Assembly (NCBI GenBank): GCA_013415695.1
Contig: JAAEEP010000001.1
Span: forward strand, 68,621-132,620
From: Methanomassiliicoccales archaeon
GTDB taxonomy: Archaea > Thermoplasmatota > Thermoplasmata > Methanomassiliicoccales > JAAEEP01
Length of the DNA: 64,000 nucleotides
Direction of reading: 5' to 3'
Under the pieces are notes generated by a model. The model did not search any database. It was not told the DNA's origin and saw nothing but the letters and a program-made list of their open reading frames with translations. Of the stretch, positions 1 through 64,000 are shown piece after piece (within the stretch, counting starts at the first letter, position 1; the number at the start of each line of letters is the position of its first letter). The position numbers were made by a program, and so were the translations under genes.

Positions 1-98
1 TCGATTTCCTCAGGGCCATAAGGTCCTATCAGATGAGGCGACGCAGGTTTGGGAAGTGACCCCGGAATGCGAGCTTGATTATTGAGTGGGTGTGAACG

Positions 99-1823
99 AT
101 GTCCAAGTATGACCTGGTCCTGCTTCATCCTCCAGCGGTTTACGATTTCAGGAAACGATCAATATTCTATGGGCCTGTGAGCGATGTGGTACCCTCAACC
201 CCCATTTTCGAGATGTACCCATTTGGATTTACGACCATGGCCAACCATCTTCATAAGGAGGGGTACAAGGTCAGGATCGCGAACCTGGCTAGCATGATGC
301 TCAACGATCGCAACTTCGATGTCGAGCGGTTCCTCAAGAAAATGGATTCCGAGGCTTTTGGTATTGATCTCCACTGGCTACCTCATGCTCACGGTTCTTT
401 GGAGATAGCAAAGCTTGTAAAGAACCTCCACCCGAACTCCAAAGTGGTGATGGGAGGCTTCTCCTCCACTTATTATTACGAAGAACTTATTCAATATCCC
501 CAAGTGGATTTCATCCTGAGGGGGGACTCCACAGAGATCCCAATCTGCGACCTCATGAACTCGTTGGATAAAGGAGATCCATTGGAGAGGGTTCCCAATC
601 TCTCTTGGAAAGATGATGGTCGAAGCAAGCATAATCCCATGTCCTTTGTTCCGGAGGACTTGGACTACATGGATATTGATTATGGCTGGATGATTAAATC
701 TGTCATTCGATACCGTGACATGGAGGGATTCAAACCCTGGAAGAATTGGGATCAGAACCCATTGACGGTGATCATCCCCGTGAAGGGATGCTCTCTCAAC
801 TGCGTGGAGTGCGGAGGCTCCTGCTACGCCATGCAGAGATTCCTGGGAAGGGACAGACCCGCTTTCAGGAGCCCAGAGAAGGTGGCCGAGGACCTCTACA
901 ACATTCAGTGTTACCTGAAGGCCCCCACATTCATCGTTGGAGACATTAGGATGGCTGGGGACAAATGGGCTGAGAGGCTCCTAGAGGAAGCAAAGCGAAT
1001 CGGGGTGACGAACCACATTGCTTTCGAGCTATTCCGTCCCGCGGGAGAGGAGCTGTTTCGCAAGATGGATAGCTCATTGGAAGGCTACTCCCTTGAGATC
1101 TCTCCTGACTCACATGACGAGAATGTGAGGAAGATGCTGGGAAGGAACTACTCCAATCAGGCCATGGAAGTCACGATCATGAAGGCTTTGGAGAACGGAT
1201 GCGAGCGCTTTGATCTCTTCTTCATGATCGGTTTGCCTGGTCAGGATCCAGACAATGCGATGGCATCATCCGAGTATTGCAGGCATCTCTTCTCAATCGT
1301 GGGCAACGACAGAAGGCTTGTTCCTTACACGGCCCCACTGGCCCCCTTCCTTGACCCAGGGAGCCTCGCATTTGAGAACCCAGACAAGTATGGATATCGA
1401 GTGCTTGCCAGGACGCTAGAGGAACATCGGGTCCTTCTCACCGACCCATCGTGGAAGAGGGTCCTATCATACGAGACCATCTGGATGTCAAGGGATCAAA
1501 TTGCGGAGACATCCTATGACGCTGCAGATCTCCTCAACCAGATCAGGTTCGATTGTGGTCAGATAAACCGCGATGAATTTGAGGGAAGGGCTGAGAGGAC
1601 ATCAAATGCCAGGGACCTCATGGAGAGACTTGACCTCGTTCTCGAGATCAAAGACGGGGATGAAAGGGAGAGCAGACTGTCTCAGCTCAGGGAAGAGGGC
1701 TATGCCCTCATGGAGTCCACTATTTGCCAGAAAAGAGAGCTTGAATGGAGGACGAGGGGAGCCTTCATGAATGCCCCAAGGGTTTTTCTTGGATTGATTC
1801 GTCCCAAGCGCCGCCGTGCCTGA
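99..1823 (+). CDS. B12-binding-domain (class-B-like) radical SAM protein
   Basis: 574-aa ORF. N-terminal Rossmann-type cobalamin-binding-like region (DLVLLHPPAVYDF...GYKVRIANL), then the radical-SAM cluster motif CSLNCVEC (CxxxCxxC). Confidence 0.8.
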   Translation: MSKYDLVLLHPPAVYDFRKRSIFYGPVSDVVPSTPIFEMYPFGFTTMANHLHKEGYKVRIANLASMMLNDRNFDVERFLKKMDSEAFGIDLHWLPHAHGSLEIAKLVKNLHPNSKVVMGGFSSTYYYEELIQYPQVDFILRGDSTEIPICDLMNSLDKGDPLERVPNLSWKDDGRSKHNPMSFVPEDLDYMDIDYGWMIKSVIRYRDMEGFKPWKNWDQNPLTVIIPVKGCSLNCVECGGSCYAMQRFLGRDRPAFRSPEKVAEDLYNIQCYLKAPTFIVGDIRMAGDKWAERLLEEAKRIGVTNHIAFELFRPAGEELFRKMDSSLEGYSLEISPDSHDENVRKMLGRNYSNQAMEVTIMKALENGCERFDLFFMIGLPGQDPDNAMASSEYCRHLFSIVGNDRRLVPYTAPLAPFLDPGSLAFENPDKYGYRVLARTLEEHRVLLTDPSWKRVLSYETIWMSRDQIAETSYDAADLLNQIRFDCGQINRDEFEGRAERTSNARDLMERLDLVLEIKDGDERESRLSQLREEGYALMESTICQKRELEWRTRGAFMNAPRVFLGLIRPKRRRA

Positions 1824-1910
1824 ATTTGGCTGAAAGGTAAGTGGCAAAATATTGTAAGTTGAAAAGATCAGAAATATAGAAAGGAAGGGTTGAGCGGGTA
1901 AAGTCTGTTA

Positions 1911-2732
1911 TCAGCCTTTCTCGCCAAGCTCTTTTGACCGCCTCGCAGCTGCGTCAACAGCTTCCATGAGGGCTCCTCGAACTCCCGCGCTCTCAATGAT
2001 CTGAAGGCCCTCGATGGTCGTGCCCGCTGGAGAGGCAACCATGTCCTTGAGCGCTCCAGGATGCTTCTTGGTATCAAGAACGGATTTCGCTGCTCCAAGA
2101 ACGGTCTGGGCAGCAAGGCTGATCGCTACATCGCGAGGCAAACCTGCCAACACCCCACCGTCTGCTAACGCTTCTATGATGACATATACGAAGGCAGGAC
2201 CACTTCCGCTAAGACCTGTTACCGCATCCAGCAGGTGTTCTGGTAGGCCATATGCGATTCCGTTGGAGTCAAGTATCTCCTGAACGGTCCCAGCATCTTC
2301 CTTTGTGGCATGGGTGCCCAAAGCGTAGCCTGCAGCCGTAGCTCCTACCATCAGGGGTTGGTTGGGCATGACTCTGATTACTCTAACTCCTGGCTTCAGA
2401 CAGGACTCTATGAAATCGATCCTGATGCCCGCGGCTATGGATATGACTAGATGATTCTCATTAAGGTGCGGCCTCAATCCCGCAAGGACCTGCGGGAGAT
2501 ACTGAGGTTTCACCCCCAGGACTATGAGGTCGGCGGACCTTGCCACCAGGATATTGTCTGCTGTGGTCTCCACACCAATGGTCTGCGTGATGTAATCCCT
2601 GCGCTCCGGAATGATCTCTCCGGCAATGATCTCCCCGGGTTCCACTAGGCCACTGTCAATGATGCCCTTCATGAGCGCCTCCGACATGTTGCCGGCCCCG
2701 ATGAAGCCAATCCTCTTTTCCATCTCATACAC
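1911..2732 (-). CDS. proC: pyrroline-5-carboxylate reductase
   Basis: 273 aa. N-terminal NAD(P)-binding [13 protein letters not shown] and a C-terminal ProC dimerisation region ([10 protein letters not shown]). Confidence 0.9.
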
Positions 2733-2833
2733 CCCTATCCAAGGAGGATAGCGACAACGCTACAACAGATGACGTATTTAATACCTGTGAGCTACTCCGT
2801 ACCATCCAGTACTTTGAACTTGCGGGCAGTCAG

Positions 2834-3343
2834 TCACTTCTTGAGAGCCTTGATGATCTCACGCATGAAGGCTGGGAGGTCCGCAGGTGTTCTGGAAGTA
2901 ATTATGTTTCCGTCACAAATGACCTCGGTATCGATGAACCTAGCTCCGGCATTGATCATGTCATCCTTTATGGCCATAACCGCGGTAGCTCTCTTTCCTT
3001 TGAGTATTCCAGCTGAGATGAGAACTGATCCTCCGTGGCATATTGAGGCCACAAGCTTGCCATTGTCGAATAACTTCCTAACGAAGTCATTTACAGCTGG
3101 GTATCTTCGAAGCCTATCTGGTGCCCATCCCCCAGGAACTATCACTCCATCGTACTTATTGGGGTCCACCTCGTCGATGGCGGCGTCCGCCACGACTTCG
3201 TACCCGTGCTTGCTGTAGTACACATCACAATCGACTCCAATGACTGTCACATTGAAGCCTTCTTCCCTGAGGCGAAGAAGCGGGTACCAGAGTTCTAAAT
3301 CCTCGTAGTCGTCCTCCGCAAGTATAGCAATATCCTTGGCCAT
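2834..3343 (-). CDS. pfpI: DJ-1/PfpI family intracellular protease/deglycase
   Basis: An internal ATG at 3343 gives a 169-aa product typical of PfpI. GGGGTGA Shine-Dalgarno lies just upstream. Nucleophile elbow ASICHGG. The track ORF (to 3658) adds 105 low-quality codons. Confidence 0.85.
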   Translation of the reverse strand: MAKDIAILAEDDYEDLELWYPLLRLREEGFNVTVIGVDCDVYYSKHGYEVVADAAIDEVDPNKYDGVIVPGGWAPDRLRRYPAVNDFVRKLFDNGKLVASICHGGSVLISAGILKGKRATAVMAIKDDMINAGARFIDTEVICDGNIITSRTPADLPAFMREIIKALKK

Positions 3344-3741
3344 ACGGTCACCCCGCCTAATATTGTTGGAAAAGGGATATATGCTTTGGTCCAAAGTGAA
3401 GCCCGAACTCGATCCTGATCCAAAACGATCTTCATTGATCGTACAAGAATGGCCTATTAAAAACGAAAGAATCTCACGAATAGCGTAATTAAATAATGGG
3501 ACAATAGAGGTAAACGTCCTTAATCCATGGATTTGCTCCAATTCTTGGCTTCGGAGAGGAAGAGAACCTCCAAAGGTGACGAGGAAAGATACGCCATCAT
3601 TCTTCAGATAAGAGGAAGCGTGGAGCGTATCATATCCAGAAAAGGATGTCTTGGGCAATAGAATGGGTCATAACTCCCAATAATAATGACCTTTTTCCGA
3701 CGAAATAACTCTAAGATTAACCTGAACAAACACCTAGAAGG

Positions 3742-3749
3742 TTTAAATA
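3742..3749 (+). promoter_or_regulatory. TATA box (TTTAAATA) for the nuo operon; leaderless-type spacing
   Basis: AT-rich octamer centred about 27 nt upstream of the nuoA ATG (3772), preceded by a purine-rich BRE-like AGAAGG. There is no SD between the TATA and the ATG. Confidence 0.4.
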
Positions 3750-3771
3750 AAGAGACTTTATTGCCCCTTCG

Positions 3772-4131
3772 ATGCTCGTAGAGGAATATCTCCCATTGGC
3801 GATTTTTGCCCTCATTGCGGTGGTCTTCCCAGCACTCAGTTTTTGGGCATCAAGGTTCTTCAGGCCTACGAAAAAGGGAGCCATGAGGAGCACCACGTAT
3901 GAGTGCGGAGAAGTGCCCATCGGAGAGGCGCAGATCCAGTTTCATGTCCAATTCTACATCTTCGCTATCATCTTCGTTATTTTCGATGTCGTGATCGTAT
4001 TCTTGATGATCTGGGCTCTTGTGTTCTCCGGGCTGCCCGACCTGGCGAAGATCTATATGGCCATCTTCCTTGCGATCCTTCTCGTGGGTGTTGGCTATGC
4101 ACTGAAGAAAGAGAAGGTGATTTGGATATGA
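3772..4131 (+). CDS. nuoA: NADH-quinone/F420H2 dehydrogenase-like complex subunit A
   Basis: 119 aa with 3 TM helices and the conserved TTYECGE motif. Its stop overlaps the nuoB ATG (ATGA). Confidence 0.85.
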   Translation: MLVEEYLPLAIFALIAVVFPALSFWASRFFRPTKKGAMRSTTYECGEVPIGEAQIQFHVQFYIFAIIFVIFDVVIVFLMIWALVFSGLPDLAKIYMAIFLAILLVGVGYALKKEKVIWI

Positions 4132-4685
4132 ACGACAACCCGAACGCTGTTGCAATGAATTCCAAGGACTTCATGGACTGGTCCAACAATGTCATAGATG
4201 ACATACTGAGGGCCACTCAGGCAAAGAAGGCTCTGGACAAGCTCATGCTTCCATTCTGGAACTGGTCCCAGAGGAATTCTATGTACCCACTTCACTTTGG
4301 CCTCGCATGCTGCGCATTGGAGATGGCTGCATCATCAGGTCCAAGATGGGACGCGGAACGTCTCGGTATCATATACAGGTCCTCGCCAAGACAGTGCGAT
4401 GTGCTCCTGCTTAATGGATGGATATCGAAGAAAGTGAGACCGGCACTCCGCAGGCTATACGAGCAGATGCCAGCCCCCAAGTGGGTAATTGCCATGGGTG
4501 AGTGCTCGATCTCTGGTGGACCATGGTACGATTGCTACAATGTGGTTCAGGGAGCGGATACCTTCCTCCCTGTGGATATCTACATACCTGGATGCCCCCC
4601 GAGACCTGAAGCGCTCATCGACGGTTTCCTCAAATTGCAGCAGAAGATTAAGGCAGAGGCAAAAGGGCCGTTCCTAGAGGACTGA
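4128..4685 (+). CDS. nuoB: Nuo/Fpo-like complex subunit B (20 kDa, N2 cluster)
   Basis: In-frame ATG at 4128 inside track ORF 3903-4685. Cluster ligands GLACCALEM, GECSISGG, PGCPPRPE. Confidence 0.9.
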   Translation: MNDNPNAVAMNSKDFMDWSNNVIDDILRATQAKKALDKLMLPFWNWSQRNSMYPLHFGLACCALEMAASSGPRWDAERLGIIYRSSPRQCDVLLLNGWISKKVRPALRRLYEQMPAPKWVIAMGECSISGGPWYDCYNVVQGADTFLPVDIYIPGCPPRPEALIDGFLKLQQKIKAEAKGPFLED

Positions 4686-4694
4686 GGTGATCAC

Positions 4695-5174
4695 TTGGCG
4701 GAGATAACAGCATGCAGTGGAAATTTGACAGGATTAGAGATTGCTGATGCACTGTCCAAGAAGTTCGCGGAGGGTGTCACCATTAATTCCGCTTCTCCCA
4801 GGAGAGTATACTCCCAGGTGAACAAGGAGGTCTTCCTGGAGGTGTGCAAGTTCATGAAGGACGAGCTCCTCTTCGATCATGCCTCCCTGGTTTCAGGAGT
4901 GGACAGAATTGACAGAATTCAGGCAATTTATCATATTACATCTTACATCAATAATTGCTGCCTCATGGAAATCGTGGTGGACCTAGATCATGAGGCCCCC
5001 GAAATTGATTCTGTAACCCCGCTTTGGGAGGGTGCGAATTACCACGAGAGGGAGACCTACGACATGATGGGTATAGTCTTCAAGGGACACCCAGATATGA
5101 GGAGGATCTTCCTCCCCGATGATACCAAATTCTATCCCCAAAGAAAGGACTTCAAGCTGAAGGAGGTGCCCTGA
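4695..5174 (+). CDS. nuoC: Nuo/Fpo-like complex subunit C (30 kDa)
   Basis: 159 aa. TTG start lies just downstream of GAGGTGATC. NuoC-type WEGANYHERETYDMMGIVF. Confidence 0.85.
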   Translation: MAEITACSGNLTGLEIADALSKKFAEGVTINSASPRRVYSQVNKEVFLEVCKFMKDELLFDHASLVSGVDRIDRIQAIYHITSYINNCCLMEIVVDLDHEAPEIDSVTPLWEGANYHERETYDMMGIVFKGHPDMRRIFLPDDTKFYPQRKDFKLKEVP

Positions 5175-5175
5175 A

Positions 5176-6258
5176 ATGGCAGAGATGTGGGTGAACATGG
5201 GTCCACAGCATCCATTCAACCATGGTTTGTGGAACCTCAGGGTCCTGATGGACGGAGAGACGATCAAGTATGCTGAACCCATCCTGGGCTACCTTCACAG
5301 GGGATGGGAGAAGAGTATGGAAAATAGGACTTATCCCCAGATCATACCTCTCTCTGACCGTCTCTGCTATGGTTCGTCCATGTCCTGGAGTCACCTCTAC
5401 TGCATGACCATGGAGGAGCTTTTTGACATCGAGGTTCCTGAAAGAGGGGAGTATATCAGGGTGATAGTCCTCGAGCTCCAGAGGATAGTCTCACATCTTC
5501 TTTGGCTCATGGCCTTCGGCGTGGACCTGGGTAATCTTACCGTGATGCTCTACGTGATAAGAGAGAGGGAGATGTTCCTAGATCTCCTTCAGAGCATCAC
5601 CGGAGCCAGGATGACATACAACTATCCTAGGATAGGTGGCGTGAGGAACGATCTTCCCCCCGATTTCGAGAGGGACTGCATCAGGGCTATGGATTACTTT
5701 CAGGGAAAGATTGACGATTACGAGAAGCTCTGTGACGGGAGCAAGATATTCAGGATGAGAACCGAGGGACTCGGTGTGGTGAAACCAGCCGATGCGATTA
5801 ACCTCGGGCTGACTGGACCCAATCTGAGGGCAAGCAGCGTTGATGTGGACATCAGGAGGGACGATCCCTATTCTGTCTACGAAGAGTTCGACTTCGATGT
5901 CTGTACCCATGATGCCTGCGACACCTATGCCCGTTACCGTGTGAGAATGGACGAGATGAGAGTCTCCTGTGATATCGTAAAACAGGCGTTAGAGAAGATC
6001 CCCGATGGGCCCGTTAGAGTGAAGGTCCCCAAGAACGCACCCAATAAGACAGCGGTGGCGAGGGTCGAGGACCCGCGGGGTGAGGGGATGATGTATGTGG
6101 TGGGCGATGGCACTGACAAACCATACAGGTTGAGCGTGCGCAGCCCGGTCTTCGTGTACGTATCCGCCGCGAACCACATGCTGAAGGGACACAAGATAGC
6201 GGATGTCCCATCGGTCATGGGCTCCATCGACATGTGCCTAGGCGAAACAGACAGGTGA
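5176..6258 (+). CDS. nuoD: Nuo/Fpo-like complex subunit D (49 kDa)
   Basis: 360 aa with GPQHPFNHG and GYLHRGWEK motifs. GGAGGTG SD upstream. Confidence 0.9.
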   Translation: MAEMWVNMGPQHPFNHGLWNLRVLMDGETIKYAEPILGYLHRGWEKSMENRTYPQIIPLSDRLCYGSSMSWSHLYCMTMEELFDIEVPERGEYIRVIVLELQRIVSHLLWLMAFGVDLGNLTVMLYVIREREMFLDLLQSITGARMTYNYPRIGGVRNDLPPDFERDCIRAMDYFQGKIDDYEKLCDGSKIFRMRTEGLGVVKPADAINLGLTGPNLRASSVDVDIRRDDPYSVYEEFDFDVCTHDACDTYARYRVRMDEMRVSCDIVKQALEKIPDGPVRVKVPKNAPNKTAVARVEDPRGEGMMYVVGDGTDKPYRLSVRSPVFVYVSAANHMLKGHKIADVPSVMGSIDMCLGETDR

Positions 6259-6262
6259 TCGC

Positions 6263-7330
6263 ATGGAACTATACACTTTTATAGAAGGCATCGTGGTCTG
6301 GCTGGTTAGCATCGTTCAATACATACTCAATGTGATCGGTCTCCACGGCCTGGCTGACTGGCTCGGCGGTGCGGAGATCGTCAATATATTGACATACCTT
6401 GGCCAGGCTTTGATCGTCTTCCTCGTTGGCTTCGTCATCTGTCTGACAATGATATGGCAAGAAAGGAAGACCCTGGGCAGGCTCATGGATCGGAGGGGGA
6501 CCAGAATCGGTCCCCTTGGCTATGCTCAGCAACTTGCAGATGGATTCAAGACCTTCCTAAAGGAGATCATCGTCCCTGACAAGGCTTGGGTATCTGGTTA
6601 CAACTGGGCCCTCATTATTCTGATCGCCTCTTCGGTTATCTTAGTGGGAATCATACCGCTCAGCGATGGTTGGTTCCTCTCCAGCACCCCTGCGGGACTG
6701 CTGCTTCTGTTTGCGGTATTCAGCCTTGCACCATTCGCCATCCTTATCGGCGGATGGGCGTCGAACAACAAGTACACCCTCATTGGGGGAATGAGATCCG
6801 CCGCTCAACTGATATCATACGAGGTCCCACTCCTGCTGTCCACAGTGGGCGTGATACTTCTCGCCGGGTCTCTCAGCTTCGGCGACATCGTTGCGGCGCA
6901 GGATACCATATGGTTCGTCATCCCCCAGATCATCGGTTTCATTATCTTCATGATCGCCATGAACGCGGAGGTCGAGAGGATACCTTTCGATCTTCCTGAG
7001 GCGGAGGCGGAACTGGTCGAGGGGTGGGGTACGGAGTACGGCGGCCTTAGATTTGGACTAATCATGTTCGCCGAGTATCTCAGGGGATATGCCGGTGCTG
7101 CTATCGCTGCCATCCTTTTCCTTGGCGGCTGGAATGGCCCCTACCTGCCCCCGGAGCTCTGGTTGCTCATTAAGGTATTCATCATATTCTTTGTCTTCAT
7201 CTGGATTAGGGGCTCCTTCCCAAGAGTCAGGACCGATCAGATCCTGAACATTGGATGGAAGTGGCTGATGCCCCTAGCGATGATCAACCTGGCCATCGCT
7301 GTGGCCTTCAAGATGCTGGGGTGGTTCTAA
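6263..7330 (+). CDS. nuoH: Nuo/Fpo-like complex subunit H (ND1)
   Basis: 355-aa polytopic membrane protein with EAEAELVEGWGTEYGG and RGSFPRVRTDQ motifs. Confidence 0.9.
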   Translation: MELYTFIEGIVVWLVSIVQYILNVIGLHGLADWLGGAEIVNILTYLGQALIVFLVGFVICLTMIWQERKTLGRLMDRRGTRIGPLGYAQQLADGFKTFLKEIIVPDKAWVSGYNWALIILIASSVILVGIIPLSDGWFLSSTPAGLLLLFAVFSLAPFAILIGGWASNNKYTLIGGMRSAAQLISYEVPLLLSTVGVILLAGSLSFGDIVAAQDTIWFVIPQIIGFIIFMIAMNAEVERIPFDLPEAEAELVEGWGTEYGGLRFGLIMFAEYLRGYAGAAIAAILFLGGWNGPYLPPELWLLIKVFIIFFVFIWIRGSFPRVRTDQILNIGWKWLMPLAMINLAIAVAFKMLGWF

Positions 7331-8070
7331 TGACAGAGGCAAAGCGATACAAGAGAAGAGAACCGCCGAAGCCTACGGGATATATAACCAAACCTCTGGG
7401 CGTCACTCTGAGACAAACCATCAAATCCACCATAAACAGGCCCAATACAGTCCTGTATCCATGGGAGAAGCTCCAGCTTCCTGACTGCTTCAGAGGGAGA
7501 CCGGGTCTGGTTATCCAGGAGTGTATTGGCTGCGGTATGTGCATGCGTATCTGTCCCAACAAGTGCATCGAGCTTGTTGAGGTCGATGTCCCTGAGAGGG
7601 GCAAGTGTAAACGCCCCCAGGTGGACCTAGGAAGATGCATGATGTGTGGCTACTGTGCAGAGTACTGCCCCACCGATGCAATGATCGTCACTCCAGAATA
7701 CGAGCTAGCTGCTACCAGCCGGAGAGAACTGATACTGGATCCCTTCGAGCTGATCCACGAGCACAAACCCGGCTACGAGGTTCACCGCGTCGAGGTCCTT
7801 CAGTCGGAGGCATCCAAGGGAAAGGACGCCGTGGAGTACCGCTTCATGGACGAGAAAGATGCACCAATACTGGACAATGACGCATGCATAGGTTGCGGTC
7901 GTTGCATGAAAGCTTGCCCCTCCGATTGCATCGAGATGGTCGAGGTGGGCAAGAACGAGAAAGGAAAGCCCATTAAACGGCCGAAATTCGATTTCACCAA
8001 TTGCGTGAGCTGCGAGAACTGCGTGCTCACGTGTCCCAAGGACGCACTCAAGATGAAGGAGGTTGTCTGA
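7330..8070 (+). CDS. nuoI: Nuo/Fpo-like complex subunit I with an extra C-terminal 2x[4Fe-4S] ferredoxin domain
   Basis: ATG at 7330 overlaps the nuoH stop by 1 nt. 246 aa with four CxxCxxCxxxCP motifs: CIGCGMCMRICP, CMMCGYCAEYCP, CIGCGRCMKACP, CVSCENCVLTCP. Confidence 0.85.
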   Translation: MTEAKRYKRREPPKPTGYITKPLGVTLRQTIKSTINRPNTVLYPWEKLQLPDCFRGRPGLVIQECIGCGMCMRICPNKCIELVEVDVPERGKCKRPQVDLGRCMMCGYCAEYCPTDAMIVTPEYELAATSRRELILDPFELIHEHKPGYEVHRVEVLQSEASKGKDAVEYRFMDEKDAPILDNDACIGCGRCMKACPSDCIEMVEVGKNEKGKPIKRPKFDFTNCVSCENCVLTCPKDALKMKEVV

Positions 8071-8337
8071 ATGGACTGGGAACTTCTATTCTTCCTGATA
8101 TTCGCGGCGATCACTATCGCTGCAGCGGTATCCATCATGTTCTCAAAAGACGTGGTCCGCTCTGTAATGTACCTAGCACTGACATTCATCGGGGTTGCGG
8201 TCATATTCTTCTTCCTGGAGGCCGAGTATGTCGCGCTTATCCAGATATTGATCTATGTGGGCGCGGTCACCGTTTTGATACTGTTCGGTATAATGCTGAC
8301 CAAAAGAAGACTGCTGGGTGGTGAGCGCGATGAATAG
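8071..8337 (+). CDS. nuoJ: Nuo/Fpo-like complex subunit J, N-terminal part (J1)
   Basis: 88 aa with 3 TM helices (ALIQILIYVGAVTVLILFGIM). Starts directly after the nuoI stop. Confidence 0.7.
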   Translation: MDWELLFFLIFAAITIAAAVSIMFSKDVVRSVMYLALTFIGVAVIFFFLEAEYVALIQILIYVGAVTVLILFGIMLTKRRLLGGERDE

Positions 8338-8563
8338 GCAACAGTACCTGGCTGGAATGTCGGTCCTGCTGCTTTCTATGCTCATCATAGGCTCTCTGAT
8401 AGTCTCGAGTTGGCCCGCGGGCGAGATAACCAACATCGGATTGGATGCCCTGGGAAAAGGGACGTTCGAGACCTATGGCGTCACATTCCTCGTAGTAGGG
8501 TTGGTCATGTTCACATCCATGCTAGGTGGCGTTTTTCTGGCCAAGGAGGATGATGAAGAATGA
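8330..8563 (+). CDS. nuoJ: Nuo/Fpo-like complex subunit J, C-terminal part (J2)
   Basis: ATG at 8330 (GTG at 8318 or 8321 is also possible) overlaps the J1 stop in another frame. Two TM helices. Its position between J1 and nuoK matches the split nuoJ1/nuoJ2 of other archaea. Confidence 0.55.
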
Positions 8564-8862
8564 TCCCCATGGAGTATTTCCTGGCCCTAAGCGCCATCCT
8601 GTTCGTCATTGGTGCCTACGGTGTGCTCACCAAGCGTAACGCTATCATCGTTCTCATGAGTATAGAGATCATGCTAAATGCAGCGAACATCAACTTCGTG
8701 ACCTTTTCGTCGTACTTCGACGACGTCGCGGGACAGGTGTTCGCTTTATTCTCGATAGCTGTGGCGGCCGCGGAAGTCGCGGTTGGATTGGCCATCCTTC
8801 TGAACCTGAACAGGGTCAGAGGAACGATCAATCTGGACGAGATACATCTGCTGAGGTGGTGA
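8560..8862 (+). CDS. nuoK: Nuo/Fpo-like complex subunit K (ND4L)
   Basis: 100 aa with 3 TM helices ([13 protein letters not shown]). ATGA overlap with the preceding gene. Confidence 0.85.
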
Positions 8863-8863
8863 C

Positions 8864-10801
8864 ATGGACATCATAGATTTCGCATGGCTAATACCGGTAC
8901 TTCCACTCATCTCGTTTCTGATCGTAGGCCTGTTCGGGAAGAAAATGCCCGAGGGTGGCGGATACGTCGCAATCATCTTCTCCCTGGCTTCAATGGTACT
9001 GTCACTCCTGATCGCCATTCCGGTACTGAACGGTACATACGGAGGAGTGTACGAGCAGAGTGTAACCTGGCTCGTACTATCTGACGAGTACAAGCTTGAT
9101 ATTGGCATATACATCGACCAGCTGACAGCGCTGATGCTCATCGTTGTCTCTGTGATCAGCACCCTCGTGGTGATCTACTCCATAGGGTACATGCACAAGG
9201 AGGGGGAGCGGAAGCCAAGGTACTACGCCGAGATCTCCCTGTTCATCGGGGTAATGCTTGGACTGATCCTGGCGAACAACTATCTCTGGCTGTTCATCTT
9301 CTGGGAGCTTGTCGGCCTATGCTCATATCTACTAATAGGATTCTGGAACCACAAGCCATCCGCGGCTTCGGCTGCCAAGAAGGCGTTCCTGGTGACGAGG
9401 GTCGGAGACATCATGTTCATGATCGGTATCATCATCCTCTTCACCACATTCAAAACGCTGAACTTCAGCGATCTCTTTGCCATTGAGGCGACGGGGACGA
9501 ATCTCGAACTCCTGACGCTCGCCACCTTCTTCATCTTTGGCGGTGCAATAGGAAAGAGCGCCCAGTTCCCGCTGCATGATTGGTTGCCCGATGCGATGGA
9601 GGGCCCCACCACAGTGTCGGCTCTAATCCACGCAGCAACCATGGTCAAGGCGGGTGTGTACCTGGTGGCGAGGTCATATCCACTGTTCGTACAGTGCCCT
9701 GAGACACTGCTCATTGTAGCGATAATCGGTGGCGTGACCGCGATATTCGCGGCATCCATGGCGCTTAACAATCCCAATATCAAACGGGTGCTCGCATACT
9801 CGACCATCTCTCAATTGGGATACATGATCCTAGCCCTTGGAGCAGGAGGCTACTTCTTCTACTATGGGAACCCGGCTGACGGTTACACGGCGGGCATGTT
9901 CCACCTAATGAACCATGCGTTCTTCAAGGCCTTGCTCTTCCTTTGCGCCGGGTCCGTAATACACGCTGTGGGAACAGAGGACATGCGACTGATGGGTGGT
10001 TTGCACAAGAAAATGAAGATCACATCATTTGCCATGCTCATAGGCGCCCTATCCATCTCTGGGATACCGATATTAAGCGGTTTCTGGAGCAAGGATGAGA
10101 TATTAGCGGCAGTCTTCGAAACAGGAGAAGTCAATTCCATATTCCTTCTGCTCTGGCTAATGGGCATCGTGACCGCGTTCATGACCGCATTCTACATGTT
10201 CAGACTGTGGTTCATGACATTCGCAGGAAAGGAGGGCGAGGTGTCAAAGCACGCTCACGAGTCCCCGAAGGTAATGACCGGACCCCTCGTGACTCTCGCT
10301 ATCTTCGCTGCGTTCTCTGGACTGGCTGTGCTCTTTGGTTTCGGACAGGTCATCTACTTCGGCCACCCCCATCACGCCGATGCGATAGAGATACTAACCG
10401 AGGTCTTCACCTCCCCGCTCACATACCTATCGATATTACTGGCAGTGCTAGGAGTTGTGCTTGCTTACCTAGTGTATTGCAAGAAGATCATCTCTTCAGA
10501 TTTCTTCGTCTCCTCACCCGGAACGAAGAGGATGCACAAGCTGCTACTGGACAGATACGGCTTTACTTGGGGATACAACGCCTTCGCGGAGAAGGTAGTT
10601 TACGGATTCGCCAAGGTTGTAGACAAATTCGACCAGAAGGGCATTGACGGCGTGGTCAACGGAATCAGCAATGTAATCGTTGGATTCGGACAGCGCTTCA
10701 GAAAAGTTCAGAGCGGAATGGTACAAGGATACGCCACGGTGGTGGTGGCAGGTATCGTGGCAATATTGCTGATACTATACATCACAGGAGTACTGGGGTG
10801 A
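8864..10801 (+). CDS. nuoL: Nuo/Fpo-like complex subunit L (ND5, antiporter-like)
   Basis: 645 aa polytopic. Motifs WELVGLCSYLLIGFW and GKSAQFPLHDWLPDAMEGPT, plus a long C-terminal lateral-helix region. Confidence 0.9.
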   Translation: MDIIDFAWLIPVLPLISFLIVGLFGKKMPEGGGYVAIIFSLASMVLSLLIAIPVLNGTYGGVYEQSVTWLVLSDEYKLDIGIYIDQLTALMLIVVSVISTLVVIYSIGYMHKEGERKPRYYAEISLFIGVMLGLILANNYLWLFIFWELVGLCSYLLIGFWNHKPSAASAAKKAFLVTRVGDIMFMIGIIILFTTFKTLNFSDLFAIEATGTNLELLTLATFFIFGGAIGKSAQFPLHDWLPDAMEGPTTVSALIHAATMVKAGVYLVARSYPLFVQCPETLLIVAIIGGVTAIFAASMALNNPNIKRVLAYSTISQLGYMILALGAGGYFFYYGNPADGYTAGMFHLMNHAFFKALLFLCAGSVIHAVGTEDMRLMGGLHKKMKITSFAMLIGALSISGIPILSGFWSKDEILAAVFETGEVNSIFLLLWLMGIVTAFMTAFYMFRLWFMTFAGKEGEVSKHAHESPKVMTGPLVTLAIFAAFSGLAVLFGFGQVIYFGHPHHADAIEILTEVFTSPLTYLSILLAVLGVVLAYLVYCKKIISSDFFVSSPGTKRMHKLLLDRYGFTWGYNAFAEKVVYGFAKVVDKFDQKGIDGVVNGISNVIVGFGQRFRKVQSGMVQGYATVVVAGIVAILLILYITGVLG

Positions 10802-10805
10802 TACC

Positions 10806-12311
10806 ATGTTCGATGACATACCAATACTATCAATCATCGTCTTTCTTCCACTGATAGGCGCAGTGATCGCCTTCGCCCTAGGCAACAACAAGAGGATGGC
10901 AAAGCTCATCGCCCTGATATTCTCGGCGATTACGCTTCTTCTCTCGCTCCTGCTACTCACTGAGTTTAACATGAGCACCGGGACTTTCCAATTCACGGAA
11001 AGCTATACCTGGATAGAGACGCTCGGAATCAGTTACAGCTTGGGTGTTGATGGAATAGGCCTGCTGATGGTCATTCTGACAACACTACTCTGTTTCCTGG
11101 CCATCCTATTCTCATGGGATGTAGAAAAGAGGACCCACGAGTACATGGGCCTCATGCTGGTGTTGGAAGTAGGAGTGCTGGGCGTATTCATGTCCCTGGA
11201 TTACTTCCTCTTCTACATCTTCTGGGAGGTCGTCCTCATCCCGATGTTCTTCCTGATAGGCATCTGGGGAGGACCCAGGAAGGAATACGCAGCCATCAAG
11301 TTCTTCATCTATACACATGTGGCGAGTCTGGCCATGCTCATAGCAATACTGGCCATGTACTTCGAGGCCAAACCCATGCTGGAGTCGCTGATAGGCCATG
11401 CAAGCTTTGGGATGCTCGACATCGCCTTGGTAAGCGGAAACTTCAGCTACATATTCCAGGTAGCCGTGTTCGGCGCGCTCTTCTTCGGTTTCGGAGTCAA
11501 GATGCCAATCGTGCCTTTCCATACTTGGCTACCAGACGCTCATGTGGAGGCACCAACTGCGGGATCGGTGCTTCTAGCCGGTCTCCTCCTTAAGATGGGA
11601 GCATACGGTCTGGTTAGAATTGCACTGCCGACACTTCCTGAAGGCGCAGAAGCTTTCGTTCCCATTATGCTGGCTATAGCGATATTATCCATATTGTACG
11701 GAGCGTTCGCCTCTCTAGCTCAAAGGGATCTGAAGAAGATGGTTGCGTTCTCTTCAATCAGTCACATGGGCATCGTACTGTTAGGATTCGCTACTCTATC
11801 TGAGATTGGAATCGCAGCAGGTGTGTTCCAGATGTTCGCCCACGGTCTCATCACAGCTGTACTGTTCATGATGTGCGGTGTCGTGCAGCATAAAGCGGGC
11901 ACGAGGGAGATACCACTTCTCGGTGGCCTTGCTCCAAAGATCCCAATCGCGGCTACTTTCATGACTATTGGGTTCTTGGCATCGCTCGGCCTACCGGGAA
12001 TGGTTGGTTTCATCGCCGAGTTCTCGGTTTTCGCGGCAACATTCGATGCCTTCGGATGGTTGCTGATCCTGCCGATCATTAGCGTTGCTATCACTGCTGG
12101 TTATTATCTTTGGGCGCTGCAGAGGACTATGTTCGGACCACTCACGGATAAGATAAATCTGTCTCATTTGAAGGATGTCAGCTGGTACGAAGCTGCCCCG
12201 TTGGCGGTTCTTTGCATCCTGATCGTGGTCTTCGGACTCCTTCCGGGATTGGCGTTCGACATGATCAGACCAGCGACTGAGATCGTGACAGGTCTACTGG
12301 GGGTGATCTGA
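10806..12311 (+). CDS. nuoM: Nuo/Fpo-like complex subunit M (ND4, antiporter-like)
   Basis: 501 aa with VKMPIVPFHTWLPDAHVEAPTAGS. GGGGTGAT SD upstream. Confidence 0.9.
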   Translation: MFDDIPILSIIVFLPLIGAVIAFALGNNKRMAKLIALIFSAITLLLSLLLLTEFNMSTGTFQFTESYTWIETLGISYSLGVDGIGLLMVILTTLLCFLAILFSWDVEKRTHEYMGLMLVLEVGVLGVFMSLDYFLFYIFWEVVLIPMFFLIGIWGGPRKEYAAIKFFIYTHVASLAMLIAILAMYFEAKPMLESLIGHASFGMLDIALVSGNFSYIFQVAVFGALFFGFGVKMPIVPFHTWLPDAHVEAPTAGSVLLAGLLLKMGAYGLVRIALPTLPEGAEAFVPIMLAIAILSILYGAFASLAQRDLKKMVAFSSISHMGIVLLGFATLSEIGIAAGVFQMFAHGLITAVLFMMCGVVQHKAGTREIPLLGGLAPKIPIAATFMTIGFLASLGLPGMVGFIAEFSVFAATFDAFGWLLILPIISVAITAGYYLWALQRTMFGPLTDKINLSHLKDVSWYEAAPLAVLCILIVVFGLLPGLAFDMIRPATEIVTGLLGVI

Positions 12312-12312
12312 G

Positions 12313-13755
12313 ATGGATCTAACGGCTGTACTTCCTGAGATCATCATGATCATCTTCGCAGCGGTCCTTCCAGCGGTATACCTGGGAACCAAGAACGACA
12401 AGATGGTCGCTGGCATATCAATTGCAGGCATCTTGATAGCAATGGCCACTGTGGGCCAGTTCCTCTGGAACGGCGCTTCCCCGGTGGTGTTCGAGAATCT
12501 GCTGCAGCTGGACGCGTTCTCTGCACTCTTCATGCTAGTGTTCCTGATCGTTGCCCTTTACGTGGTGATAGCGTCTGTCAGATACATTGAGAAAGAGAGG
12601 CACCTAGCCGAGTACTACACGCTGATCATGTTCGCAACGGTCGGTATGATGGTGGTGGCCTCCGCCACTGATCTCATCACCCTGTTCGTTGGAATAGAGC
12701 TCACTAGTCTCTCTTCATTCGCTCTTGTGGGATTCCGCAAGAAGGACAAGCGCGGAGCGGAGGCGGCGACCAAGTACTTCGTGATCGGTGGTCTTTCCTC
12801 TGCGATCTCCCTGTACGGCATTTCACTGCTGTACGGAGTGACCCATACGACCAACATCGCAGAGATTGGGGCGGTCGTTGGAGACATCACTGGATTGGGA
12901 CCCGCATTGTACATTTCATTGGTGATGCTTATCGCCGGATTCGGGTTCAAGGTCGCGATCGTACCCTTCCACATGTGGGCACCTGATGTGTACGAGGGCG
13001 CTCCTACCCCAATAGCCTCGTTCCTGGCAGCAGGTTCCAAGAAGATGGGTCTTGTAGCGCTGTTCAAGATCTTCCTGATAGGGCTCTTTGCCATCAAGGC
13101 CGATTGGGAAATAGCGGTGGCAGTCATTGCCATTGCCACCATGACCCTTGGTAATATCATGGCCGTGAACCAGACCAGCATCAAGAGGATGTTGGCCTAC
13201 TCAAGTATCGCTCAGGCAGGATACATACTAATCGTGCTTCCCATAGGCACTGACTACGCCCTGATGGGTGGGATATTCCACATCATCACCCATGCCTTCA
13301 TGAAGGGAGGCGCCTTCCTCATCGTGGCCGGTCTTTCGATGTCCGCTCTTGGGGAGAATATCGCTGATTACAAGGGACTGGCAAAGCGCACTCCCTTGCT
13401 GGCTCTGGGCATGGCGATACTTCTGTTCGCTCTTGCTGGAATACCCCCATTATCGGGATTCGCCAGTAAGGTCGTACTGTTCTCCAGTGCAGTGGACGCC
13501 TCGATGATACCTGCTGACAATTGGATGATCTGGCTAGCCATCGCTGGTGTGCTCAACAGTGCCTTGTCCTTGTACTACTACGCTCGAGTGGTCAAGTACA
13601 TGTATGTTGAGAAGGGTCCGGAAAGCAAGATCAGGATTCCAACAACTGTGGCCATAGCCATATTCATCTGCGTGGTGGCGACTGTGATTATTGGAATATA
13701 TCCCGAACCCATCGTCGATGCCTGCCAGGCAGCGGCAACAGCGTTCTTCGCTTGA
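12313..13755 (+). CDS. nuoN: Nuo/Fpo-like complex subunit N (ND2, antiporter-like)
   Basis: 480 aa with FKVAIVPFHMWAPDVYEGAPTP. Last gene of the operon. Confidence 0.9.
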   Translation: MDLTAVLPEIIMIIFAAVLPAVYLGTKNDKMVAGISIAGILIAMATVGQFLWNGASPVVFENLLQLDAFSALFMLVFLIVALYVVIASVRYIEKERHLAEYYTLIMFATVGMMVVASATDLITLFVGIELTSLSSFALVGFRKKDKRGAEAATKYFVIGGLSSAISLYGISLLYGVTHTTNIAEIGAVVGDITGLGPALYISLVMLIAGFGFKVAIVPFHMWAPDVYEGAPTPIASFLAAGSKKMGLVALFKIFLIGLFAIKADWEIAVAVIAIATMTLGNIMAVNQTSIKRMLAYSSIAQAGYILIVLPIGTDYALMGGIFHIITHAFMKGGAFLIVAGLSMSALGENIADYKGLAKRTPLLALGMAILLFALAGIPPLSGFASKVVLFSSAVDASMIPADNWMIWLAIAGVLNSALSLYYYARVVKYMYVEKGPESKIRIPTTVAIAIFICVVATVIIGIYPEPIVDACQAAATAFFA

Positions 13756-13764
13756 ATAAACCCC

Positions 13765-13793
13765 TTTTCCTCTTTTCTAATTATTTCATTTCT
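13765..13793 (+). terminator. T-rich tract after nuoN (candidate archaeal oligo-T terminator)
   Basis: CTTTTCCTCTTTTCTAATTATTTCATTTC lies immediately after the nuoN stop, followed by a 150-nt gap. Confidence 0.3.
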
Positions 13794-13906
13794 TACATCA
13801 TCAGGACAAAACATCCCTCAATACAGCGGATTACTGGCTTCACTTTCTCCTCATACGGCTGATAGTACTCTAGTAACGGTTAAGTACGGATTCATCATTA
13901 GGCGAA

Positions 13907-14875
13907 ATGATGCCCCTTAGCTGGGATGAACCAATCTCAGAAGAACTGCTGATGGTGGAGAATGAGATCCGCCGGAACGTGCAGTCTCAACAGGAGATGC
14001 TCACCGAAATCTCCATGCACATCATAGGCTCAGGTGGCAAGAGAATCAGGCCTGGAGTATCCCTTTTGGCATATCACGCTGTAGGGGGGCAGAAACCAGA
14101 CGAGATCATAGGTATCGCGGCCGCCTTCGAGATTATTCACTCCGCCACGCTCATCCATGACGACATCAACGATGGAGGGCATACCAGACGAGGTGTGGTA
14201 ACCGCTTACAGGAAGTATGGTGTCCAGCAAGCCCTGATAGCGGGCGATTTCCTTTTCGTGAAAGGGTTCAGACTCGGAGGAAGTCTAGGCCAGGAACTTG
14301 TGGACGTGATAGCCGACGCCTGCACTGGAATGGCGGAGAGCGAGATATTACAAGGCCAATACGAGAAGAACCCTTCGACATCGTTGGATGTTTATATCAA
14401 GATAATCAAAGGGAAAACTGCGAAGCCGTTCGAAGCGGGTGCCCGAACCGGGGCAACACTAGGTGGGGGTTCATCTGAGCAGGTGAATGCCTTGGGATTG
14501 TTCGGTCTCAACCTGGGGATCGCATTTCAGATCATCGATGATATCCTAGATATTACGGGTGACGCGTCGGTTCTTGGAAAGCCCAGGGGAATGGACTTCT
14601 TGGAGGGAAAGCCGACCCTGCCTCTGATACTCGCACTGAACAACGGCTGCAATGGTCTGAGACTCAAGGAGCTTTTCGTCAAGAAAGAGAAGGATACTGA
14701 AGAGATAGAAGAGGTGCTTGAGTACCTCTCCCATTCTGACGTCTTGGAGGAAGCCAGGAGATACGCTCGTACCTACGCTTCGAATGCGGTTGACTCGCTT
14801 GATATCATCGCCGAGTCGGAATATAAGGAAGCACTCATCAAACTGGCCGATAAAGTTGTAAAAAGGAATTTCTAA
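13907..14875 (+). CDS. trans-polyprenyl diphosphate synthase (chain length undetermined)
   Basis: 322 aa with both Asp-rich motifs (TLIHDDINDGG and FQIIDDILD). Small residues (A, T) at positions -5/-4 before the first motif. Confidence 0.9.
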   Translation: MMPLSWDEPISEELLMVENEIRRNVQSQQEMLTEISMHIIGSGGKRIRPGVSLLAYHAVGGQKPDEIIGIAAAFEIIHSATLIHDDINDGGHTRRGVVTAYRKYGVQQALIAGDFLFVKGFRLGGSLGQELVDVIADACTGMAESEILQGQYEKNPSTSLDVYIKIIKGKTAKPFEAGARTGATLGGGSSEQVNALGLFGLNLGIAFQIIDDILDITGDASVLGKPRGMDFLEGKPTLPLILALNNGCNGLRLKELFVKKEKDTEEIEEVLEYLSHSDVLEEARRYARTYASNAVDSLDIIAESEYKEALIKLADKVVKRNF

Positions 14876-14954
14876 TCTGGATTTGCTCAATATTCCCAAG
14901 AGGATGACGATGCTTGATCCTTGTTAGGATGGATTGGATCATGGAGATTCGGAT

Positions 14955-16037
14955 ATGATAGAGGATGCCGATGTTGTGGTTGTGGGAGCGGGACCAGCGG
15001 GAAGCACTGCGGCTGAGCATGCGGCCCTCAACGGTGCCGAGGTTGTCCTTCTCGAAAGACGAGAGGAAATCGGCTTACCGGTCAAGTGCGGCGAGTTCAT
15101 GCCCTCTGTGAGTGAGATAAAGGGCATCTTTCCCATGGCTGATGAATTGGAGTCTCTTTTCGATTTGCCAAACGACCTAATCTCTCTTGAGACCCGTTTG
15201 ATAAGAATCTGGTCGCCCAAGCAGAAGAGTTTTGAGATACCGTTCTCAGGCTATACCACAGACCGGGATAGGTTCGATCAGTTTCTTGCTAGAAAGGCTG
15301 AGGATGCTGGAGTCAGAATAATCAGAGGATGTTCTTGTCAATCTGTAGAAGGTAATACGGTTATGACAGATAATGGACCGATCAGAGCAAAGGTCATAAT
15401 TGGGGCGGATGGTCCACTATCCCGGGTAGCTCGTTCGGTGGGGATTCCAAAGGCAAAGGACCTTTGCCCTGCAGTTACTGCCCAGACCAAGGGTGATTTC
15501 GAGGACGTATGCGAGATGTTCTTCGGTAGCATCGCCCCAGGTGCTTACGCCTGGATAATACCCAAGAAGAATGGTGCAAATGTGGGTCTTGGCATATCGC
15601 CCAGATTCGCCAAGAAGAGTGTCAAGGAGTATTTCTGGTCCTTCGTGGAGGAAAGGGGATTAGAAGTGGATCGGGTGAAGGGTAAGCACGTCCCAATGTC
15701 CGGACCGGTGAAACGATCTGTAGTTGGAAATACCTTGGTGGTGGGTGACGCCGCCGGGCATGTCATGGCAGTTAACGGGGGAGGAATTCCCATAGCGATG
15801 ATCTGTGGGAGGATAGCGGGCAAGTCAGCCGCCAAGACTGCTCTGAAAGGAGCATCGCTTGAACTCTACGAATCGATTTGGAAGAGGCAGGTGGAGAAAC
15901 CATTGAGGACTGCGGTTAGGTCCAAACGATGGGCGGACATATGCTGGGGGAGCCCTTTAAGGTTGGAGATGGCAATGACTTTTCTAGGCAAGCGGAGAAT
16001 GGGCAACATGATCCGCTGCAAGTCCGTCTTCCCCTAG
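14955..16037 (+). CDS. geranylgeranyl reductase family FAD-dependent oxidoreductase (paralogue 1)
   Basis: First ATG at 14955 (the track uses TTG at 14934). VVVVGAGPAGSTAA dinucleotide fold, GAYAWIIPK, and VGDAAGHVMAVNGGGI. Confidence 0.85.
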   Translation: MIEDADVVVVGAGPAGSTAAEHAALNGAEVVLLERREEIGLPVKCGEFMPSVSEIKGIFPMADELESLFDLPNDLISLETRLIRIWSPKQKSFEIPFSGYTTDRDRFDQFLARKAEDAGVRIIRGCSCQSVEGNTVMTDNGPIRAKVIIGADGPLSRVARSVGIPKAKDLCPAVTAQTKGDFEDVCEMFFGSIAPGAYAWIIPKKNGANVGLGISPRFAKKSVKEYFWSFVEERGLEVDRVKGKHVPMSGPVKRSVVGNTLVVGDAAGHVMAVNGGGIPIAMICGRIAGKSAAKTALKGASLELYESIWKRQVEKPLRTAVRSKRWADICWGSPLRLEMAMTFLGKRRMGNMIRCKSVFP

Positions 16038-16050
16038 GATCATCGGGATT

Positions 16051-16578
16051 ATGGCATTGCCTAACTCAATTGACTCAAGGATTATCACCATGGAATCAAC
16101 TACAAGGAAATCAGAGCTTCTCGAACAAAGGATAGGTTATTCATTCGAGGATCAGTCGCTCCTGGATAGGGCTTTGACCACCGTCTCGAAGGCCAACGAG
16201 ATGCGAAAGGATGGGGAACAACTGCCTTATGATGAGAAGCAGGAAGCCCTCGCAACGCTCGGTGATGGGGTTCTAAGGTTACTGGTAGTGGAATGGCTCA
16301 TCCTGGAAAAGCATATGAACAAGAAAGGACCAATTTCCAAGTTGACGGGAGATCTGGTGAGCCGGACGCACCTGGGGCTCTTGGCGGAGAAGCTAGCGCT
16401 TGAGGAGTTCGTTGTCTGGGGTGAAGGGGAGTTCAGAAGAGAGGAATGGCACCGTTCCACTAGGATGCTGGCAGAATGTCTTGAAGCCCTGGTTGGAGCC
16501 GTTTTTCTTGATGGGGGAATAAACAGCTGCAGAGAGATGCTGCTCCATGTGGGCTTCTTGAAGATGATTGACCCATGA
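16051..16578 (+). CDS. RNase III-domain protein without dsRBD
   Basis: 175 aa. N-terminal LEQRIGYSFEDQSLLDRALT, then signature-like EALATLGDGVL and ECLEALVGAVFLDGG. No C-terminal dsRNA-binding domain. Confidence 0.7.
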   Translation: MALPNSIDSRIITMESTTRKSELLEQRIGYSFEDQSLLDRALTTVSKANEMRKDGEQLPYDEKQEALATLGDGVLRLLVVEWLILEKHMNKKGPISKLTGDLVSRTHLGLLAEKLALEEFVVWGEGEFRREEWHRSTRMLAECLEALVGAVFLDGGINSCREMLLHVGFLKMIDP

Positions 16579-16580
16579 AG

Positions 16581-17045
16581 CTACTTCTTTGACCTGAAGG
16601 ACCTAAGGGGCGCTCCGCAGATCGGGCAGTCCTTATGGAGATCTCTCCATATTCGTCCACAACCAGTGCACTTGTACCGCCATCTTAACTTCTTGCTTAT
16701 TCCCTTCTTGCCTGCGGGTACGAACGCGATCCCCATATGTGATGCTAGATTCTGGATGGAGTAATCATCAGACATCAGGGTTGCTTCCAGCTCGAACGCC
16801 AATGCTAACAATTCGAGATCTACCGGGGAGAGTCTAGCATCATCCCCGGTTTCTATTGCAGCTACCCCCACCGCATCGAGACTCTCCTTGGATGGGGTCA
16901 ATATATTAAGTAGCTCAGAAAGGAAAGGAATCCTATTGTCGTTATGTGCCTCCAGCTCTCTCAAAACACCTGGTGATGTATACACCTCACCGATTGGCAT
17001 CTCCTGAAGTAGGAAAAGTGCGGATGCATCAAGTACCCATCTCAC
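16581..17045 (-). CDS. nob1: Nob1-like PIN-domain endonuclease with C-terminal zinc ribbon
   Basis: 154 aa. PIN start MRWVLDASALF, and C-terminal CTGCGRIW...CPICGAPL. Confidence 0.8.
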   Translation of the reverse strand: MRWVLDASALFLLQEMPIGEVYTSPGVLRELEAHNDNRIPFLSELLNILTPSKESLDAVGVAAIETGDDARLSPVDLELLALAFELEATLMSDDYSIQNLASHMGIAFVPAGKKGISKKLRWRYKCTGCGRIWRDLHKDCPICGAPLRSFRSKK

Positions 17046-17142
17046 GACCCAGGATAGTAAGTGTCCCCACTTATCATTTACTTCGAAAAGGATGCCTTCA
17101 ATTCAAATAGCGTTAAATATGGGTAGTCCATAGCCAGGCGAG

Positions 17143-17403
17143 ATGAAGGACATCGCGATCGAGCCTGAGGTCGTCGATTACATTACTCATCACGGAAGGG
17201 ATTTCCGTCTCTCGACCTCATGTTATGGTCCAGTAATAGTTCCTCTGGAGGTAAAGCCTCCCAAGGAGACAGACCTTAGAATCCAGGTGAATGGTAATAT
17301 TCTATACGTATCTAGGGTACAAGCAAGATACATAGATCGAATTACCAAGAGAATGCTATGCGATGTAGCCTATCTGAGGAGTTGTTCCGTCTTTAAGGAT
17401 TGA
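17143..17403 (+). CDS. hypothetical protein (86 aa)
   Basis: ORF only, with no recognised motif. Its 3' end overlaps the convergent ThiI-like gene by 11 nt. Confidence 0.4.
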   Translation: MKDIAIEPEVVDYITHHGRDFRLSTSCYGPVIVPLEVKPPKETDLRIQVNGNILYVSRVQARYIDRITKRMLCDVAYLRSCSVFKD

Positions 17404-18022
17404 CCTTTTCGATTCCGTTAAGTAAGGATTCGAGGGTTCCCTGAGGATCTAGGTTTGATTCCTCCCTGTTAATAGCCCTTATTTCGGCGGATGTCTGAGG
17501 TTTCTGGGGAACAAAGGGGCAGGAGGGAGTCTTCCTAATGGATTGTTCGTATGTGCCTACATCTCTTCCCACAGCCTCAATCTCGAGTTTATCCAAGCCG
17601 ATAAGGGGCCTTAAAACGGGAAATTCAAGCCCTCGTTGCTCAACCAGTATATTCTGCAAGGTCTGGGATGCTACTTGGCCCAGGGAGTCTCCAGTTATGA
17701 TGGCCTCTGCACCCTCCCTCAGTGCAAAATCCCTGGCCGTCCTCAACATGTATCTCTTGCAAAGCACGCATTGAAAGCTACTTCCACATCGCTCCCTTAT
17801 TCTTTGCTGCATTCTGAAATAAGGGGCGGTATAAAGCGGCATACTGGTTTCTGTCACCTTTCTGAGAACATCAGCAAGATCCTTGACTATCTCCAAAATC
17901 CTATGATCACTAGAACCAAAGTTGTCCATGTGAAGGAGCAGTATCTCTGCTCCTCTAGAGGCCATTAGATAGGCGGCTACTGGAGAGTCAATCCCGCTTG
18001 ACAGCAGACATACGGCCTTCAT
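17393..18022 (-). CDS. ThiI-like PP-loop ATP pyrophosphatase (no THUMP/NFLD domains)
   Basis: 209 aa. PP-loop LSSGIDSPVA at the N-terminus, then CVLCKR and GDSLGQVASQT as in the ThiI adenylation domain. Confidence 0.8.
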   Translation of the reverse strand: MKAVCLLSSGIDSPVAAYLMASRGAEILLLHMDNFGSSDHRILEIVKDLADVLRKVTETSMPLYTAPYFRMQQRIRERCGSSFQCVLCKRYMLRTARDFALREGAEAIITGDSLGQVASQTLQNILVEQRGLEFPVLRPLIGLDKLEIEAVGRDVGTYEQSIRKTPSCPFVPQKPQTSAEIRAINREESNLDPQGTLESLLNGIEKVNP

Positions 18023-18218
18023 TCTACCTTCCTAAGGAGCAAGATATGAGATGGTCAATGTAAAAACCTTGCACTGAGTGGCCTATCTTAAACTTGCATC
18101 AATAATACTTTATCAGCCATATTCAACAGTATCAGAATAAATGGTGCCCTCTTTTTCAGAATATTAAGGGTGAACCCTTCTCGTGCCTGGATTAGGCTAT
18201 TAGTTGAAAGAAAAAGTT

Positions 18219-18440
18219 TCAGGTATTGAACCGGGGAGTCTCGCCGGATCCCAACTCAGGGAATCCTAGGAAGTCCTCCTCATCATCGGTTTCAGAGTCG
18301 ACAACCATGTTGAATAACATGCCGACGATCTCCTTCATCTGCCGTAGTTCACTCTTGAGTTCGTCAATCTCGCGAACCAGGTCTTCTGTGGATTTCTTCA
18401 TCGAGTTTACCCTATCCTGCCTAATCGCTATGGGGGTCAT
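18219..18440 (-). CDS. hypothetical small acidic coiled-coil protein
   Basis: 73-aa ORF (internal Met at codon 14) with a heptad-like EDLVREIDELKSELRQMKEIV and an acidic tail. No homology recognised. Confidence 0.35.
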   Translation of the reverse strand: MTPIAIRQDRVNSMKKSTEDLVREIDELKSELRQMKEIVGMLFNMVVDSETDDEEDFLGFPELGSGETPRFNT

Positions 18441-18559
18441 ATACTTTTGCCTTTAACTACCGCGTGGTATTTGCGACACCGATTCGGAGAGTGATGTATT
18501 GGGAATAGCCAGCATCCATTTTCAATCGGATTTCACCATCTATTTATACTAGTTCCTTC

Positions 18560-19150
18560 TCACTCGCTCGTGTCTTTCTGTTTGTAAAACTCGGTAAAGT
18601 CAACGTCGCTGTAGTCATCGGCATATTTGCGGTATTCCGTCCTCTCACAAGCATCACAATACAGAGAGTTACCCTTTCTCTTCAGGGGCGCACGACACCT
18701 TCTACACAGAGCCTTTATGACGCCTAGATGGGGGCTTACCGTTGTTAGCTGGATGGAAGGCTTGACCTGAATCACCCTCGCCCTCACGATATCACTGGGT
18801 CTAAACTCCTTCCCGACCTCTGAGGTATAACCAGATGATACCTTGGAAATATGGATGGTTCCGTTTGTGTCTCCAGTAATATTACGGTCTTCTCCCTCTA
18901 CCGAAATGACTTCACAAATGGCCATGCTGATCTTGACATCAGTAATCTCTCCAAACACGGTATCCCCAGGCTTCAGTTTTACTGGGGGGTGCTCTGCCTT
19001 AACCATGGCAGTCTTTTCCTCGTGATCGAGCTCCAAATCCCCGAACACCGCGGCATACACCTTGCCGTTCTCCTCGTAAGTACCATTGGCCGCTATGAAC
19101 TCCTCAACCACGGCCACCTCCTCTCCGGGGAGCACCTTCTTCTTCTTCAT
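18560..19150 (-). CDS. csl4: exosome complex RNA-binding subunit Csl4
   Basis: 196 aa. N-terminal domain VLPGEEVAVVEEF, an S1 domain, and a C-terminal zinc ribbon CRRCRAPL...CDACE. Confidence 0.85.
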   Translation of the reverse strand: MKKKKVLPGEEVAVVEEFIAANGTYEENGKVYAAVFGDLELDHEEKTAMVKAEHPPVKLKPGDTVFGEITDVKISMAICEVISVEGEDRNITGDTNGTIHISKVSSGYTSEVGKEFRPSDIVRARVIQVKPSIQLTTVSPHLGVIKALCRRCRAPLKRKGNSLYCDACERTEYRKYADDYSDVDFTEFYKQKDTSE

Positions 19151-19156
19151 AATCTC

Positions 19157-19753
19157 TCACCTTCGAATGAGCAGTAGCACGATGTCAACGCTCTTCTTTT
19201 CCTTCTTGTGGAACCCGAACATATGCGGTATATTAAACTTATAGCTTTTCCGGTACTCGATATGGGCTCCCAGGTCCGATATCTCTCTTTGAAGAAAGGG
19301 TTCCGTCTGCTCCATATGGAGTGAGTAGACAGTCTCGGCACATTCGATGGCCTTCTTAATGAAAGGCCTATCGGCACCTTTCCTCTGTGACCCAAAGGGC
19401 GGATTCTGAATAACAGTATCGCCCCTACCCTGGAATGAAGCGATATCGGACTCCACTAAATCGATCTCAGCACCTAGATTCTTGGCATTCGAGCTAGCGA
19501 CATCCAGTGCTTTGGGGTCGACGTCCACACCTATTACCTTTTTAGCGCCAAGAAGACTGGAGCCTATCGAGAAGATGCCACTTCCACAACCTAGATCAAT
19601 GACAACCTTTCCCTGGATGTCTCCCAGAGAATACATAGTGAATAGAATATCTGCTGCCAAGGGTGCGGGTGTAGAGTACTGCTCCAGGTTTGCGCTCGGT
19701 TCTGGGAGCGGGGCAATCTTCTGGAGTATCATCTCGAGCTCTCTCTTCTTCAA
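19157..19753 (-). CDS. METTL5-like SAM-dependent methyltransferase (NPPF motif)
   Basis: 198 aa with SAM motif VIDLGCGSGIF and catalytic IQNPPFG. Lies 6 nt upstream of csl4 on the same strand. Confidence 0.8.
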   Translation of the reverse strand: MKKRELEMILQKIAPLPEPSANLEQYSTPAPLAADILFTMYSLGDIQGKVVIDLGCGSGIFSIGSSLLGAKKVIGVDVDPKALDVASSNAKNLGAEIDLVESDIASFQGRGDTVIQNPPFGSQRKGADRPFIKKAIECAETVYSLHMEQTEPFLQREISDLGAHIEYRKSYKFNIPHMFGFHKKEKKSVDIVLLLIRR

Positions 19754-19796
19754 TCAACTCACCCGTATATGACTCAGATCTGGATTATCCATCCTT

Positions 19797-20438
19797 TCAA
19801 TAACGGAGCCCAAGGTCAAGGAAATCAGCACTCGTTAGGATTCCCACTATTACGCCCTTCCTTGAAACCAAAACTGCTTCCTCACGTTGAAGATGCAGAG
19901 AGGCCAGTTCAATAGAGGTGTCGTCGTTCAAAATGGAGAATGGCGGTTCCATGATTTCGCTGATGGGAGTCTCCATGACCTCATCGTAGGTCTTGCTACC
20001 GCTCCGGGTCTCATCTATGGTGTAGCCTCGTATCCTGTCGTCTGTGATGGCTCCTACTACCCTTTCACCATCCATTACGGGAAGCTGGGTGAACCGCCCC
20101 TTCACCATTCTGTCCACCACCTCTCCAATGGTTTGGTTTGGGGATACGCTAATCACTCCCTTGGTGGCCAGATCATAGACCGTGAGTTGTTCTCCAAGCC
20201 CTTTCCCCTCTACCTTCTGACGCCGTATCTCTTCCTCAAAGGCATCGAAGATCTGTTTGACCTTGATAAATGAAGGATCGATACTCCCGCTCTCAATTTT
20301 CGCGATTAATGACTGAGAGACACCAGCCTTAGATGCTAGCTCTCTTTGTGAAAGATTCAATTTCTTCCTAATCTCCCGGATTTTACTCAGCTCTGGAAGC
20401 TGGGGGAGGAACGATATCTTGGAAAATGCCGTAGACAA
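19797..20438 (-). CDS. HTH (XRE-type) + CBS-pair transcriptional regulator
   Basis: 213 aa with a TTG start. LSQRELASKAGVSQSLIAKIESG HTH followed by two CBS repeats. Confidence 0.8.
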   Translation of the reverse strand: MSTAFSKISFLPQLPELSKIREIRKKLNLSQRELASKAGVSQSLIAKIESGSIDPSFIKVKQIFDAFEEEIRRQKVEGKGLGEQLTVYDLATKGVISVSPNQTIGEVVDRMVKGRFTQLPVMDGERVVGAITDDRIRGYTIDETRSGSKTYDEVMETPISEIMEPPFSILNDDTSIELASLHLQREEAVLVSRKGVIVGILTSADFLDLGLRY

Positions 20439-21032
20439 ACACCCCCGAATTATCTTGCTCTAACCTCCATGAAGTTTATCAGATATGAATCTTATTGGAA
20501 TCAAAAGAAATCGTTCGAAAATTACATACATCTTGTTTTCAAGGTCGGCTGTTGTACAAGGAAGAAATATTGGGTCGTGAAACGGTAATAGCATCTGGTT
20601 ACGAAATTCAAATCAAATGAGTCTAATAAGAATCTGTTGCTCAATAATATATTAATAGGCAATCAATCGTGGAGTTCTATGAGGGTGTGAATTAACTTGA
20701 AGTTCAATGAGTTTGAAACTAGTGTTCCCGATTGTACTTCTTACAATGAAGACCACCAGGCCAGCACAAGATCCATTCATTCGATTCAAGTGCGTTTTCG
20801 ATTCAATAATTCACTAACAACACCCCATTTGACAGGCAGGGAGAAACCATTCTCCCATTTACACCTAGTGATTACTTAAAAGAATCATTCAAGGAATGAT
20901 TTGACCGCTGATGGAGGCGGGAACTTGTTGAAGAGCAGAGTAAATCGTATCGAGAAGTGTGGAGTTGACCTTGCTAAGATTTATCACAGTCCCAGGAATC
21001 AAGACAATTATTTGGCTTCGCGCCCCCCGGGG

Positions 21033-22169
21033 ATGGAGAGACAACCTGGAGGATGTGGGATTGCGGGGTGCATCGATGTCAGGGGAGGTAAGATCTCCGG
21101 CGACACGATAGCCAAGATGATTACGACAATGGGTGAGAGGGAGAACGGTCTTGGCGCAGGATATGTTGGGTATGGCATCTTTCCCGATAGAAGAGACGAG
21201 TACTGCCTTCAATTTCTCTTCGATAATGAAGATGCAAAGACCAGAACTGAAGAGTTCCTCAAGGACAATGTTTACATCACTGGTGACGAAAGGGTCTACA
21301 CAAGGAAGGTCTCTACATTGGACCCGCCATATCCTCTTGTCTGGCGCTTTTTCGCCATTGCCAAGGAGAAACTGGACTGGCCCAGAGGACCCATCTTTGA
21401 CCCTGATGACCGAATCGTTGAGTTGGCTATGCAGATCAACACCGAGGTGGATGGTGCATTCTGCGTCTCAAGCGGAAAGGATATGGCTGTGTTCAAGGGG
21501 TGTGGCTACTCCCATGAAATTGCCGAGTTCTTTGACATATCAAGATATGAGGGGTCCATGTGGCTCTCTCATTCGCGTTTCCCCACGAACTCCCCCGGGT
21601 GGTGGGCTGGAGCCCACCCCATCAGTATACTAGACTGGTCCGTATGTCACAACGGAGAGATCACCTCCTACGGTGTGAATAAGAAGCTCGTCGAGATGGA
21701 GGGATACAAGTGTAGCCTGCTCACTGACACAGAAGTGATAATCTATATCTGGGACATGCTCGTGAGAAGGCACGGCCTGCCAATTCCCACCGCTGCCTTT
21801 GCCATGGCGCCCTGGTACTATCCTCTAATAGAAGGCATGGATGAGAAGAGCAAGAAGTTGGCTACCTGGCTTAGGATTGTTTACAAGGAGGCTTTCCTAA
21901 ATGGGCCTTTCAGCATTCTTGTAGGTAGAAGGGAACCAGAAACGACCATGATCGCAATGGCAGACAGGAAGAAACTCCGACCCCTTATAGCGGGAACATC
22001 GGAGAAAAAAGACGTCATCTTCGCCGCAAGCGAGGAGTGTGCGATTCGCGCAGTTGACACTAAGGCGTGGACCTGGACTGCTGATGCAGGGAGCCCTGTC
22101 ATAGCCCAAAGGGGAAAGGGGCTCATTAGGTCAGGTCTTGAACACCCGTTCAAGGGGGTGATGGAGTGA
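21033..22169 (+). CDS. archaeal glutamate synthase, class-II glutamine amidotransferase subunit
   Basis: ATG at 21033 gives MERQPGG-CGIAGC, a short propeptide before the Ntn Cys. The track ORF starts at TTG 20901. Its stop overlaps the next gene (GTGA). Confidence 0.85.
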   Translation: MERQPGGCGIAGCIDVRGGKISGDTIAKMITTMGERENGLGAGYVGYGIFPDRRDEYCLQFLFDNEDAKTRTEEFLKDNVYITGDERVYTRKVSTLDPPYPLVWRFFAIAKEKLDWPRGPIFDPDDRIVELAMQINTEVDGAFCVSSGKDMAVFKGCGYSHEIAEFFDISRYEGSMWLSHSRFPTNSPGWWAGAHPISILDWSVCHNGEITSYGVNKKLVEMEGYKCSLLTDTEVIIYIWDMLVRRHGLPIPTAAFAMAPWYYPLIEGMDEKSKKLATWLRIVYKEAFLNGPFSILVGRREPETTMIAMADRKKLRPLIAGTSEKKDVIFAASEECAIRAVDTKAWTWTADAGSPVIAQRGKGLIRSGLEHPFKGVME

Positions 22170-23704
22170 CCTCAGGAGGATCCACCAAGCAAAGGGATAG
22201 GCACCTCTGGGAGAGATTCCGTCCCATTATCGACGAGGAACTTTGCATTAATTGTGGAAAATGCGCAAAGGAGTGCAGTTTCGGTGCTTTAGATTTCAAG
22301 GAGAAGAAGGTCAGATACCAGGGAGGATGTGTAGCCTGCGGAAGGTGTATGTCATTCTGCCCAACCAGCGCTATAATGGTGAACGATGTACCAAACATAT
22401 TCCCACATCATCCCTGGTTCACAGAGCGTGACAGGAGAGCGATCGCAGCCCAGGCCCGGAGTGGTGGCGTACTTCTTTCTTCCTGCGGAACCGACCTTCC
22501 TTACAGATCGATTTATGATGACCTCCTACTGGACGCGGCCCAGGTGACCAATCCATCGATCGACCCATTGAGGGAGCCAATCGAGACCAGGACATACCTG
22601 GGAAGACGGTCGGGGAAGCTCTGCATCGAGAAGCGCGGGAAGAAGTATGAACTTGTCTCGGGGGATGGAGCGATAGTCTCTATGGACATGCCAATAATGA
22701 TAGGTCACATATCTCTTGGGTCAGTGAGCTACAATACCCAAAAGGCTCTTTTCACCGCTGCAGAGCATTTGAACATCGTGGCAGGTTCTGGAGAAGGAGG
22801 GCTTCATCCAGACTTCTTTAATTTCGCACACAGAATCAACAGTGAAGTAGCAAGTGGTCGATTTGGAGTCACCCCCGAGTACTTGAAACGTGTGGCCGCC
22901 GTAGAGATAAAGATCGGGCAAGGTGCCAAGCCAGGTCACGGAGGACATTTACCCGGCGAGAAGGTCACAGAGATGATCTCCCAGACACGGATGATCCCCG
23001 AGGGTACGGATGCTCTATCGCCCTATCCACATCACGACATCTACAGCATAGAGGATCTCCAGCAGCTTATTTCAGTACTGAAGGAGGCCACTGATTATCA
23101 GATGCCTGTGGGTGTCAAGGTAGCGGCTGTACACAATATCGGGGCAATCGCATCAGGTATAGTCAGGGCTGGGGCGGACTTCATGACCATCGATGGTTTT
23201 CGGGGTGGAACTGGTTCCGCTCCAAGGGTTATTAGGGACCATGCTGGCATTCCTATCGAGGTGGCGATTGCCACTGTTGACCAGAAGCTTACAGAAGAAG
23301 GACTTAGGAACAAGGTTACTCTCTGTGCAAGCGGTTCAGTAAGATCCTCAGCGGACATGATCAAGATAATAGCACTGGGAGCAGACGTGGCCAGTGTTTG
23401 CACGGCGGCCATGGTTGCCATGGGATGCAGGGTTTGCCAACACTGCCATATGGGCATCTGTGCATGGGGAATTGCGACTCAGAAGGTCGAGCTAGCTTCT
23501 AGGTTGGATCCCAAGATCGCCGCAATGAGCGTGGTGAACCTGTTCAGGGCCTGGAACGAGGAACTGAGGGAGGTCTTGGGAGCGATGGGTATCGATTCTG
23601 TTGAGAGCCTTGTAGGAAACCGAGATCGCCTCAGATATGTCGGTCCCAATCCCAAAATGGCGGAAGTGATGGATGTTAAGCATGTGGGTGAGGGCTGGGG
23701 GTGA
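22166..23704 (+). CDS. archaeal glutamate synthase, FMN/Fe-S subunit with N-terminal 2x[4Fe-4S] ferredoxin domain
   Basis: 512 aa. CINCGKCAKEC and CVACGRCMSFCP, then the GltB FMN domain (KIGQGAKPGHGGHLPG, DGFRGGTGSAP). Confidence 0.9.
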   Translation: MTSGGSTKQRDRHLWERFRPIIDEELCINCGKCAKECSFGALDFKEKKVRYQGGCVACGRCMSFCPTSAIMVNDVPNIFPHHPWFTERDRRAIAAQARSGGVLLSSCGTDLPYRSIYDDLLLDAAQVTNPSIDPLREPIETRTYLGRRSGKLCIEKRGKKYELVSGDGAIVSMDMPIMIGHISLGSVSYNTQKALFTAAEHLNIVAGSGEGGLHPDFFNFAHRINSEVASGRFGVTPEYLKRVAAVEIKIGQGAKPGHGGHLPGEKVTEMISQTRMIPEGTDALSPYPHHDIYSIEDLQQLISVLKEATDYQMPVGVKVAAVHNIGAIASGIVRAGADFMTIDGFRGGTGSAPRVIRDHAGIPIEVAIATVDQKLTEEGLRNKVTLCASGSVRSSADMIKIIALGADVASVCTAAMVAMGCRVCQHCHMGICAWGIATQKVELASRLDPKIAAMSVVNLFRAWNEELREVLGAMGIDSVESLVGNRDRLRYVGPNPKMAEVMDVKHVGEGWG

Positions 23705-24530
23705 TCTCGTGAACCACAATCTTGCCAAGAATAGACACAACGGTCCCAAGGTAGTGACAAAGGAGGAGGTGACCATAAGAGCTGATGGTAGGGATGGCCT
23801 CGGTCATCCCCTAGATTATCACGTCCTCAACCAGATGATCAAGGATGAGATGGCAGCTGGGAGGAAGCTCATCCGTGTGGAGGGTGTCCTTGGACAACGT
23901 TACATCGGTGCAACGGCATCCAGAAATGACCTCAGAATCGAGGTATATGGGACACCTGGTAACAACCTGGGAGCTCTTCTGAACGGCACCAATATCGAGG
24001 TCTTTGGTAATGGCCAGGACCTTACAGGTAACACCATGAATTCTGGGAGAATCATCGTCCATGGTAGTGTAAGCGATGTTACCGGGCTCGCTGCTAGGGG
24101 TGGTGAGATCCTCATCAAAGACAGCGCAGGATACCGTACTGGAATCCATATGAAGGAATTCAAGGGTTCTGGTCCCTCAATTATCATTGGCGGTAGAGTT
24201 GGGGATTACCTAGGGGAATACATGGCCGGAGGTACCGTGCTGGTACTCGGTTTAGAGATAACTGACAGGCCCATAATAGGTCAGCACATCGGCGCAGGAA
24301 TGCACGGCGGGAGGATGTACATAATGGGCGATGTGAGAATCCAGCAGCTTGCACCAGGGGCCTCGCTTAAGGATATCAACCTTAGCGATAGGAAGGAGAT
24401 CGAAAGGCTGCTGGTCAACTATGAAGACACATTCGGTGTGACGGTGAATGTTGATTGGCGCAAATTCAGAAAAATAGTCCCCACTAGCAGCAGACCTTTT
24501 GGAGGCTATTACGACAAGACCATGATCTAA
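23673..24530 (+). CDS. archaeal glutamate synthase, GXGXG-repeat (GltB C-terminal) subunit
   Basis: 285 aa (alternative GTG start at 23709, right after the upstream stop). Repeated beta-helix GxGxG units (VYGTPGNNLG, VFGNGQDLTG, VHGSVSDVTG). Confidence 0.85.
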   Translation: MLSMWVRAGGDLVNHNLAKNRHNGPKVVTKEEVTIRADGRDGLGHPLDYHVLNQMIKDEMAAGRKLIRVEGVLGQRYIGATASRNDLRIEVYGTPGNNLGALLNGTNIEVFGNGQDLTGNTMNSGRIIVHGSVSDVTGLAARGGEILIKDSAGYRTGIHMKEFKGSGPSIIIGGRVGDYLGEYMAGGTVLVLGLEITDRPIIGQHIGAGMHGGRMYIMGDVRIQQLAPGASLKDINLSDRKEIERLLVNYEDTFGVTVNVDWRKFRKIVPTSSRPFGGYYDKTMI

Positions 24531-24973
24531 TCAGCAAACCCTACATCAGGAAAACGCATCACCGATTCCAGAACGACCTTGAGGTCAATGTCTCTCAGGC
24601 CAATCGGTACGATCTTCTTGGTAATGGTCTCGTCAAGTGTTCGGTTGTCAGGAGCTTGAATCCTGATCATGACATTCTTGTCCCCGGTGATAAAAAGGAC
24701 TTCGAGGATGCCATTCACCTTCTTCAATTCTATAAGATCCCTGAAACGGACGTGGCCTTCCATATTTGCCAGTAAGATGGCTTCGGTGTGAATTCCCATC
24801 TGCTCGGCGTTGATGAGGGCCACGTAGCCCAGTATTACCCCATCGTTTTCCATGCGTCCGATCCTATCCCTCACGGTAGATGGGGAGCGTTTCAGCTTCT
24901 GAGCTACCTCACGATAGCTCATCTTGCCATCGGTCCTCAGTAACCGAAGTATCTTCCTGTTCATCTCGTCCAT
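24527..24973 (-). CDS. Lrp/AsnC family transcriptional regulator
   Basis: Start at Met14 of the track ORF (MDEMNRKILRLLRTDGKMSYREVAQKL HTH), plus a RAM/ACT-like C-terminal domain. Convergent with the GOGAT operon. Confidence 0.85.
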   Translation of the reverse strand: MDEMNRKILRLLRTDGKMSYREVAQKLKRSPSTVRDRIGRMENDGVILGYVALINAEQMGIHTEAILLANMEGHVRFRDLIELKKVNGILEVLFITGDKNVMIRIQAPDNRTLDETITKKIVPIGLRDIDLKVVLESVMRFPDVGFAD

Positions 24974-25116
24974 TGAACCCTTTACCTCTCCCTTAGACAA
25001 GGATATAATCAAGTTTAATAGAATATAACTATTTCCTAGAATTACGCCGTTTCAGCGGTCTTGCTGAGCAATTTCGGGGAAACTGCATATTTATTAATAT
25101 ACTTCATTGCCTGCTA

Positions 25117-26238
25117 TCAGATGTTCTTGAAGAAGTATGAAGGTGCTTCTGGTTTTGGTTTGAAGCACCTCTCATTGATATCGGATATCTTGAGATCAAA
25201 GTCAGTACCAAGCGTTTCCACCGCATCTCTGAAAACCTGGCTCAATTTCTCAGGAGGAGAGATCACCCGTGCGTTTAACACAAGCTCAGCCTCCCCATTG
25301 AGATACCTAGACCCCTTAAGACCATCTACCTGCATCGAATCTCCCACAAGGCTGACCTTCACAGCAACCTGTGGCGAGTGGATCACCACCTTGACATGGG
25401 CGATATCTAGAGGATCAAAAGCTGAGGTTGTATGCTTCATAATGGAGGTGACGATGTCATAGATGTCCGCCTTTCCTTTTGGTTCAACCCTGGAAACGCT
25501 GCTGTACCATCCAAGGCTCGCCTTTTCCCCAGCAAATTGACTGTTCTCCACACCTGTAGGGAGTTTGGTGCTCTTTCTCTCGGACAGGATAAGATCGGCA
25601 ATTCGCTCTAAATTCTCACCTGTGATGGATGAATAGGGGATCAAATCCACACCGTCAAGATGCTGATCAAGTGATTCGAGCACGGATTCCTCTGAACCAT
25701 CCGGGACCTTATCCATCTTAGAAATGATCACGACCTCTGCTTCCTTGACCTGATGCGAGGGGATTAGAGTTACTTTCTCCCCAGGTCGCCCTCCGTTCAG
25801 GAGGCCGAGTGCCTGGTTCCCATCTACCACGACCATCAGGGGTGCCACCTCGAACTCATCTGGGTAGAGTGTTCGCAGAGGAGCGACCACTGTGGCAAGG
25901 ATATTGGTCGATGTCCCGATGGGCTCAGCGATTATCACATCAGGACGGCTCATCTGTACGAGTTTTCTTGCGTTCTTCACGAACTCGTCGAAGTTGGCGC
26001 AGAAACAACCACCCAGTACTTCCTTGACATCGAAACCTGCGTCCTTGGTGAACTCTGTGTCCACCAGTACATCTCCTTGATCATTGGTGATTATGGCCAC
26101 TGATCTGTCGTACTTCTCCCTCAGGTATCTTCCCAGGTTGACGGCCAAGGTAGTCTTTCCTGCTCCCAGGAATCCTCCCAAGATTATGAAACGGGTGGGT
26201 GAAGTTGGATGAGATGCTCCTGTGTCTCGGACGCTCAT
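25117..26238 (-). CDS. G3E-family P-loop GTPase (CobW/COG0523-like)
   Basis: 373 aa. Walker A GGFLGAGKTTLA, a GGCFC motif resembling CobW CxCC, and an extended C-terminal domain. Confidence 0.8.
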   Translation of the reverse strand: MSVRDTGASHPTSPTRFIILGGFLGAGKTTLAVNLGRYLREKYDRSVAIITNDQGDVLVDTEFTKDAGFDVKEVLGGCFCANFDEFVKNARKLVQMSRPDVIIAEPIGTSTNILATVVAPLRTLYPDEFEVAPLMVVVDGNQALGLLNGGRPGEKVTLIPSHQVKEAEVVIISKMDKVPDGSEESVLESLDQHLDGVDLIPYSSITGENLERIADLILSERKSTKLPTGVENSQFAGEKASLGWYSSVSRVEPKGKADIYDIVTSIMKHTTSAFDPLDIAHVKVVIHSPQVAVKVSLVGDSMQVDGLKGSRYLNGEAELVLNARVISPPEKLSQVFRDAVETLGTDFDLKISDINERCFKPKPEAPSYFFKNI

Positions 26239-26301
26239 GAGCAGTGGAAGAAGAGAAGGATGATATATGATTTACCCTCGAACAATCACGCTAATTGAAG
26301 G

Positions 26302-26970
26302 CTACTCGATGCCCTCTATCTGAATCGTCCTTCGCAGGAAAGCGCAGCTGGCGCACGGGATGCTCAGCTGGAATCGTTGGTCAGATGCTATGCCTCTCAA
26401 CGCGGCAAGCATCGCCAGGTCCAATGGCCTGAATGGGGGTTTTCTACCGTTCGTTTCCAGAAGGGCACTGTCGCTCTCCTCGATCTCAAAATCGAACTGT
26501 GGGTTTTCTACTAGAAATCTCAAACAGTTGTCCGCCTCATCTCTTGAACAAGTGTCGCACCTGACACCCACTTCACTCAAGGAACCGAAGAGATTGGCTA
26601 TTGGGTCAACCATATGGATGCTTCTCTCCCGACCAAGAGTGATGTAGACGGCATGCCTATTAGCAGGCTTGATTAGCTCTTTTCTGGTGCCCCTCACCTT
26701 CTGTTCCTCGGCCACACACCAGAAGTCGGTGAGGTGGTTGTTGAGCTGGTAGACCAGCTGATGGTATCCAAGCCCGATATTGTCTGCAAGCTGCTGCTTG
26801 GAGATGGGGCCATAGAGTGTTAGACTGTAGAGTGTCTTGAGTATTTGCTTGCGCAGATCGTGATTTACCAGGGAGGTGTAGGTTTCTGGATCGATGTATG
26901 AGATCTCAATTCGACAGTCCAGCTTCACAGAGTCAATCATCACTTCTCCAATATTTAACCCTATAGTCAA
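26302..26970 (-). CDS. winged-HTH protein with C-terminal Cys motifs
   Basis: 222 aa. wHTH-like LRKQILKTLYSLTLYGPISKQQLADNIGLGYHQLVYQL, then CDTC...C and CASC. Same strand as the G3E GTPase, 63 nt upstream of it. Confidence 0.6.
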   Translation of the reverse strand: MTIGLNIGEVMIDSVKLDCRIEISYIDPETYTSLVNHDLRKQILKTLYSLTLYGPISKQQLADNIGLGYHQLVYQLNNHLTDFWCVAEEQKVRGTRKELIKPANRHAVYITLGRERSIHMVDPIANLFGSLSEVGVRCDTCSRDEADNCLRFLVENPQFDFEIEESDSALLETNGRKPPFRPLDLAMLAALRGIASDQRFQLSIPCASCAFLRRTIQIEGIE

Positions 26971-27141
26971 ATATATGAGGCATTGAATCCAGATTTCCGA
27001 AGACGCTCTCTGAATTCATTGTTTTCTATTGCTATTGGGATTCAAACCCCACATCCTATTGAGTTCGATCCAGTAAATGCTCCCTTCAAAGATCCTGGAA
27101 ATCGGAGGTTATTTCCTTGAGGAAAATTCACTGAGCCTGTT

Positions 27142-29064
27142 TCATTGCAGGGACTTGATTGCCTCCTTCACCTCGTCAATTGCAGTGGGATCCTCAATGG
27201 TGGTATGATCTCCCAGGGGCTTGTCAGCCATTAACGATCTGAGGATCCTTCTCATGATCTTGCCACTCCTGGTCTTGGGAACCTTGCTCACGAAGTACAG
27301 GTGACCAACGATGACTATTGGCCCCAGCGTATCCCTGACCAACTTCCTCAATTCCTGGGCCAGTTCGTCACTACCACTCTCACCTGGATTTAGCACGACA
27401 AAGGCAGCAGCGACCTCTCCCCTCAGCTCATCCGGTTCGCCGACAACTGCAGTCTCGGCGACCTTCGGGTGGGCCAATAGGGCGCTTTCGATCTCAATTG
27501 TCCCTATTCTATGGGCGGATATCTTGATCACCTCGTCTGCCCTCCCCTGGAACCATACATAGCCGTCCTCATCGATGATGGCACTGTCCCCAGTGTAATA
27601 GACACCAGGAATGGTGTTCCAGTAGAATGCCAAGTATCTCTCGTGATCTCTCCAAAGAGTTGGAGTTAAACCTGGGAAGGGCCTACGGACCACAAAGTTA
27701 CCCTTGCTCCCGGGTGGGAGGGATTTTCCCTCCCCGTCCACCACATCAGCATCGATGCCTGGTAGTGGTATTGTCGCTGCTCCTGATTTGATGGGGAGCA
27801 TGCATATCCCATATGGGTTTCCTACCATTGGACCACTGCTTTCTGTCTGCCACATATGATCTATCACAGGTACTCGACCATCGAGTACGTCCTTGTGAAG
27901 CCACTCGTAAGCGGGAGGGTTGAGCACTTCCCCCGCACAGAGCACCAGACGCAAGGAGGAAAGATCGTGTCTCCTTGGGTATTCTATTCCCTCCTGCATC
28001 AGCGCCCTAACACCAGTTGGCGAGATCCACAGTTGGGTCACTCGGTTCCTCTCTATAATGTCCCACCATATGTCAGGAGATGGATGGATGGGTACCCCCT
28101 CGAACATTATGGTGGAGCAACCGATGAGCAATGGTGCATAGACAACATAGGAGTGGCCTACGATCCATCCTACATCCGAGGTCGACCACCAGACATCCTC
28201 TGGCTTCATGTCGTAAACCCATTTGGCCATGGCGGTTATCCAGACCTGATATGAACCGTGGGGTTGGACAGTCCCCTTTGGTTTGGACATGGTTCCAGAG
28301 GTGTAAAGGATGAAGGCCAGGTCGTTAGCGTCGACGGGTATAGCCTTACCCGACTCTCCACGGCCGAGATCAAGTGCCTGACCCCAGGTGATATCCCTTC
28401 CCTCGACCATTCCAGCGCTGCCTTCTCTCTCCAGGACAACGACCTTCTCAACGCACTTGGCAACCTCCAGAGCTCTATCTACTGTGTCCTTCAGGGAAAC
28501 AGCCTTTCCCCTTCTGTATCCCACATCGGCGGTGATCACGATCCGAGATTCCGCGTCAACTATCCTGTCCGCCAGGGCACCGAACCCGAAGCCACCGAAT
28601 ACCACGGAATGCACAGCTCCGATCCTCGTGGTAGCTAACATAGCGACGGCCGCTTCCGGGACCATCGGCATGTAGATGGTCACCCGGTCACCCTTCTCAA
28701 CCCCCAAAGCACGAAGAGCGGCAGCAAATCTCTCCACCTGGTGATGGAGCTGGTTGTAGGTTATCACCCGACTCTTCTCTCCTTCTCCACTCTCCCAGAT
28801 GATCGCTGCTCGATTGCCCCTCCCTTTTAACAGATGGTAATCCAGACAGTTGTAGGAAATGTTTGTCTCCGCTCCTGGAAACCACTTGAATTCAGGGTAT
28901 TCCCATTCGAGAACCTTATCCCATGGTTTGAACCAGTGTATATCCTCAGCAACTTTTCCCCAGAATTCTTCTGGATCCTCCAACGCCCGCCTCCTCATCC
29001 ACTCCAAGTGGGAGGGAAGCTCCAAACCCGTTCCGGAAGTCATGTGCCACCCTGAAACTATCAT
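27142..29064 (-). CDS. acs: acetyl-CoA synthetase (AMP-forming)
   Basis: 640 aa with YTSGTMSKPKG, WWSTSDVGWIVGHSY and the C-terminal KTRSGKIMRR. Confidence 0.9.
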   Translation of the reverse strand: MIVSGWHMTSGTGLELPSHLEWMRRRALEDPEEFWGKVAEDIHWFKPWDKVLEWEYPEFKWFPGAETNISYNCLDYHLLKGRGNRAAIIWESGEGEKSRVITYNQLHHQVERFAAALRALGVEKGDRVTIYMPMVPEAAVAMLATTRIGAVHSVVFGGFGFGALADRIVDAESRIVITADVGYRRGKAVSLKDTVDRALEVAKCVEKVVVLEREGSAGMVEGRDITWGQALDLGRGESGKAIPVDANDLAFILYTSGTMSKPKGTVQPHGSYQVWITAMAKWVYDMKPEDVWWSTSDVGWIVGHSYVVYAPLLIGCSTIMFEGVPIHPSPDIWWDIIERNRVTQLWISPTGVRALMQEGIEYPRRHDLSSLRLVLCAGEVLNPPAYEWLHKDVLDGRVPVIDHMWQTESSGPMVGNPYGICMLPIKSGAATIPLPGIDADVVDGEGKSLPPGSKGNFVVRRPFPGLTPTLWRDHERYLAFYWNTIPGVYYTGDSAIIDEDGYVWFQGRADEVIKISAHRIGTIEIESALLAHPKVAETAVVGEPDELRGEVAAAFVVLNPGESGSDELAQELRKLVRDTLGPIVIVGHLYFVSKVPKTRSGKIMRRILRSLMADKPLGDHTTIEDPTAIDEVKEAIKSLQ

Positions 29065-29120
29065 TTGGAAGTATGTTATTAATGATTTTTTCTATCAGTT
29101 TCTTATATAATTCAAGTAGG

Positions 29121-29133
29121 ATAAAGAAAAAAT
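29121..29133 (-). terminator. oligo-T tract downstream of tRNA-Val
   Basis: The minus strand reads ATTTTTTCTTTAT about 17 nt after the tRNA 3' end. Confidence 0.35.
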
Positions 29134-29149
29134 CCCTAATTCGTAGAAG

Positions 29150-29243
29150 TGGGCTCACCCGGATTCGAACCGGGGAGCTTCGCCGTTCCCAATCGCCTAG
29201 GCGATGTGTGAGGGCGACGTCATAACCACTAGACCATGAGCCC
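29150..29243 (-). tRNA. tRNA-Val (anticodon CAC) with a ~21-nt intron after position 37; no encoded CCA
   Basis: Manual fold of the minus strand. Acceptor GGGCTCA/TGAGCCC; D arm GTCT-AGTGGTTAT-GAC; anticodon stem TCGCC/GGCGA with loop CTCACA; T arm CCCGG-TTCGAAT-CCGGG; discriminator A. 94 nt versus about 73 expected, so an intron is inferred. Confidence 0.85.
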
Positions 29244-29270
29244 TTGCCTGTAAGCCGAGAATGACTAGCG

Positions 29271-29278
29271 TATATTAA
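29271..29278 (-). promoter_or_regulatory. TATA box (TTAATATA on the minus strand) upstream of tRNA-Val
   Basis: Centred about 31 nt upstream of the mature tRNA 5' end, consistent with a short leader. Confidence 0.35.
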
Positions 29279-29394
29279 TCTTTTCGGGAATCTGGGAGTC
29301 TCAAATCACTTGGGTCAGAGATTATCAATATCCATTTCCAGGTGATGGTTATCGACCTAGAATTTTCATTGGGCAAAGCTAAAATCAGAGGTTT

Positions 29395-30120
29395 GTGGTA
29401 GGGGTTTTGTTGCTCATCTTTTGCCATCTCTTCGTAGGTCTGGCGATCGGCCTGGTACTATACGCATGGTTAAGGGACGAGTGGTTGATCTTCGCTGTGG
29501 CCTTCGGTTCCGTCATTCCCGATATTATTGACAAGCCCCTTGGTCATTTACTTCTAAGTGGTTCCATCGATAATGGGCGGATTTTCTTCCATGGGATATT
29601 CGTAGTAGGAATTTGGCTAGTAGGCGCTCTCGCCCTGTGCCGAAGTCGTTACGGTATTCTGTTCGCAGGAATAGCTACTGGCATACTGTCACACCAGCTT
29701 CTGGATGCAATGTGGCTGGATCAGGTCTCCTGGTTCTTCCCGCTTATGGGGCCATACGTTCCAGATCACTATGTAAACTACTTTGCATTCGGTTTCTGGG
29801 CAGAGATCACCTCCCCTACCGAATGGATCTTTCTTTTCCTTTCGGGGTCTATGATCTTCGTCTTTCAGGGGGGAAAATGGGGCTGGTTATCTGAATCAAC
29901 AAGATCAAACTTGGAAAGATTTGCAAGGTTGATTCTTAAGGGAGGTCCGTGGTTGCTTGCCATCTTTGGGTTATTGATACTCATCAACGCTTCCTTCACT
30001 GTACACCAGAATCTTGAAGAATTAACTGAGACGATTGTGCTGGGCATCGCCTGCCTCTTGGGCACTTCCTTTCTTTGTGGTTGGTACCCTGGTGGCAGAT
30101 GGATTGGTCTAGAGGTTTAG
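29395..30120 (+). CDS. membrane-bound metal-dependent hydrolase-like protein (YdjM/DUF457-like)
   Basis: 241 aa with multiple TM helices and a GTG start. HLFVGLAIG at the N-terminus and VIPDIIDKPLGH. Confidence 0.65.
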   Translation: MVGVLLLIFCHLFVGLAIGLVLYAWLRDEWLIFAVAFGSVIPDIIDKPLGHLLLSGSIDNGRIFFHGIFVVGIWLVGALALCRSRYGILFAGIATGILSHQLLDAMWLDQVSWFFPLMGPYVPDHYVNYFAFGFWAEITSPTEWIFLFLSGSMIFVFQGGKWGWLSESTRSNLERFARLILKGGPWLLAIFGLLILINASFTVHQNLEELTETIVLGIACLLGTSFLCGWYPGGRWIGLEV

Positions 30121-30145
30121 CTGGACGAGGTCAAAATGGCTTCAC

Positions 30146-30865
30146 TCACTCGGTAATAACCTGGGTTGCGCTGAACTTGCCGTCGTTGAACAACAGCGAG
30201 AAATATCCGGTCTTATGGTTGGTGCTCCTAAGCTTGACCGCTCTGATTCTGCGCTGGATGTCAGTCTCCCCGATCTCTTGCAGCTTGAGGCTGACCACCC
30301 CATCAGCGAGATATCCCTCATCGTACTTCTGCTCGAACATCCTATCGGGCTGATTCTCGGAGACAAGGAGGGAAGTAACCCCTAGATTCCTTAGCCACTC
30401 AAAGAGATAGAACAGCTCTGATCTCCGGTTCTCGTTCATCTGGGCAGCCATTTCCAGTACGTCGAGTGAATCGACGACCAGGATCTCGTACCCCAGGCTG
30501 TGTCTTAGGCTGTCGGCATACATCTTGAAAACCTGGAGCCAGGTACCCTTGGCACTCAGCTGTGTCAGGCTCTTCCTGATGAGCCCAAGGTCTAAGACAT
30601 GGACGTATTCCTTTGCCCTCTCGTCATCCATTCCCATGGCCGCCATCTGCTGAAGCAGGTTCTCCCTTGACTGCTCAAGTGTCATGTAAACGCTAGGTAT
30701 GCGATTCTCAAGTGCATTCTGATAGAGTATACTGTAGGCAAGGGACGACTTCATGGTGCCTGGAGTGCCTGTAAGCAGCACAACCTGCCCCTTTGGAATG
30801 CCTCCCTGCAGATTCTCATCAAAATTCTGTATGTAGGTTCGAAGCCTTTCAATCTGCAGATCCAT
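30146..30865 (-). CDS. single-domain KaiC/RecA-like ATPase (paralogue 3)
   Basis: 239 aa. GGIPKGQVVLLTGTPGTMKSS (deviant P-loop), TLEQS, and Walker B ILVVDSLDVLE. Confidence 0.85.
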   Translation of the reverse strand: MDLQIERLRTYIQNFDENLQGGIPKGQVVLLTGTPGTMKSSLAYSILYQNALENRIPSVYMTLEQSRENLLQQMAAMGMDDERAKEYVHVLDLGLIRKSLTQLSAKGTWLQVFKMYADSLRHSLGYEILVVDSLDVLEMAAQMNENRRSELFYLFEWLRNLGVTSLLVSENQPDRMFEQKYDEGYLADGVVSLKLQEIGETDIQRRIRAVKLRSTNHKTGYFSLLFNDGKFSATQVITE

Positions 30866-30959
30866 CTCCTCCCAAGTACTAATGTTGAGTGGCTGAGCTG
30901 TTAAGAGGCTTGTAGCTACTTAATTCTTTCTTAAAGGACTGGCCCTGAGGAAAAGGACC

Positions 30960-32477
30960 CTATTCAAAGGTCGATGCAAGCGGTAAATGAAGCTGGAAGG
31001 TCCTCCCATCAAACAAGAAAGAGAAGTAGCGCGGGTCTATATCAACACTCCTCATTTTGGGTATTCTAATCCAACGCTGGACCTTATCTCTGTTCTCATG
31101 CATCAGGAGCTCTATTGCCCCATCAGAAAGATAGAGTTCTCCCTGACTGCTCTCGAGTAGTTCCTGAGGAGACTTTTCGGATACCAGGAATGTGGTTATT
31201 TCCATATCACGGAACCATTCGAACAATTCTGCAAGATCTTCCCGAGAAAAGACGAACTCTGACATGGCCTTGAACGACTCGAGCGAATCTAGTACGAAAA
31301 TATCGAAATCTTTGGCTTTCTTGACATTCTCGACATATCTCATCAGTATGCTCCGCCAGTCGCCTTCCTCACCGGCCATTGCCTTGCGGAGGTCTACCAT
31401 ATCCACCAAAATCAAATTCTCCCTTGACTCATCTCGTGAAAGGCCAAGTCGTTCCATCTGCCTTAGGATTGAAGCCCGGTTCTGCTCAAGCGAAAAATAC
31501 ATTCCACGAATTCCCTGCTTGGCTGCACAGTGGTGCAGGATGTGGTAGGCTAGTGAGGATTTCATCGAGCCGACTGATCCGTTCACGAGGATGACATGTC
31601 CTCTTGGTATCCCACCCTTGAGAATACGATCAAGCCGCTCAATATGAGTGGGAATCAACTCCCCATTTACCTCGCCCTGGATTCCAATGCCAATCTGTTT
31701 GTCGATTTCGCTGAAAGCCTCCTGCTTCAGCTCATCAATTTGCTTCTGATCGCTGAGATCTTCCTCTTTCCGCTGCCCCTCCAACGCTCGATCTCTAATC
31801 ATATTGCGGAGCTCGATCGTCTTCTTCATCAATTCTGATTCGGTCACGCGGAACTGCTCCTCCTTGAGGGCTAGGTTCTCCATTTCATCAGAGAGTGCCT
31901 CCTTCAACTCCAATTTGAGCCGATCTCGTTCCTTATCTAGAACCTGCTGGAAGTTCTCCTGTATCTGGAGGAGTTTCTCAAGATCCCCAGGTGTCAACTC
32001 ATCCCCCTCCTTCACCATGTCGAAACGAGTCATTACCTGTTTCCACTGTGAAAGGGTGTTCGAAATCTGTTCTAGGTCACACTCACGCTCTCTAAGGGCC
32101 TTCTCCTTCTCGGTTAGAGACGCTTCCTCATTCTGCAGTTGCTCCATGGTCTTCTCTAGGGCCAATGTATCATTCTCAATTTCTTCCAAGGACCCGAGTA
32201 GTTCGTTCTCGCGATCATTGAGTTCCTTCTCACGGCGGAGGAGATCTTGTTCCCTTCGTTCGAGTAACTTTCGCATCCTCGAGACAGTGACATACTCCGA
32301 ATCGTTAAGACGGACAGAGGTTTCCCTCTGGCTAAAAACGCTTTCCAGTGTAATCTTTGGTGCCTCTCCATATTCACCTTGGGCTTCCTTCTCTCTTAGT
32401 ACCTCTCCACATCTACCACACTGGATATCGTTGGGTCTGACGCCCGCCCCGCACCTAGGACACTCAAATCGAGACAT
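30960..32477 (-). CDS. zinc ribbon + coiled coil + KaiC/RecA-like ATPase
   Basis: 505 aa. CPRCG...CGRCG, then about 200 aa rich in E/K/L/R/Q heptads, then GGIPRGHVILVNGSVGSMKSS, SLEQN and IFVLDSLESF. Confidence 0.85.
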   Translation of the reverse strand: MSRFECPRCGAGVRPNDIQCGRCGEVLREKEAQGEYGEAPKITLESVFSQRETSVRLNDSEYVTVSRMRKLLERREQDLLRREKELNDRENELLGSLEEIENDTLALEKTMEQLQNEEASLTEKEKALRERECDLEQISNTLSQWKQVMTRFDMVKEGDELTPGDLEKLLQIQENFQQVLDKERDRLKLELKEALSDEMENLALKEEQFRVTESELMKKTIELRNMIRDRALEGQRKEEDLSDQKQIDELKQEAFSEIDKQIGIGIQGEVNGELIPTHIERLDRILKGGIPRGHVILVNGSVGSMKSSLAYHILHHCAAKQGIRGMYFSLEQNRASILRQMERLGLSRDESRENLILVDMVDLRKAMAGEEGDWRSILMRYVENVKKAKDFDIFVLDSLESFKAMSEFVFSREDLAELFEWFRDMEITTFLVSEKSPQELLESSQGELYLSDGAIELLMHENRDKVQRWIRIPKMRSVDIDPRYFSFLFDGRTFQLHLPLASTFE

Positions 32478-32490
32478 CTCAACACCAGGG

Positions 32491-33204
32491 TCACTCGCTG
32501 ATTACCTTGGTCACCTGGAACTTTCCTCCGTTGAAGAGCAAGGAGAAGAAGGAGGGATCATGATTTGTCTCTCTCATCTTCACACAGCGGATCCTCCGCT
32601 GAGTCTCCACCTCTCTGACCTCCTGCATCTTCAAAGCGATTACTCCGTCTGAGAGATATCCTTCATCGTAGGATCCCTCAAGAATCCTTTCTGGGGATGC
32701 TTCAGAGATGAGAAACGCCGTTGATTCCAGACCTCTCAGCCACTCGAAGAAATAGAAGAGTTCGGTCCTCTTGACCCCCATGTCTGCCATGGTTTCAAGC
32801 ACATTAAGGGAATCAATGACTATGAGCTCATACTCGAGGCTTTCGCTGAGGTTGGACAGATAGGATTTGAATACCTCCATCCAGGAACCTCCTGCCGATA
32901 TCTCCTTCAGCTTCTTCCTGATCAGTGAGAGATCCAGGACATGAAGCTTGTCCTTGACCTCCTCCGTGGACATTCCCATCTTCTCCATCTGGCGTAGCAG
33001 GCTGTTTCGGGACTGCTCCAGAGTCACGTAGATGCCGACTTTGTTCTCCCTTATTGCCTGGTTGTGAAGAATGTAGTATGATATCGATGATTTCATAGTT
33101 CCTGGAGTGCCAGACACCAAAACGATGTGGCCCCGTGGGATTCCGCCCTCCAAGACCTTATCGAAGCCCTCGATGTACGTCTTGAACCGTTGCTCCTCGC
33201 TCAA
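32491..33204 (-). CDS. single-domain KaiC/RecA-like ATPase (paralogue 1)
   Basis: 237 aa. GGIPRGHIVLVSGTPGTMKSS, TLEQS and LIVIDSLNVLE. Lies 13 nt upstream of the 505-aa gene. Confidence 0.85.
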   Translation of the reverse strand: MSEEQRFKTYIEGFDKVLEGGIPRGHIVLVSGTPGTMKSSISYYILHNQAIRENKVGIYVTLEQSRNSLLRQMEKMGMSTEEVKDKLHVLDLSLIRKKLKEISAGGSWMEVFKSYLSNLSESLEYELIVIDSLNVLETMADMGVKRTELFYFFEWLRGLESTAFLISEASPERILEGSYDEGYLSDGVIALKMQEVREVETQRRIRCVKMRETNHDPSFFSLLFNGGKFQVTKVISE

Positions 33205-33308
33205 TTCAAACCACTTCCATTAATGTATAGCAGTTCCCCGCTTGTGCCAATTCATGTTATGGAGGTACAAAAAGATATGGTGCGGGTTCTCAACGAGTGA
33301 TACTAACC

Positions 33309-34010
33309 CTATATGTCTCCCCTTATCACTACCCGGCGGACATATTGTTTAGCAAGCTCCGCCATGTTATGGATCCGTTCTATGGGATAGGGGTCGATCT
33401 TGGAGAGCCTGCCGTCAAGGGTGGTACCCGGCCGGAACTGCTGCAGGGCGTACTTCCTCGCCCCGCCGATGAAGGCGGCGATGGACTCTACATCCTTCTC
33501 CTTGATAATATGAGGCACAATGGTGGTCCTGAACTCATGCTCAATTTCCGAATCCATAAGAATGGAAATGGAACGCTTGATGTCCTCAAGCGGAGCCTGC
33601 ACCCCACATGCATCGTCGTACCGGTCATCAAGAGGTCCTTTTATGTCCATGGCAACGCTCTCCAACAGGCCTGAATCGATTAGATCTAAGAGCATTGAGG
33701 GATTGGATCCATTGGTATCCAGCTTGACCCTCAATCCAAGGGCAGATAGGTCTCCAATGAGATCAGGCAGATCGGAGTGAATTGTGGGCTCCCCTCCTGT
33801 AATCACCACCCCATCCAAGAAGTCGGAGTTCTCTTCCAGATAGAGCATCATAGAACCATGATCGACCTCGGGAACGCTTCCTGGCGACAGTACCAGTTCC
33901 CGGTTGTGGCAGAAAGGGCACCGAAAGTTGCATCCAGGAAGGAATATGACAGAAGAAACACGACCGTCCCAATCCACCAGTGAGGTCTTTATGAAGCCCA
34001 CGATCCTCAT
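33309..34010 (-). CDS. radical SAM activating enzyme (NrdG/PflA-type)
   Basis: Start at Met8 (MRIVGFIKTSLVDWDG), cluster motif CNFRCPFCHN, about 233 aa. Confidence 0.85.
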   Translation of the reverse strand: MRIVGFIKTSLVDWDGRVSSVIFLPGCNFRCPFCHNRELVLSPGSVPEVDHGSMMLYLEENSDFLDGVVITGGEPTIHSDLPDLIGDLSALGLRVKLDTNGSNPSMLLDLIDSGLLESVAMDIKGPLDDRYDDACGVQAPLEDIKRSISILMDSEIEHEFRTTIVPHIIKEKDVESIAAFIGGARKYALQQFRPGTTLDGRLSKIDPYPIERIHNMAELAKQYVRRVVIRGDI

Positions 34011-34150
34011 AATCAACCTTGAGGGTGTCACCCCGTATTAATCATGTTCCTTGCGAGGATGTAACATCGAGATGTGAGCCAGTGAACTGTGGCGGAACAA
34101 ACTTTTTCAGTGAGTAAACCCGTTGCAGCTGGAAAGGGTTCGAGGGCGGT

Positions 34151-37093
34151 TTGATGTCTGAAGAGGTGGCGGTCATCGGTGGTGGCATTTCGGGTGTCCA
34201 AGCTGCACTGGACTTGGCCAAAGCTGGAGTCTTGGTCCACCTCATCGAAAGGGGGCCAAGCCTCGGGGGGCATATGGCTCAGCTGGACAAGACATTTCCA
34301 ACCAACGACTGCTCCGCATGCATACTATCCCCCAAGCTTGTCGAGGCACATCGTCACCCCTTGATCAGGGTTTGGACCCTGACAGAGGCAGTTGACCTGC
34401 AAGGCAGCCCCCCAGATCTCACTCTCAGGGTTAGGGTCAAACCTCGTTTTGTCAGAGAGGACAGGTGTGTTGGATGTGGAGAATGTGCGAACAAGTGTCC
34501 CTCATCTGTGAAGAGCGAGTTCGAGCTTGGTCTATGCAGAAGAAAGGCCATATACATACCCTTCGCGCAGGCCGTTCCATTGAAGTATACCATCGATCCT
34601 GAGCACTGCCTCAAGATCAATGAAAACAAGTGTGGAAACTGCCAGAAGACATGTCCAGCTGACGCAGTAGACTTCGGCATGGAGGAGAGGGAAGAGAAGT
34701 TAGAAGTTGGTGCGGTCATCGTATCCACAGGCTTCGATCAGTTCGACCCAGAGAAAATATCTCCATATCACTACGGCGAGAATCCGAATGTGATGACAGC
34801 ACTGGAGTTCGAGAGGATCCTCAGCCCCTCGGGCCCCACAGGCGGTCACCTCGTGACGAATGATGGGTCCACTCCTAGGAGGCTCGTCTTCGTCCAGTGC
34901 GTGGGTTCCAGGGATAGGAACTACTGCGAACACTGCTCGAGGTTCTGTTGTATGGCTTCCCTCAAGCAGGCGATGATTGCCCTTGAACACGAGCCATCGA
35001 TCGAGGAGGTGACCGTGTGCTATATGGACCTGAGGAGCTATGGCAAGGACTTCGACAGGTACCGGGACCATGTCATGGGAAAGGGCATAAGGTTGATCAG
35101 GGGTAGGCCATCTGAGGTTAATTTAGATCCCCTGGGAGTAAGGATAGAGGACGTGGAGGGAGCTTCGATCAAGGATATCGAAGCAGATATGGTTGTTTTG
35201 GCCATGGCAGCAATACCTTCGAGGGGAATTGGTGAACTGGCGGATGCCCTTAATATCGAACTGGACGATGGCGGCTTTATTAAGACCATGGCATCTAGCG
35301 ACGGACCCCTGGCCACCTCTAGAAGGGGCGTGTTTGCTGCAGGATGCTGCACCGGTCCAAAAGACATACCGGATAGCGTCTGTGAAGCCTCAGCGGCGGC
35401 TTCCTTGTCGCTCACTCTTTTACCTAATAGAAAACCAAAGACCTTGAAGAAGCCCAAAGTCCGTGATGTGTCTGGCGAGATCCCAAGGACAGGTGTGTTT
35501 GTATGCAGATGCGGGACGAATATCGCCTCGACAATTGATGTTCCGGCGGTTGTGGAGGCCGCTTTAAAACTAGAGGGTGTGGCCTATGCTGAGGAGAACC
35601 TCTTCACATGCTCCGAGGCAGCTCTGGATGAGATGGCCACCAGGATACGAGACGAAGGTATCAACAGAGTCGTGATAGCTGCCTGCACACCTCGTACCCA
35701 CGAGCCGATCTTCAAGGACACCTTGGAGAAAGCAGGCATTAACCCTTATCTGCTCGAGATGGCCAACATCAGAGATCAGTGCTCATGGGTTCACCAGGGG
35801 CAACCAATTGAGGCGACAAGGAAGGCCATAGACCTTGTCAAGAGCGCAGTGGCCAAGGCAAACCAGCTTGAGCCATTGCAGACCCAGACCGCAGAAATCA
35901 TCAGGGAGGCAGTTGTTGTGGGAGGTGGACCGGCAGGTCTCTCCGCCGCGAGGGATATGTCCAAGCAGGGTTTCCGAGTGCACTTGATCGAATCGCAAAA
36001 CGAGCTTGGAGGAAGGATGGATGAGATCCACACGTCGAGTGAATTCGGGATCGATCGTATATCAGCTACATCCCTCCTTGAAGGTCTTGACGTTGATATT
36101 TCAAGAAACATCAAGATCGAATCAATCTCTGGATCCGTAGGGGACTTCAATATCGTCCTTAATGATGGTCGAGAGATCAAAGCAGGTGCAATAATCTTGG
36201 CCCCCGGGGCGGATCTGCCTGACTGCAGCGATAAAGAGGACAGAACGATAACCAGTCTCGAACTGGATAGGATGCTTAGAGAAGGAACACCTCTGCCCAA
36301 GAGCGTTGCTTTCGTGCAGTGCGTTGGAGTGCGTAATGAGAGATTTGGCTGTTCCCGATTCTGCTGCAAGAAGATGTTGGAACAGGCCAAGACGCTCGTC
36401 TCTATGGGAATGACGGTGAGCGTGCTACATAAGGATATCATGGCATTTCAGAAGGAAGGCGAGGCACTCTACAGGGATGTCTCAGAAAAGGGTGTGAGAT
36501 TCTACAGGATAGACGGTGAGCCTGACATCTCATCAGAAAATATATCTTTCCAATCTGTCACCGATGGCAACATCACCATTCCAGTGGAGATGGTAATAGA
36601 ATCTATTGGGATGATTCCCTCTGAATCCAACAGGGATCTCAGCCTCCAGCTCAAAGTCCCGTTGAGCAGGGAAGGGTTCTTCCTGGAGAAGCATCAAAAG
36701 CTAGCACCTGTGGAGTTCGCGGTTGACGGGATATTTATGGCTGGATGCGCCCAATATCCTAAGGATCTTTTTGAGAGCATGGTTCAGGGATCGGCTGCAG
36801 CGGCCAAAGCAGCAGGTCTTCTTTCAATGAAAGTTATAACGACCCCGGGCCAGATTTGCGTCGTCGATGAGGAGAGGTGTAGAGGTTGCGGCGAGTGTGA
36901 ATCACTTTGCAGCTACGGAGCTGCCCGATTGAGAGAGATCTCTGGAAAACAGGTATCCCATATAGAGGAGAAAATGTGCAAGGGATGTGGTCTCTGTGCG
37001 GTTTCATGCCCAAGCAACGCCATCGAAGCCCGAGGGTTCACGATCGAGCAGATCGACGCCCAAATCGATGCACTTCTGGGGGCTGAGCGATGA
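34151..37093 (+). CDS. hdrA: heterodisulfide reductase subunit A-like flavoprotein, tandem-fused (980 aa)
   Basis: Two FAD folds (VAVIGGGISG, AVVVGGGPAG). Two VQCVG...CSRFCC motifs. One DCSACILSPK. An inserted ferredoxin (CVGCGECANKCP, CGNCQKTCP). An internal HdrA N-domain-type segment (VFVCRCGTNI...AACTPRTHE...RDQCSWVH). A C-terminal ferredoxin (CRGCGECESLC, CKGCGLCAVSCP). Confidence 0.9.
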   Translation: MMSEEVAVIGGGISGVQAALDLAKAGVLVHLIERGPSLGGHMAQLDKTFPTNDCSACILSPKLVEAHRHPLIRVWTLTEAVDLQGSPPDLTLRVRVKPRFVREDRCVGCGECANKCPSSVKSEFELGLCRRKAIYIPFAQAVPLKYTIDPEHCLKINENKCGNCQKTCPADAVDFGMEEREEKLEVGAVIVSTGFDQFDPEKISPYHYGENPNVMTALEFERILSPSGPTGGHLVTNDGSTPRRLVFVQCVGSRDRNYCEHCSRFCCMASLKQAMIALEHEPSIEEVTVCYMDLRSYGKDFDRYRDHVMGKGIRLIRGRPSEVNLDPLGVRIEDVEGASIKDIEADMVVLAMAAIPSRGIGELADALNIELDDGGFIKTMASSDGPLATSRRGVFAAGCCTGPKDIPDSVCEASAAASLSLTLLPNRKPKTLKKPKVRDVSGEIPRTGVFVCRCGTNIASTIDVPAVVEAALKLEGVAYAEENLFTCSEAALDEMATRIRDEGINRVVIAACTPRTHEPIFKDTLEKAGINPYLLEMANIRDQCSWVHQGQPIEATRKAIDLVKSAVAKANQLEPLQTQTAEIIREAVVVGGGPAGLSAARDMSKQGFRVHLIESQNELGGRMDEIHTSSEFGIDRISATSLLEGLDVDISRNIKIESISGSVGDFNIVLNDGREIKAGAIILAPGADLPDCSDKEDRTITSLELDRMLREGTPLPKSVAFVQCVGVRNERFGCSRFCCKKMLEQAKTLVSMGMTVSVLHKDIMAFQKEGEALYRDVSEKGVRFYRIDGEPDISSENISFQSVTDGNITIPVEMVIESIGMIPSESNRDLSLQLKVPLSREGFFLEKHQKLAPVEFAVDGIFMAGCAQYPKDLFESMVQGSAAAAKAAGLLSMKVITTPGQICVVDEERCRGCGECESLCSYGAARLREISGKQVSHIEEKMCKGCGLCAVSCPSNAIEARGFTIEQIDAQIDALLGAER

Positions 37094-37506
37094 ACTTCGT
37101 CCCAAGAGTGGTGGCATTCTGCTGCAATTGGTGTGCCTATGCTGGAGCTGACCTGGCAGGGGTTTCAAGGTGCCAATACACCCCGGAGACAAGGATTATC
37201 CGGGTGATGTGTTCAAGTCGGGTGGATCCTGCCATGGTTCTTAGATGCTTCGAACTGGGGGCAGATGGGGTAATGGTACTTGGGTGCCACATCGGTGACT
37301 GTCATTACTTAAAGGGGAACGAGGAGGCCGAGAAGAGAATGGAGAGGACCCGGGAGATTATGGAGCTTCTTGGTATCGATGAACGGCGCTTGCTGCTTCG
37401 TTGGATCTCAGCTTCCGAGGGTGAAAGATTCGCCCAGACTGCCGATATGTTCGTTTCCACTCTGAAGGAATTGGGACCACTGAAGGAGGAACAGAATGAG
37501 GATTGA
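37090..37506 (+). CDS. mvhD: MvhD-like (methyl-viologen-reducing hydrogenase delta subunit family) [2Fe-2S] protein
   Basis: 138 aa with FCCNWCAYAGADLAG and VMCSSRVD. ATGA overlap with hdrA. Confidence 0.85.
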   Translation: MNFVPRVVAFCCNWCAYAGADLAGVSRCQYTPETRIIRVMCSSRVDPAMVLRCFELGADGVMVLGCHIGDCHYLKGNEEAEKRMERTREIMELLGIDERRLLLRWISASEGERFAQTADMFVSTLKELGPLKEEQNED

Positions 37507-38614
37507 TGACAGAGCTAGGCAGCTGGGCGTTTCCGGATGCGTCACCTGTGGCCGTTGCACATGGTCATGCCCGATCTCGAGAAGACCGGGAGATTTCTCA
37601 CCTCGAACCCTGGTGGAAAGATTTCTCCGAGAGGGACAGGTGCCTGAGGACAAGGGCATCTGGAGCTGTACCAACTGCGCCATGTGCAGTGAGGTCTGCG
37701 ATTCGGGCGTGCGATTTCATGAGTTTATCAGGGATCTGAGGACTGAGATTGTCAATGATGTTCCTCCTGAGATGACGCATGGAGGCATCATTCCCTATGT
37801 CAGGAGGCTGACCTCCATGCCTCATATCTCACCAAGGAAGAATACATGGATAACTGATTCCATGGAACTGGATCCTGAATCTGGAACGATGTTATTCGTT
37901 GGTTGTATTCCCTACTTCGATGTAATGTTCAGAGATTTCCGTGCGGATCTCCTCGAAATACCACGAGCCGCAGTATCACTCCTGAATGCCATGGAGGTGA
38001 GACCAGCCTTGATGGAGGAGGAGAGATGCTGTGGACATGATGCCTATTGGATAGGTGATATGATAACATTCGAAAGCCTTGCTAGACTCAACATAGAGGC
38101 GATCGAGGAAAGGGGAATTGAAAGGGTTGTATTCACCTGTCCAGAAGGATATTGGACCTTCAAGGAGCTGTACCCACGTCTAAATGGCCCCCTGGGATTT
38201 GAAGTCAAGAGCCTCACGGAACTTCTAGCAAATGCCATCGAAGATGGATCGGTCGTCCTTGAGAGAAGTGAGAAGAAGATAACATTCCAGGACCCTTGCC
38301 GCCTAGGCAGGTACTCCAGCATAATTGACGAGCCTAGGTCGATAATCGATGCCCTGGGAAGGAGAATGGAAATGGGTCGGACAGGACGACTGTCCGCCTG
38401 CTGTGGCCACTCAAACTGGGTGAATTGTGACACATATACCAGGGATTGGCAGCTGGAAAGGTTGGGGGAGGCAGAGTCTACGGGCGCTGAGGTTCTGGCC
38501 ACCGCCTGCCCGAAATGCCTGATACATCTGACCTGCGCCCAGCGCAACTTGTCCGAAAAAGGAATCAAGATCGAGGACATCCATGTGATGGCCGCGTCTG
38601 CTCTAAAACTCTGA
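37496..38614 (+). CDS. HdrD-like Fe-S / CCG-domain disulfide reductase (HdrC-HdrB fusion type)
   Basis: 372 aa. CVTCGRCTWSCP and CTNCAMCSEVC, then two CCG-type regions (ERCCGHD, SACCGHS, ACPKC). 11-nt overlap with mvhD. Confidence 0.8.
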   Translation: MRIDDRARQLGVSGCVTCGRCTWSCPISRRPGDFSPRTLVERFLREGQVPEDKGIWSCTNCAMCSEVCDSGVRFHEFIRDLRTEIVNDVPPEMTHGGIIPYVRRLTSMPHISPRKNTWITDSMELDPESGTMLFVGCIPYFDVMFRDFRADLLEIPRAAVSLLNAMEVRPALMEEERCCGHDAYWIGDMITFESLARLNIEAIEERGIERVVFTCPEGYWTFKELYPRLNGPLGFEVKSLTELLANAIEDGSVVLERSEKKITFQDPCRLGRYSSIIDEPRSIIDALGRRMEMGRTGRLSACCGHSNWVNCDTYTRDWQLERLGEAESTGAEVLATACPKCLIHLTCAQRNLSEKGIKIEDIHVMAASALKL

Positions 38615-38619
38615 TCTCA

Positions 38620-38805
38620 TCACTTCTCGTCTTCTATTATCACGATGGACTTCCCTTCGACTTTCCTCTTCATGTGACCACCAGGGCCGCCCCTCTCAGC
38701 ACGGGCTTTTTCCATACATTTCTCATCATCGCAGACGAATGCTGCGAAAGCGAAGTGTACTGCCCGTCTCCCGCAGAACTGACATTTCTGCTCCTCAATC
38801 TCCAT
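38620..38805 (-). CDS. small 4-Cys zinc-ribbon protein (hypothetical)
   Basis: 61-aa ORF with CQFCG...CDDEKC and a K/E-rich tail. It occupies the 272-nt gap between the hdrD-like and EF-Tu-like genes on the opposite strand. Confidence 0.45.
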   Translation of the reverse strand: MEIEEQKCQFCGRRAVHFAFAAFVCDDEKCMEKARAERGGPGGHMKRKVEGKSIVIIEDEK

Positions 38806-38886
38806 CAGACCTTCATGGAAGCGGTCGCATATCTTCTTTCCCCCTGTGGCAATCTTTATCTATATCGCCCTTGTACCCCTGGGGCA

Positions 38887-39852
38887 ATGGCTAACCTCAA
38901 TGTAACGGTGGTCGGACCACCAGGTTACGGAAGGGACATAGGGAAGAAGGGTACCGACAGCGACATCACATTCTACAATCTTAAGAGGGGGGAAGATACA
39001 GTCACGCTGATGGAGCCAATACGGTATCCAGAGAGGTTAGCTCCGTTGTTCTATTCGGCTTCCATGGCCCACTTCGCCATCATTGTCGTGGAGAAGATCG
39101 ACCACATCTTTGGCGAAGCTGTTCTAATGCTCGATAGCTGTGGAGTAGGGAAGGGGATCATCGTCCTCCGAAACTTCATCGTTCCGGAACAGGTTGCTCC
39201 CTTGATCGTCGGGACTGTCGCTGAGAACTATGCTTTCGTCGAGGACGATCCAATAGAGATAAGGGGAAGGTTGATCCAGGAGGTATCTTCCTTCCTTCCC
39301 TCGAAGCCAGAGGAATCTGAAGAAGGAAGTGTTCCGGTTGACCATCACTTCAATGTGAAAGGTGTGGGCACGGTCGTCCTTGGCTCTGTTTCCCAGGGAA
39401 CGATAAGGAAGCACGATAAATTGAGGGTGTTGCCCGGTGAGGATATAGCAATCGTACGCTCCATTCAGAAACACGATGATAACTTTGATTGGGCTGTCAA
39501 GGGAGAAAGGGTCGGGATGGCCTTGAAGGGATTGGACGCAGATACGCTGGACAGGGGTTATGTCCTGTCTAGTGATGGATCTCTGAGGGTCGACCAACAC
39601 CTGGAAGTCAATGCTGAGCTCATACGTTTCTGGCCAGATCCAATCAAGGAGGGGATGGTTCTCCACATAGGTCACTGGATGCAGTTCGTTCCATGCAAAG
39701 TTGCATCAGTCCACATCGATGACAACTGGAGACGGCCAAGGCTATCGCTGACTCTGGAAAAACCGCTTATTCACCCCCAACAATCAAGGATTGTGCTTAC
39801 CTATCTGGACGGGGGTAAGCTCAGAGTCGTTGGTACCGCCAAGCCACTTTAA
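38887..39852 (+). CDS. EF-Tu/aIF2-gamma-like protein with degenerate GTPase motifs (pseudo-GTPase)
   Basis: ATG at 38887, with the TATA-like TTTATCTATAT centred 27 nt upstream. 321 aa. The G domain has GPPGYGRD in place of GxxxxGK[ST], and EKID in place of NKxD. Clear EF-Tu domain-2 beta-barrel (VKGVGTVVLGSVSQGTIRKHDKLRVLPG). Confidence 0.75.
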   Translation: MANLNVTVVGPPGYGRDIGKKGTDSDITFYNLKRGEDTVTLMEPIRYPERLAPLFYSASMAHFAIIVVEKIDHIFGEAVLMLDSCGVGKGIIVLRNFIVPEQVAPLIVGTVAENYAFVEDDPIEIRGRLIQEVSSFLPSKPEESEEGSVPVDHHFNVKGVGTVVLGSVSQGTIRKHDKLRVLPGEDIAIVRSIQKHDDNFDWAVKGERVGMALKGLDADTLDRGYVLSSDGSLRVDQHLEVNAELIRFWPDPIKEGMVLHIGHWMQFVPCKVASVHIDDNWRRPRLSLTLEKPLIHPQQSRIVLTYLDGGKLRVVGTAKPL

Positions 39853-39939
39853 TCTAGGAATTTCTGAGAGTGCGCTAGCCACCTGTCAGCGTTGTCGGAC
39901 AGAAACTGGTATAAGTACAGCGGATGATTTCATCCAGTC

Positions 39940-40431
39940 GTGAAGATATCTTCTATTGACACAGCGCTCAAGGAACTGCTTGACTCCATTGACTCGACTG
40001 GGGAGCTGGAAAAATGCCATCAGTGCGGCCAGTGCTCCTCCATTTGCCCCAGCTATAGGAATGGCGGGATTAGACCCCGTGAGATTATGGAACTTGTCGT
40101 TATTGGTGCCATTGACCCCGCCAGTGATGAATCGATCTGGCAATGCACAATGTGTAACAGCTGCACCGAGAGGTGTCAGCTTGGCGTTGATCCTGCCAGC
40201 ATCATCAATGTGCTGAGAAACCTTGCCGCTGCTAGAGGTAATGTTCCGGAACACTTCGTGCAAGAGGCTAGATTGTTCAAGAACACTGGGCGCTCGTTTC
40301 CCATTACAGTCCTCACAAAGAAGATGAGGGAAGAGATGGGACTCGAGAGTCTGGAGATCACAGGTTCGGCCAAGGATGACCTTGCTAAGCTCATTGCTGC
40401 AACTAGTTTGGGGGGCCTGGACCTTGAATAA
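39940..40431 (+). CDS. hdrC: heterodisulfide reductase subunit C
   Basis: 163 aa with a GTG start. CHQCGQCSSICP and CTMCNSCTERC. TATAAGTA centred about 27 nt upstream. Confidence 0.85.
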   Translation: MKISSIDTALKELLDSIDSTGELEKCHQCGQCSSICPSYRNGGIRPREIMELVVIGAIDPASDESIWQCTMCNSCTERCQLGVDPASIINVLRNLAAARGNVPEHFVQEARLFKNTGRSFPITVLTKKMREEMGLESLEITGSAKDDLAKLIAATSLGGLDLE

Positions 40432-41251
40432 GCATTACTTGTTCAGAGGATGTCTGATACCCACGAGACTGCCGTTCCTTGAGAAGGCATCGATTATGGC
40501 TCTGGAGAGGATGGGTTTCGAATTCGACCTACTTCCCGATGCCACCTGCTGCATGGAGCCGATCGGGCTCAGATCGATGGCCCTCGACACCTGGAAGGTC
40601 ATCGCGGCCAGGATGTTGGCAGTGGCGGAAGCAGATGGACGGGATGTCGTTACTCTGTGCAATGGGTGCTTCATGTCATTGAAGGAGGCGGCCTATCTGC
40701 TTTCCAAGGAAGATGAAAGGGATGAGGTTAACCAGATCCTAGCAGAAATCGGTATGAAATACAATGGTACCACCAATGTGAAACACCTTCTAGAGGTAGT
40801 GGTCGAAATTGGAGAGGACCGCCTCAGGTCGATGGTCACTTCTCCTTTGGAGGGGATGAGGGTAGCGATTCACCCCGGATGTCACCTAGTGAGGCCATCA
40901 AGTGTTCTGGGTGTCGAAAATCCGTTCTCTCCTGAATCGCTCTTAAGTGTGACCGAGTGGCTGGGAGCAGAGGTGGTTTATGCTCAGGATTGGCCAGGTT
41001 GCTGCGGCGGAGGACTCACAGGAGTCAACGAAAACGTTTCCAGCGGGATATTGAGAGAAACGGTTGAAGAGTTCAAACTGATGGGGGCGAATTACATTGT
41101 CACTCCTTGCCCATTCTGTTTCATTCAATTCGACCTGAAGCAGAAGGAAGGTCTTCCAGTAATCTATCTCGGAGAACTTCTCGCACTAGCACTTGGGGCA
41201 TCAACCGAGGATATTGGAATCAAACATCACCGTATGAGATTGGATCTCTAG
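40376..41251 (+). CDS. hdrB: heterodisulfide reductase subunit B (two CCG domains)
   Basis: Start uncertain: ATG at 40376, or TTG at 40424 overlapping the hdrC stop. YLFRGCLIPTR, DATCCMEP, HPGCH and WPGCCGGG motifs. Confidence 0.85.
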   Translation: MTLLSSLLQLVWGAWTLNKHYLFRGCLIPTRLPFLEKASIMALERMGFEFDLLPDATCCMEPIGLRSMALDTWKVIAARMLAVAEADGRDVVTLCNGCFMSLKEAAYLLSKEDERDEVNQILAEIGMKYNGTTNVKHLLEVVVEIGEDRLRSMVTSPLEGMRVAIHPGCHLVRPSSVLGVENPFSPESLLSVTEWLGAEVVYAQDWPGCCGGGLTGVNENVSSGILRETVEEFKLMGANYIVTPCPFCFIQFDLKQKEGLPVIYLGELLALALGASTEDIGIKHHRMRLDL

Positions 41252-42093
41252 GGTTCCTCCAAGGACTTCACCATAGTTATGTCCAGGCTGAAGTGGGCGG
41301 CCCTTGCCGAGTGGGTTATCCAACCCATGGAAATAATATCTGCATTCTTTGCAAACTCAGGTGCGGTTTCCTGTGTTATGCCTCCGGAAACCTCCACTAG
41401 AACATTCTCATTGAGCTTCTTGACCGCAAGATAGGCCAGCTCGACCTTCTCTGCAGGCATGTTGTCCAGCATCACAATGTCGGCACCAGCCTTCGCGGCC
41501 TCCAACGCTTGTTCGACTGCTTCTACCTCCACCTCGATCTTCTTGGAGAATGAAGCCTTCTTCGCCATGGCAACCGCCTGTGTTATTGATCCCACGACCT
41601 TCAAATGATTATCCTTGATCATGATGGCATCGTCCAGACGGAACCGGTGCGGGTCCCCTCCACCCATTATGACCGCTTTCTTCTCAAAGAAACGGAAACC
41701 TGGAGTGGTCTTTCGAGTGGCGGCGATTCTGACGTCCTTATTCACCTTCTTGCAGACCTTATCAATCTTATTCGTGGCGGTCGCTATACCGCTCATCCGC
41801 ATCAAGAAATTCAGGGCGAGACGCTCACCGAGCAGGATCTTCTTCAAAGGGCCATCTAAAACCAGGATATGCTCCCCCTTGGATATCTCGTCGCCATCCC
41901 TAGCCATCGGAAAAGTGGATACACCCAAGAGGTTGAAGATCTCGATCGCCTCTTCAAGCCCAGCCAGGATGCAATCCTCGTTCGATTGGATGCGGGCACT
42001 ACCCACCTCGTCTCGGACAAGCAAATCGCTGGTGATGTCACCGAAACCAACATCCTCTTCGAGATAGTCCGCTATCCTGCTCATATTTACCAA
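41248..42093 (-). CDS. nadC: nicotinate-nucleotide diphosphorylase (quinolinate phosphoribosyltransferase)
   Basis: 281 aa of the NadC family (ATRKTTPGFR, IMLDNM, EVSGGIT). Confidence 0.9.
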   Translation of the reverse strand: MVNMSRIADYLEEDVGFGDITSDLLVRDEVGSARIQSNEDCILAGLEEAIEIFNLLGVSTFPMARDGDEISKGEHILVLDGPLKKILLGERLALNFLMRMSGIATATNKIDKVCKKVNKDVRIAATRKTTPGFRFFEKKAVIMGGGDPHRFRLDDAIMIKDNHLKVVGSITQAVAMAKKASFSKKIEVEVEAVEQALEAAKAGADIVMLDNMPAEKVELAYLAVKKLNENVLVEVSGGITQETAPEFAKNADIISMGWITHSARAAHFSLDITMVKSLEEP

Positions 42094-42313
42094 AATACCT
42101 GTTACTGAATATAAAGTTAATCAAAATCTGGCTTCTTCAGGGAAAGCTCATTATCATTACAGATTCACAAAATTGATACCATCTGGAAGGGTCTTTCGAG
42201 CAGTGAAATGCTGCAATAGGCAATGTGAACACCCCCTCCGCTCAATCGCGGGCTATTTACATATACTTGGCTGATATATCCAACTAGAATTCATAAATGG
42301 GGATATCCAAGGT

Positions 42314-43345
42314 ATGAAGGCGGCAATCCTCAGGGCACCCGGAGACATCGTTGTTGAGGACATAAAAGAGCCTGAACTTCCCAAGGAAGGGTTGATAATA
42401 AGAGTTGAAGCTTGCTCAATATGCGGAACTGATACCAAAATGTGGACGAATGGACATAGAGACCTCACGTACCCACGGGTGCTTGGTCACGAGTTCGTCG
42501 GGATAGTGGAGAGTATCTCTTCCGATGATTCCGTATTCGAGATCGGTGATAGTGTTCAGGTCTGGCCGGGAATTGCCTGTGGAAAATGTGAACCATGTCA
42601 AAGAGGACGTGACAACCAGTGCGTGCGTCAGCGAATTATCGGATATAATGTGGATGGCGGTTTCGCAGAGCTCGTTGCCCTACCAAAAGAGAATGTTAAA
42701 AGCGGGGGCGTCAATCTTATTCCAAAGGGTCTGAGCAAAATCGAGGCTACCTTGGCTGAACCCTTGGCCTGCTGCATCAATGGGCAGGATGCCTGCGGAT
42801 TGGGTCCTGGAGATGAAGTCCTGATCATCGGGGCTGGTCCAATAGGATTGCTCCATGCAATGCTGGCACGAATGCGAGGTGCGGAAACCGTAATACTTGC
42901 AGAACGGGAGAGAAACCGGGCAGTTTTGGCATTCAATGCCAAACCCGATCACGTAATTACGGGTGATCTCTCGAAGGAGGTGTCAGCCATCACCGATGGA
43001 AAGGGGGTCGACGTCCTCCTCGTCGCGACTCCTGGTGTTGTGGTCAACATGGACCTCATTGGCCTATTGAATTCTGGCGGAAGACTCAACGTATTCTCTG
43101 GTTTGCCCAAGTCAATTTCTACCGTTCCCATCGACCTTAACCATATCCACTACCGTGAGATCACAATCACCGGATCCTATGGCTGTCGGAGCAATGGGTG
43201 CAAACGGGCTCTAGAAATACTGGGTGAAAATGATTTCAATTGCGACTGGATATTCACCAAACGTGTGCCTCTAACCCAAATTGAGGATGGGTTGAGACAT
43301 TCACTCGAACGTGTCGGACTCAAAGCCGTGGTGACTGAATATTGA
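42314..43345 (+). CDS. zinc-dependent medium-chain dehydrogenase (threonine/sorbitol dehydrogenase-like)
   Basis: 343 aa with CSICGTDTKMW, GHEFVGIV, a structural-Zn Cys cluster CGKCEPC, and GAGPIGLL. Confidence 0.85.
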   Translation: MKAAILRAPGDIVVEDIKEPELPKEGLIIRVEACSICGTDTKMWTNGHRDLTYPRVLGHEFVGIVESISSDDSVFEIGDSVQVWPGIACGKCEPCQRGRDNQCVRQRIIGYNVDGGFAELVALPKENVKSGGVNLIPKGLSKIEATLAEPLACCINGQDACGLGPGDEVLIIGAGPIGLLHAMLARMRGAETVILAERERNRAVLAFNAKPDHVITGDLSKEVSAITDGKGVDVLLVATPGVVVNMDLIGLLNSGGRLNVFSGLPKSISTVPIDLNHIHYREITITGSYGCRSNGCKRALEILGENDFNCDWIFTKRVPLTQIEDGLRHSLERVGLKAVVTEY

Positions 43346-43355
43346 AGGTGATATT

Positions 43356-44468
43356 TTGGAGCAGAAACTCAAGCAATTCGGACTGAAAGTAGATGCGCTT
43401 CTGAAAGGAAAGGATCTCACAAGGGAGGAGACCACTGAGATGTTCAGGGAAGTTCTACTTGATGAACAGCCAGACCTCCAACAGGGTGCGTTCCTGGCGG
43501 CCATTACCGCCAAGATGATGACCCCTGAGGAATTGGCTGGTGCGTGGGAGGCCATTTACGAATATGATACAGTTAAGGTCAAACCCGAGGTAAACGGTCC
43601 GCTAGTGGACAATTGCGGCACTGGCATGGATACCCTTAAGACCTTCAACATTAGCACAGCTGCCTCGTTGATCGCCGCGGCCGACGGAGTATATCTGGCC
43701 AAGCATGGAGCAAGGGCAATAACATCCCGATGTGGAGTGGTGGACATCCTGGAGGAGCTAGGTGTCGATGTTGATTGCGATATGGAGATTGTCAAGAAGA
43801 GCATAGAATCGGCTGGAATTGGAATATTCAACGGCAATAGCCCGAAGGTGCATCCTACAGCGCTCTTCCGCATCCTGTCCAAGATCAGATTCGGAACCAT
43901 ATTGAATATGGCAGGATCGCTGGCAAACCCCGCGGCCCCTTCATATGGGGTGAGGGGAGTGTACTCGCCCGAATTGATCATTCCTGTTATCGAGACCATG
44001 AAGGAGATTGGTTACGAGAGGGCAATCGTTTTCCATGGATTGAACCACAATGGGGCCCTTGGCATGGACGAGGTGTCCATCCTGGGTCAAACGAAGGTGG
44101 CGGAGCTCTTACCCGATGGTGAGATCGAGTCCTACAACCTCTTTCCAGAAGATTTTGATATTGTGGACGCTCGTGAGGAGGAGTTGCTCTGCTCATTCGA
44201 GAGGTCGGAAGAAGCCTTTCATTTCATTAGGATACTCGGGGGGCATTCTAAAGGTTCGCGAAGGGACATCGTCTGCCTGAACACCGCTCCCATCCTATAT
44301 ATGATGGGAAAGTCAAAGAGCTGGGAGGATGGTTTCCAAAGGGCCAATGAGATTATAGACGGTGGTGTGGTGATCGATAAGCTCAAAGAATGGGTAAGGA
44401 CTCAGAACGCGGCTCCGGAAAAGGGAGAAGAGAAGCTGGAAAAATTGATCGACAGGGCAATAGAGTAG
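43356..44468 (+). CDS. anthranilate phosphoribosyltransferase-family (glycosyltransferase family 3) paralogue
   Basis: 370 aa. TTG start follows a GAAGGTGAT SD. CGTGMDTLKTFNISTAASLIAAADGVYLAKHG resembles the TrpD core but has GTGMD in place of GTGGD. Confidence 0.8.
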   Translation: MEQKLKQFGLKVDALLKGKDLTREETTEMFREVLLDEQPDLQQGAFLAAITAKMMTPEELAGAWEAIYEYDTVKVKPEVNGPLVDNCGTGMDTLKTFNISTAASLIAAADGVYLAKHGARAITSRCGVVDILEELGVDVDCDMEIVKKSIESAGIGIFNGNSPKVHPTALFRILSKIRFGTILNMAGSLANPAAPSYGVRGVYSPELIIPVIETMKEIGYERAIVFHGLNHNGALGMDEVSILGQTKVAELLPDGEIESYNLFPEDFDIVDAREEELLCSFERSEEAFHFIRILGGHSKGSRRDIVCLNTAPILYMMGKSKSWEDGFQRANEIIDGGVVIDKLKEWVRTQNAAPEKGEEKLEKLIDRAIE

Positions 44469-44617
44469 TCTGTACGATGGGGAATGTCCTCGTACCTCAT
44501 GATCTAAAATTCGATCCGGTTCATAAGATCGTTGGTTTTCAGATCTAAGGGTCTTTCCATTCAATCCGAGATCTTTGATCCTTTCTGAGCCTGAAAGAAG
44601 ACTCTTCCCGTTTATCC

Positions 44618-45838
44618 CTAAAGCTCGTACCAGGTATCCAGATCAGGAAGAATTACACTGCAATCGAGATCTGTTGCCAGGGATTCCCGATCCTCTCCGT
44701 GACAGAGTACCACATTCTCTGGATCACAAGCCCTAACGAAGTCGACAAGGGCATCGTGGTCGCAATGGGCTGAGAAGTCGAATCTATGCACCTCGCACTT
44801 GACCTTGATTTCTACTCCTCGGTCATAGATTACCCCGCGGTCCAGTAGCATTCGGCCGTTGGACCCTTCCGCCTGGAATCCAGTGATCAGCAGTGCGCTC
44901 TTGGGGTCATCCTTGATTGATTGGAGATAGCCCAGAACTGGCCCTCCATCCAACATGCCGCCAGTGGTCACTATGACATCTCCTTTTAGCGCCATTCCTC
45001 TCTGAGAAGGAGAACGGACCTCCTTGAATCGTCTCTTTGCCCGCCTCAGATCCTTCTCATTCCTAAGATACTCTGGATGGTCCAGATAAAGCCTGTTGAC
45101 GGTCTTACCCATCCCATCTACCCACATATCGTATTTCAGCTCCTTGAGGATCAGCATCATCTCCTGTGTCCTGCCGACGGCGAAACACGCAATCACAGCC
45201 TTGCCGCCACGTTCGACAACCTCCTTCACTTTCTCAAGGAACAGGTATTCGGTCTTGAGTCGATCCGGCTGGCTCCTACCTGCGTAGGTTGATTCCATTA
45301 TGAGGTTATCGCATCGAACGGGATGCGCTCCCCAGACTAGACGGGTGTTGATGGTGTTCAGGTCACCGGTGAAAAGTGTGGTCTCATCGCCACGCATCTC
45401 GTACATGGTGGCACCTGGTACGTGTCCAGCGCTGTGGAGCTCGACCTCCAACCCCGCAACATCGATGGTCTCACCAAAATCCATGGGAATGAAGTTCCTC
45501 ATGGTGGTCCGAATATCATGGGGGTCAAAGGGCTTGGGAAACCCCTCAAGATCTGCTACCTTCAAGCTGTCCTCGAGGAGAAGCCTTGTGATTGATATTG
45601 TGCAAGGCGTTGCCACAATCTCGGTATCGTACTTCCTGCACAGCCACGGTATCATCCCACTGTGATCGAGGTGCGAATGAGTGAGGAAACCAAAATCGAC
45701 GGGGGGGGCAGGGATGGGATAAGTGGGCGGTTTGGCCACATTCATACCATATTCAAAGATCAGGCTGGCACCCCTGTTCTCTATCAGCAGACCCATCCTG
45801 CCCACTATGTCGGCTCCGCCAAGGAACTTGAATCTCAT
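44618..45838 (-). CDS. beta-CASP metallo-beta-lactamase ribonuclease (aCPSF2-like, no KH domains)
   Basis: 406 aa with HSHLDHSG, beta-CASP motifs, and a C-terminal HGE. Confidence 0.85.
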   Translation of the reverse strand: MRFKFLGGADIVGRMGLLIENRGASLIFEYGMNVAKPPTYPIPAPPVDFGFLTHSHLDHSGMIPWLCRKYDTEIVATPCTISITRLLLEDSLKVADLEGFPKPFDPHDIRTTMRNFIPMDFGETIDVAGLEVELHSAGHVPGATMYEMRGDETTLFTGDLNTINTRLVWGAHPVRCDNLIMESTYAGRSQPDRLKTEYLFLEKVKEVVERGGKAVIACFAVGRTQEMMLILKELKYDMWVDGMGKTVNRLYLDHPEYLRNEKDLRRAKRRFKEVRSPSQRGMALKGDVIVTTGGMLDGGPVLGYLQSIKDDPKSALLITGFQAEGSNGRMLLDRGVIYDRGVEIKVKCEVHRFDFSAHCDHDALVDFVRACDPENVVLCHGEDRESLATDLDCSVILPDLDTWYEL

Positions 45839-45851
45839 AATGAATACCTCT

Positions 45852-46271
45852 CTATTCCCCCATGACTTGAACGATCACGCGTCTTGTCCTTGATCTCACA
45901 TCCAGCTCTATCAGGACCACTTGCTGCCATGTCCCAAGGTCAGCGACTCCATGCTGAAAGGGTATTGTCAACGATGGTGAGAGGAATGATGCTCGTATAT
46001 GCGAGTGGCCGTTTCCATCACCCCATCGACGATGGTGATCGTACTCGATCTCCTTTGGTATCAAACGCTCGAGTGCATCTCTCAGGTCTGATTCCAAACC
46101 GGGTTCGAACTCTATGGTCACAATTGCCGCGGTTGAGCCGGGAACGAAGGCGCAGGCCAGACCATCAGAGATATCAGATTCGGAAATTGCATCTCTGACC
46201 CCATCGGAGATGTCAACTATGTCTCCCTCTCCTTGGGTTCTTACCTCTAGCACCTTCCTGTATGTGCTCAT
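45852..46271 (-). CDS. yjbQ: YjbQ/UPF0047 family protein (secondary thiamine-phosphate synthase-like)
   Basis: The internal ATG at 46271 gives 139 aa (typical length). TATA (TTTATAT on the minus strand) is centred about 28 nt upstream. NGHSHIRASFL motif. Confidence 0.85.
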   Translation of the reverse strand: MSTYRKVLEVRTQGEGDIVDISDGVRDAISESDISDGLACAFVPGSTAAIVTIEFEPGLESDLRDALERLIPKEIEYDHHRRWGDGNGHSHIRASFLSPSLTIPFQHGVADLGTWQQVVLIELDVRSRTRRVIVQVMGE

Positions 46272-46432
46272 GATATTTCCGCTACCCTGAAGTGCATATA
46301 AACCTTTTGTGGTTTCGAATCGGAAGCCCATCGGTGGTATTCGCACTCTTTTTTGATTTTTAGTCCTTTTTCCTTCTTCGCTTATTACCGTCTTTCGAAA
46401 ATAGTTAATATTTCGGAATAAAATTATCATTT

Positions 46433-46798
46433 GTGTCTGAGTTTGGAAAGGGGGGCAATTTCTCCCTTAGAAATGAAAGTAGGCGCATTCAAAAAGTATG
46501 GCTCAATTCTTCATTTAGGGTCCCCCTTATTAAGAAGGGAATAGAGAAGGCAGGGAGCATTAACAAACTCGGACGTGTTCTGGGTTATCGCAGCAGAGTC
46601 CACCCTGGTTGGAGCATAAGGCAGATACTCTTAGGCAAGCAAGCATTTCCTTTAGAACGCCTCAAGAAGCTGTCAGAATTCCTCGATTATCCCATTGATG
46701 ATATCATGCGGCACCTGTCGGAACCGAGGCATATCACCCCAGAAAGCACTCGCCGGGCACTTCAAGAATGTGGCCTTCATTATTATCTTCCCAGGTGA
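46433..46798 (+). CDS. hypothetical HTH-like protein
   Basis: 121-aa ORF with a GTG start. Possible XRE-like HTH (SINKLGRVLGYRSRVHPGWSIRQILLG). Weak evidence. Confidence 0.45.
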   Translation: MSEFGKGGNFSLRNESRRIQKVWLNSSFRVPLIKKGIEKAGSINKLGRVLGYRSRVHPGWSIRQILLGKQAFPLERLKKLSEFLDYPIDDIMRHLSEPRHITPESTRRALQECGLHYYLPR

Positions 46799-46956
46799 TC
46801 GTCGGACACATAATGTGCATACGTCTGCCAAGAAAGTCGCCTTTCAATTAATCTAAAATCGAAGCAAGATTTTCCCGCCAGCAACCTGAATCAGAAAAGT
46901 TATTTATAGTATCAAAAAGATAAACAGAATGTCGGACGTTATGTCCGACCGAAGGG

Positions 46957-47976
46957 ATGGGAGTGTTATTCAGACGCAAGCGTCAAGAACAGGATGAGGC
47001 CACCTATTCACTCATCCACAGAGGAGTCTACCGAGTGCCCGACTTCTACGAAGACGACGAGGGCAAGAGGTTCAAGGGTGCGAAGGTGGCCTATAGTTTC
47101 TGGAGCGCCGTTAGATACACTTTCTTCCTTTCATTGCTGCTCTGGTGGTTGCCCATCTTCGGGCAAATGATCGCCGGATATGTTGGAGGAAGAAGAGCGG
47201 GCACGCCCTGGAAGGGAGTGGCTGCAGCACTGATTCCAGTCACGGTATTCTTCGTCGTCATGATGGCAATGGATATGGGTTATCTACCCACTGAGTTCTT
47301 CGGGATCAGTCTTTCACCTGCTGCCCTGCTTGGGTCAATCGCCGCCGAAATTCCTCTAATAGAGCCGTTCCTGAACTTCAGCGTCATGTACCTCGATTCG
47401 TTCCTGGATGCGATCCAGGCAACTACTTCTCTTCGTTTGGACAGCTATATCATCACTATCGCTTTCGCATACATTGGTGGGATTCTTTCCGAGCAGACCA
47501 GGAGGGAGATGGATTATGTTTCTAAGACCGGTGGTCCAAAGACCACTGTCGTAGTTGAAGGCACACACACCTCCCCCCAGGAAGTCGCCTCTTCCATACC
47601 CTCCTGGTCAGCTCATTTGCTTCAGCCTAGGAGGAGAACCACCGCCCCCATGAGTTTCGAGGAAATGACCCCCCTCGGTGCCAGGGCCTATGCGGATTAT
47701 CTACCAGAGCAGACTATCCAGCCTACCCGACGTGCAATCCACCGGGAGGAAGGGGTAGGCGACATCGACCCCCAGGAACTGAAGCTACTTCAAGCTAGGA
47801 ATCAAAGCATGATCAAGAACCAGAAGAAAGTGGAGAGGAAGGTACACGGTAAGAACAAAAGCGTACCCTTCGTCAAGAAGGGGAGCAGGAAACGCCTGGT
47901 CAAAACTGGGCAATCAGAGATACCGAAAGCTCCTGAGGAGCAGCTTCAGCGCAATGGAGACTGGGAGTTCATCTGA
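46957..47976 (+). CDS. hypothetical membrane protein with basic disordered C-terminal tail
   Basis: 339 aa. About 4 TM helices in the N-terminal 190 aa, and a K/R/Q-rich tail. Confidence 0.6.
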   Translation: MGVLFRRKRQEQDEATYSLIHRGVYRVPDFYEDDEGKRFKGAKVAYSFWSAVRYTFFLSLLLWWLPIFGQMIAGYVGGRRAGTPWKGVAAALIPVTVFFVVMMAMDMGYLPTEFFGISLSPAALLGSIAAEIPLIEPFLNFSVMYLDSFLDAIQATTSLRLDSYIITIAFAYIGGILSEQTRREMDYVSKTGGPKTTVVVEGTHTSPQEVASSIPSWSAHLLQPRRRTTAPMSFEEMTPLGARAYADYLPEQTIQPTRRAIHREEGVGDIDPQELKLLQARNQSMIKNQKKVERKVHGKNKSVPFVKKGSRKRLVKTGQSEIPKAPEEQLQRNGDWEFI

Positions 47977-48117
47977 GCTCTTTTTCCTCCCACAAGTCCA
48001 CAGTCACCTCTCCACACCACATCACTTTTTATGATGGCCAGATGATGAATTGTAGAAAGTTTAACTCAGAAGAGTTTTTATAGAATCATAGATTAACCCG
48101 AAATTGGCGATAATGAT

Positions 48118-48417
48118 ATGTTCTGTCCAGAATGTGGTTCGTTGATGTTCCCGAGAGAGGGGTTTTTCAAGTGCAGCCGATGTGATTGTGAGAAGGAGAC
48201 CAATGGGACTTCACAAACATTCAAGACCAAGACCCGGGAAAGAGAAATCGCCGTAATCGATTCCAATGCCCCTACACTCCCTAAGACGCGTGTGGAATGT
48301 CCCAAATGTGGCCACTATGAGGCGTTTTGGGTACTGAGGCAGACACGAGCAGCGGACGAGCCAGAGACCCGGATATACCGATGCACCGAGTGCGGCCATT
48401 CCTGGCGTGAATACTAA
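48118..48417 (+). CDS. tfs: transcription factor S (TFIIS/RpoM-type)
   Basis: 99 aa. N-terminal CPECG...CSRC ribbon and a C-terminal TFIIS ribbon with the acidic loop RAADEP. Confidence 0.9.
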   Translation: MFCPECGSLMFPREGFFKCSRCDCEKETNGTSQTFKTKTREREIAVIDSNAPTLPKTRVECPKCGHYEAFWVLRQTRAADEPETRIYRCTECGHSWREY

Positions 48418-48482
48418 TTCCAGCAATCGAACCTGAGCAAGGTTTAATTAGAGATATTTCATTTAGGAGCAGGGGTTATTTA

Positions 48483-49220
48483 ATGTTCCACGCCAAGGTC
48501 AGGTCTGAGACTCTCAAAGGTATCGTCGACATCGTTTCGACTCTGGTTGACGAGGCCAAGTTCAACATCAACTCTGAAGGATTCTCTCTAAAGGCTGTTG
48601 ATCCAGCTCATGTTGCCATGGTTGATCTTGAGGTCGAGAAGGGCGCATTCGAGGAGTTCGTGGCGGATGATACCGAGTTGGGTATTGACCTGGACAAGAT
48701 CAAAGAGGTCCTAAGACTGGCAAAGTCTGGGGATATCATAGATATGGAACAGGATGAGGAGCGAAATCGCCTGATTATGAACGTGGGCAACGTCAGCAGG
48801 AGGATGAACCTAGTCGATACTACTGGAATGTCCGACCCAAAGGTACCCAACCTCGATCTTCCCACAAAGTTGTCAGTTAGTGCTGAGGAGCTTCAGAAGG
48901 GTATCAGGGCAGCGGAGAGCGTTTCTGACCATATCGCTATGAATGCTAACGCAGAGGGTTTCGAATTATACTCTGAAGGAGATACGGACACCGTCAGTCT
49001 GAAACTTGACAAGGACTCATTGGTCTCTCTGCAAAGCGAGGAGAGCGTGCGGAGCTTGTTCCCACTGGATTACTTCTCCAATATGATAAGGGCGATCTCT
49101 GCGGGTACAGTCGTCCAAATAAGCCTAGGTAATGACTACCCTGTGAAGATGGAGTTCAATGTTGCTGGCGACAAGGGCCGTGTTAGCTACCTCCTTGCTC
49201 CAAGGATTGAGAGCGAATAG
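48483..49220 (+). CDS. pcn: DNA polymerase sliding clamp PCNA
   Basis: 245 aa with two-domain PCNA sequence (FHAKVRSETLKGIVDIVSTLVDEAKF...YLLAPRIE). Confidence 0.9.
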   Translation: MFHAKVRSETLKGIVDIVSTLVDEAKFNINSEGFSLKAVDPAHVAMVDLEVEKGAFEEFVADDTELGIDLDKIKEVLRLAKSGDIIDMEQDEERNRLIMNVGNVSRRMNLVDTTGMSDPKVPNLDLPTKLSVSAEELQKGIRAAESVSDHIAMNANAEGFELYSEGDTDTVSLKLDKDSLVSLQSEESVRSLFPLDYFSNMIRAISAGTVVQISLGNDYPVKMEFNVAGDKGRVSYLLAPRIESE

Positions 49221-49354
49221 AGAATTCCGAAGAATGTAATGCGCCATGTCCATCGGCCAATATTGCGGTCCTAAATTCCCACAATTACAAAAGCTTTTAA
49301 TGCATTCGCCCATTACTGCTCGAACTCCACATCCGCAGAACGAGGTGGCCCGTA

Positions 49355-50188
49355 GTGGTTGAATACACTGACTATGAGATTCTAGAGCTGGAGAAGAAGG
49401 CCAAGGTCATCAGGAAACATGTGCTGAAGATGACTCATGCTGCAGGCTCCGGACATCCTGGTGGTTCGCTTTCATACGCGGACATAATAACCGCGCTATA
49501 CTTCAAGATCATGAATCACCGTCCAGAGGAACCTTATTGGGATGGCCGAGACCGCCTAGTTCTCTCCAAGGGTCATGCCGCCCCCACATATTACGCGGCT
49601 TTGGCTGAGAGCGGATACTTCCCAGTCGGGGAACTCCTGACACTGAGGAAACTAGGCAGCAGGCTTCAGGGCCACCCTTCAAGATCCAAGACCCCTGGGG
49701 TCGAGATGTCCACGGGTTCCCTCGGCCAAGGCCTGAGCGTGGCGAACGGAATGGCGCTAGCTGCGAAGTTGGATGGAAAACCGCACCATATATACTGCCT
49801 CTGCGGCGATGGGGAAATGGAGAGCGGCCAGATATGGGAGGCAGCGATGCTTGGGTCCCATTACAGACTGGATAATGTCACTGCATTCATAGACAAGAAC
49901 GGTCTCCAGATCGATGGGGCTACAGAGAAGGTGATGTGTTCCGAGCCACTTTATGATAAGTGGAAGGCTTTTGGCTGGAATGTCATAGAAATAGATGGCC
50001 ACTCCATGAGAGAGATCCTAACTTCTTGTGAGAGAGCGAAACAGGTGAAGGGGAAACCCACAATGATCATAGCCACCACGGTCAAGGGCAAGGGTGTTTC
50101 CTTCATGGAGGGATGCCTGAGATTCCATGGCACTCCTCCAAGCGACGAGGAGCTAGAAATCGCTCTGAACGAACTGGAGGAATCTTAG
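49355..50188 (+). CDS. tkt: transketolase, N-terminal subunit
   Basis: 277 aa. GTG start after a GAGGTGG SD. GHPGGSLS and the ThDP-binding GDGEMESG. Confidence 0.9.
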   Translation: MVEYTDYEILELEKKAKVIRKHVLKMTHAAGSGHPGGSLSYADIITALYFKIMNHRPEEPYWDGRDRLVLSKGHAAPTYYAALAESGYFPVGELLTLRKLGSRLQGHPSRSKTPGVEMSTGSLGQGLSVANGMALAAKLDGKPHHIYCLCGDGEMESGQIWEAAMLGSHYRLDNVTAFIDKNGLQIDGATEKVMCSEPLYDKWKAFGWNVIEIDGHSMREILTSCERAKQVKGKPTMIIATTVKGKGVSFMEGCLRFHGTPPSDEELEIALNELEES

Positions 50189-51129
50189 TGAGATTTGAGT
50201 ACGCGGCACAGAGAAAGGAGTACGCCCGGGCTCTTATCGACCTTGGTAGGGAGAGGGAGGATATCGTTGTTCTTGACGCAGATCTTTCCACTTCTACCCA
50301 GACCTCTAAGTTCGGCGAGGTCTTTCCTGAAAGGTTCTTCAACTGCGGGATAGCAGAACAGAACATGATGGGGACTGCGGCAGGACTTTCAGCGAGCGGT
50401 AAGACCGTGTTTGCATCCACTTTCGCGGTATTCGCTACGGGCAGATGCTGGGATCAGATAAGGCAGTCCATTGCGTATCCCAAGTTCAATGTGAAGATTG
50501 TAGCCTCGCACGCCGGTGTGACAGTAGGTGGTGATGGAGCCTCTCATCAGATTGCCGAGGACATCGCCCTGATGCGCACGCTTCCAAACATGACCGTTGT
50601 GGTCCCGGCAGATGCAAACGAGACCTATAAGGCCGTTAGAGCGGTTGCCGATTGGCCTGGTCCTTGTTACGTCCGCCTGGGAAGGGTCGACTTTCCGGTG
50701 ATCACCTCTAAGGAGGAACCTTTTGAGATTGGTAAGGCAACGATCATGAGGGAAGGAGAAGATGTGAGCCTGGTTGCCACTGGACAGATGGTAGCGGTGT
50801 GCTTGGAAGCTGCTGAGATCCTTCAATCAGAGGAGATCTCAGCTGAGATCGTCAATATGTCAACTATAAAGCCCCTCGACGAACGAGTACTGGCCAGATC
50901 GGCGAGATTGACAGGGGCCATCGTTACAGTGGAAGAGCACAACTACCTGACGGGATTGGGAAGTGCTGTAGCTTGCTACCTTGTCGAGAATGAAAATGTG
51001 CCCATGAGGCGGGTAGGCTTTCCCGACCTATTTGGCGAGTCGGGGGAAAGCGATGAACTCATGCAAAAGTATGGCTTGACCAAGGAAAAGGTCGTTGCCG
51101 CCGCCAAAGAAGTTATCCGGAGGAGATGA
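50188..51129 (+). CDS. tkt: transketolase, C-terminal subunit
   Basis: GTG at 50188 overlaps the upstream stop by 1 nt. Pyrimidine-binding and C-terminal domains (FNCGIAEQNM). Confidence 0.9.
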   Translation: MRFEYAAQRKEYARALIDLGREREDIVVLDADLSTSTQTSKFGEVFPERFFNCGIAEQNMMGTAAGLSASGKTVFASTFAVFATGRCWDQIRQSIAYPKFNVKIVASHAGVTVGGDGASHQIAEDIALMRTLPNMTVVVPADANETYKAVRAVADWPGPCYVRLGRVDFPVITSKEEPFEIGKATIMREGEDVSLVATGQMVAVCLEAAEILQSEEISAEIVNMSTIKPLDERVLARSARLTGAIVTVEEHNYLTGLGSAVACYLVENENVPMRRVGFPDLFGESGESDELMQKYGLTKEKVVAAAKEVIRRR

Positions 51130-51132
51130 CGG

Positions 51133-51780
51133 ATGAAGATATTCATCGACACCGCCAACATCGACCAGATTAGAGAGGTCAACAGCTGGGGTATACTGGA
51201 TGGTGTGACCACAAACCCCACCCTTGTCTCAAGGGAGAACAAGGACTTCAAGACCCTTGTGAAGGAGATATGCGAGATTGTGGATGGACCCATCAGTGCG
51301 GAGGCTATGAGCCTGGATGCTGATGGGATAATCAAAGAAGGTAGGGAACTTTCTAAAATACATCCGAATATCAACATCAAGGTTCCCATGACAGAAGCGG
51401 GCATCAAAGCGACAAAAGTATTGTCCAGCGAGGGGATCGATGTCAACGTGACACTGATATTCTCACCCGCTCAGGCACTGCTGGCATGCAAGGCAGGTGC
51501 TCGCTTTGTCTCACCTTTCGTAGGGAGATTGGATGACATAGGGCATTACGGCATGGACGTGGTGGAGGAGACGCTTGATATGCTCTGGAACTACGACTTC
51601 GAAACGGAGATCATAGTGGCGAGCGTGAGACATCCGACACACGTTCTGGAGGCGGCAAGGATGGGGGCCCATATAGCGACCATTCCCTACGCCGTACTGA
51701 AGAAGATGTTCAAACATCCACTCACAGATATCGGTATCGAAAGGTTTCTCAAGGACTGGGAGAAGGTTGAGAAACGCTGA
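51133..51780 (+). CDS. tal: transaldolase / fructose-6-phosphate aldolase family (short type)
   Basis: 215 aa with [15 protein letters not shown] and the Schiff-base region INIKVPMT. Confidence 0.9.
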
Positions 51781-51818
51781 TCCTGCTCAAGCATCTGAAA
51801 AGATCGTTGATTCATAGC

Positions 51819-53039
51819 TCAGCCATTTGCCATGGAGAAGTGGGTTGGTGGAATCTTCATCTCGAACCTGACGCCCGACCCTTCCTGTCCTGACTCCCGA
51901 ATTTCAATATCGTTTATTTTAAGGATTTCCCTGGAAAGGAAAAGACCCTGTCCGGTATTCTCTCCGAAACCATACTCGAATATTCGTTCCTTGTTCCTTG
52001 CCGGAATTCCCCTGCCGTCATCCTCGTAGATCAAAAATAGATTTCCATCATCTTCGGTCATATGAATCCTGATCTCACTCACCGTACCACCGTGTTCCAG
52101 GCTGTTGTGAAGGAGATTATAGAAGACTTTCTCCATCAGTGGATCGACGAACATATCTAAACCATCTAGGTCCACATTCATTCTCACGCGGCCCATATCC
52201 AGCTTTGAAACAGCCAAGTAGACGATATCCGAGGCCCTGGTCCACGCTGGCATCTCTGTTCCCATGTTCTCGTAATCTCTCTGGAATTCCAGAAGTCTGT
52301 TGACCCTTTCGACGGCATCTTTTAGCTTTCTCAAGTAGCCAGTGATTCTCTCATCTTCGATCAGTCCCTCTATGATGCCCTCATATCCAACAATTATCAT
52401 GAGCTGGTTAAGAATGTCATGCCGCGTGGCGCTACCAAGTAGATTCAGTTTCCTATTGGCCATCTCAAGGGCCTTCTTGGTCGCGTTTCTCTCGCTGCTG
52501 TCTTTTATGGAATCGGGTAGATCCTTTCTTTGACAGGTCTTCATGGCGATTATTACTATGTTACCGAAATTGATGGCCATCTCTGCATCTTCATCGGTGA
52601 AACCTCCTGGCTTATCAAGTAAAGTCATGACACCTTTTCGCTCACCTTCAAACACGAGAGGGATGAAGAGAAGGTTCTCGAACGGAAGATTCTCAAGGGA
52701 TGAATGATCAAGAGTAGATGAGTCTGAGAGGTCGTTGCAGTAACTGGCAATGCCGTGTCGATACTCCTTCCCAATTAGCCCTTGGATAACCATTAGGATC
52801 TTATCCACATCCAATATGGCGAATTTCTCAAGATCCTGATAGACAGTTTCGTGGTCGTGTCCATCTCTATCAAATAGGGCGATGTATCCACCACCCACAC
52901 CAATGAATGACTTGCAGGAATCAAAGATCTTTGCGACAAACACATCAAACTCCTGAGGCTCCAGTAGTGAGCGGATAAGAAGGGAAAGGACATCTGTTCC
53001 ATCATCCCTCATCGGCAATTCAACATTGTCTTCATTCAC
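51819..53039 (-). CDS. cytoplasmic GAF-domain sensor histidine kinase
   Basis: 406 aa. A GAF-like N-terminal half, the H-box SATRHDILNQL, and HATPase motifs (DDGRGIP, GFGENTGQGLFL). No TM helix. No response regulator nearby. Confidence 0.85.
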   Translation of the reverse strand: MNEDNVELPMRDDGTDVLSLLIRSLLEPQEFDVFVAKIFDSCKSFIGVGGGYIALFDRDGHDHETVYQDLEKFAILDVDKILMVIQGLIGKEYRHGIASYCNDLSDSSTLDHSSLENLPFENLLFIPLVFEGERKGVMTLLDKPGGFTDEDAEMAINFGNIVIIAMKTCQRKDLPDSIKDSSERNATKKALEMANRKLNLLGSATRHDILNQLMIIVGYEGIIEGLIEDERITGYLRKLKDAVERVNRLLEFQRDYENMGTEMPAWTRASDIVYLAVSKLDMGRVRMNVDLDGLDMFVDPLMEKVFYNLLHNSLEHGGTVSEIRIHMTEDDGNLFLIYEDDGRGIPARNKERIFEYGFGENTGQGLFLSREILKINDIEIRESGQEGSGVRFEMKIPPTHFSMANG

Positions 53040-53388
53040 GACATCACCCCTGCAAATCTCATGCCAGAGATTGCATATCCCACACCATCTAAGGGAAAGA
53101 CGTGGCCATCATAGTTGTTCTTGGATTCCTTATGAACATTCAATGAGAATAGTTATATTTGTATCGTTCTGGATTTCGTCGCTGGTTCCATCTGGAAAAG
53201 GAATGAAACTGAAATTGGAAAGGTGTATCAAACGCCTGGTAAACCCGCAAAGAACGTTGGACAAGTATCTTCCAGATCGACATTCTGCGATTGTGAGATT
53301 TAAAGTTTGCAGTCTCGCTGATTCCTCAGAAGTTAGTGCGAAATATTGATAGCGTCCGTTGGGCAATGTTAGGTCCGTGCCTGCTTCC

Positions 53389-54954
53389 ATGGATGATTTC
53401 GCTGATCTTTGCGAGATGGTGGCCTCCACAAGCTCTAGGAAGCGGAAGGTCGAGTTCATTGCCGGGTTCCTAGATACACTGGATAGCAACGAGATTAAAC
53501 CGGCCATACTATTACTGCTGGGTAGGCCCTTCCCTGAGATGGACTCAAGGAAGCTTGATGTGGGGTATGTCACCATCGAGAAGGTGCAGAGTGGAGCACG
53601 ACAGAGCACGCTTTTCGACGAGAAGGTAATGTTGGTCGATGTCATCCCAATGCTATACCAAATCGCCGATAGCACTGGACCTGGATCAAGGAAGGTAAAG
53701 GAGAACTTACTCAGAAACCTTTTCGGAAGGCTCTCTCCACTTGCAGGGAAGTACCTGAAGCGGAGCCTATACAGGGAAATGAGGATAGGGGCCAGTGAGG
53801 GCGTGATACTGGAAGGGATAGCTAGAGCATCTGGGAAAGATCTGGAAGAGGTGAAGAGAGCTAACATGATCCTGGGCGACATCGGTAGACTGGCAGAGAT
53901 GGCTCTGGCTAGAGAGGAATTTGAAATCTCGGCAAGAATGTTCGTCCCAATACGTCCGATGCTCGCGGAGACCGCTGAATCGGTGGATGTAGCCCTCCGA
54001 ATCATGGGAAAAGCTGCCTTCGAGTACAAACTGGATGGTGTGAGGGTCCAGGTTCACAAGGATGGAGACGAGGTCAGGGTTTTCAGCCGAAGGCTAACAG
54101 AGGTGACTGAGAGTCTTGTCGAGATCCTGGAAATGGCTAAGGCTTTTCCTGAGAGGAGATACATTGTTGAGGGAGAGGTGGTGGCATATAGAGAACGCCC
54201 CCTTCCATTCCAGGATCTAATGAGAAGGTTCAGAAGGATAAATGAAGTTGAGGAGATGAGCAAGATCGTTCCCATCAGGCTATTCCTTTTCGACATCCTG
54301 CTCAGAGGCCAGAGAGACCTCATGTCAATCCCATATCAAAAAAGGTATGAAGAATTGGCATCGATTTTCCCTGCAGACCTCCTCGCCCCGCGGATTGTGA
54401 CATCTAGCTATGAGAAGGCCAATGAATTCTACGAGAAAGCATTAGAGGATGGACACGAGGGGGTGATCGCAAAGGAACTTGATAGTCAATACACCATGGG
54501 AAAGAGGGGAAGGAAGTGGTTGAAGATAAAACGGAGTCACACTCTTGATCTGGTGATAGTTGCAGCAGAGTGGGGTCATGGAAGAAGGCGGGGTTGGTTG
54601 AGCGATTATTACCTCGCAGCCGTTGAAGGTAGTGGGTTTTCAGTGGTTGGGAAGACCTTCAAGGGCCTTACTGACACCGAATTCGAATGGATGACAAGAA
54701 GGCTTCTAGAACTGAAGATCGAAGAGGAGGACTATGTGGTCACGGTCCAACCACGGATAGTCGTGGAAGTGGCTTTTGATGAAGTACAGGCCAGTTCAAA
54801 ATATCCATCGAAGATGTCTTTGAGATTTGCCAGGATAAAGGCCATTAGGGAAGATAAGCCCCCCGAGGATGCGGATACCTTTAGTGAGGTTGAGAGGATA
54901 TACAACTTGCAGTTCGATAGAAAGGAGCGATTCGAAACGGATGCAGAGCTTTGA
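53389..54954 (+). CDS. lig: ATP-dependent DNA ligase
   Basis: ATG at 53389 (the track uses TTG at 53359). Adenylation motif EYKLDGVRVQVH, with EGEVV, LFLFDIL and WLKIK. Confidence 0.9.
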   Translation: MDDFADLCEMVASTSSRKRKVEFIAGFLDTLDSNEIKPAILLLLGRPFPEMDSRKLDVGYVTIEKVQSGARQSTLFDEKVMLVDVIPMLYQIADSTGPGSRKVKENLLRNLFGRLSPLAGKYLKRSLYREMRIGASEGVILEGIARASGKDLEEVKRANMILGDIGRLAEMALAREEFEISARMFVPIRPMLAETAESVDVALRIMGKAAFEYKLDGVRVQVHKDGDEVRVFSRRLTEVTESLVEILEMAKAFPERRYIVEGEVVAYRERPLPFQDLMRRFRRINEVEEMSKIVPIRLFLFDILLRGQRDLMSIPYQKRYEELASIFPADLLAPRIVTSSYEKANEFYEKALEDGHEGVIAKELDSQYTMGKRGRKWLKIKRSHTLDLVIVAAEWGHGRRRGWLSDYYLAAVEGSGFSVVGKTFKGLTDTEFEWMTRRLLELKIEEEDYVVTVQPRIVVEVAFDEVQASSKYPSKMSLRFARIKAIREDKPPEDADTFSEVERIYNLQFDRKERFETDAEL

Positions 54955-54998
54955 TTGCCGATGACCTCAATAAAAAAGAAATATCTGACAGCAATTCG

Positions 54999-56174
54999 AT
55001 GATGATGCCCCGCGATTTGATTGTGGTAGGCGGAGGACCTATTGGAAGCAGGGTGGCGGAGGGAACCGCCAAAGAGTGTGATACTGTTATCCTGGAGGAG
55101 CATTCTTTTCCAGGAAAGCCAGTCCAGTGTGCTGGTTTGGTCACTCCAAGGGTGGTGGGGGCCGCGGATGCTGAACGGGCTGTGTTGAACGAGCTTCGTG
55201 GGGCATTGATACATTTTCCTGGTGGAGAAGATCTGGAAATCATGGCAGAGGAAACTAAGGCCGTGGTGATCGACAGGGCGGAATTTGATGTCATCTGCCA
55301 TGAGAGGGCCCTGAAGAATGGGGCTGAATTTCTTTCTAATCACAGGTTCAGGCAACTCCAATCCTCAGCCAATGGAATGGCCTTGAAAGTGGATTCCCCT
55401 AACGGCGAGAAGATTTTCCACACTCGGCTGGTGGTAGGTGCTGATGGGTGGAAGTCCAATGTCGGAAAAAAGGCTGGACTGAAAGGGCCACGCGAGATGA
55501 TCAAAGGAATACAGGTGGACTTGGACCACCAGGTCGAGGATCAGGATAGGGTGGAGGTCTTTCTAGGGAGCGGTTGGGCTCCTGGATTCTTCGCCTGGAG
55601 CATACCCTGCGGTGATTTCACTAGGGTGGGTCTTTGCGTGTCTTCCGGAAATTCAGCCCCGAGCAGCTTCCTTGATAAATTGCTCGGGAGAATGAAATTG
55701 GACGATGCCACGAGACTAAGGACGATGGGAGGAGCTATTCCTCTGGGAACCGTTCCAAGAAGTTACACTGATCGGGTCATGTTGGTAGGTGATGCGGCAG
55801 CCCAGGCAAAACCTTTGAGCGGTGGAGGGCTGTATACAGGAATGGTGGCAGCGGACTATGCTGCCTCCACGGCAATAGAATCACTAGACGAAGATGATCT
55901 ATCTAAGAAGAGCCTGTCAAGGTACGAGATAGGATGGAAGGGAGCTCTTGGCAGGGAACTAGAACGGGGGTATAGACTGAGAAAGGTCTTCCTTCGGATG
56001 AACGACAAAAAGCTGGACGAGGTTGGGAAGATTCTCAAGAAGCCAGAAGTTGAGGAACTTCTTTCCAGCGGGGACATAGACCAACCCAGTCTTCTTGCGC
56101 CAAAGGTGCTGAGGCTGGTCCCCTCTCTGGTTAGGTTCTCTCCACAGATCCTGGGCTCGTTCCTATCGAGATGA
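54999..56174 (+). CDS. geranylgeranyl reductase family protein (paralogue 2; candidate digeranylgeranylglycerophospholipid reductase)
   Basis: First ATG at 54999 (TTG at 54951 overlaps lig). LIVVGGGPIGSRVA, GFFAWSIP and VGDAAAQAKPLSGGGL. Confidence 0.85.
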   Translation: MMMPRDLIVVGGGPIGSRVAEGTAKECDTVILEEHSFPGKPVQCAGLVTPRVVGAADAERAVLNELRGALIHFPGGEDLEIMAEETKAVVIDRAEFDVICHERALKNGAEFLSNHRFRQLQSSANGMALKVDSPNGEKIFHTRLVVGADGWKSNVGKKAGLKGPREMIKGIQVDLDHQVEDQDRVEVFLGSGWAPGFFAWSIPCGDFTRVGLCVSSGNSAPSSFLDKLLGRMKLDDATRLRTMGGAIPLGTVPRSYTDRVMLVGDAAAQAKPLSGGGLYTGMVAADYAASTAIESLDEDDLSKKSLSRYEIGWKGALGRELERGYRLRKVFLRMNDKKLDEVGKILKKPEVEELLSSGDIDQPSLLAPKVLRLVPSLVRFSPQILGSFLSR

Positions 56175-57235
56175 GGCGTTGGAAGTTGGGAAAAATGGAT
56201 TGTGGTGAAGATGGCGGTTCGCGGCTGGCCAAAGTACCCCGCTCCCGCGCCGAAGAAGTCCGAAAGGGACTGAAGAGAGTGGGGTCCGTAAGGAAGGACA
56301 GGAAGATCGTGGAGGATGGTGATTACGTCCTTATTCCTCTTAACCAAGGGTTCGACACCATGAAGATGGAGGAGATGGGCATTGAGGTCGTCGAGGGAGA
56401 TACGGATTCAAGGTGCTGTTACCGCTCACCTATGGAGAGGATCATCGACAAAATCGAGTTGGAGGACTGGGCGCTCCCGTTCTTACCGAGGAAATGGGAG
56501 AGAGTTGGAGACATCCTCATAATGAGATTTCCCAAGGAGATCGCACAATTGAAGATACAGGTGGCCAAGACCTACGCGGAAGTACTGGAAGCTAAGACGG
56601 TTTGTGAGGATTTGAGAGGCATCTCAGGGGTTTACCGATTACCATCTGTGGAAGTAATTCTGGGAACGGATACTGAAACGATTCATTATGAAAACGGGGT
56701 ACATTTCATGATGGATGTCAAAAGAGTCATGTTCTCCTCAGGCAATGTTGATGAACGCCTGAGAATGGGAAATATCGACTGCTCGGGAGAAACTGTGGTG
56801 GACATGTTCGCGGGCATCGGTTACTTCACGCTTCCCTTGGCGGTGCATGGCAATCCACACAATGTCATTGCTTGCGAGATCAATCGGGATGCTCAGCACT
56901 ACCTGGAAAAGAATTTGGAACTCAACGGAGTAGAATCTGTAGTAGAGATATTCGGGGGGGATAATCGGGATCTTCCTTTGAGTCAAGTCGCTGACCGGGT
57001 GATCATGGGATATGTTGGCACAGGTGAATTCTTGGAGAAGGGCATCGATCTGGTAAAGCCGGGCGGGATAGTGCATTATCACGACACCGCCCCTGTGGAT
57101 CAGGTTGGTTTGCTAGAGGCTTTCGTCCTCAAGGCTGCTAAGGAAAGGGGTGCTGAGATAATCTCATTAAGAGAAGTGAAATCGTACGCACCCGCGGTTT
57201 CTCACTTCGTTGTGGATTTCAAGGTTCTACGATAG
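56171..57235 (+). CDS. Trm5/Taw2 (TYW2) family tRNA methyl/aminocarboxypropyl transferase
   Basis: 354 aa with an ATGA overlap with the upstream gene. VVDMFAGIGYFTLPLA SAM motif and the N-terminal D1-type domain. Confidence 0.8.
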   Translation: MRRWKLGKMDCGEDGGSRLAKVPRSRAEEVRKGLKRVGSVRKDRKIVEDGDYVLIPLNQGFDTMKMEEMGIEVVEGDTDSRCCYRSPMERIIDKIELEDWALPFLPRKWERVGDILIMRFPKEIAQLKIQVAKTYAEVLEAKTVCEDLRGISGVYRLPSVEVILGTDTETIHYENGVHFMMDVKRVMFSSGNVDERLRMGNIDCSGETVVDMFAGIGYFTLPLAVHGNPHNVIACEINRDAQHYLEKNLELNGVESVVEIFGGDNRDLPLSQVADRVIMGYVGTGEFLEKGIDLVKPGGIVHYHDTAPVDQVGLLEAFVLKAAKERGAEIISLREVKSYAPAVSHFVVDFKVLR

Positions 57236-57237
57236 GC

Positions 57238-58776
57238 TCAGTCTCTCACTACTTCCTCCACCGCACCACTGGCATCCACCAGGACCTTGAGGGCGTCGTG
57301 GTACTCTTCTCCCTCAGATTCAATAAGGCGGGAGGCGAATTGAGCAAGGTAGCCGCCAAAATCCTTCTCCTCGCTGGTGAACTGCCAGCCTTTGGAGTCA
57401 GCTGCTTCAAGCGCAGAGATGAAAGCGTATATGACAGCTCTCATCCTGTGACCCCGGGAACGCACCTTCTCGATGGCTCTTAGAGTGGCTTCCTTTCCCT
57501 CAATCTTGAATGTCCTGGCTATGGAATTGGCCAGTTCCCCAACCTCGCCCAGTGATGCGTACGATGGCAGTGATAATTCAATCTCCCGATTCATATGAAC
57601 ACGATGTGCTTCTTTCAAAAGAGCGGAAGGTGAATCATCCTTGACTGATTTCCTGGCAACATAAATATCCTCATCATCAGCGACGTATGAAAGCAATTTC
57701 TTGGAGTGTTCTGACCAAAGATAGGCGATTATTCTGCCAGCTAGATCGGACTCAGAGATGATTGGAACATCCTTCTCTTTCAGCAGATTGGAGAGAGCCT
57801 CTTTCTCAACCTCGCTTCCGCGTATTCTCTCCAAGAATGTCTCCTTATCAGTCCCGAAACACTGGTCACCCACGATATAAAGGGTCCTGCCGGAGTTTCT
57901 AATGGCTGCGAGCTTCTCCTCCAAGTACCTTTCCACAAGGGTCAAGTCGTCGATATCGCCAGAGAGATATTGGCTAGCCAGTGATGACGAGATCTTGTAA
58001 TCCTGGCCAACCGCGCAGTCATCCTCCCCGCCAAGGTAATCAAAATCATGCTCAACATTTATGTTGAAATCATCTGTTGGATCGCGGGCAGCAATTCTCC
58101 TCGCTAGATTCTGGACCAGATTTTCCTCCTTCAGACATTCCGAGCATACTGTTATGGTGACTTTGGCAGAAACCCATTCAAGAATCAGCTTAGTCCTTGT
58201 ATCTTCATGACCGCAGCTCCCACTCTTGTCTAGCCGGTAAGGTGCATCCGCCATCATTTCCTCTACATATGCGGGTGGGACCTTGGGATCAGACGAGCAG
58301 AGCAAACGCTCTTCGGTGGAGTAGAGATGTATGTCCCTCTTTCTGGCGATATCCCAATATGCCAGGAGTCTTAGGTCAGGGTCATCGAAATGTTGAACGC
58401 CAATCAGCTTCTCCTTGTCCACCTTCCCCCTGACTGCGTAGGATATATCCCCGGATGGCACCTTGGCGGTCGCCAAGAATGGTATCTTACCCGCTGCTGC
58501 CAATGATATTGTGGCAGCATATGCCCTCACAAGTTGATCTCCACGCATGGCAAGTGCCTGCAGCCTTTCAGCATTGTCCGAATATGTCTGGATCTTCTCC
58601 ATCTTCTTCAGAATCTTATCAAAATCACATTTCCTGCATTTGTCAATACAGGTAGGCATCAGAATGGAAGGGTTCTTTGCCAACTCCCTAGATCTCTCCA
58701 GGAGTTCTTTTTCCAGTTTCTTTGGAGTCGCCTTTGCTCCCCTGAATCTCCTAGGTCTCGCCATCATAGTGCGCAA
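57238..58776 (-). CDS. hypothetical protein (512 aa) with Cys clusters
   Basis: Long uninterrupted ORF with no family recognised. Cys motifs CIDKCRKC, SCGHED and VCSEC. Confidence 0.7.
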   Translation of the reverse strand: MRTMMARPRRFRGAKATPKKLEKELLERSRELAKNPSILMPTCIDKCRKCDFDKILKKMEKIQTYSDNAERLQALAMRGDQLVRAYAATISLAAAGKIPFLATAKVPSGDISYAVRGKVDKEKLIGVQHFDDPDLRLLAYWDIARKRDIHLYSTEERLLCSSDPKVPPAYVEEMMADAPYRLDKSGSCGHEDTRTKLILEWVSAKVTITVCSECLKEENLVQNLARRIAARDPTDDFNINVEHDFDYLGGEDDCAVGQDYKISSSLASQYLSGDIDDLTLVERYLEEKLAAIRNSGRTLYIVGDQCFGTDKETFLERIRGSEVEKEALSNLLKEKDVPIISESDLAGRIIAYLWSEHSKKLLSYVADDEDIYVARKSVKDDSPSALLKEAHRVHMNREIELSLPSYASLGEVGELANSIARTFKIEGKEATLRAIEKVRSRGHRMRAVIYAFISALEAADSKGWQFTSEEKDFGGYLAQFASRLIESEGEEYHDALKVLVDASGAVEEVVRD

Positions 58777-58897
58777 GGGAGAAGGGTTGCTTAATCCTTT
58801 TCATTGCATCCTTTAATCCTAATCCACGAAATTGGTCCCAAGAGGGATATCTCTTTGTCGCGTGTGAAATGATTACGAAGTAAATTTATGCAAAGAG

Positions 58898-59659
58898 GTG
58901 TTTGAGAGGGTGAGTGATGAGTTGAGGGAAAGGAAAGAGCGTGCCAGAGGATACCTGGAAGGCTACGAAGATGGTCTAAAAGAAGCTTGGGATGACTTCA
59001 TGGGACTGACCACAAAGGGGTACCAATCAAGAGAGATCCGTATTCTAGCCAAGAGTAAGATCTTGAACATCCAGAAAAGGGTGGACACGAAAAGGAAAGA
59101 GGTAGAATCTGAGTTGGGCGAGAGCCTTGAGGAGGCCCCCTCGGTCCTCGAGAAGAAATCAGATCCAGTTGCGAAGATATCAGCGGGTGGCACATATATT
59201 ATCGAGGAACTGAACCCCGATAGATCATTTACGACTCTGAGATCACTCATTGAAAGTGGGTATAAAGGGCTCTGTGTCAGCAGGATCGAGCCGAAAAAGG
59301 TCGCGAGTAGGTACGGAGTGGAAGCCCAGCTGATATGGTTGACCAAGACTGAAGTCCCAGAATCCGCGAAGAAGGGAATGGCCGAAATAGACTTCATGAC
59401 TCTTTCGCCAACAGGTCTGGATATGCTCACTACAATCATCATGAATTTCCTAAAAGAAGAAGGTGACAAGGTAATCTTGCTGGGAGGAATGGATTACTTG
59501 ATGACCTACAACGAATTTTCCAAGATTCTCCGACTCCTGCAGAACATGAAGGACCGTGTCACCTATGCAGGGGCGATAATGTTGATCCCTTACGATCCAA
59601 GCCTGCTTGACGAAAAGGACCTGAGAAGACTGAGAAGCGAGATCGAGGAGCAGCTGTAA
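58898..59659 (+). CDS. DUF835-like protein (P-loop-less RecA/KaiC-like fold, inferred)
   Basis: 253 aa; the start is GTG at 58898 or 58910. The C-terminal domain (KGLCVSRIEPKKV...IWLTK...VILLGGMDYLMTYNEF...) resembles DUF835. Confidence 0.7.
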   Translation: MFERVSDELRERKERARGYLEGYEDGLKEAWDDFMGLTTKGYQSREIRILAKSKILNIQKRVDTKRKEVESELGESLEEAPSVLEKKSDPVAKISAGGTYIIEELNPDRSFTTLRSLIESGYKGLCVSRIEPKKVASRYGVEAQLIWLTKTEVPESAKKGMAEIDFMTLSPTGLDMLTTIIMNFLKEEGDKVILLGGMDYLMTYNEFSKILRLLQNMKDRVTYAGAIMLIPYDPSLLDEKDLRRLRSEIEEQL

Positions 59660-59747
59660 AATCAGAAAATAGTATACACTGAAGAAAGATGCACTCAAGG
59701 GCTTCCAGTGCTGAGTAAATCGAGATCTATGTACTTCTTACTCAATA

Positions 59748-60032
59748 CTAGGGCGTCTTGTTTTGCATATAAATCTCAATTGAAGATACGTTAGCGGTTG
59801 TACCTCCTTCTCCGGACAATTGCTCGGTCTGGATCTTGATGTCCATGACCTCGGCATTGTGTATGAACCTGTTCCTTACTATCTCAGCTACATCAACGGC
59901 TCGACTGATGGCTCTTCCTCTGGCCTTGATTATGACGTCCGTTGATCCACTGTTGAATTGGGTTACGACTGCTAGAACATAGTTCATGGTTGGTTTCTTG
60001 CCAATGTACACTGTGTTTTCCTCTGCCATCAT
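59748..60032 (-). CDS. albA: Alba DNA/RNA-binding protein
   Basis: 94 aa: [21 protein letters not shown]...[23 protein letters not shown]. Confidence 0.9.
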
Positions 60033-60054
60033 TGACCCCCCTGTTGGTGTTGCT

Positions 60055-60062
60055 AATTTATA
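60055..60062 (-). promoter_or_regulatory. TATA box (TATAAATT on the minus strand) for albA; leaderless-type spacing
   Basis: Centred about 26 nt upstream of the albA ATG (60032), with no SD in between. Confidence 0.4.
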
Positions 60063-60179
60063 CCATTTGGAGCGTATTTATTTGTTTCGAAGTGCTGCAA
60101 ACCTTTACTTGCCTAACGATTGGGATCCTGATCGATGCATTTTGGATTCGGTTGATTCTTCTCAATCTCTTGATTAAGT

Positions 60180-61088
60180 TCATCTCTTGAACTGGCGAGG
60201 ATCGATGAAGTTTCTCCCCTTTTTCAGATACTTTCCGACCTCTTCCTCCACATCCCTCTTCAATATCAAACCAGAGTAATGCATCAGGGTATCATCTAGA
60301 TCTGGCTCACGATCCATGGAAGCAAGACATGGATAGTGGTGATGAAGAAGCCCCGCCTTTTCTACGGCCTCATCGATCCTCGCCCCTGCGATATTCTTGG
60401 CCACGAAGGCCGTGCATCCACATGGTGCCCCTCTTCTTACCCTCATTTCGCTTACTGTTCTTCCATCATCAGTAGTGATCTCAAACTCTGGTTTCCCGAA
60501 GACCTCCGCGAACCTATCTATTGCCTCGGAGCCTATCGGCTCGAGGGAGCAGAACGGCCTGGGAAATGATGTCTCCACACCCCAACGAAGCATAGTCCTC
60601 TTAATCTGGGTGATCTGACCCGGTGGCATCCACTCGGTGCGGTCCACTGGTGCAATGAGCGCAATAGCTCCGCTTTCCTTCACTATATCTGGCACCAGCT
60701 GGGGTGTGTTATTTCCCTCAGAAAGAAAAAGGACGAGATCGGCCTTGGGGATCTCACCGGGTATGAGCGGTTCAGGATCATCGACGACCTCTGGGATCTC
60801 ATCCGTCAACTCGATCCACTCTACAGTCCATGTTGGTGGCGAGACCTTCTTCAACCAATCAAGGATTCTTCTCCCATACTCCCCTTGAATGACGACCAGC
60901 AAGATCATGGCCTCGCCAAGATCCCTTGGAAGTACGGAGTATTCTATCCTCTCAGGATTTACCCTTTCCAGAGGATTTCGATCGATGGATGGTCTGGATT
61001 CAAACTCCAATGCGGCTTCCTCCAGCATTTCGGCAATGCCCTGAGATACCTCACTATCGGGATGAATCATCACCGTCTCATAGCCCAT
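60180..61088 (-). CDS. conserved hypothetical protein, possibly DUF166-like
   Basis: 302-aa ORF. The segment MILLVVIQGEYGRRILDWL, plus the GAPCGC and HHHYPCLASM motifs, resemble my recollection of the DUF166 family (unverified). The frame stays open 91 codons upstream without a start codon. Confidence 0.65.
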   Translation of the reverse strand: MGYETVMIHPDSEVSQGIAEMLEEAALEFESRPSIDRNPLERVNPERIEYSVLPRDLGEAMILLVVIQGEYGRRILDWLKKVSPPTWTVEWIELTDEIPEVVDDPEPLIPGEIPKADLVLFLSEGNNTPQLVPDIVKESGAIALIAPVDRTEWMPPGQITQIKRTMLRWGVETSFPRPFCSLEPIGSEAIDRFAEVFGKPEFEITTDDGRTVSEMRVRRGAPCGCTAFVAKNIAGARIDEAVEKAGLLHHHYPCLASMDREPDLDDTLMHYSGLILKRDVEEEVGKYLKKGRNFIDPRQFKR

Positions 61089-61391
61089 TTCAGATAATAG
61101 TTGAGTAGAATCTCTTGGATCGTGGACCCTGATGCGCTCCCCTCTTAGATCAAGGAAAATGCAATTGTATCTTCTCTCTTCTTTTGGAGATCCAGTGAAG
61201 GATACGGTAATGGGAGTGTACTGAAGTTTTCCATCAAGCCTTACGGCAAGTACATGGAGTGCACCGATTATCGCCTCTCCCTTCAGCGACCTGGAGAATT
61301 TAACGAGCAGGATTCCACCTCGATGTAATGACGTCTTCTCGCCTTGGAAATCCCATGCTTCCTACTATTGAAGGAGTAGTGCCAAGTCATC

Positions 61392-62642
61392 TCATGGGAA
61401 GATGCCCCTCAGCTCAATAACCTTCACTACCTCCGTCATCGCCACAATGTAAGCGGCCCACCTCATGTCCACTCCCTCAAGCTGACTGGTGGAGAATACC
61501 TTGGAGAAGGACTGAACGATGATGCCCTTCAACCTCTCCTTGATCTCTTCCAAGGACCATGAAAAATGTTGTAGCCCCTGGACCCATTCGAAATAGCTGA
61601 CCGTCACACCCCCAGCATTGGCAAGTATATCTGGAATCACCATGATGCCCTTCTCCGATAATATTCGGTCAGCCGCAGGAGAGGTGGGCCCATTTGCTCC
61701 TTCCGCCACGATGATCGCCTTGATGTTATCGGCATTCTTGTCGGTGATGCTGTTCTCAAGAGCGGCGGGAACCAAGATGTCGCACTCCATTTCCAACAAC
61801 TCCTCGTTGGAGACGCAGACCGCCTTGGGATATTCCATCACTGTACCTGTTCGGCGCTTGTGTTCGTAGACCTTTCTTGGATCCAGACCGTGTTTGTTCA
61901 TTATCCCACCGGTAGAATCACTTACTGCGATCACATCACACCCCGCCTCCTCATTTAAAAGACGAGCTGCATGCCATCCTACATTCCCATAGCCTTGTAT
62001 TGCCACCTTGGCTCCCTTTAGCTTGAGACCCTTCACTCTGGCGGCTTCCTCCACGGCATCCATGAGACCCCTAGAGGTGGCCTCCTCCCTTCCCAAAGAC
62101 CCGCCAATCTCAATGGGCTTCCCAGTAACTACCTCTGGTATGGAATATCCATGCTTCATGCTGTAAGTGTCCATTATCCAAGCCATGATCTGGGGATCAG
62201 TATACATGTCTGGCGCAGGAATGTCCACCTTCGGTCCTATCATGTGAGATATTTCCTCCGTGAATCTCCTAGTTACCCGCTCGAGTTCATTCTTACTATA
62301 TTGCTTGACATCGATTTTGACTCCGCCTTTTGCGCCACCATAGGGGAGGTTGACCACAGCACATTTCCATGTCATGAGCATTGAAAGAGCCCTGATCTCA
62401 TTGATCCCGACATGAGGATGGTACCTTATCCCCCCCTTGGTTGGTCCTCTTGCCAGGTTGTGCTGAACACGGTAACCGGTGAGTACCTCAATCCTTCCGC
62501 TATCCATCTTCACAGGGAAATTGACAGTGAGCTCCTTCGCTGGCTTCTTAAGAATTTCGATGATTCCCTTGTCAATGCCAAGATGGGCTCCTACCTTTTC
62601 CACTTGGGCCTTTACAACCTCATATGGATTATCATATGGCAT
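61392..62642 (-). CDS. gdhA: glutamate dehydrogenase
   Basis: 416 aa with PYGGAKGGVKID and GYGNVG. GGAGGT SD 7 nt upstream of the ATG. Confidence 0.92.
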   Translation of the reverse strand: MPYDNPYEVVKAQVEKVGAHLGIDKGIIEILKKPAKELTVNFPVKMDSGRIEVLTGYRVQHNLARGPTKGGIRYHPHVGINEIRALSMLMTWKCAVVNLPYGGAKGGVKIDVKQYSKNELERVTRRFTEEISHMIGPKVDIPAPDMYTDPQIMAWIMDTYSMKHGYSIPEVVTGKPIEIGGSLGREEATSRGLMDAVEEAARVKGLKLKGAKVAIQGYGNVGWHAARLLNEEAGCDVIAVSDSTGGIMNKHGLDPRKVYEHKRRTGTVMEYPKAVCVSNEELLEMECDILVPAALENSITDKNADNIKAIIVAEGANGPTSPAADRILSEKGIMVIPDILANAGGVTVSYFEWVQGLQHFSWSLEEIKERLKGIIVQSFSKVFSTSQLEGVDMRWAAYIVAMTEVVKVIELRGIFP

Positions 62643-62757
62643 TAAATACCTCCATTAGTCCCCTTTTCAGGTCGCAAGTATTTATTGAACCATTTGGTAT
62701 ATATTCTCTGCAGAAAAAGTGCAGGAATAATAGATATCAGTCACGGTAGTTGAAGGT

Positions 62758-63069
62758 GTGTTCATGATCAACGGCAAGGTTATCGATATTCTTGAGGAGA
62801 TAGCCGATCTTCTAGATGCCAGAAAGGACAATGTCTTCAAGATCAGGTCCTATCGACTTGCTGCGAAGAACATCGCGACGCTCGATCGTGATCTAAGGGA
62901 CTACTACCAAGAGGGGAGACTCCAGGATATCCCTGGAGTGGGAAAGGCTATCGCAGAGAAGATCACTGAGATAATCCAGACAGGAGATCTCGCATACCTG
63001 AGGAGACTGCGGGAGGAGATCCGAGGAACCCAGGAAAACCTGATAAGGCTTCCCTGCAGCGATGAATAA
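62758..63069 (+). CDS. stand-alone PolX N-terminal (8-kDa/HhH) domain protein
   Basis: 103 aa (GTG at 62758 or ATG at 62764). ILEEIADLLDARKDNVFKIRSYRLAAKNIATL...IPGVGKAIAEKITEIIQTGDLAYL matches the N-terminus of family-X polymerases. The ORF stops before any polymerase or PHP domain. Confidence 0.7.
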   Translation: MFMINGKVIDILEEIADLLDARKDNVFKIRSYRLAAKNIATLDRDLRDYYQEGRLQDIPGVGKAIAEKITEIIQTGDLAYLRRLREEIRGTQENLIRLPCSDE

Positions 63070-63122
63070 GAATCGGAGAATCTCGATCGGTTTGATTTGT
63101 GGAATAGAAGAGGGGATCCAGT

Positions 63123-64000
63123 ATGGGAGTGGAGAATGTAGCTGATGACATAAGAAGCATGAAGATCAGGGGAGCAGGAAGGATTGCCAGACAGGCGGCA
63201 GAGGCATTAATGAACCTGGTGGATGGATACGAAGGGGATGGTCTAGATGATCTCAAGAATGAATTGGAGAAGGGGCGGGAGACACTTCTTAGCTCCAGGC
63301 CTACTGCAGTATCACTCTGGAACGGAGTACAGGCTGTCCTGAAGGGCTATCGCAAAGCATCAACCTTGGACGATCTCAAGGATCTGGTCAAGGAGAATGG
63401 TGAGCTGTTCATCGAGAGGTCAAATCGAGCGACCGAGGTGATCGGGGAGATGGGGGCAAGGAGATTGAATGATGGTGACAGGATACTGACGCACTGCAAC
63501 AGCTCTGTCGCCTTAAGTGTCATTAAGACCGCCTTTAGAGAGGGAAAGAACATCGAGGTCTTCGCAACTGAGTCCAGACCCTGGAGACAGGGACTGATAA
63601 CCGTAAGAGAACTATCCGAAGAAGGAGTTCCGGTAACCCTGATAGTTGACTCTGCCGTCAGGTGGATAATGAAGGATATTGATATAGTTCTGGTGGGAGC
63701 GGACACCATATCTTCCAACGGAGCGGTCATAAACAAGATAGGGACTTCCCAGATCGCCCTTGTCGCCCACGAAGCAAGAGTACCGTTCGTTGTGTGTGCG
63801 GAGACCTACAAATTCTCTCCCATGACTCTGACCGGGAAACCTGTCGAGATTGAGGAGAGGGGATCCGAGGAGGTGGCGAGGCCAGGCGAACTGCCGGATA
63901 CGGTCAAGGTGCTCAATCCAGTATTCGATGCCACCCCTCCCGAGTACATTGACTATATCATCACGGAAATCGGGCTCATACCTCCCAGCGCCTCATACGA
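63123..64000 (+). CDS. ribose-1,5-bisphosphate isomerase (eIF-2B alpha/beta/delta-like), 3'-truncated by the window edge
   Basis: Not in the ORF track because it is open at the window end. My translation from ATG 63123 gives MGVENVADDIRSMKIRGAGRIARQAA...THCNSS...FATESRPWRQG...VGADTISSNGAVINKIGTSQIAL... Confidence 0.85.
   Translation, partial: MGVENVADDIRSMKIRGAGRIARQAAEALMNLVDGYEGDGLDDLKNELEKGRETLLSSRPTAVSLWNGVQAVLKGYRKASTLDDLKDLVKENGELFIERSNRATEVIGEMGARRLNDGDRILTHCNSSVALSVIKTAFREGKNIEVFATESRPWRQGLITVRELSEEGVPVTLIVDSAVRWIMKDIDIVLVGADTISSNGAVINKIGTSQIALVAHEARVPFVVCAETYKFSPMTLTGKPVEIEERGSEEVARPGELPDTVKVLNPVFDATPPEYIDYIITEIGLIPPSASY

Follow-up and report, generated by a model that had tools for sequence, protein, structure and literature searches.

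How electrons enter the headless, 11-subunit relatives of complex I is a long-standing question (PMC3144371, PMC11238625), and in the Methanomassiliicoccales, methanogens of gut and wetland, it concerns the Fpo-like complex that serves as central energy-conserving pump. The window analyzed here, a 64,000-nucleotide stretch of DNA from an uncultured Methanomassiliicoccales archaeon, encodes such a complex, and its subunit I raises the question of what a second pair of [4Fe-4S] binding motifs does in a protein known for one. A preliminary description had presented the nuoI/fpoI product as a 246-residue protein with four CxxCxxCxxxC motifs. Translation of 7330-8070 confirmed this length and exactly these four motifs: CIGCGMCMRICP (C65-C75, with Cys 65/68/71/75, nt 7522-7554), CMMCGYCAEYCP (C103-C113, with Cys 103/106/109/113, nt 7636-7668), CIGCGRCMKACP (C186-C196, with Cys 186/189/192/196, nt 7885-7917) and CVSCENCVLTCP (C225-C235, with Cys 225/228/231/235, nt 8002-8034). 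The stretches quoted as repeated around the two motif pairs, CIELVEVDVPERGKCKRPQVDLGRC and CIEMVEVGKNEKGKPIKRPKFDFTNC, are also both present in the translation.

The gene sits between nuoH and nuoJ, as expected for a NuoI gene, both in the window and in 79 Methanomassiliicoccales loci in which tblastn found the same operon gene order (Table 1). Reading the translations of its neighbors, we found the CC...C...CP ligands of cluster N2 in NuoB, and in NuoD the complex I-type GPQHP and DMCLGETDR that replace NiFe-binding motifs. The ORF list shows no nuoE/F/G, fpoF or fpoO within the nuo operon. The stop codon of nuoH overlaps the nuoI ATG (TAATG), supporting a start at 7330, and orthologues begin at the matching residue; an alternative start upstream at 7255 was rejected on both grounds. 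At its other end, the nuoI stop (8068-8070) directly adjoins the nuoJ ATG at 8071. Downstream of nuoN, a pair formed by a polyprenyl synthase and a geranylgeranyl-reductase-like flavoprotein is found in at least 65 of the 79 loci, and in L082 too the synthase comes after nuoN. This conserved neighbor pair is possibly involved in the synthesis of a lipid-soluble carrier.

Table 1. Features of the four-cluster NuoI, its operon and the Hdr genes, with positions in the window
Feature	Position (nt)	Strand	Basis
11-subunit nuo/fpo-like operon, nuoABCDHIJJKLMN	3772..13755	+	ORF list; genes tightly packed
nuoA	3772-4131	+	ORF list
nuoB	~4131-4685	+	ORF list
nuoC	4695-5174	+	ORF list
nuoD	5176-6258	+	ORF list
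nuoH	6263-7330	+	ORF list
nuoI/fpoI, four [4Fe-4S] binding motifs	7330-8070	+	Translation, Pfam, NCBIfam, gene junctions
N-terminal helix, aa 17-34, shared with canonical NuoI	7378..7431	+	AF2 model; aligns with NuoI/NdhI/TYKY chains
N-module, aa 56-124, canonical NuoI ferredoxin core, predicted clusters N6a/N6b	7495..7701	+	TIGR01971, invariant Cys, Foldseek
Canonical NuoI C-terminal segment, aa 125-145, and acidic linker, aa 146-177	7702..7860	+	Conservation, charge, pLDDT, alignment
C-module, aa 178-246, duplicated 2x[4Fe-4S] ferredoxin domain	7861..8067	+	Pfam, NuoI model match, identity to N-module
nuoJ, split in two	8071-8337 and 8318-8563	+	ORF list
nuoK	8560-8862	+	ORF list
nuoL	8864-10801	+	ORF list
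nuoM	10806-12311	+	ORF list
nuoN	12313-13755	+	ORF list
Polyprenyl synthase	13907-14875	+	ORF list; directly 3' of nuoN
Geranylgeranyl-reductase-like flavoprotein	14934-16037	+	ORF list; 3' of polyprenyl synthase
HdrA, unusually long	34151-37093	+	Pfam scan
HdrD	37496-38614	+	Pfam scan
HdrC	39940-40431	+	Pfam scan
HdrB	40376-41251	+	Pfam scan

Profile and structure searches bear out the assignment to NuoI/FpoI with a second cluster pair. The NCBIfam NuoI model TIGR01971 matches at 150.5 bits (cut-off 113.05), aligning residues 29-139 with positions 4-119 of its 121, while the FpoI model NF040612 stays below its cut-off (108.1 bits against 180). Pfam finds four Fer4 stretches that group into two dicluster domains, the C-module being matched over residues 179-242. 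An AlphaFold2 (AF2) model shows the layout of a canonical NuoI, in which the N-terminal helix is followed by two CxxCxxCxxxCP motifs around a hairpin of ~27 residues (strands 80-99), and E125 and L141 are invariant in the canonical C-terminal segment. Foldseek matched the model to NuoI/TYKY/NdhI chains with a probability of 1.00, covering the N half alone (TMq 0.33). With four complete motifs and 16 invariant cysteines, the protein nevertheless has ligands for twice as many clusters as a canonical two-cluster (N6a, N6b) NuoI. The model contains two hairpin-containing ferredoxin folds (pLDDT 83.7), joined by an acidic linker of ~32 residues predicted with a pLDDT of about 84-88, and its pTM of 0.71 suggests that the N- and C-modules hold a defined mutual arrangement. 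With a mean pI of 7.3, the C-module is close to neutral, and it carries a conserved basic hairpin (G207-N209-K211-I215-K216-P218), in contrast to an acidic soluble ferredoxin. Since NuoI offers four [4Fe-4S] ligand sets and NuoB contributes N2, the peripheral arm is predicted to hold five clusters, and the complex five instead of three.

The second ferredoxin domain is conserved across the order Methanomassiliicoccales. The second cysteine set had been expected to recur in close orthologues, and all four motifs are indeed present in 119/119 full-length orthologues, at identities down to about 50%. All 16 cysteines are invariant in 70 orthologues whose mean column identity is 52%, and again in 16 divergent relatives in which it falls to 23%. 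A chance cysteine pattern is excluded by this invariance together with the alignment of the two modules, and a frameshift or fusion artefact by the same length recurring in hundreds of independent assemblies. When a genome collection was searched, the 79 loci among the matches listed all belonged to Methanomassiliicoccales. Divergent versions with 4 to 6 motifs occur in a similar operon in other Thermoplasmata or on unassigned archaeal contigs; some distant Thermoplasmata versions have a third module, and one relative carries a single-cluster ferredoxin-like domain at the NuoI C-terminus. A profile search that included divergent members returned few named matches, labeled 'Thermoplasmata archaeon' only.

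The extension is absent from characterized two-cluster proteins: the FpoI model has 135 positions, and chains from E. coli, Thermus, NDH-1 and mitochondria match the N half only. Neither sequence search nor Foldseek found a solved structure with the extension in the PDB, where NuoI chains again match the N half and the sole matches spanning both halves are to the polyferredoxin FwdF, at low TM and over about 200-218 aligned columns. The four-cluster NuoI/FpoI is thus a real, conserved variant of a known subunit. In the literature on NuoI, 11-subunit complexes and cryo-EM, our searches met no subunit I described as having four clusters, although an earlier mention in primary papers is possible; in the Methanomassiliicoccales and luminyensis literature found, FpoI figures only as a gene table entry or as the fpoI of another organism.

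We then asked where the C-module comes from. The internal duplication proposed in the preliminary description is supported: apart from orthologues, the sequence closest to the C-module is the protein's own N-module (48% identity across 65 aligned residues, E = 6e-19; 48-53% across comparisons), and the motifs are spaced alike, at 39 residues in the C-module and 38 in the N-module. In bit scores, taken from cleaned sets only since the 'two-cluster' class had contained fragments of four-cluster proteins, the C-module reaches 67 against its own N-module, 62-64 against other NuoI cores and 43-53 against the best polyferredoxin domains (9sfi_T, MvhB). The C half alone still has TIGR01971 as its best match among 18,950 families. 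Across lineages, C-modules score higher against one another than against N-modules in 12 of the 15 divergent relatives compared, which points to a single ancient duplication event. These comparisons support a tandem duplication of the ferredoxin core that probably took place before Methanomassiliicoccales and related Thermoplasmata diverged. The C-module could instead have been captured from a polyferredoxin-type gene, as might be suggested by its summed HMMER scores against MvhB, FwdF and 9sfi_T, which exceed those against PDB NuoI chains, and by the long hairpin between motifs, which polyferredoxin domains also have. Domain by domain, however, the N-module comes out on top (67 bits versus 53 or less), N-modules of the family outscore polyferredoxin modules, the C half matches the NuoI model better than any other family, and both modules share CIE(L/M)VEV, the KRP hairpin features and a fifth cysteine four residues after the first motif, so that capture appears improbable. 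Polyferredoxins of the MvhB/FwdF type consist of several tandem 2x[4Fe-4S] domains and have no other functional core. The four-cluster NuoI has two such domains in tandem, and the best PDB matches of its C-module are MvhB and FwdF; its N half, on the other hand, is a genuine NuoI with a membrane-arm helix, and the C-module is nearer to this N half.

As for function, we favor the reading that the C-module is a built-in wire through which electrons enter the headless 11-subunit Fpo-like complex, and assign it a probability of roughly 0.6. The N-module would retain the canonical route from N6a to N6b and N2. [quoted passage not shown] It may accept electrons from reduced ferredoxin or from a ferredoxin-reducing partner, which would then follow the usual cluster route to the coupling site. 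In E. coli, residues 139-180 of NuoI form a C-terminal tail that buries 805 Å2 on NuoG, 421 on NuoE and 292 on NuoF (PMC8357420). In our alignments, this tail corresponds to the linker region, at residues ~145-168 of the four-cluster NuoI. We infer the placement of the C-module on the input face from this single positional homology, to a tail that is specific to E. coli. The FpoI of Methanotrichaceae, part of an FpoF-less complex, has a Lys/Ala-rich tail at its C-terminus, the same end as the C-module. According to the literature (PMC7374477), the headless Fpo of M. luminyensis oxidizes reduced ferredoxin. The net charge of the C-module is not clearly basic, which argues little for an electrostatic docking of ferredoxin, and the complexes of Methanosarcina and Methanothrix function without a C-module, showing that it is not generally needed for ferredoxin or F420 input.

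The E. coli tail serves stabilization only (PMC8357420) and complex I has off-pathway clusters (N7), both in line with a C-module that lies off the electron pathway, as a steric cap replacing NuoG, a protection of N6a, a stabilizer of the arm, or a reservoir of electrons comparable to N7 or N1a. The invariance of 16 cysteines across very divergent lineages and the repeated further duplication to 5-6 motifs fit an extended wire better than a cap, and we consider an off-pathway role unlikely.

The proposed entry wire also has to be weighed against partners encoded nearby. The Hdr genes that had been noted ~26 kb downstream of nuoI were recovered by our Pfam scan, making their products candidate redox partners. 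The C-module might dock soluble HdrD and pass electrons out to it, forming the proposed ferredoxin:heterodisulfide oxidoreductase. In a model from the literature, the Fpo-like complex directly contacts HdrD (PMC7374477), the window holds an HdrD gene, and in another lineage two independent contigs carry a 4-cluster NuoI-like gene 3-5 kb from an HdrD-like gene. Across Methanomassiliicoccales, however, hdrD lies within 10 kb of fpoI in 0/79 loci, and the conserved polyprenyl synthase and reductase neighbors hint at a lipid-soluble acceptor. With the C-module on the N-module side, HdrD would moreover sit at the far end of the cluster chain, remote from N2 and the coupling site. Electrons that exit at this end would pass through neither, and proton translocation would not be expected. 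An exit dock for HdrD therefore seems quite unlikely, and it is the positional homology with the E. coli tail contacting NuoG/E/F that leads us to prefer the entry wire.

A different use of the same input-side placement, with which it is compatible, would make the C-module a tethered ferredoxin that inserts where MvhADG-HdrABC or another donor reduces ferredoxin, rendering free ferredoxin dispensable, in the manner of the polyferredoxins of Hdr-Fmd supercomplexes. In its favor, the best PDB matches of the C-module are the archaeal polyferredoxins MvhB and FwdF, and the window encodes an unusually long HdrA. Against it, M. luminyensis membranes are reported to oxidize added ferredoxin (summarized in PMC7374477), the domain also occurs on Thermoplasmata contigs whose sampled flanks contain no Hdr/Mvh genes, and fpo and hdrA/mvh are unlinked in the 79 Methanomassiliicoccales loci (flanks of up to 10 kb); we hold this to be rather improbable. 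It is similarly doubtful that the C-module is permanently docked on bifurcating MvhADG-HdrABC (or HdrD) in a membrane-anchored supercomplex that works without a diffusible carrier. If it were so, bifurcated low-potential electrons would reach the proton pump directly, and the stepwise modules of Thermoplasmata (2, 4, then 5-6 clusters) would represent an independent and ongoing evolution of an input arm of complex I, running in parallel with the gain of NuoEFG or FpoF.

For the entry wire, the conserved extension on the distal subunit, predicted to bear cofactors, is a concrete candidate entry site, and it narrows down the possible binding sites of ferredoxin, HdrABC or HdrD. Thermoplasmata have NuoI proteins with two, four, five and six motifs, a series that shows how an input arm can grow through domain duplication. 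The motifs also provide a simple sequence marker, and 'FpoI, four-cluster type' could replace generic '4Fe-4S binding protein' annotations.

Compared with known systems, the protein resembles canonical NuoI/Nqo9/TYKY (NDUFS8)/NdhI in its N-terminal helix, its hairpin-containing 2x[4Fe-4S] core, its gene position between nuoH and nuoJ, and its HMM and structure matches. Those proteins bind two clusters (N6a/N6b), whereas the four-cluster NuoI adds ~100 C-terminal residues with the second motif pair. The F420H2 dehydrogenase of Methanosarcina, also a complex I-like enzyme of archaea, shares the gene order fpoABCDHIJKLMN, but its 135-position FpoI model (NF040612) describes two clusters, and the four-cluster operon has neither fpoF nor fpoO, two genes that Methanomassiliicoccales genomes are reported to lack (PMC4153887). 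The headless, ferredoxin-dependent Fpo of Methanothrix/Methanosaeta is also FpoF-less and has an extended FpoI C-terminus (P0305 and relatives). There the extension is Lys/Ala-rich, of low complexity and cysteine-free, whereas that of Methanomassiliicoccales is predicted to be a folded two-cluster domain; the Methanothrix/Methanosaeta tail is said to have been proposed as a ferredoxin contact by Welte and Deppenmeier in 2011. The E. coli NuoI tail begins at the equivalent point of the core and covers a surface of NuoG/E/F/B, but it is cofactor-free and purely stabilizing, in a complex that has its N-module (NuoE/F/G).

HycB of formate hydrogenlyase and the Eha/Ehb polyferredoxins relay electrons through chains of [4Fe-4S] clusters, to or from a NuoI-type subunit or from one enzyme to another, and the C-module resembles domains of MvhB and FwdF. 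All of these are separate polypeptides with 4-14 clusters, whereas here a single dicluster unit, probably derived from NuoI, is fused to NuoI itself. Cyanobacterial NDH-1 is another 11-subunit core without NuoEFG, in which ferredoxin electrons enter at the NdhI end, and the N half has NdhI among its best matches in both sequence and structure searches. While NDH-1 binds ferredoxin through extra cofactor-free subunits (NdhS/V/O), in the Methanomassiliicoccales complex it is subunit I that is predicted to hold extra clusters.

Profile match, fold and gene position all place the 246-aa protein in the NuoI family. NCBIfam TIGR01971 (NuoI) matches residues 29-139 at 150.5 bits (cut-off 113.05), and Pfam finds four Fer4 stretches that form two dicluster domains. 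The four motifs and two repeated inter-motif stretches quoted in the preliminary description are exactly present in the translation. A fifth Cys lies four residues after motif 1 (C79, window 7564-7566, CPNKC, at least 90% conserved) and likewise after motif 3 (C200, window 7927-7929, CPSDC, 70-90% conserved); canonical NuoI has Ala at this position. In the ORF translations, the operon's NuoB retains the CC...C...CP ligands of cluster N2, and its NuoD carries complex I-type GPQHP and DMCLGETDR in place of NiFe-binding motifs, which identifies the predicted product as a respiratory-type complex and not a hydrogenase. The operon's ORF list contains no nuoE/F/G or fpoF. Its nuoJ (8071-8563) consists of two overlapping ORFs of 88 and 81 aa, a split also called in the relatives' loci L081-L084, with J fused (160 aa) in L085.

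Features of the window around the four-motif nuoI/fpoI gene
Feature	Window position	Strand	Remark
nuoA-B-C-D-H-I-J(N)-J(C)-K-L-M-N operon	3772-13755	+	twelve tightly packed ORFs
nuoI/fpoI gene under study	7330-8070	+	ATG overlaps nuoH stop as TAATG; TGA abuts nuoJ ATG
Polyprenyl synthase and geranylgeranyl-reductase-like flavoprotein	13907-16037	+	directly downstream of nuoN
HdrA, HdrD, EF-Tu-domain-2 protein, HdrC, HdrB	34151-41251		in that order

We searched ~5.8 billion proteins and obtained 253 matches at E <= 1e-10. Nearly all of the best 120 measure 242-260 aa and show full-length coverage; where named, they come from MAGs of Methanomassiliicoccales, Methanomassiliicoccaceae or Methanomethylophilaceae. 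Four CxxCxxCxxxC motifs occur in 119 of the 119 complete orthologues among them, the sole exception being a fragment; the second Cys set is conserved in all 119. All 16 Cys are invariant in a 70-orthologue alignment (mean column identity 52%), as are the prolines after motifs 1, 2 and 4, and P197 after motif 3 is kept in at least 90%. When each GTDB species was represented by one genome, scanning found 79 loci, all Methanomassiliicoccales-type, the closest being 92% identical (DATKXF010000046, 'Methanomassiliicoccales archaeon SMAG_U14184'), with identical operon gene order in every sufficiently long locus. A Methanomassiliicoccales-type fpo operon is also present in three genome records (L054, L060, L076) whose titles name Bacteroides salyersiae, an Anaerovoracaceae bacterium and an Eggerthellaceae bacterium; these contigs are probably mis-binned.

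Among 1.84 billion cluster representatives searched with HMMER without filters, only 20 clusters matched at E <= 1e-30, and the best matches include divergent four-motif NuoI-like proteins of 244-359 aa. Two further NuoI homologues among the best matches contain three ferredoxin modules: one of 514 aa (L081 10001-11545), which has six Cys motifs and begins with a long, charged extension, and one of 317 aa (L082 5514-6467) with five motifs and a CxxHxxCxxxC variant. Across 16 aligned divergent relatives, with a mean column identity of 23%, all 16 Cys are again invariant. Where genomic context was recovered, loci L081, L082, L083, L084 (from a 3.58-Mb 'Thermoplasmata archaeon' record) and L085 hold nuoA(B)CDHIJ(J)KLMN-type operons with no EFG or FpoF in cis; nuoB is absent between nuoA and nuoC in L082, and L088 is a partial operon, nuoH-I-J-K, with no nuoA-D upstream. 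Because two-cluster NuoI also occurs in Thermoplasmatota (e.g., P0296, 136 aa), the predicted four-cluster trait marks a subset of this phylum.

Other arrangements were also seen. On two independent contigs (L080 9367-14677 and L086 72-7048), a 269-aa four-cluster NuoI-like gene directly follows a NuoB-like gene and precedes genes for a luciferase-like oxidoreductase (possibly F420-dependent), an FeS-assembly-P protein and a Rieske protein, with an HdrD-like (Fer4_8 + CCG) gene 3-5 kb further on and no membrane nuo genes near the NuoI-like gene. The NuoB-like and NuoI-like genes may encode a module that is soluble or split and works with an enzyme of the HdrD type. The related proteins with other C-terminal decorations are P0305, P0298-P0300 and P0304 (Methanotrichaceae-type FpoI), P0139, P0142, P0145, and P0152. 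Some two-cluster NuoI/FpoI proteins bear Lys/Ala/Pro-rich low-complexity tails of 60-100 residues, and P0152 bears a C-terminal single-cluster ferredoxin-like domain.

The proposal that the second domain arose by internal duplication is supported. The N-module (aa 53-127) and C-module (aa 171-246) are 48% identical over 65 residues (E = 6e-19), and the best of 18,950 NCBIfam models for the C half alone is TIGR01971 (profile positions 39-102). Motif spacing in most orthologues is 39 residues in the C-module and 38 in the N-module. Compared domain by domain, the C-module scores best against its own N-module (67 bits); NuoI cores from other lineages reach 62-64 bits and the best polyferredoxin domains (9sfi_T, MvhB) at most 53 bits; whole-chain HMMER scores against MvhB/FwdF are higher only through summing of several domains. 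N-to-C identity within one protein averages 38%, and C-modules are closer to each other across lineages than to N-modules in 12 of 15 divergent relatives compared. Altogether, these sequence comparisons point to a single ancient event in which the NuoI core was duplicated in tandem; a few lineages later added further modules.

An AlphaFold2 model built from the 70-sequence alignment (mean pLDDT 83.7, pTM 0.71) has an N-terminal helix (aa 17-34), a reasonably confident linker and two ferredoxin folds, both of which contain a beta-hairpin (strands 80-99 and 201-220). In a Foldseek comparison with the PDB, NuoI/TYKY/NdhI/HycF chains match the N half alone (probability 1.00, TMq ~0.33), and both halves are spanned (~200-218 aligned columns) only by weak matches to the FwdF polyferredoxin. 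Sequence search of the PDB agrees, and neither search found a solved structure of a subunit I with four clusters.

The C-terminal tail of NuoI in E. coli complex I (residues 139-180) runs along the surface of NuoG (805 A2), NuoE (421), NuoB (348) and NuoF (292) (PMC8357420). HMMER aligns residues 38-168 of the 246-aa protein with E. coli NuoI residues 28-164. Since the tail that lines NuoG, NuoE and NuoF aligns there, the linker would emerge from the NuoI core there too, on the side that the N-module of complex I would take. Without NuoEFG and FpoF, the extra domain should fill the vacant space beside N6a, where it would naturally lengthen the chain of clusters outward. In published work, the headless Fpo of Methanomassiliicoccus takes electrons from reduced ferredoxin, with HdrD as final acceptor (PMC7374477; PMC4153887). 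Methanotrichaceae FpoI has a Lys/Ala-rich tail at its C-terminus and another relative a single-cluster ferredoxin-like domain; two independent decorations at one terminus support the idea that headless complexes have their input port at the C-terminus of subunit I. With a mean pI of 7.3 the C-module is close to neutral; it contains a conserved basic hairpin, and an acidic linker precedes it. This charge pattern weakly supports electrostatic docking of ferredoxin.

The extra domain could instead dock HdrD. This is less likely than electron entry, because electrons would come in and go out at the distal end, bypassing N2, and hdrD never lies within 10 kb of fpoI in the 79 Methanomassiliicoccales loci. 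The synthase/reductase pair after nuoN, kept in at least 65 of these 79 loci and with its polyprenyl synthase also found 3' of nuoN in L082, a divergent locus, suggests that a lipid-soluble carrier may be made for this purpose, a point relevant to the question of direct HdrD reduction. A direct connection of the extra domain to MvhADG-HdrABC is possible, as is a mainly structural or reservoir role. In the window's Hdr cluster, HdrD has 372 aa, the EF-Tu-domain-2 ORF overlaps the hdrD end by ~100 nt, and HdrA, at 980 aa, has an unusual length and two FAD/Rossmann regions, in agreement with a report on the order (PMC4153887).

The four-motif subunit I is real, strongly conserved and mechanistically suggestive, with electron entry as a candidate function, and its value is that the way electrons enter headless complex I can now be put to a direct test. 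Since Fe-S domain fusions are common, specialists would find it useful rather than astonishing. The searchable literature, which misses the primary papers likeliest to comment, does not mention extra clusters; it describes the Methanomassiliicoccales complex as 'FpoABCDHIJKLMN-like'. The protein differs from Methanosarcina-type FpoI, whose FpoF context is absent around it and whose model scores it at 108 bits, below the curated equivalog cut-off of 180. While the NuoI family is defined by two clusters, this member departs from it with four motifs.

Follow-up and report, generated by a model that had tools for sequence, protein, structure and literature searches.

The hdr genes at 34151-41251 of the window (the whole 64-kb stretch of Methanomassiliicoccales DNA analyzed here) belong to a neighborhood found throughout the order. 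We give about even weight to the reading that this neighborhood combines a BamEFD-like HdrA-MvhD-HdrD-like module with a canonical HdrCB, encoded in two operons. The arrangement departs only modestly from a known system. Gene identities were assigned by Pfam, NCBIfam, and PDB searches, and every ORF of the initial annotation of this region was recovered with its overlaps and spacings (Table 1). The ATGA overlap of hdrA and mvhD at 37090-37093 agrees with the gene coordinates, mvhD and the HdrD-like gene overlap by 11 nt, and a gap of 272 nt (38615-38886), containing a minus-strand 61-aa ORF with four Cys, separates the HdrD-like from the EF-Tu-like gene.

Table 1. Features of the hdr locus and its flanks (positions in the window).
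Feature	Position	Strand	Remarks
hdrA, type II (tandem) HdrA	34154..37093	+	979 aa from the ATG used by gene callers; alternative TTG 34151 gives 980 aa
mvhD, [2Fe-2S] adaptor subunit	37090..37506	+	PF02662, E 8.5e-53
HdrD-like (BamD/EtfD-like) gene, 2x[4Fe-4S] and two CCG domains	37496..38614	+	Pfam Fer4_8 and CCG x2
Zn-ribbon gene, 61 aa, CxxC...Cx4C and ERGGPGGH motif	38620..38805	-	Conserved position in the order
TATA-like box of the EF-Tu-like gene, TTTATCTA	38855..38862	+	Invariant in the window, L018, L022, and L020
EF-Tu/SelB-like gene (MM1309/aSelBL family, degenerate G domain), 321 aa	38887..39852	+	PDB 3wnb match
TATA box of the hdrCB operon, TATAAGTA	39910..39917	+	Core GGTATAAG invariant in four lineages
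hdrC, 2x[4Fe-4S], GTG start	39940..40431	+	TIGR03290, E 1.8e-28; Fer4_8
hdrB, 275 aa from TTG	40424..41251	+	TIGR03288, E 1.4e-66; PDB HdrB 8rvu_b, E 6e-55
Upstream syntenic flank: three KaiC-like ATPase genes and a radical SAM gene	30146..34031	-	Marker of the conserved block, outside the enzyme
Downstream syntenic flank: quinolinate phosphoribosyltransferase (QRPTase)	41248..42093	-	Marker of the conserved block

HdrA is a member of the known "type II" tandem class, which has been defined in methane-metabolising archaea (Microbiol Spectr 2025, PMC12054007); a long HdrA with two FAD sites beside mvhDGA is known in Methanomassiliicoccales (Borrel 2014). It scores 882 bits against NF040770 (HdrA2) and consists of TrxR1 with an inserted 2x[4Fe-4S] ferredoxin domain, the HdrA N-terminal cluster domain, TrxR2, and a C-terminal 2x[4Fe-4S] domain. 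Three stretches match 5ODC_A (residues 4-369 to 144-510 of that chain, 443-609 to 2-168, and 813-975 to 487-649), and the arrangement of the forty Cys fits about seven [4Fe-4S] clusters. The chain carries two GxGxxG motifs. Only TrxR1 has the CxxC and the CC+5 Lys, and FPTNDCSAC, CCMASLK, and the ferredoxin insertion are found in this N-terminal flavin domain alone; with the hallmarks of bifurcation confined to this domain, the single bifurcating core proposed in the initial annotation holds. Published type II proteins likewise have two thioredoxin-reductase domains per chain, with MvhD, HdrBC, and sometimes HdrD co-located (PMC12054007; Borrel 2014), but key bifurcation residues are reported in both of their TrxR domains, whereas TrxR2 lacks the Lys and CxxC here, and their consensus cluster has FdhB and an inactive molybdopterin protein as F420H2 donor, neither of which is found at this locus (PMC12054007).

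The MvhD of the window is short and lacks selenocysteine; it matches ElpC (8rvu_F, E 6e-49) and MvhD (5odc_D, E 4e-48). Adaptors of this type work with differing donor modules, and paralogues are co-encoded with the donor, as for ElpC. Both CCG motifs of HdrB are complete (C10-x31-CC-x35-CxxC and its second copy) and the protein is canonical, although the HdrB and HdrC scores fall under the NCBIfam equivalog cut-offs. The most likely start of hdrB is the TTG at 40424, giving an 8-nt overlap with hdrC, because CCG motif 1 then retains its first Cys and the alignment with solved HdrB begins at residue 7; given this evidence, the ATG at 40376 is an unlikely start. Compared with HdrABC-MvhAGD (PDB 5ODC and relatives; E-values of 1e-47 to 1e-178), the locus shares the HdrA FAD domain with CxxC, Lys, and inserted and C-terminal ferredoxin domains, the MvhD adaptor, HdrC, and an HdrB with two full CCG motifs. 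It differs in having a tandem HdrA within one chain instead of a homodimer, in lacking adjacent mvhG and mvhA, and in the HdrD-like gene that follows mvhD.

The initial annotation had proposed examining the synteny of hdrA-mvhD-hdrD-like with the EF-Tu-like gene. By tblastn on 101 loci, the block [hdrA]-mvhD-hdrD-like ... Zn-ribbon(-)-hdrC-hdrB, flanked by the three KaiC and radical SAM genes and by QRPTase, was found in about 30 Methanomassiliicoccales species, including Methanomassiliicoccus. The block is thus conserved order-wide and the arrangement is not unique to the window; the EF-Tu-like insertion is restricted to a few loci, and the long hdrA is at the site in only about one third of the species. 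In about 20 species mvhD-hdrD-like is kept there and hdrA lies elsewhere; among the blocks without hdrA are those of a Methanomassiliicoccus sp. and of Ca. M. armoricus MXMAG1, a predicted methanogen. The insert sites among the hdrD-like, Zn-ribbon, and hdrC genes are highly variable between loci, and in Ca. Methanoplasma the hdr genes have been lost from the block. The hdrA-mvhD-hdrD-like triad, without hdrCB, also occurs in Desulfobacterota, Anaerolineales, and ANME-1, the bacterial version being fused to NAD(P)H-binding GltD domains.

The species of the window is the mangrove methanogen Methanomassiliicoccales MMA1/MMA2 (GCA_013415715.1; Zhang 2020), whose methanogen status we take from the literature. 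The order on MMA2 scaffold_13 (nuoA 71, hdrA 106, hdrC 110, hdrB 111) is that of the window, and this scaffold carries both the Fpo operon and the hdr block. The MMA1/MMA2 genes include mcrA/B, 4-5 hdrA, 4 hdrB/C, and two KEGG-type hdrD (Zhang 2020, Table S2); according to the KO table of the same study, both hdrD genes lie on scaffolds other than that of the block, and a second cluster, hdrC-hdrB-x-x-hdrA, is present elsewhere in the genome. The special circuit of the initial annotation, with a donor and a disulfide that could not be read, is not supported: mcr and several further hdrA/B/C sets are present in what has been published as a methyl-reducing methanogen, and CoM-S-S-CoB is therefore the obvious substrate. 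Most of what had been named in advance as counting against that circuit was indeed observed. A whole-genome check had also been proposed; the published tables confirm mcrA/B, and they diverge on mvhA/G. Neither near-complete MAG has MvhA/G listed in the KO table, which also omits the MvhD found in the window; in a pan-genome table published later, the genus is credited with both mvhA and mvhG. As first annotated, no Mvh, Frh, Fdh, or Mcr genes beyond mvhD itself, and no donor module for HdrA-MvhD, were found in the 64-kb window, where essentially every ORF of at least 90 aa was annotated.

By description, the first three genes resemble BamDEF of class II benzoyl-CoA reductase, in which BamE is a fused HdrA dimer with its bifurcating FAD in TrxR1, BamF is the MvhD adaptor, and BamD is an HdrD-like subunit with a modified non-cubane cluster that passes electrons to ETF (bioRxiv 10.64898/2026.04.10.717634). 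Shared features are the fused HdrA with a bifurcating FAD in TrxR1 only, about seven [4Fe-4S] clusters, the MvhD-type adaptor, and an HdrD-like subunit in which one site for a non-cubane cluster is altered. The differences are the missing BamBC (tungsten enzyme) and BamGHI (NADH/ferredoxin input), the short MvhD without selenocysteine, and the gene order. Gene identities, motifs, synteny, and conserved promoters are observed; how the complex is composed, which way electrons flow, what donates them, and what the HdrD-like protein does are inferred. The translationally coupled operon 1 (hdrA-mvhD-hdrD-like) would encode a BamEFD-like soluble module whose three products assemble into one complex. 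HdrA would be a single-chain pseudo-dimer with one bifurcating FAD, in TrxR1, the degenerate TrxR2 being probably structural. The electrons received by MvhD would come from a donor module, most likely MvhAG, whose genes lie elsewhere; the high-potential electron would go to the HdrD-like protein and the low-potential electron to ferredoxin, to be reoxidized by the input-less Fpo-like complex following the accepted Methanomassiliicoccales scheme. Operon 2 (hdrC-hdrB) would provide the canonical CoM-S-S-CoB reductase, with its two complete CCG motifs, served by the same or a paralogous HdrA. Since about 20 species keep the mvhD-hdrD-like pair with hdrA elsewhere, the pair may use another partner.

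Gene content confirms two CCG-type modules beside the bifurcating core, but the earlier view that the HdrD-like protein is itself a disulfide reductase is not supported. Its first CCG motif ends in CPEG and has four Cys, the fifth being missing, as in all bacterial homologues in a survey of CPEG versus CPEC. The nearest solved relative, mycobacterial EtfD (PDB 9OJN), which oxidizes ETF, and the structurally characterized analogue BamD are electron-transfer proteins and not heterodisulfide reductases. EtfD is the best match to the whole chain both by sequence (E 9e-24) and by fold (TMq 0.77 for an AF2 model of pLDDT 91), a fold match that discriminates poorly because no other fused HdrC+HdrB-type chain has been solved; moreover, EtfD is a membrane protein of 742-1042 aa, whereas the HdrD-like protein corresponds to a soluble domain only (372 aa, 22% identity). 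An electron-transfer function or a second high-potential outlet is what these features suggest, and not a proven second heterodisulfide reductase. It keeps nine of its ten CCG Cys and the full set of eight cubane Cys, invariant over 24 sequences, and could still reduce a disulfide. In keeping with the central idea of the initial annotation, one HdrA-MvhD core might dock HdrBC and the HdrD-like protein alternately, as two true reductases acting on one disulfide or on two different ones. The genes for both modules lie beside the sole bifurcating flavin site and are co-located order-wide, in line with such docking, yet we consider it unlikely: the CPEG variant is common to bacterial homologues without the methanogenic heterodisulfide, the equivalent BamD site is blocked and its cluster modified, KEGG-type HdrD genes lie elsewhere, and most species lack hdrA at the locus.

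Another arrangement, to which we assign a clearly smaller probability, would place the MvhD-HdrD-like pair on the donor/adaptor arm, the HdrD-like protein feeding HdrA or exchanging electrons with another complex and HdrBC being the sole heterodisulfide reductase. MvhD paralogues are co-encoded with the modules they connect (mvhD-mvhGA, fdhAB-mvhD, and elpABC, with ElpC as an example), the coupling of mvhD to hdrD-like persists even where hdrA is elsewhere, and EtfD-type CCG proteins swap electrons with flavoproteins. However, BamD, the HdrD-like subunit of the one solved analogue, binds the TrxR1 side and not the MvhD arm, and no evident candidate reductant for a CCG protein is encoded within the window.

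The Nuo/Fpo-like operon upstream (3772-13755) encodes only subunits A, B, C, D, H, I, J, K, L, M, and N, and these 11 subunits, with FpoF/O missing, bear out its description as an operon without an input module. In line with the wider inference of the initial annotation, mvhD-hdrD-like might form the soluble head of this complex, with MvhD as connector, giving a ferredoxin:heterodisulfide oxidoreductase. The operon has no input or output module of its own, it lies on the same MMA2 scaffold as the hdr block, and an Fpo-like complex with HdrD is the system proposed in the literature for Methanomassiliicoccales, which shares with the window the 11-subunit operon without FpoF/O and a protein of HdrD architecture. 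We find this slightly less probable again: 20 kb and about 30 genes, including unrelated ones, intervene, the two published KEGG-type hdrD genes are on other scaffolds, the HdrD-like gene is coupled to mvhD and hdrA and not to fpo, and the bacterial triad is fused to GltD domains, with no Fpo-like complex beside it at L060, the single locus with annotated flanks. Least probable is adjacency without joint function, by inherited synteny of paralogous Hdr parts and with an hdrA redundant with hdrA-mvhDGA or hdrCB..hdrA elsewhere, for which the several hdrA and hdrBC sets, the second cluster, the variable insert sites, and the losses in Ca. Methanoplasma would speak, but hdrA-mvhD-hdrD-like is translationally coupled and is conserved in two domains of life, which argues for a functional unit.

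The TATA-like boxes noted before the EF-Tu-like gene and before hdrC were both found conserved, even in relatives whose proteins are only about 60-70% identical; around the hdrCB core, unchanged in four lineages, the flanking sequence diverges. A locus of two transcription units with separate conserved promoters is supported.

The EF-Tu-like protein matches MM1309/aSelBL (PDB 3wnb, E 1e-30), with the same three-domain EF-Tu fold by sequence. As in that family (PMC4329189), the catalytic His is replaced by Tyr, the P-loop Lys is often Arg, and GTPase activity would not be expected; here, the Walker Ser/Thr, helix alpha-1, and guanine-binding Asp are also missing, and the protein is about 25 aa shorter. 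The lack of a canonical Walker A, of helix alpha-1, and of the NKxD Asp agrees with its annotation as a pseudo-GTPase. A role for the gene in the Hdr cluster is not supported: this is a widespread archaeal gene with homologues (57-60% identical) in non-hdr contexts in Methanoculleus and Methanothrix, and among the 101 loci it was found at the hdr site only in L018, L020, L022, and, fragmented, L029. It is a clade-specific passenger insertion unrelated to Hdr.

The Zn-ribbon ORF proved to be a real, conserved, order-restricted gene. It had no Pfam match, and only 32 cluster representatives were found in 1.84e9 proteins; its link to Hdr is not strict, as in Ca. Methanoplasma it persists beside QRPTase where the block has no hdr genes. 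Its product, conserved at 51-89% aa identity in the same position in about 30 loci, is probably a conserved neighbor and not an Hdr subunit.

Re-reading of the sequence placed the genes of the hdr block and their overlaps exactly where the initial annotation had put them, including the ATGA shared by hdrA and mvhD (37090-37093), the 11-nt overlap that follows and the antisense ORF with four cysteines in the 272-nt gap. The identities of all genes in the block are backed by Pfam, NCBIfam and PDB sequence searches. For hdrB, the TTG at 40424 was preferred as the start because the first cysteine of CCG motif 1 is then kept and the alignment with the solved HdrB begins at residue 7. The two TATA-like boxes listed in the table are unchanged in relatives with 60-90% protein identity, while the flanking DNA diverges; this invariance indicates that hdrA-mvhD-hdrD-like and hdrC-hdrB are separate transcription units.

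Features of the hdr block and other loci in the window
Feature	Position	Strand	Remark
Nuo/Fpo-like operon	3772-13755		upstream of the hdr block
FpoI/NuoI homologue	7255/7330-8070	+	246-271 aa
nuoJ/fpoJ, first ORF	8071-8337	+	overlaps second ORF
nuoJ/fpoJ, second ORF	8318-8563	+	
Glutamate-synthase-like trio	20901-24530	+	GATase_2; Glu_synthase with N-terminal 2x[4Fe-4S]; GXGXG
Three KaiC-like ATPase genes and radical SAM gene	30146-34031	-	tandem KaiC-like genes
hdrA	34151/34154-37093	+	ATG start chosen by gene callers gives 979 aa
mvhD	37090-37506	+	4-nt ATGA overlap with hdrA
HdrD-like gene	37496-38614	+	overlaps mvhD by 11 nt
Zn-ribbon ORF	38620-38805	-	61 aa, four Cys, inside the 272-nt gap
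TATA-like box	38855-38862	+	TTTATCTA, upstream of EF-Tu-like gene
EF-Tu-like gene	38887-39852	+	PDB 3wnb match
TATA-like box	39910-39917	+	TATAAGTA, upstream of hdrC-hdrB
hdrC	39940-40431	+	GTG start
hdrB	40424-41251	+	TTG start best, 275 aa, 8-nt overlap with hdrC
339-aa ORF	46957-47976	+	called gene in public record, no Pfam match
512-aa ORF	57238-58776	-	called gene in public record, no Pfam match

The annotation covered essentially every ORF of at least 90 aa and revealed no Mvh (mvhAG), Frh, Fdh or Mcr genes in the 64 kb, as had been stated for mvhAG, frhB, fdhAB and mcr. The upstream Nuo/Fpo-like operon was likewise correctly described as lacking an input module, its subunits being A, B, C, D, H, I, J, K, L, M and N only. 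Its FpoI/NuoI homologue carries two 2x[4Fe-4S] ferredoxin modules, about double the normal NuoI, and the doubling may represent a ferredoxin-docking extension of the input-less complex. nuoJ/fpoJ is split into two overlapping ORFs, resembling the 'fpoJ N' entry of Borrel 2014. An archaeal split glutamate-synthase-like trio lies between this operon and the hdr block. Genes for formate-tetrahydrofolate ligase, FolD, a formate/nitrite transporter and a DUF3786 protein were found about 5-9 kb upstream of the window start (locus L102, 1272-5244).

For the genes compared, MvhD and its neighbors have identical protein sequences on contig JAAEEO010000005.1 (GCA_013415715.1), which belongs to Methanomassiliicoccales archaeon MMA1, a 99% complete genome from mangrove sediment (Zhang et al. 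2020, PMC7302380). Table S2 of that study lists McrA and McrB for MMA1 and MMA2, together with four to five HdrA, four HdrB and four HdrC, and mcr and methyltransferase transcripts were reported (PMC7302380). The source is therefore a methyl-reducing methanogen, with CoM-S-S-CoB as the expected substrate, and the special circuit proposed earlier, whose donor and disulfide could not be read from the sequence, is not borne out. The presence of mcrA/B in MMA1/MMA2 also rules out a non-methanogenic basal member of the Thermoplasmata (Zinke et al.). On MMA2 scaffold_13, nuoA is gene 71, fpoD 74, hdrA 106, hdrC 110 and hdrB 111 (PMC7302380), an order that corresponds to that of the window; the published numbering places another copy of hdrA 15 genes upstream of nuoA. 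A second cluster, hdrC-hdrB-x-x-hdrA, is found on scaffold_37 (PMC7302380, Table S2).

The text of the same paper claims HdrABC/MvhADG in the MMA MAGs, but its Table S2 has no MvhA, MvhD or MvhG for MMA1/MMA2 (PMC7302380). The table omits MvhD although mvhD is demonstrably encoded in the window. In a 2024 pan-genome table, genus G.5, to which MMA1 and MMA2 belong, is credited with the mvhA and mvhG orthogroups. The donor module is probably MvhAG, encoded elsewhere.

The HdrA protein contains two GxGxxG motifs and two Pyr_redox_2/FAD stretches in one chain, and thus the two thioredoxin-reductase domains (TrxR1 and TrxR2) of a type II HdrA. Residues 4-369 correspond to the FAD domain of the solved HdrA chain 5ODC_A, including the inserted ferredoxin domain, residues 443-609 to its N-terminal cluster domain and the start of a second FAD domain, and residues 813-975 to the end of the FAD domain and the C-terminal ferredoxin domain. 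TrxR1 has all the hallmarks of the bifurcating FAD site (GGGISG, FPTNDCSAC, CCMASLK and the Cys cluster), the lysine of CCMASLK (CC+5) being equivalent to Lys409 of the solved HdrA by count along the alignment. TrxR2 reads CCKKMLE, with the lysine missing, and has neither CxxC nor FPTNDCxxC nor the inserted ferredoxin domain. This asymmetry is kept in the archaeal orthologs aligned. The 40 cysteines are compatible with about seven [4Fe-4S] clusters. As judged from its sequence, the protein is both a type II HdrA and the 'long HdrA with two FAD sites' already described (Borrel 2014), but in the type II class both TrxR domains are reported to carry the key bifurcation residues (PMC12054007), whereas here only TrxR1 does.

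HdrB carries two complete CCG motifs (consensus Cx31-39CCx35-36CxxC), the first of the form C10-x31-CC-x35-CxxC, and matches the solved HdrB with an E-value of 6e-55. HdrC is a Fer4_8/TIGR03290 protein with 2x[4Fe-4S]. The scores of both fall under the NCBIfam equivalog cut-offs. The window thus encodes the HdrA with a bifurcating FAD (TrxR1), the two-CCG HdrB and the 2x[4Fe-4S] HdrC that characterize HdrABC-MvhAGD.

The HdrD-like protein departs from this pattern. Across 24 homologs, 8/8 cubane and 9/10 CCG cysteines are invariant; the first CCG motif ends in CPEG, lacking the fifth cysteine, in the window's clade, versus CPEC in other Methanomassiliicoccales. CPEG or CAEG was found in every bacterial and ANME-1 homolog recovered except one (locus L099). 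This near-universality marks the motif as a conserved alternative and rules out decay as the source of the missing cysteine. The AF2 model (pLDDT 91) has mycobacterial EtfD (9OJN, TMq 0.77) as its best fold match, with HdrB chains covering just the CCG half. EtfD is also the best PDB sequence match; the resemblance is suggestive rather than decisive, since no other fused chain of that type has been solved.

A parallel is offered by the Bam complex studied by cryo-EM. Its BamE subunit, an HdrA dimer fused into one chain, contains clusters E1-E7 and two FADs, of which the one in TrxR1 (Lys280) bifurcates and the one in TrxR2 does not; in BamD, the distal non-cubane cluster is altered in most homologs, the pocket for the heterodisulfide is occupied and ETF receives the electron (bioRxiv 10.64898/2026.04.10.717634). 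By comparison with these descriptions, the architecture of the window HdrA matches that of BamE, and the altered site of BamD parallels the CPEG motif. All three elements of BamDEF (fused HdrA dimer, MvhD-like adaptor and altered-site HdrD-like subunit) are therefore present, as an architectural resemblance only. A genuine Bam cluster is ruled out: ORF annotation of the window found neither BamBC (the AOR-type tungsten enzyme) nor BamGHI (the HydABC-like input), and the homologous bacterial loci are HdrL/GltD-type clusters.

In the scheme we propose, operon 1 would encode a BamEFD-like unit, with a pseudo-dimeric HdrA bearing one bifurcating flavin, an MvhD adaptor and a CCG-type high-potential partner, and operon 2 would encode HdrBC, the canonical CoM-S-S-CoB reductase. 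Electrons would enter from the donor module encoded elsewhere, and the Fpo-like complex would re-oxidize reduced ferredoxin, per the accepted scheme. Other roles for the HdrD-like protein were considered. It could be a non-disulfide outlet, a role comparable to that of BamD in passing its electron to ETF. It could also belong to the donor arm: MvhD-type adaptors join various donor modules (Mvh, Fdh, Elp) to HdrA, and the MvhD of the window matches the ElpC and MvhD structures equally well (E about 1e-48, PDB search). As an alternative disulfide reductase, it would retain nearly all the cluster ligands but not the two complete CCG motifs required of HdrD in HdrDE or in the Fpo-like/HdrD pair, and the published KO table gives hdrD to other genes, two KEGG-type HdrD on other scaffolds than the hdr block (PMC7302380, Table S2). 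Where the initial annotation had one bifurcating core next to two alternative disulfide-reductase modules, the arrangement of one core and two CCG modules stands and is shared by about a dozen species, but a disulfide-reductase role for the HdrD-like protein is not supported. A further alternative is a partnership with the Fpo-like complex; the 64-kb window has no hdrE, and the Fpo-like operon lies 20 kb away.

A more far-reaching reading, which we consider improbable, is that the MvhD-HdrD-like pair and the type II HdrA form a BamFED-type second high-potential branch in a methanogen, the high-potential electron of the bifurcating flavin going either to CoM-S-S-CoB via HdrBC or, via the HdrD-like protein with its four-Cys motif, to a non-disulfide partner (an ETF-like carrier or the input-less Fpo-like complex). 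If true, such a branch would supply the missing physical link in the energy conservation of Methanomassiliicoccales.

One genome per species was scanned with an alignment of HdrD-like homologs, and the window proteins were then compared with 101 loci by tblastn. About 30 Methanomassiliicoccales species, including Methanomassiliicoccus sp. UBA6, QR_Bin.16 and Ca. M. armoricus MXMAG1, share the order KaiC-like x3, radical SAM, [hdrA], mvhD, hdrD-like, a variable insert, Zn-ribbon (-), hdrC, hdrB, QRPTase (-) and beta-CASP (-). Tandem hdrA occupies the site in 12 loci (L018, L020, L022-L029, L033 and L038). It is missing in about 20, in which mvhD directly follows the radical SAM gene (e.g., L021/L045); in cultured relatives, hdrA lies elsewhere, together with mvhDGA (Borrel 2014). 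Conservation of the block is order-wide, with hdrA present or absent, whereas its association with the EF-Tu-like gene is limited to the window's clade. The most economical reading is that the block is an order-wide, inherited Hdr neighborhood. In almost all of the Methanomassiliicoccales loci examined, the three KaiC-like genes and the radical SAM gene accompany the hdr block in synteny. Several Methanomassiliicoccaceae (L027, L028, L030 and L031; e.g., L028 12206-17019) carry, between the HdrD-like and Zn-ribbon genes, an additional, divergent hdrA-mvhD-hdrD-hdrD-hdrC-hdrB-like cluster.

Dozens of contigs from Desulfobacterota, Anaerolineales and ANME-1 also conserve the triad of tandem hdrA, mvhD and hdrD-like, without hdrCB. 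In L060, the sole bacterial locus with annotated flanks, the triad is accompanied by GltD/NfnB-like NAD(P)H modules (HdrL type), and about 40 other bacterial loci resemble its gene order by tblastn. L060 (5292-16896, a Deltaproteobacteria MAG) encodes a 1399-aa GltD-fused HdrA (HdrL type), MvhD, the HdrD-like protein, a second, apparently interrupted HdrA, MvhD and a GltD/NfnB-like protein, flanked by a sigma-54 two-component system.

Methanomassiliicoccales are important methane producers in gut and sediment. To our knowledge, no one has yet purified their Hdr complexes, the basis of energy conservation, and the link proposed between the Fpo-like complex and HdrD remains a hypothesis. Our analysis shows that tandem HdrA, an MvhD paralog and a BamD/EtfD-like CCG protein make up one translationally coupled unit, which is conserved from methanogens to sulfate reducers and within Methanomassiliicoccales always adjoins hdrCB; it is a concrete candidate for a second route by which electrons leave or enter the bifurcating enzyme. 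The component families, including the EF-Tu-like one, the organism, the long HdrA and the Hdr copy numbers are known already, and this is no new kind of system. We found neither the conserved mvhD-hdrD-like pairing nor the invariant hdrCB neighborhood nor the CPEG/BamD-like character of an HdrD-like protein in a methanogen described in the literature; novelty is therefore modest.

The Zn-ribbon protein, with CxxC...Cx4C and an invariant RGGPGGH, is encoded in nearly all loci of the block (51-89% identity). Its gene is divergent from hdrC and usually 100-180 nt upstream, even where 1.6-7.5 kb separate it from the HdrD-like gene. There are 32 cluster representatives among 1.84 billion proteins and 19 matches in a 5.8-billion-protein set, none of the 19 with a functional name or Pfam domain; the model (pLDDT 73) had no significant fold match. 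One of the 19 is from Ca. Methanoplasma, where the gene stays beside QRPTase and beta-CASP with no hdr genes there. This argues against an Hdr-specific accessory, and the protein is best described as a conserved component of the syntenic block rather than a demonstrated Hdr factor.

The closest structure to the EF-Tu-like protein is MM1309 of Methanosarcina mazei (PDB 3wnb, E 1e-30, residues 10-308 aligned), a SelB/EF-Tu-like protein that lacks GTPase activity and binds Cys-tRNA(Cys) (PMC4329189). The two share three-domain homology and the replacement of the catalytic His by Tyr (RYPE aligned with SYPK), but the guanine-nucleotide residues of MM1309/aSelBL (P-loop GxxxxGR-T/S and Asp103) are missing in the window protein, which has GPPGYGRD, a deleted helix alpha-1 and LRNF in place of TRSD. 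Its subfamily has G-P-x-G-Y-[AG]-[KR]-[DE] instead of Walker A, no helix alpha-1 and no guanine-binding Asp, so that pseudo-GTPase, as first annotated, appears a fair label at the sequence level. Only the window's clade (L018, L020 and L022) has the gene at the hdr site; in L029 (11168-12273, MAG D1M05_42), it is broken over three reading frames at the same site, as either a pseudogene or an assembly error. Homologs 57-60% identical, in Methanoculleus, Methanothrix and others, lie in non-hdr contexts. A role as Hdr partner is ruled out by the contexts compared (Methanoculleus, Methanothrix and another archaeal MAG, GCA_030604065.1), where orthologs lie beside mtr/mcr or unrelated genes, and the gene is a passenger at the hdr locus. 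In Methanoculleus (L009 8001-16972 and L013 8001-10499), the ortholog is convergent to the mtr operon, and in L009 mcr then follows.
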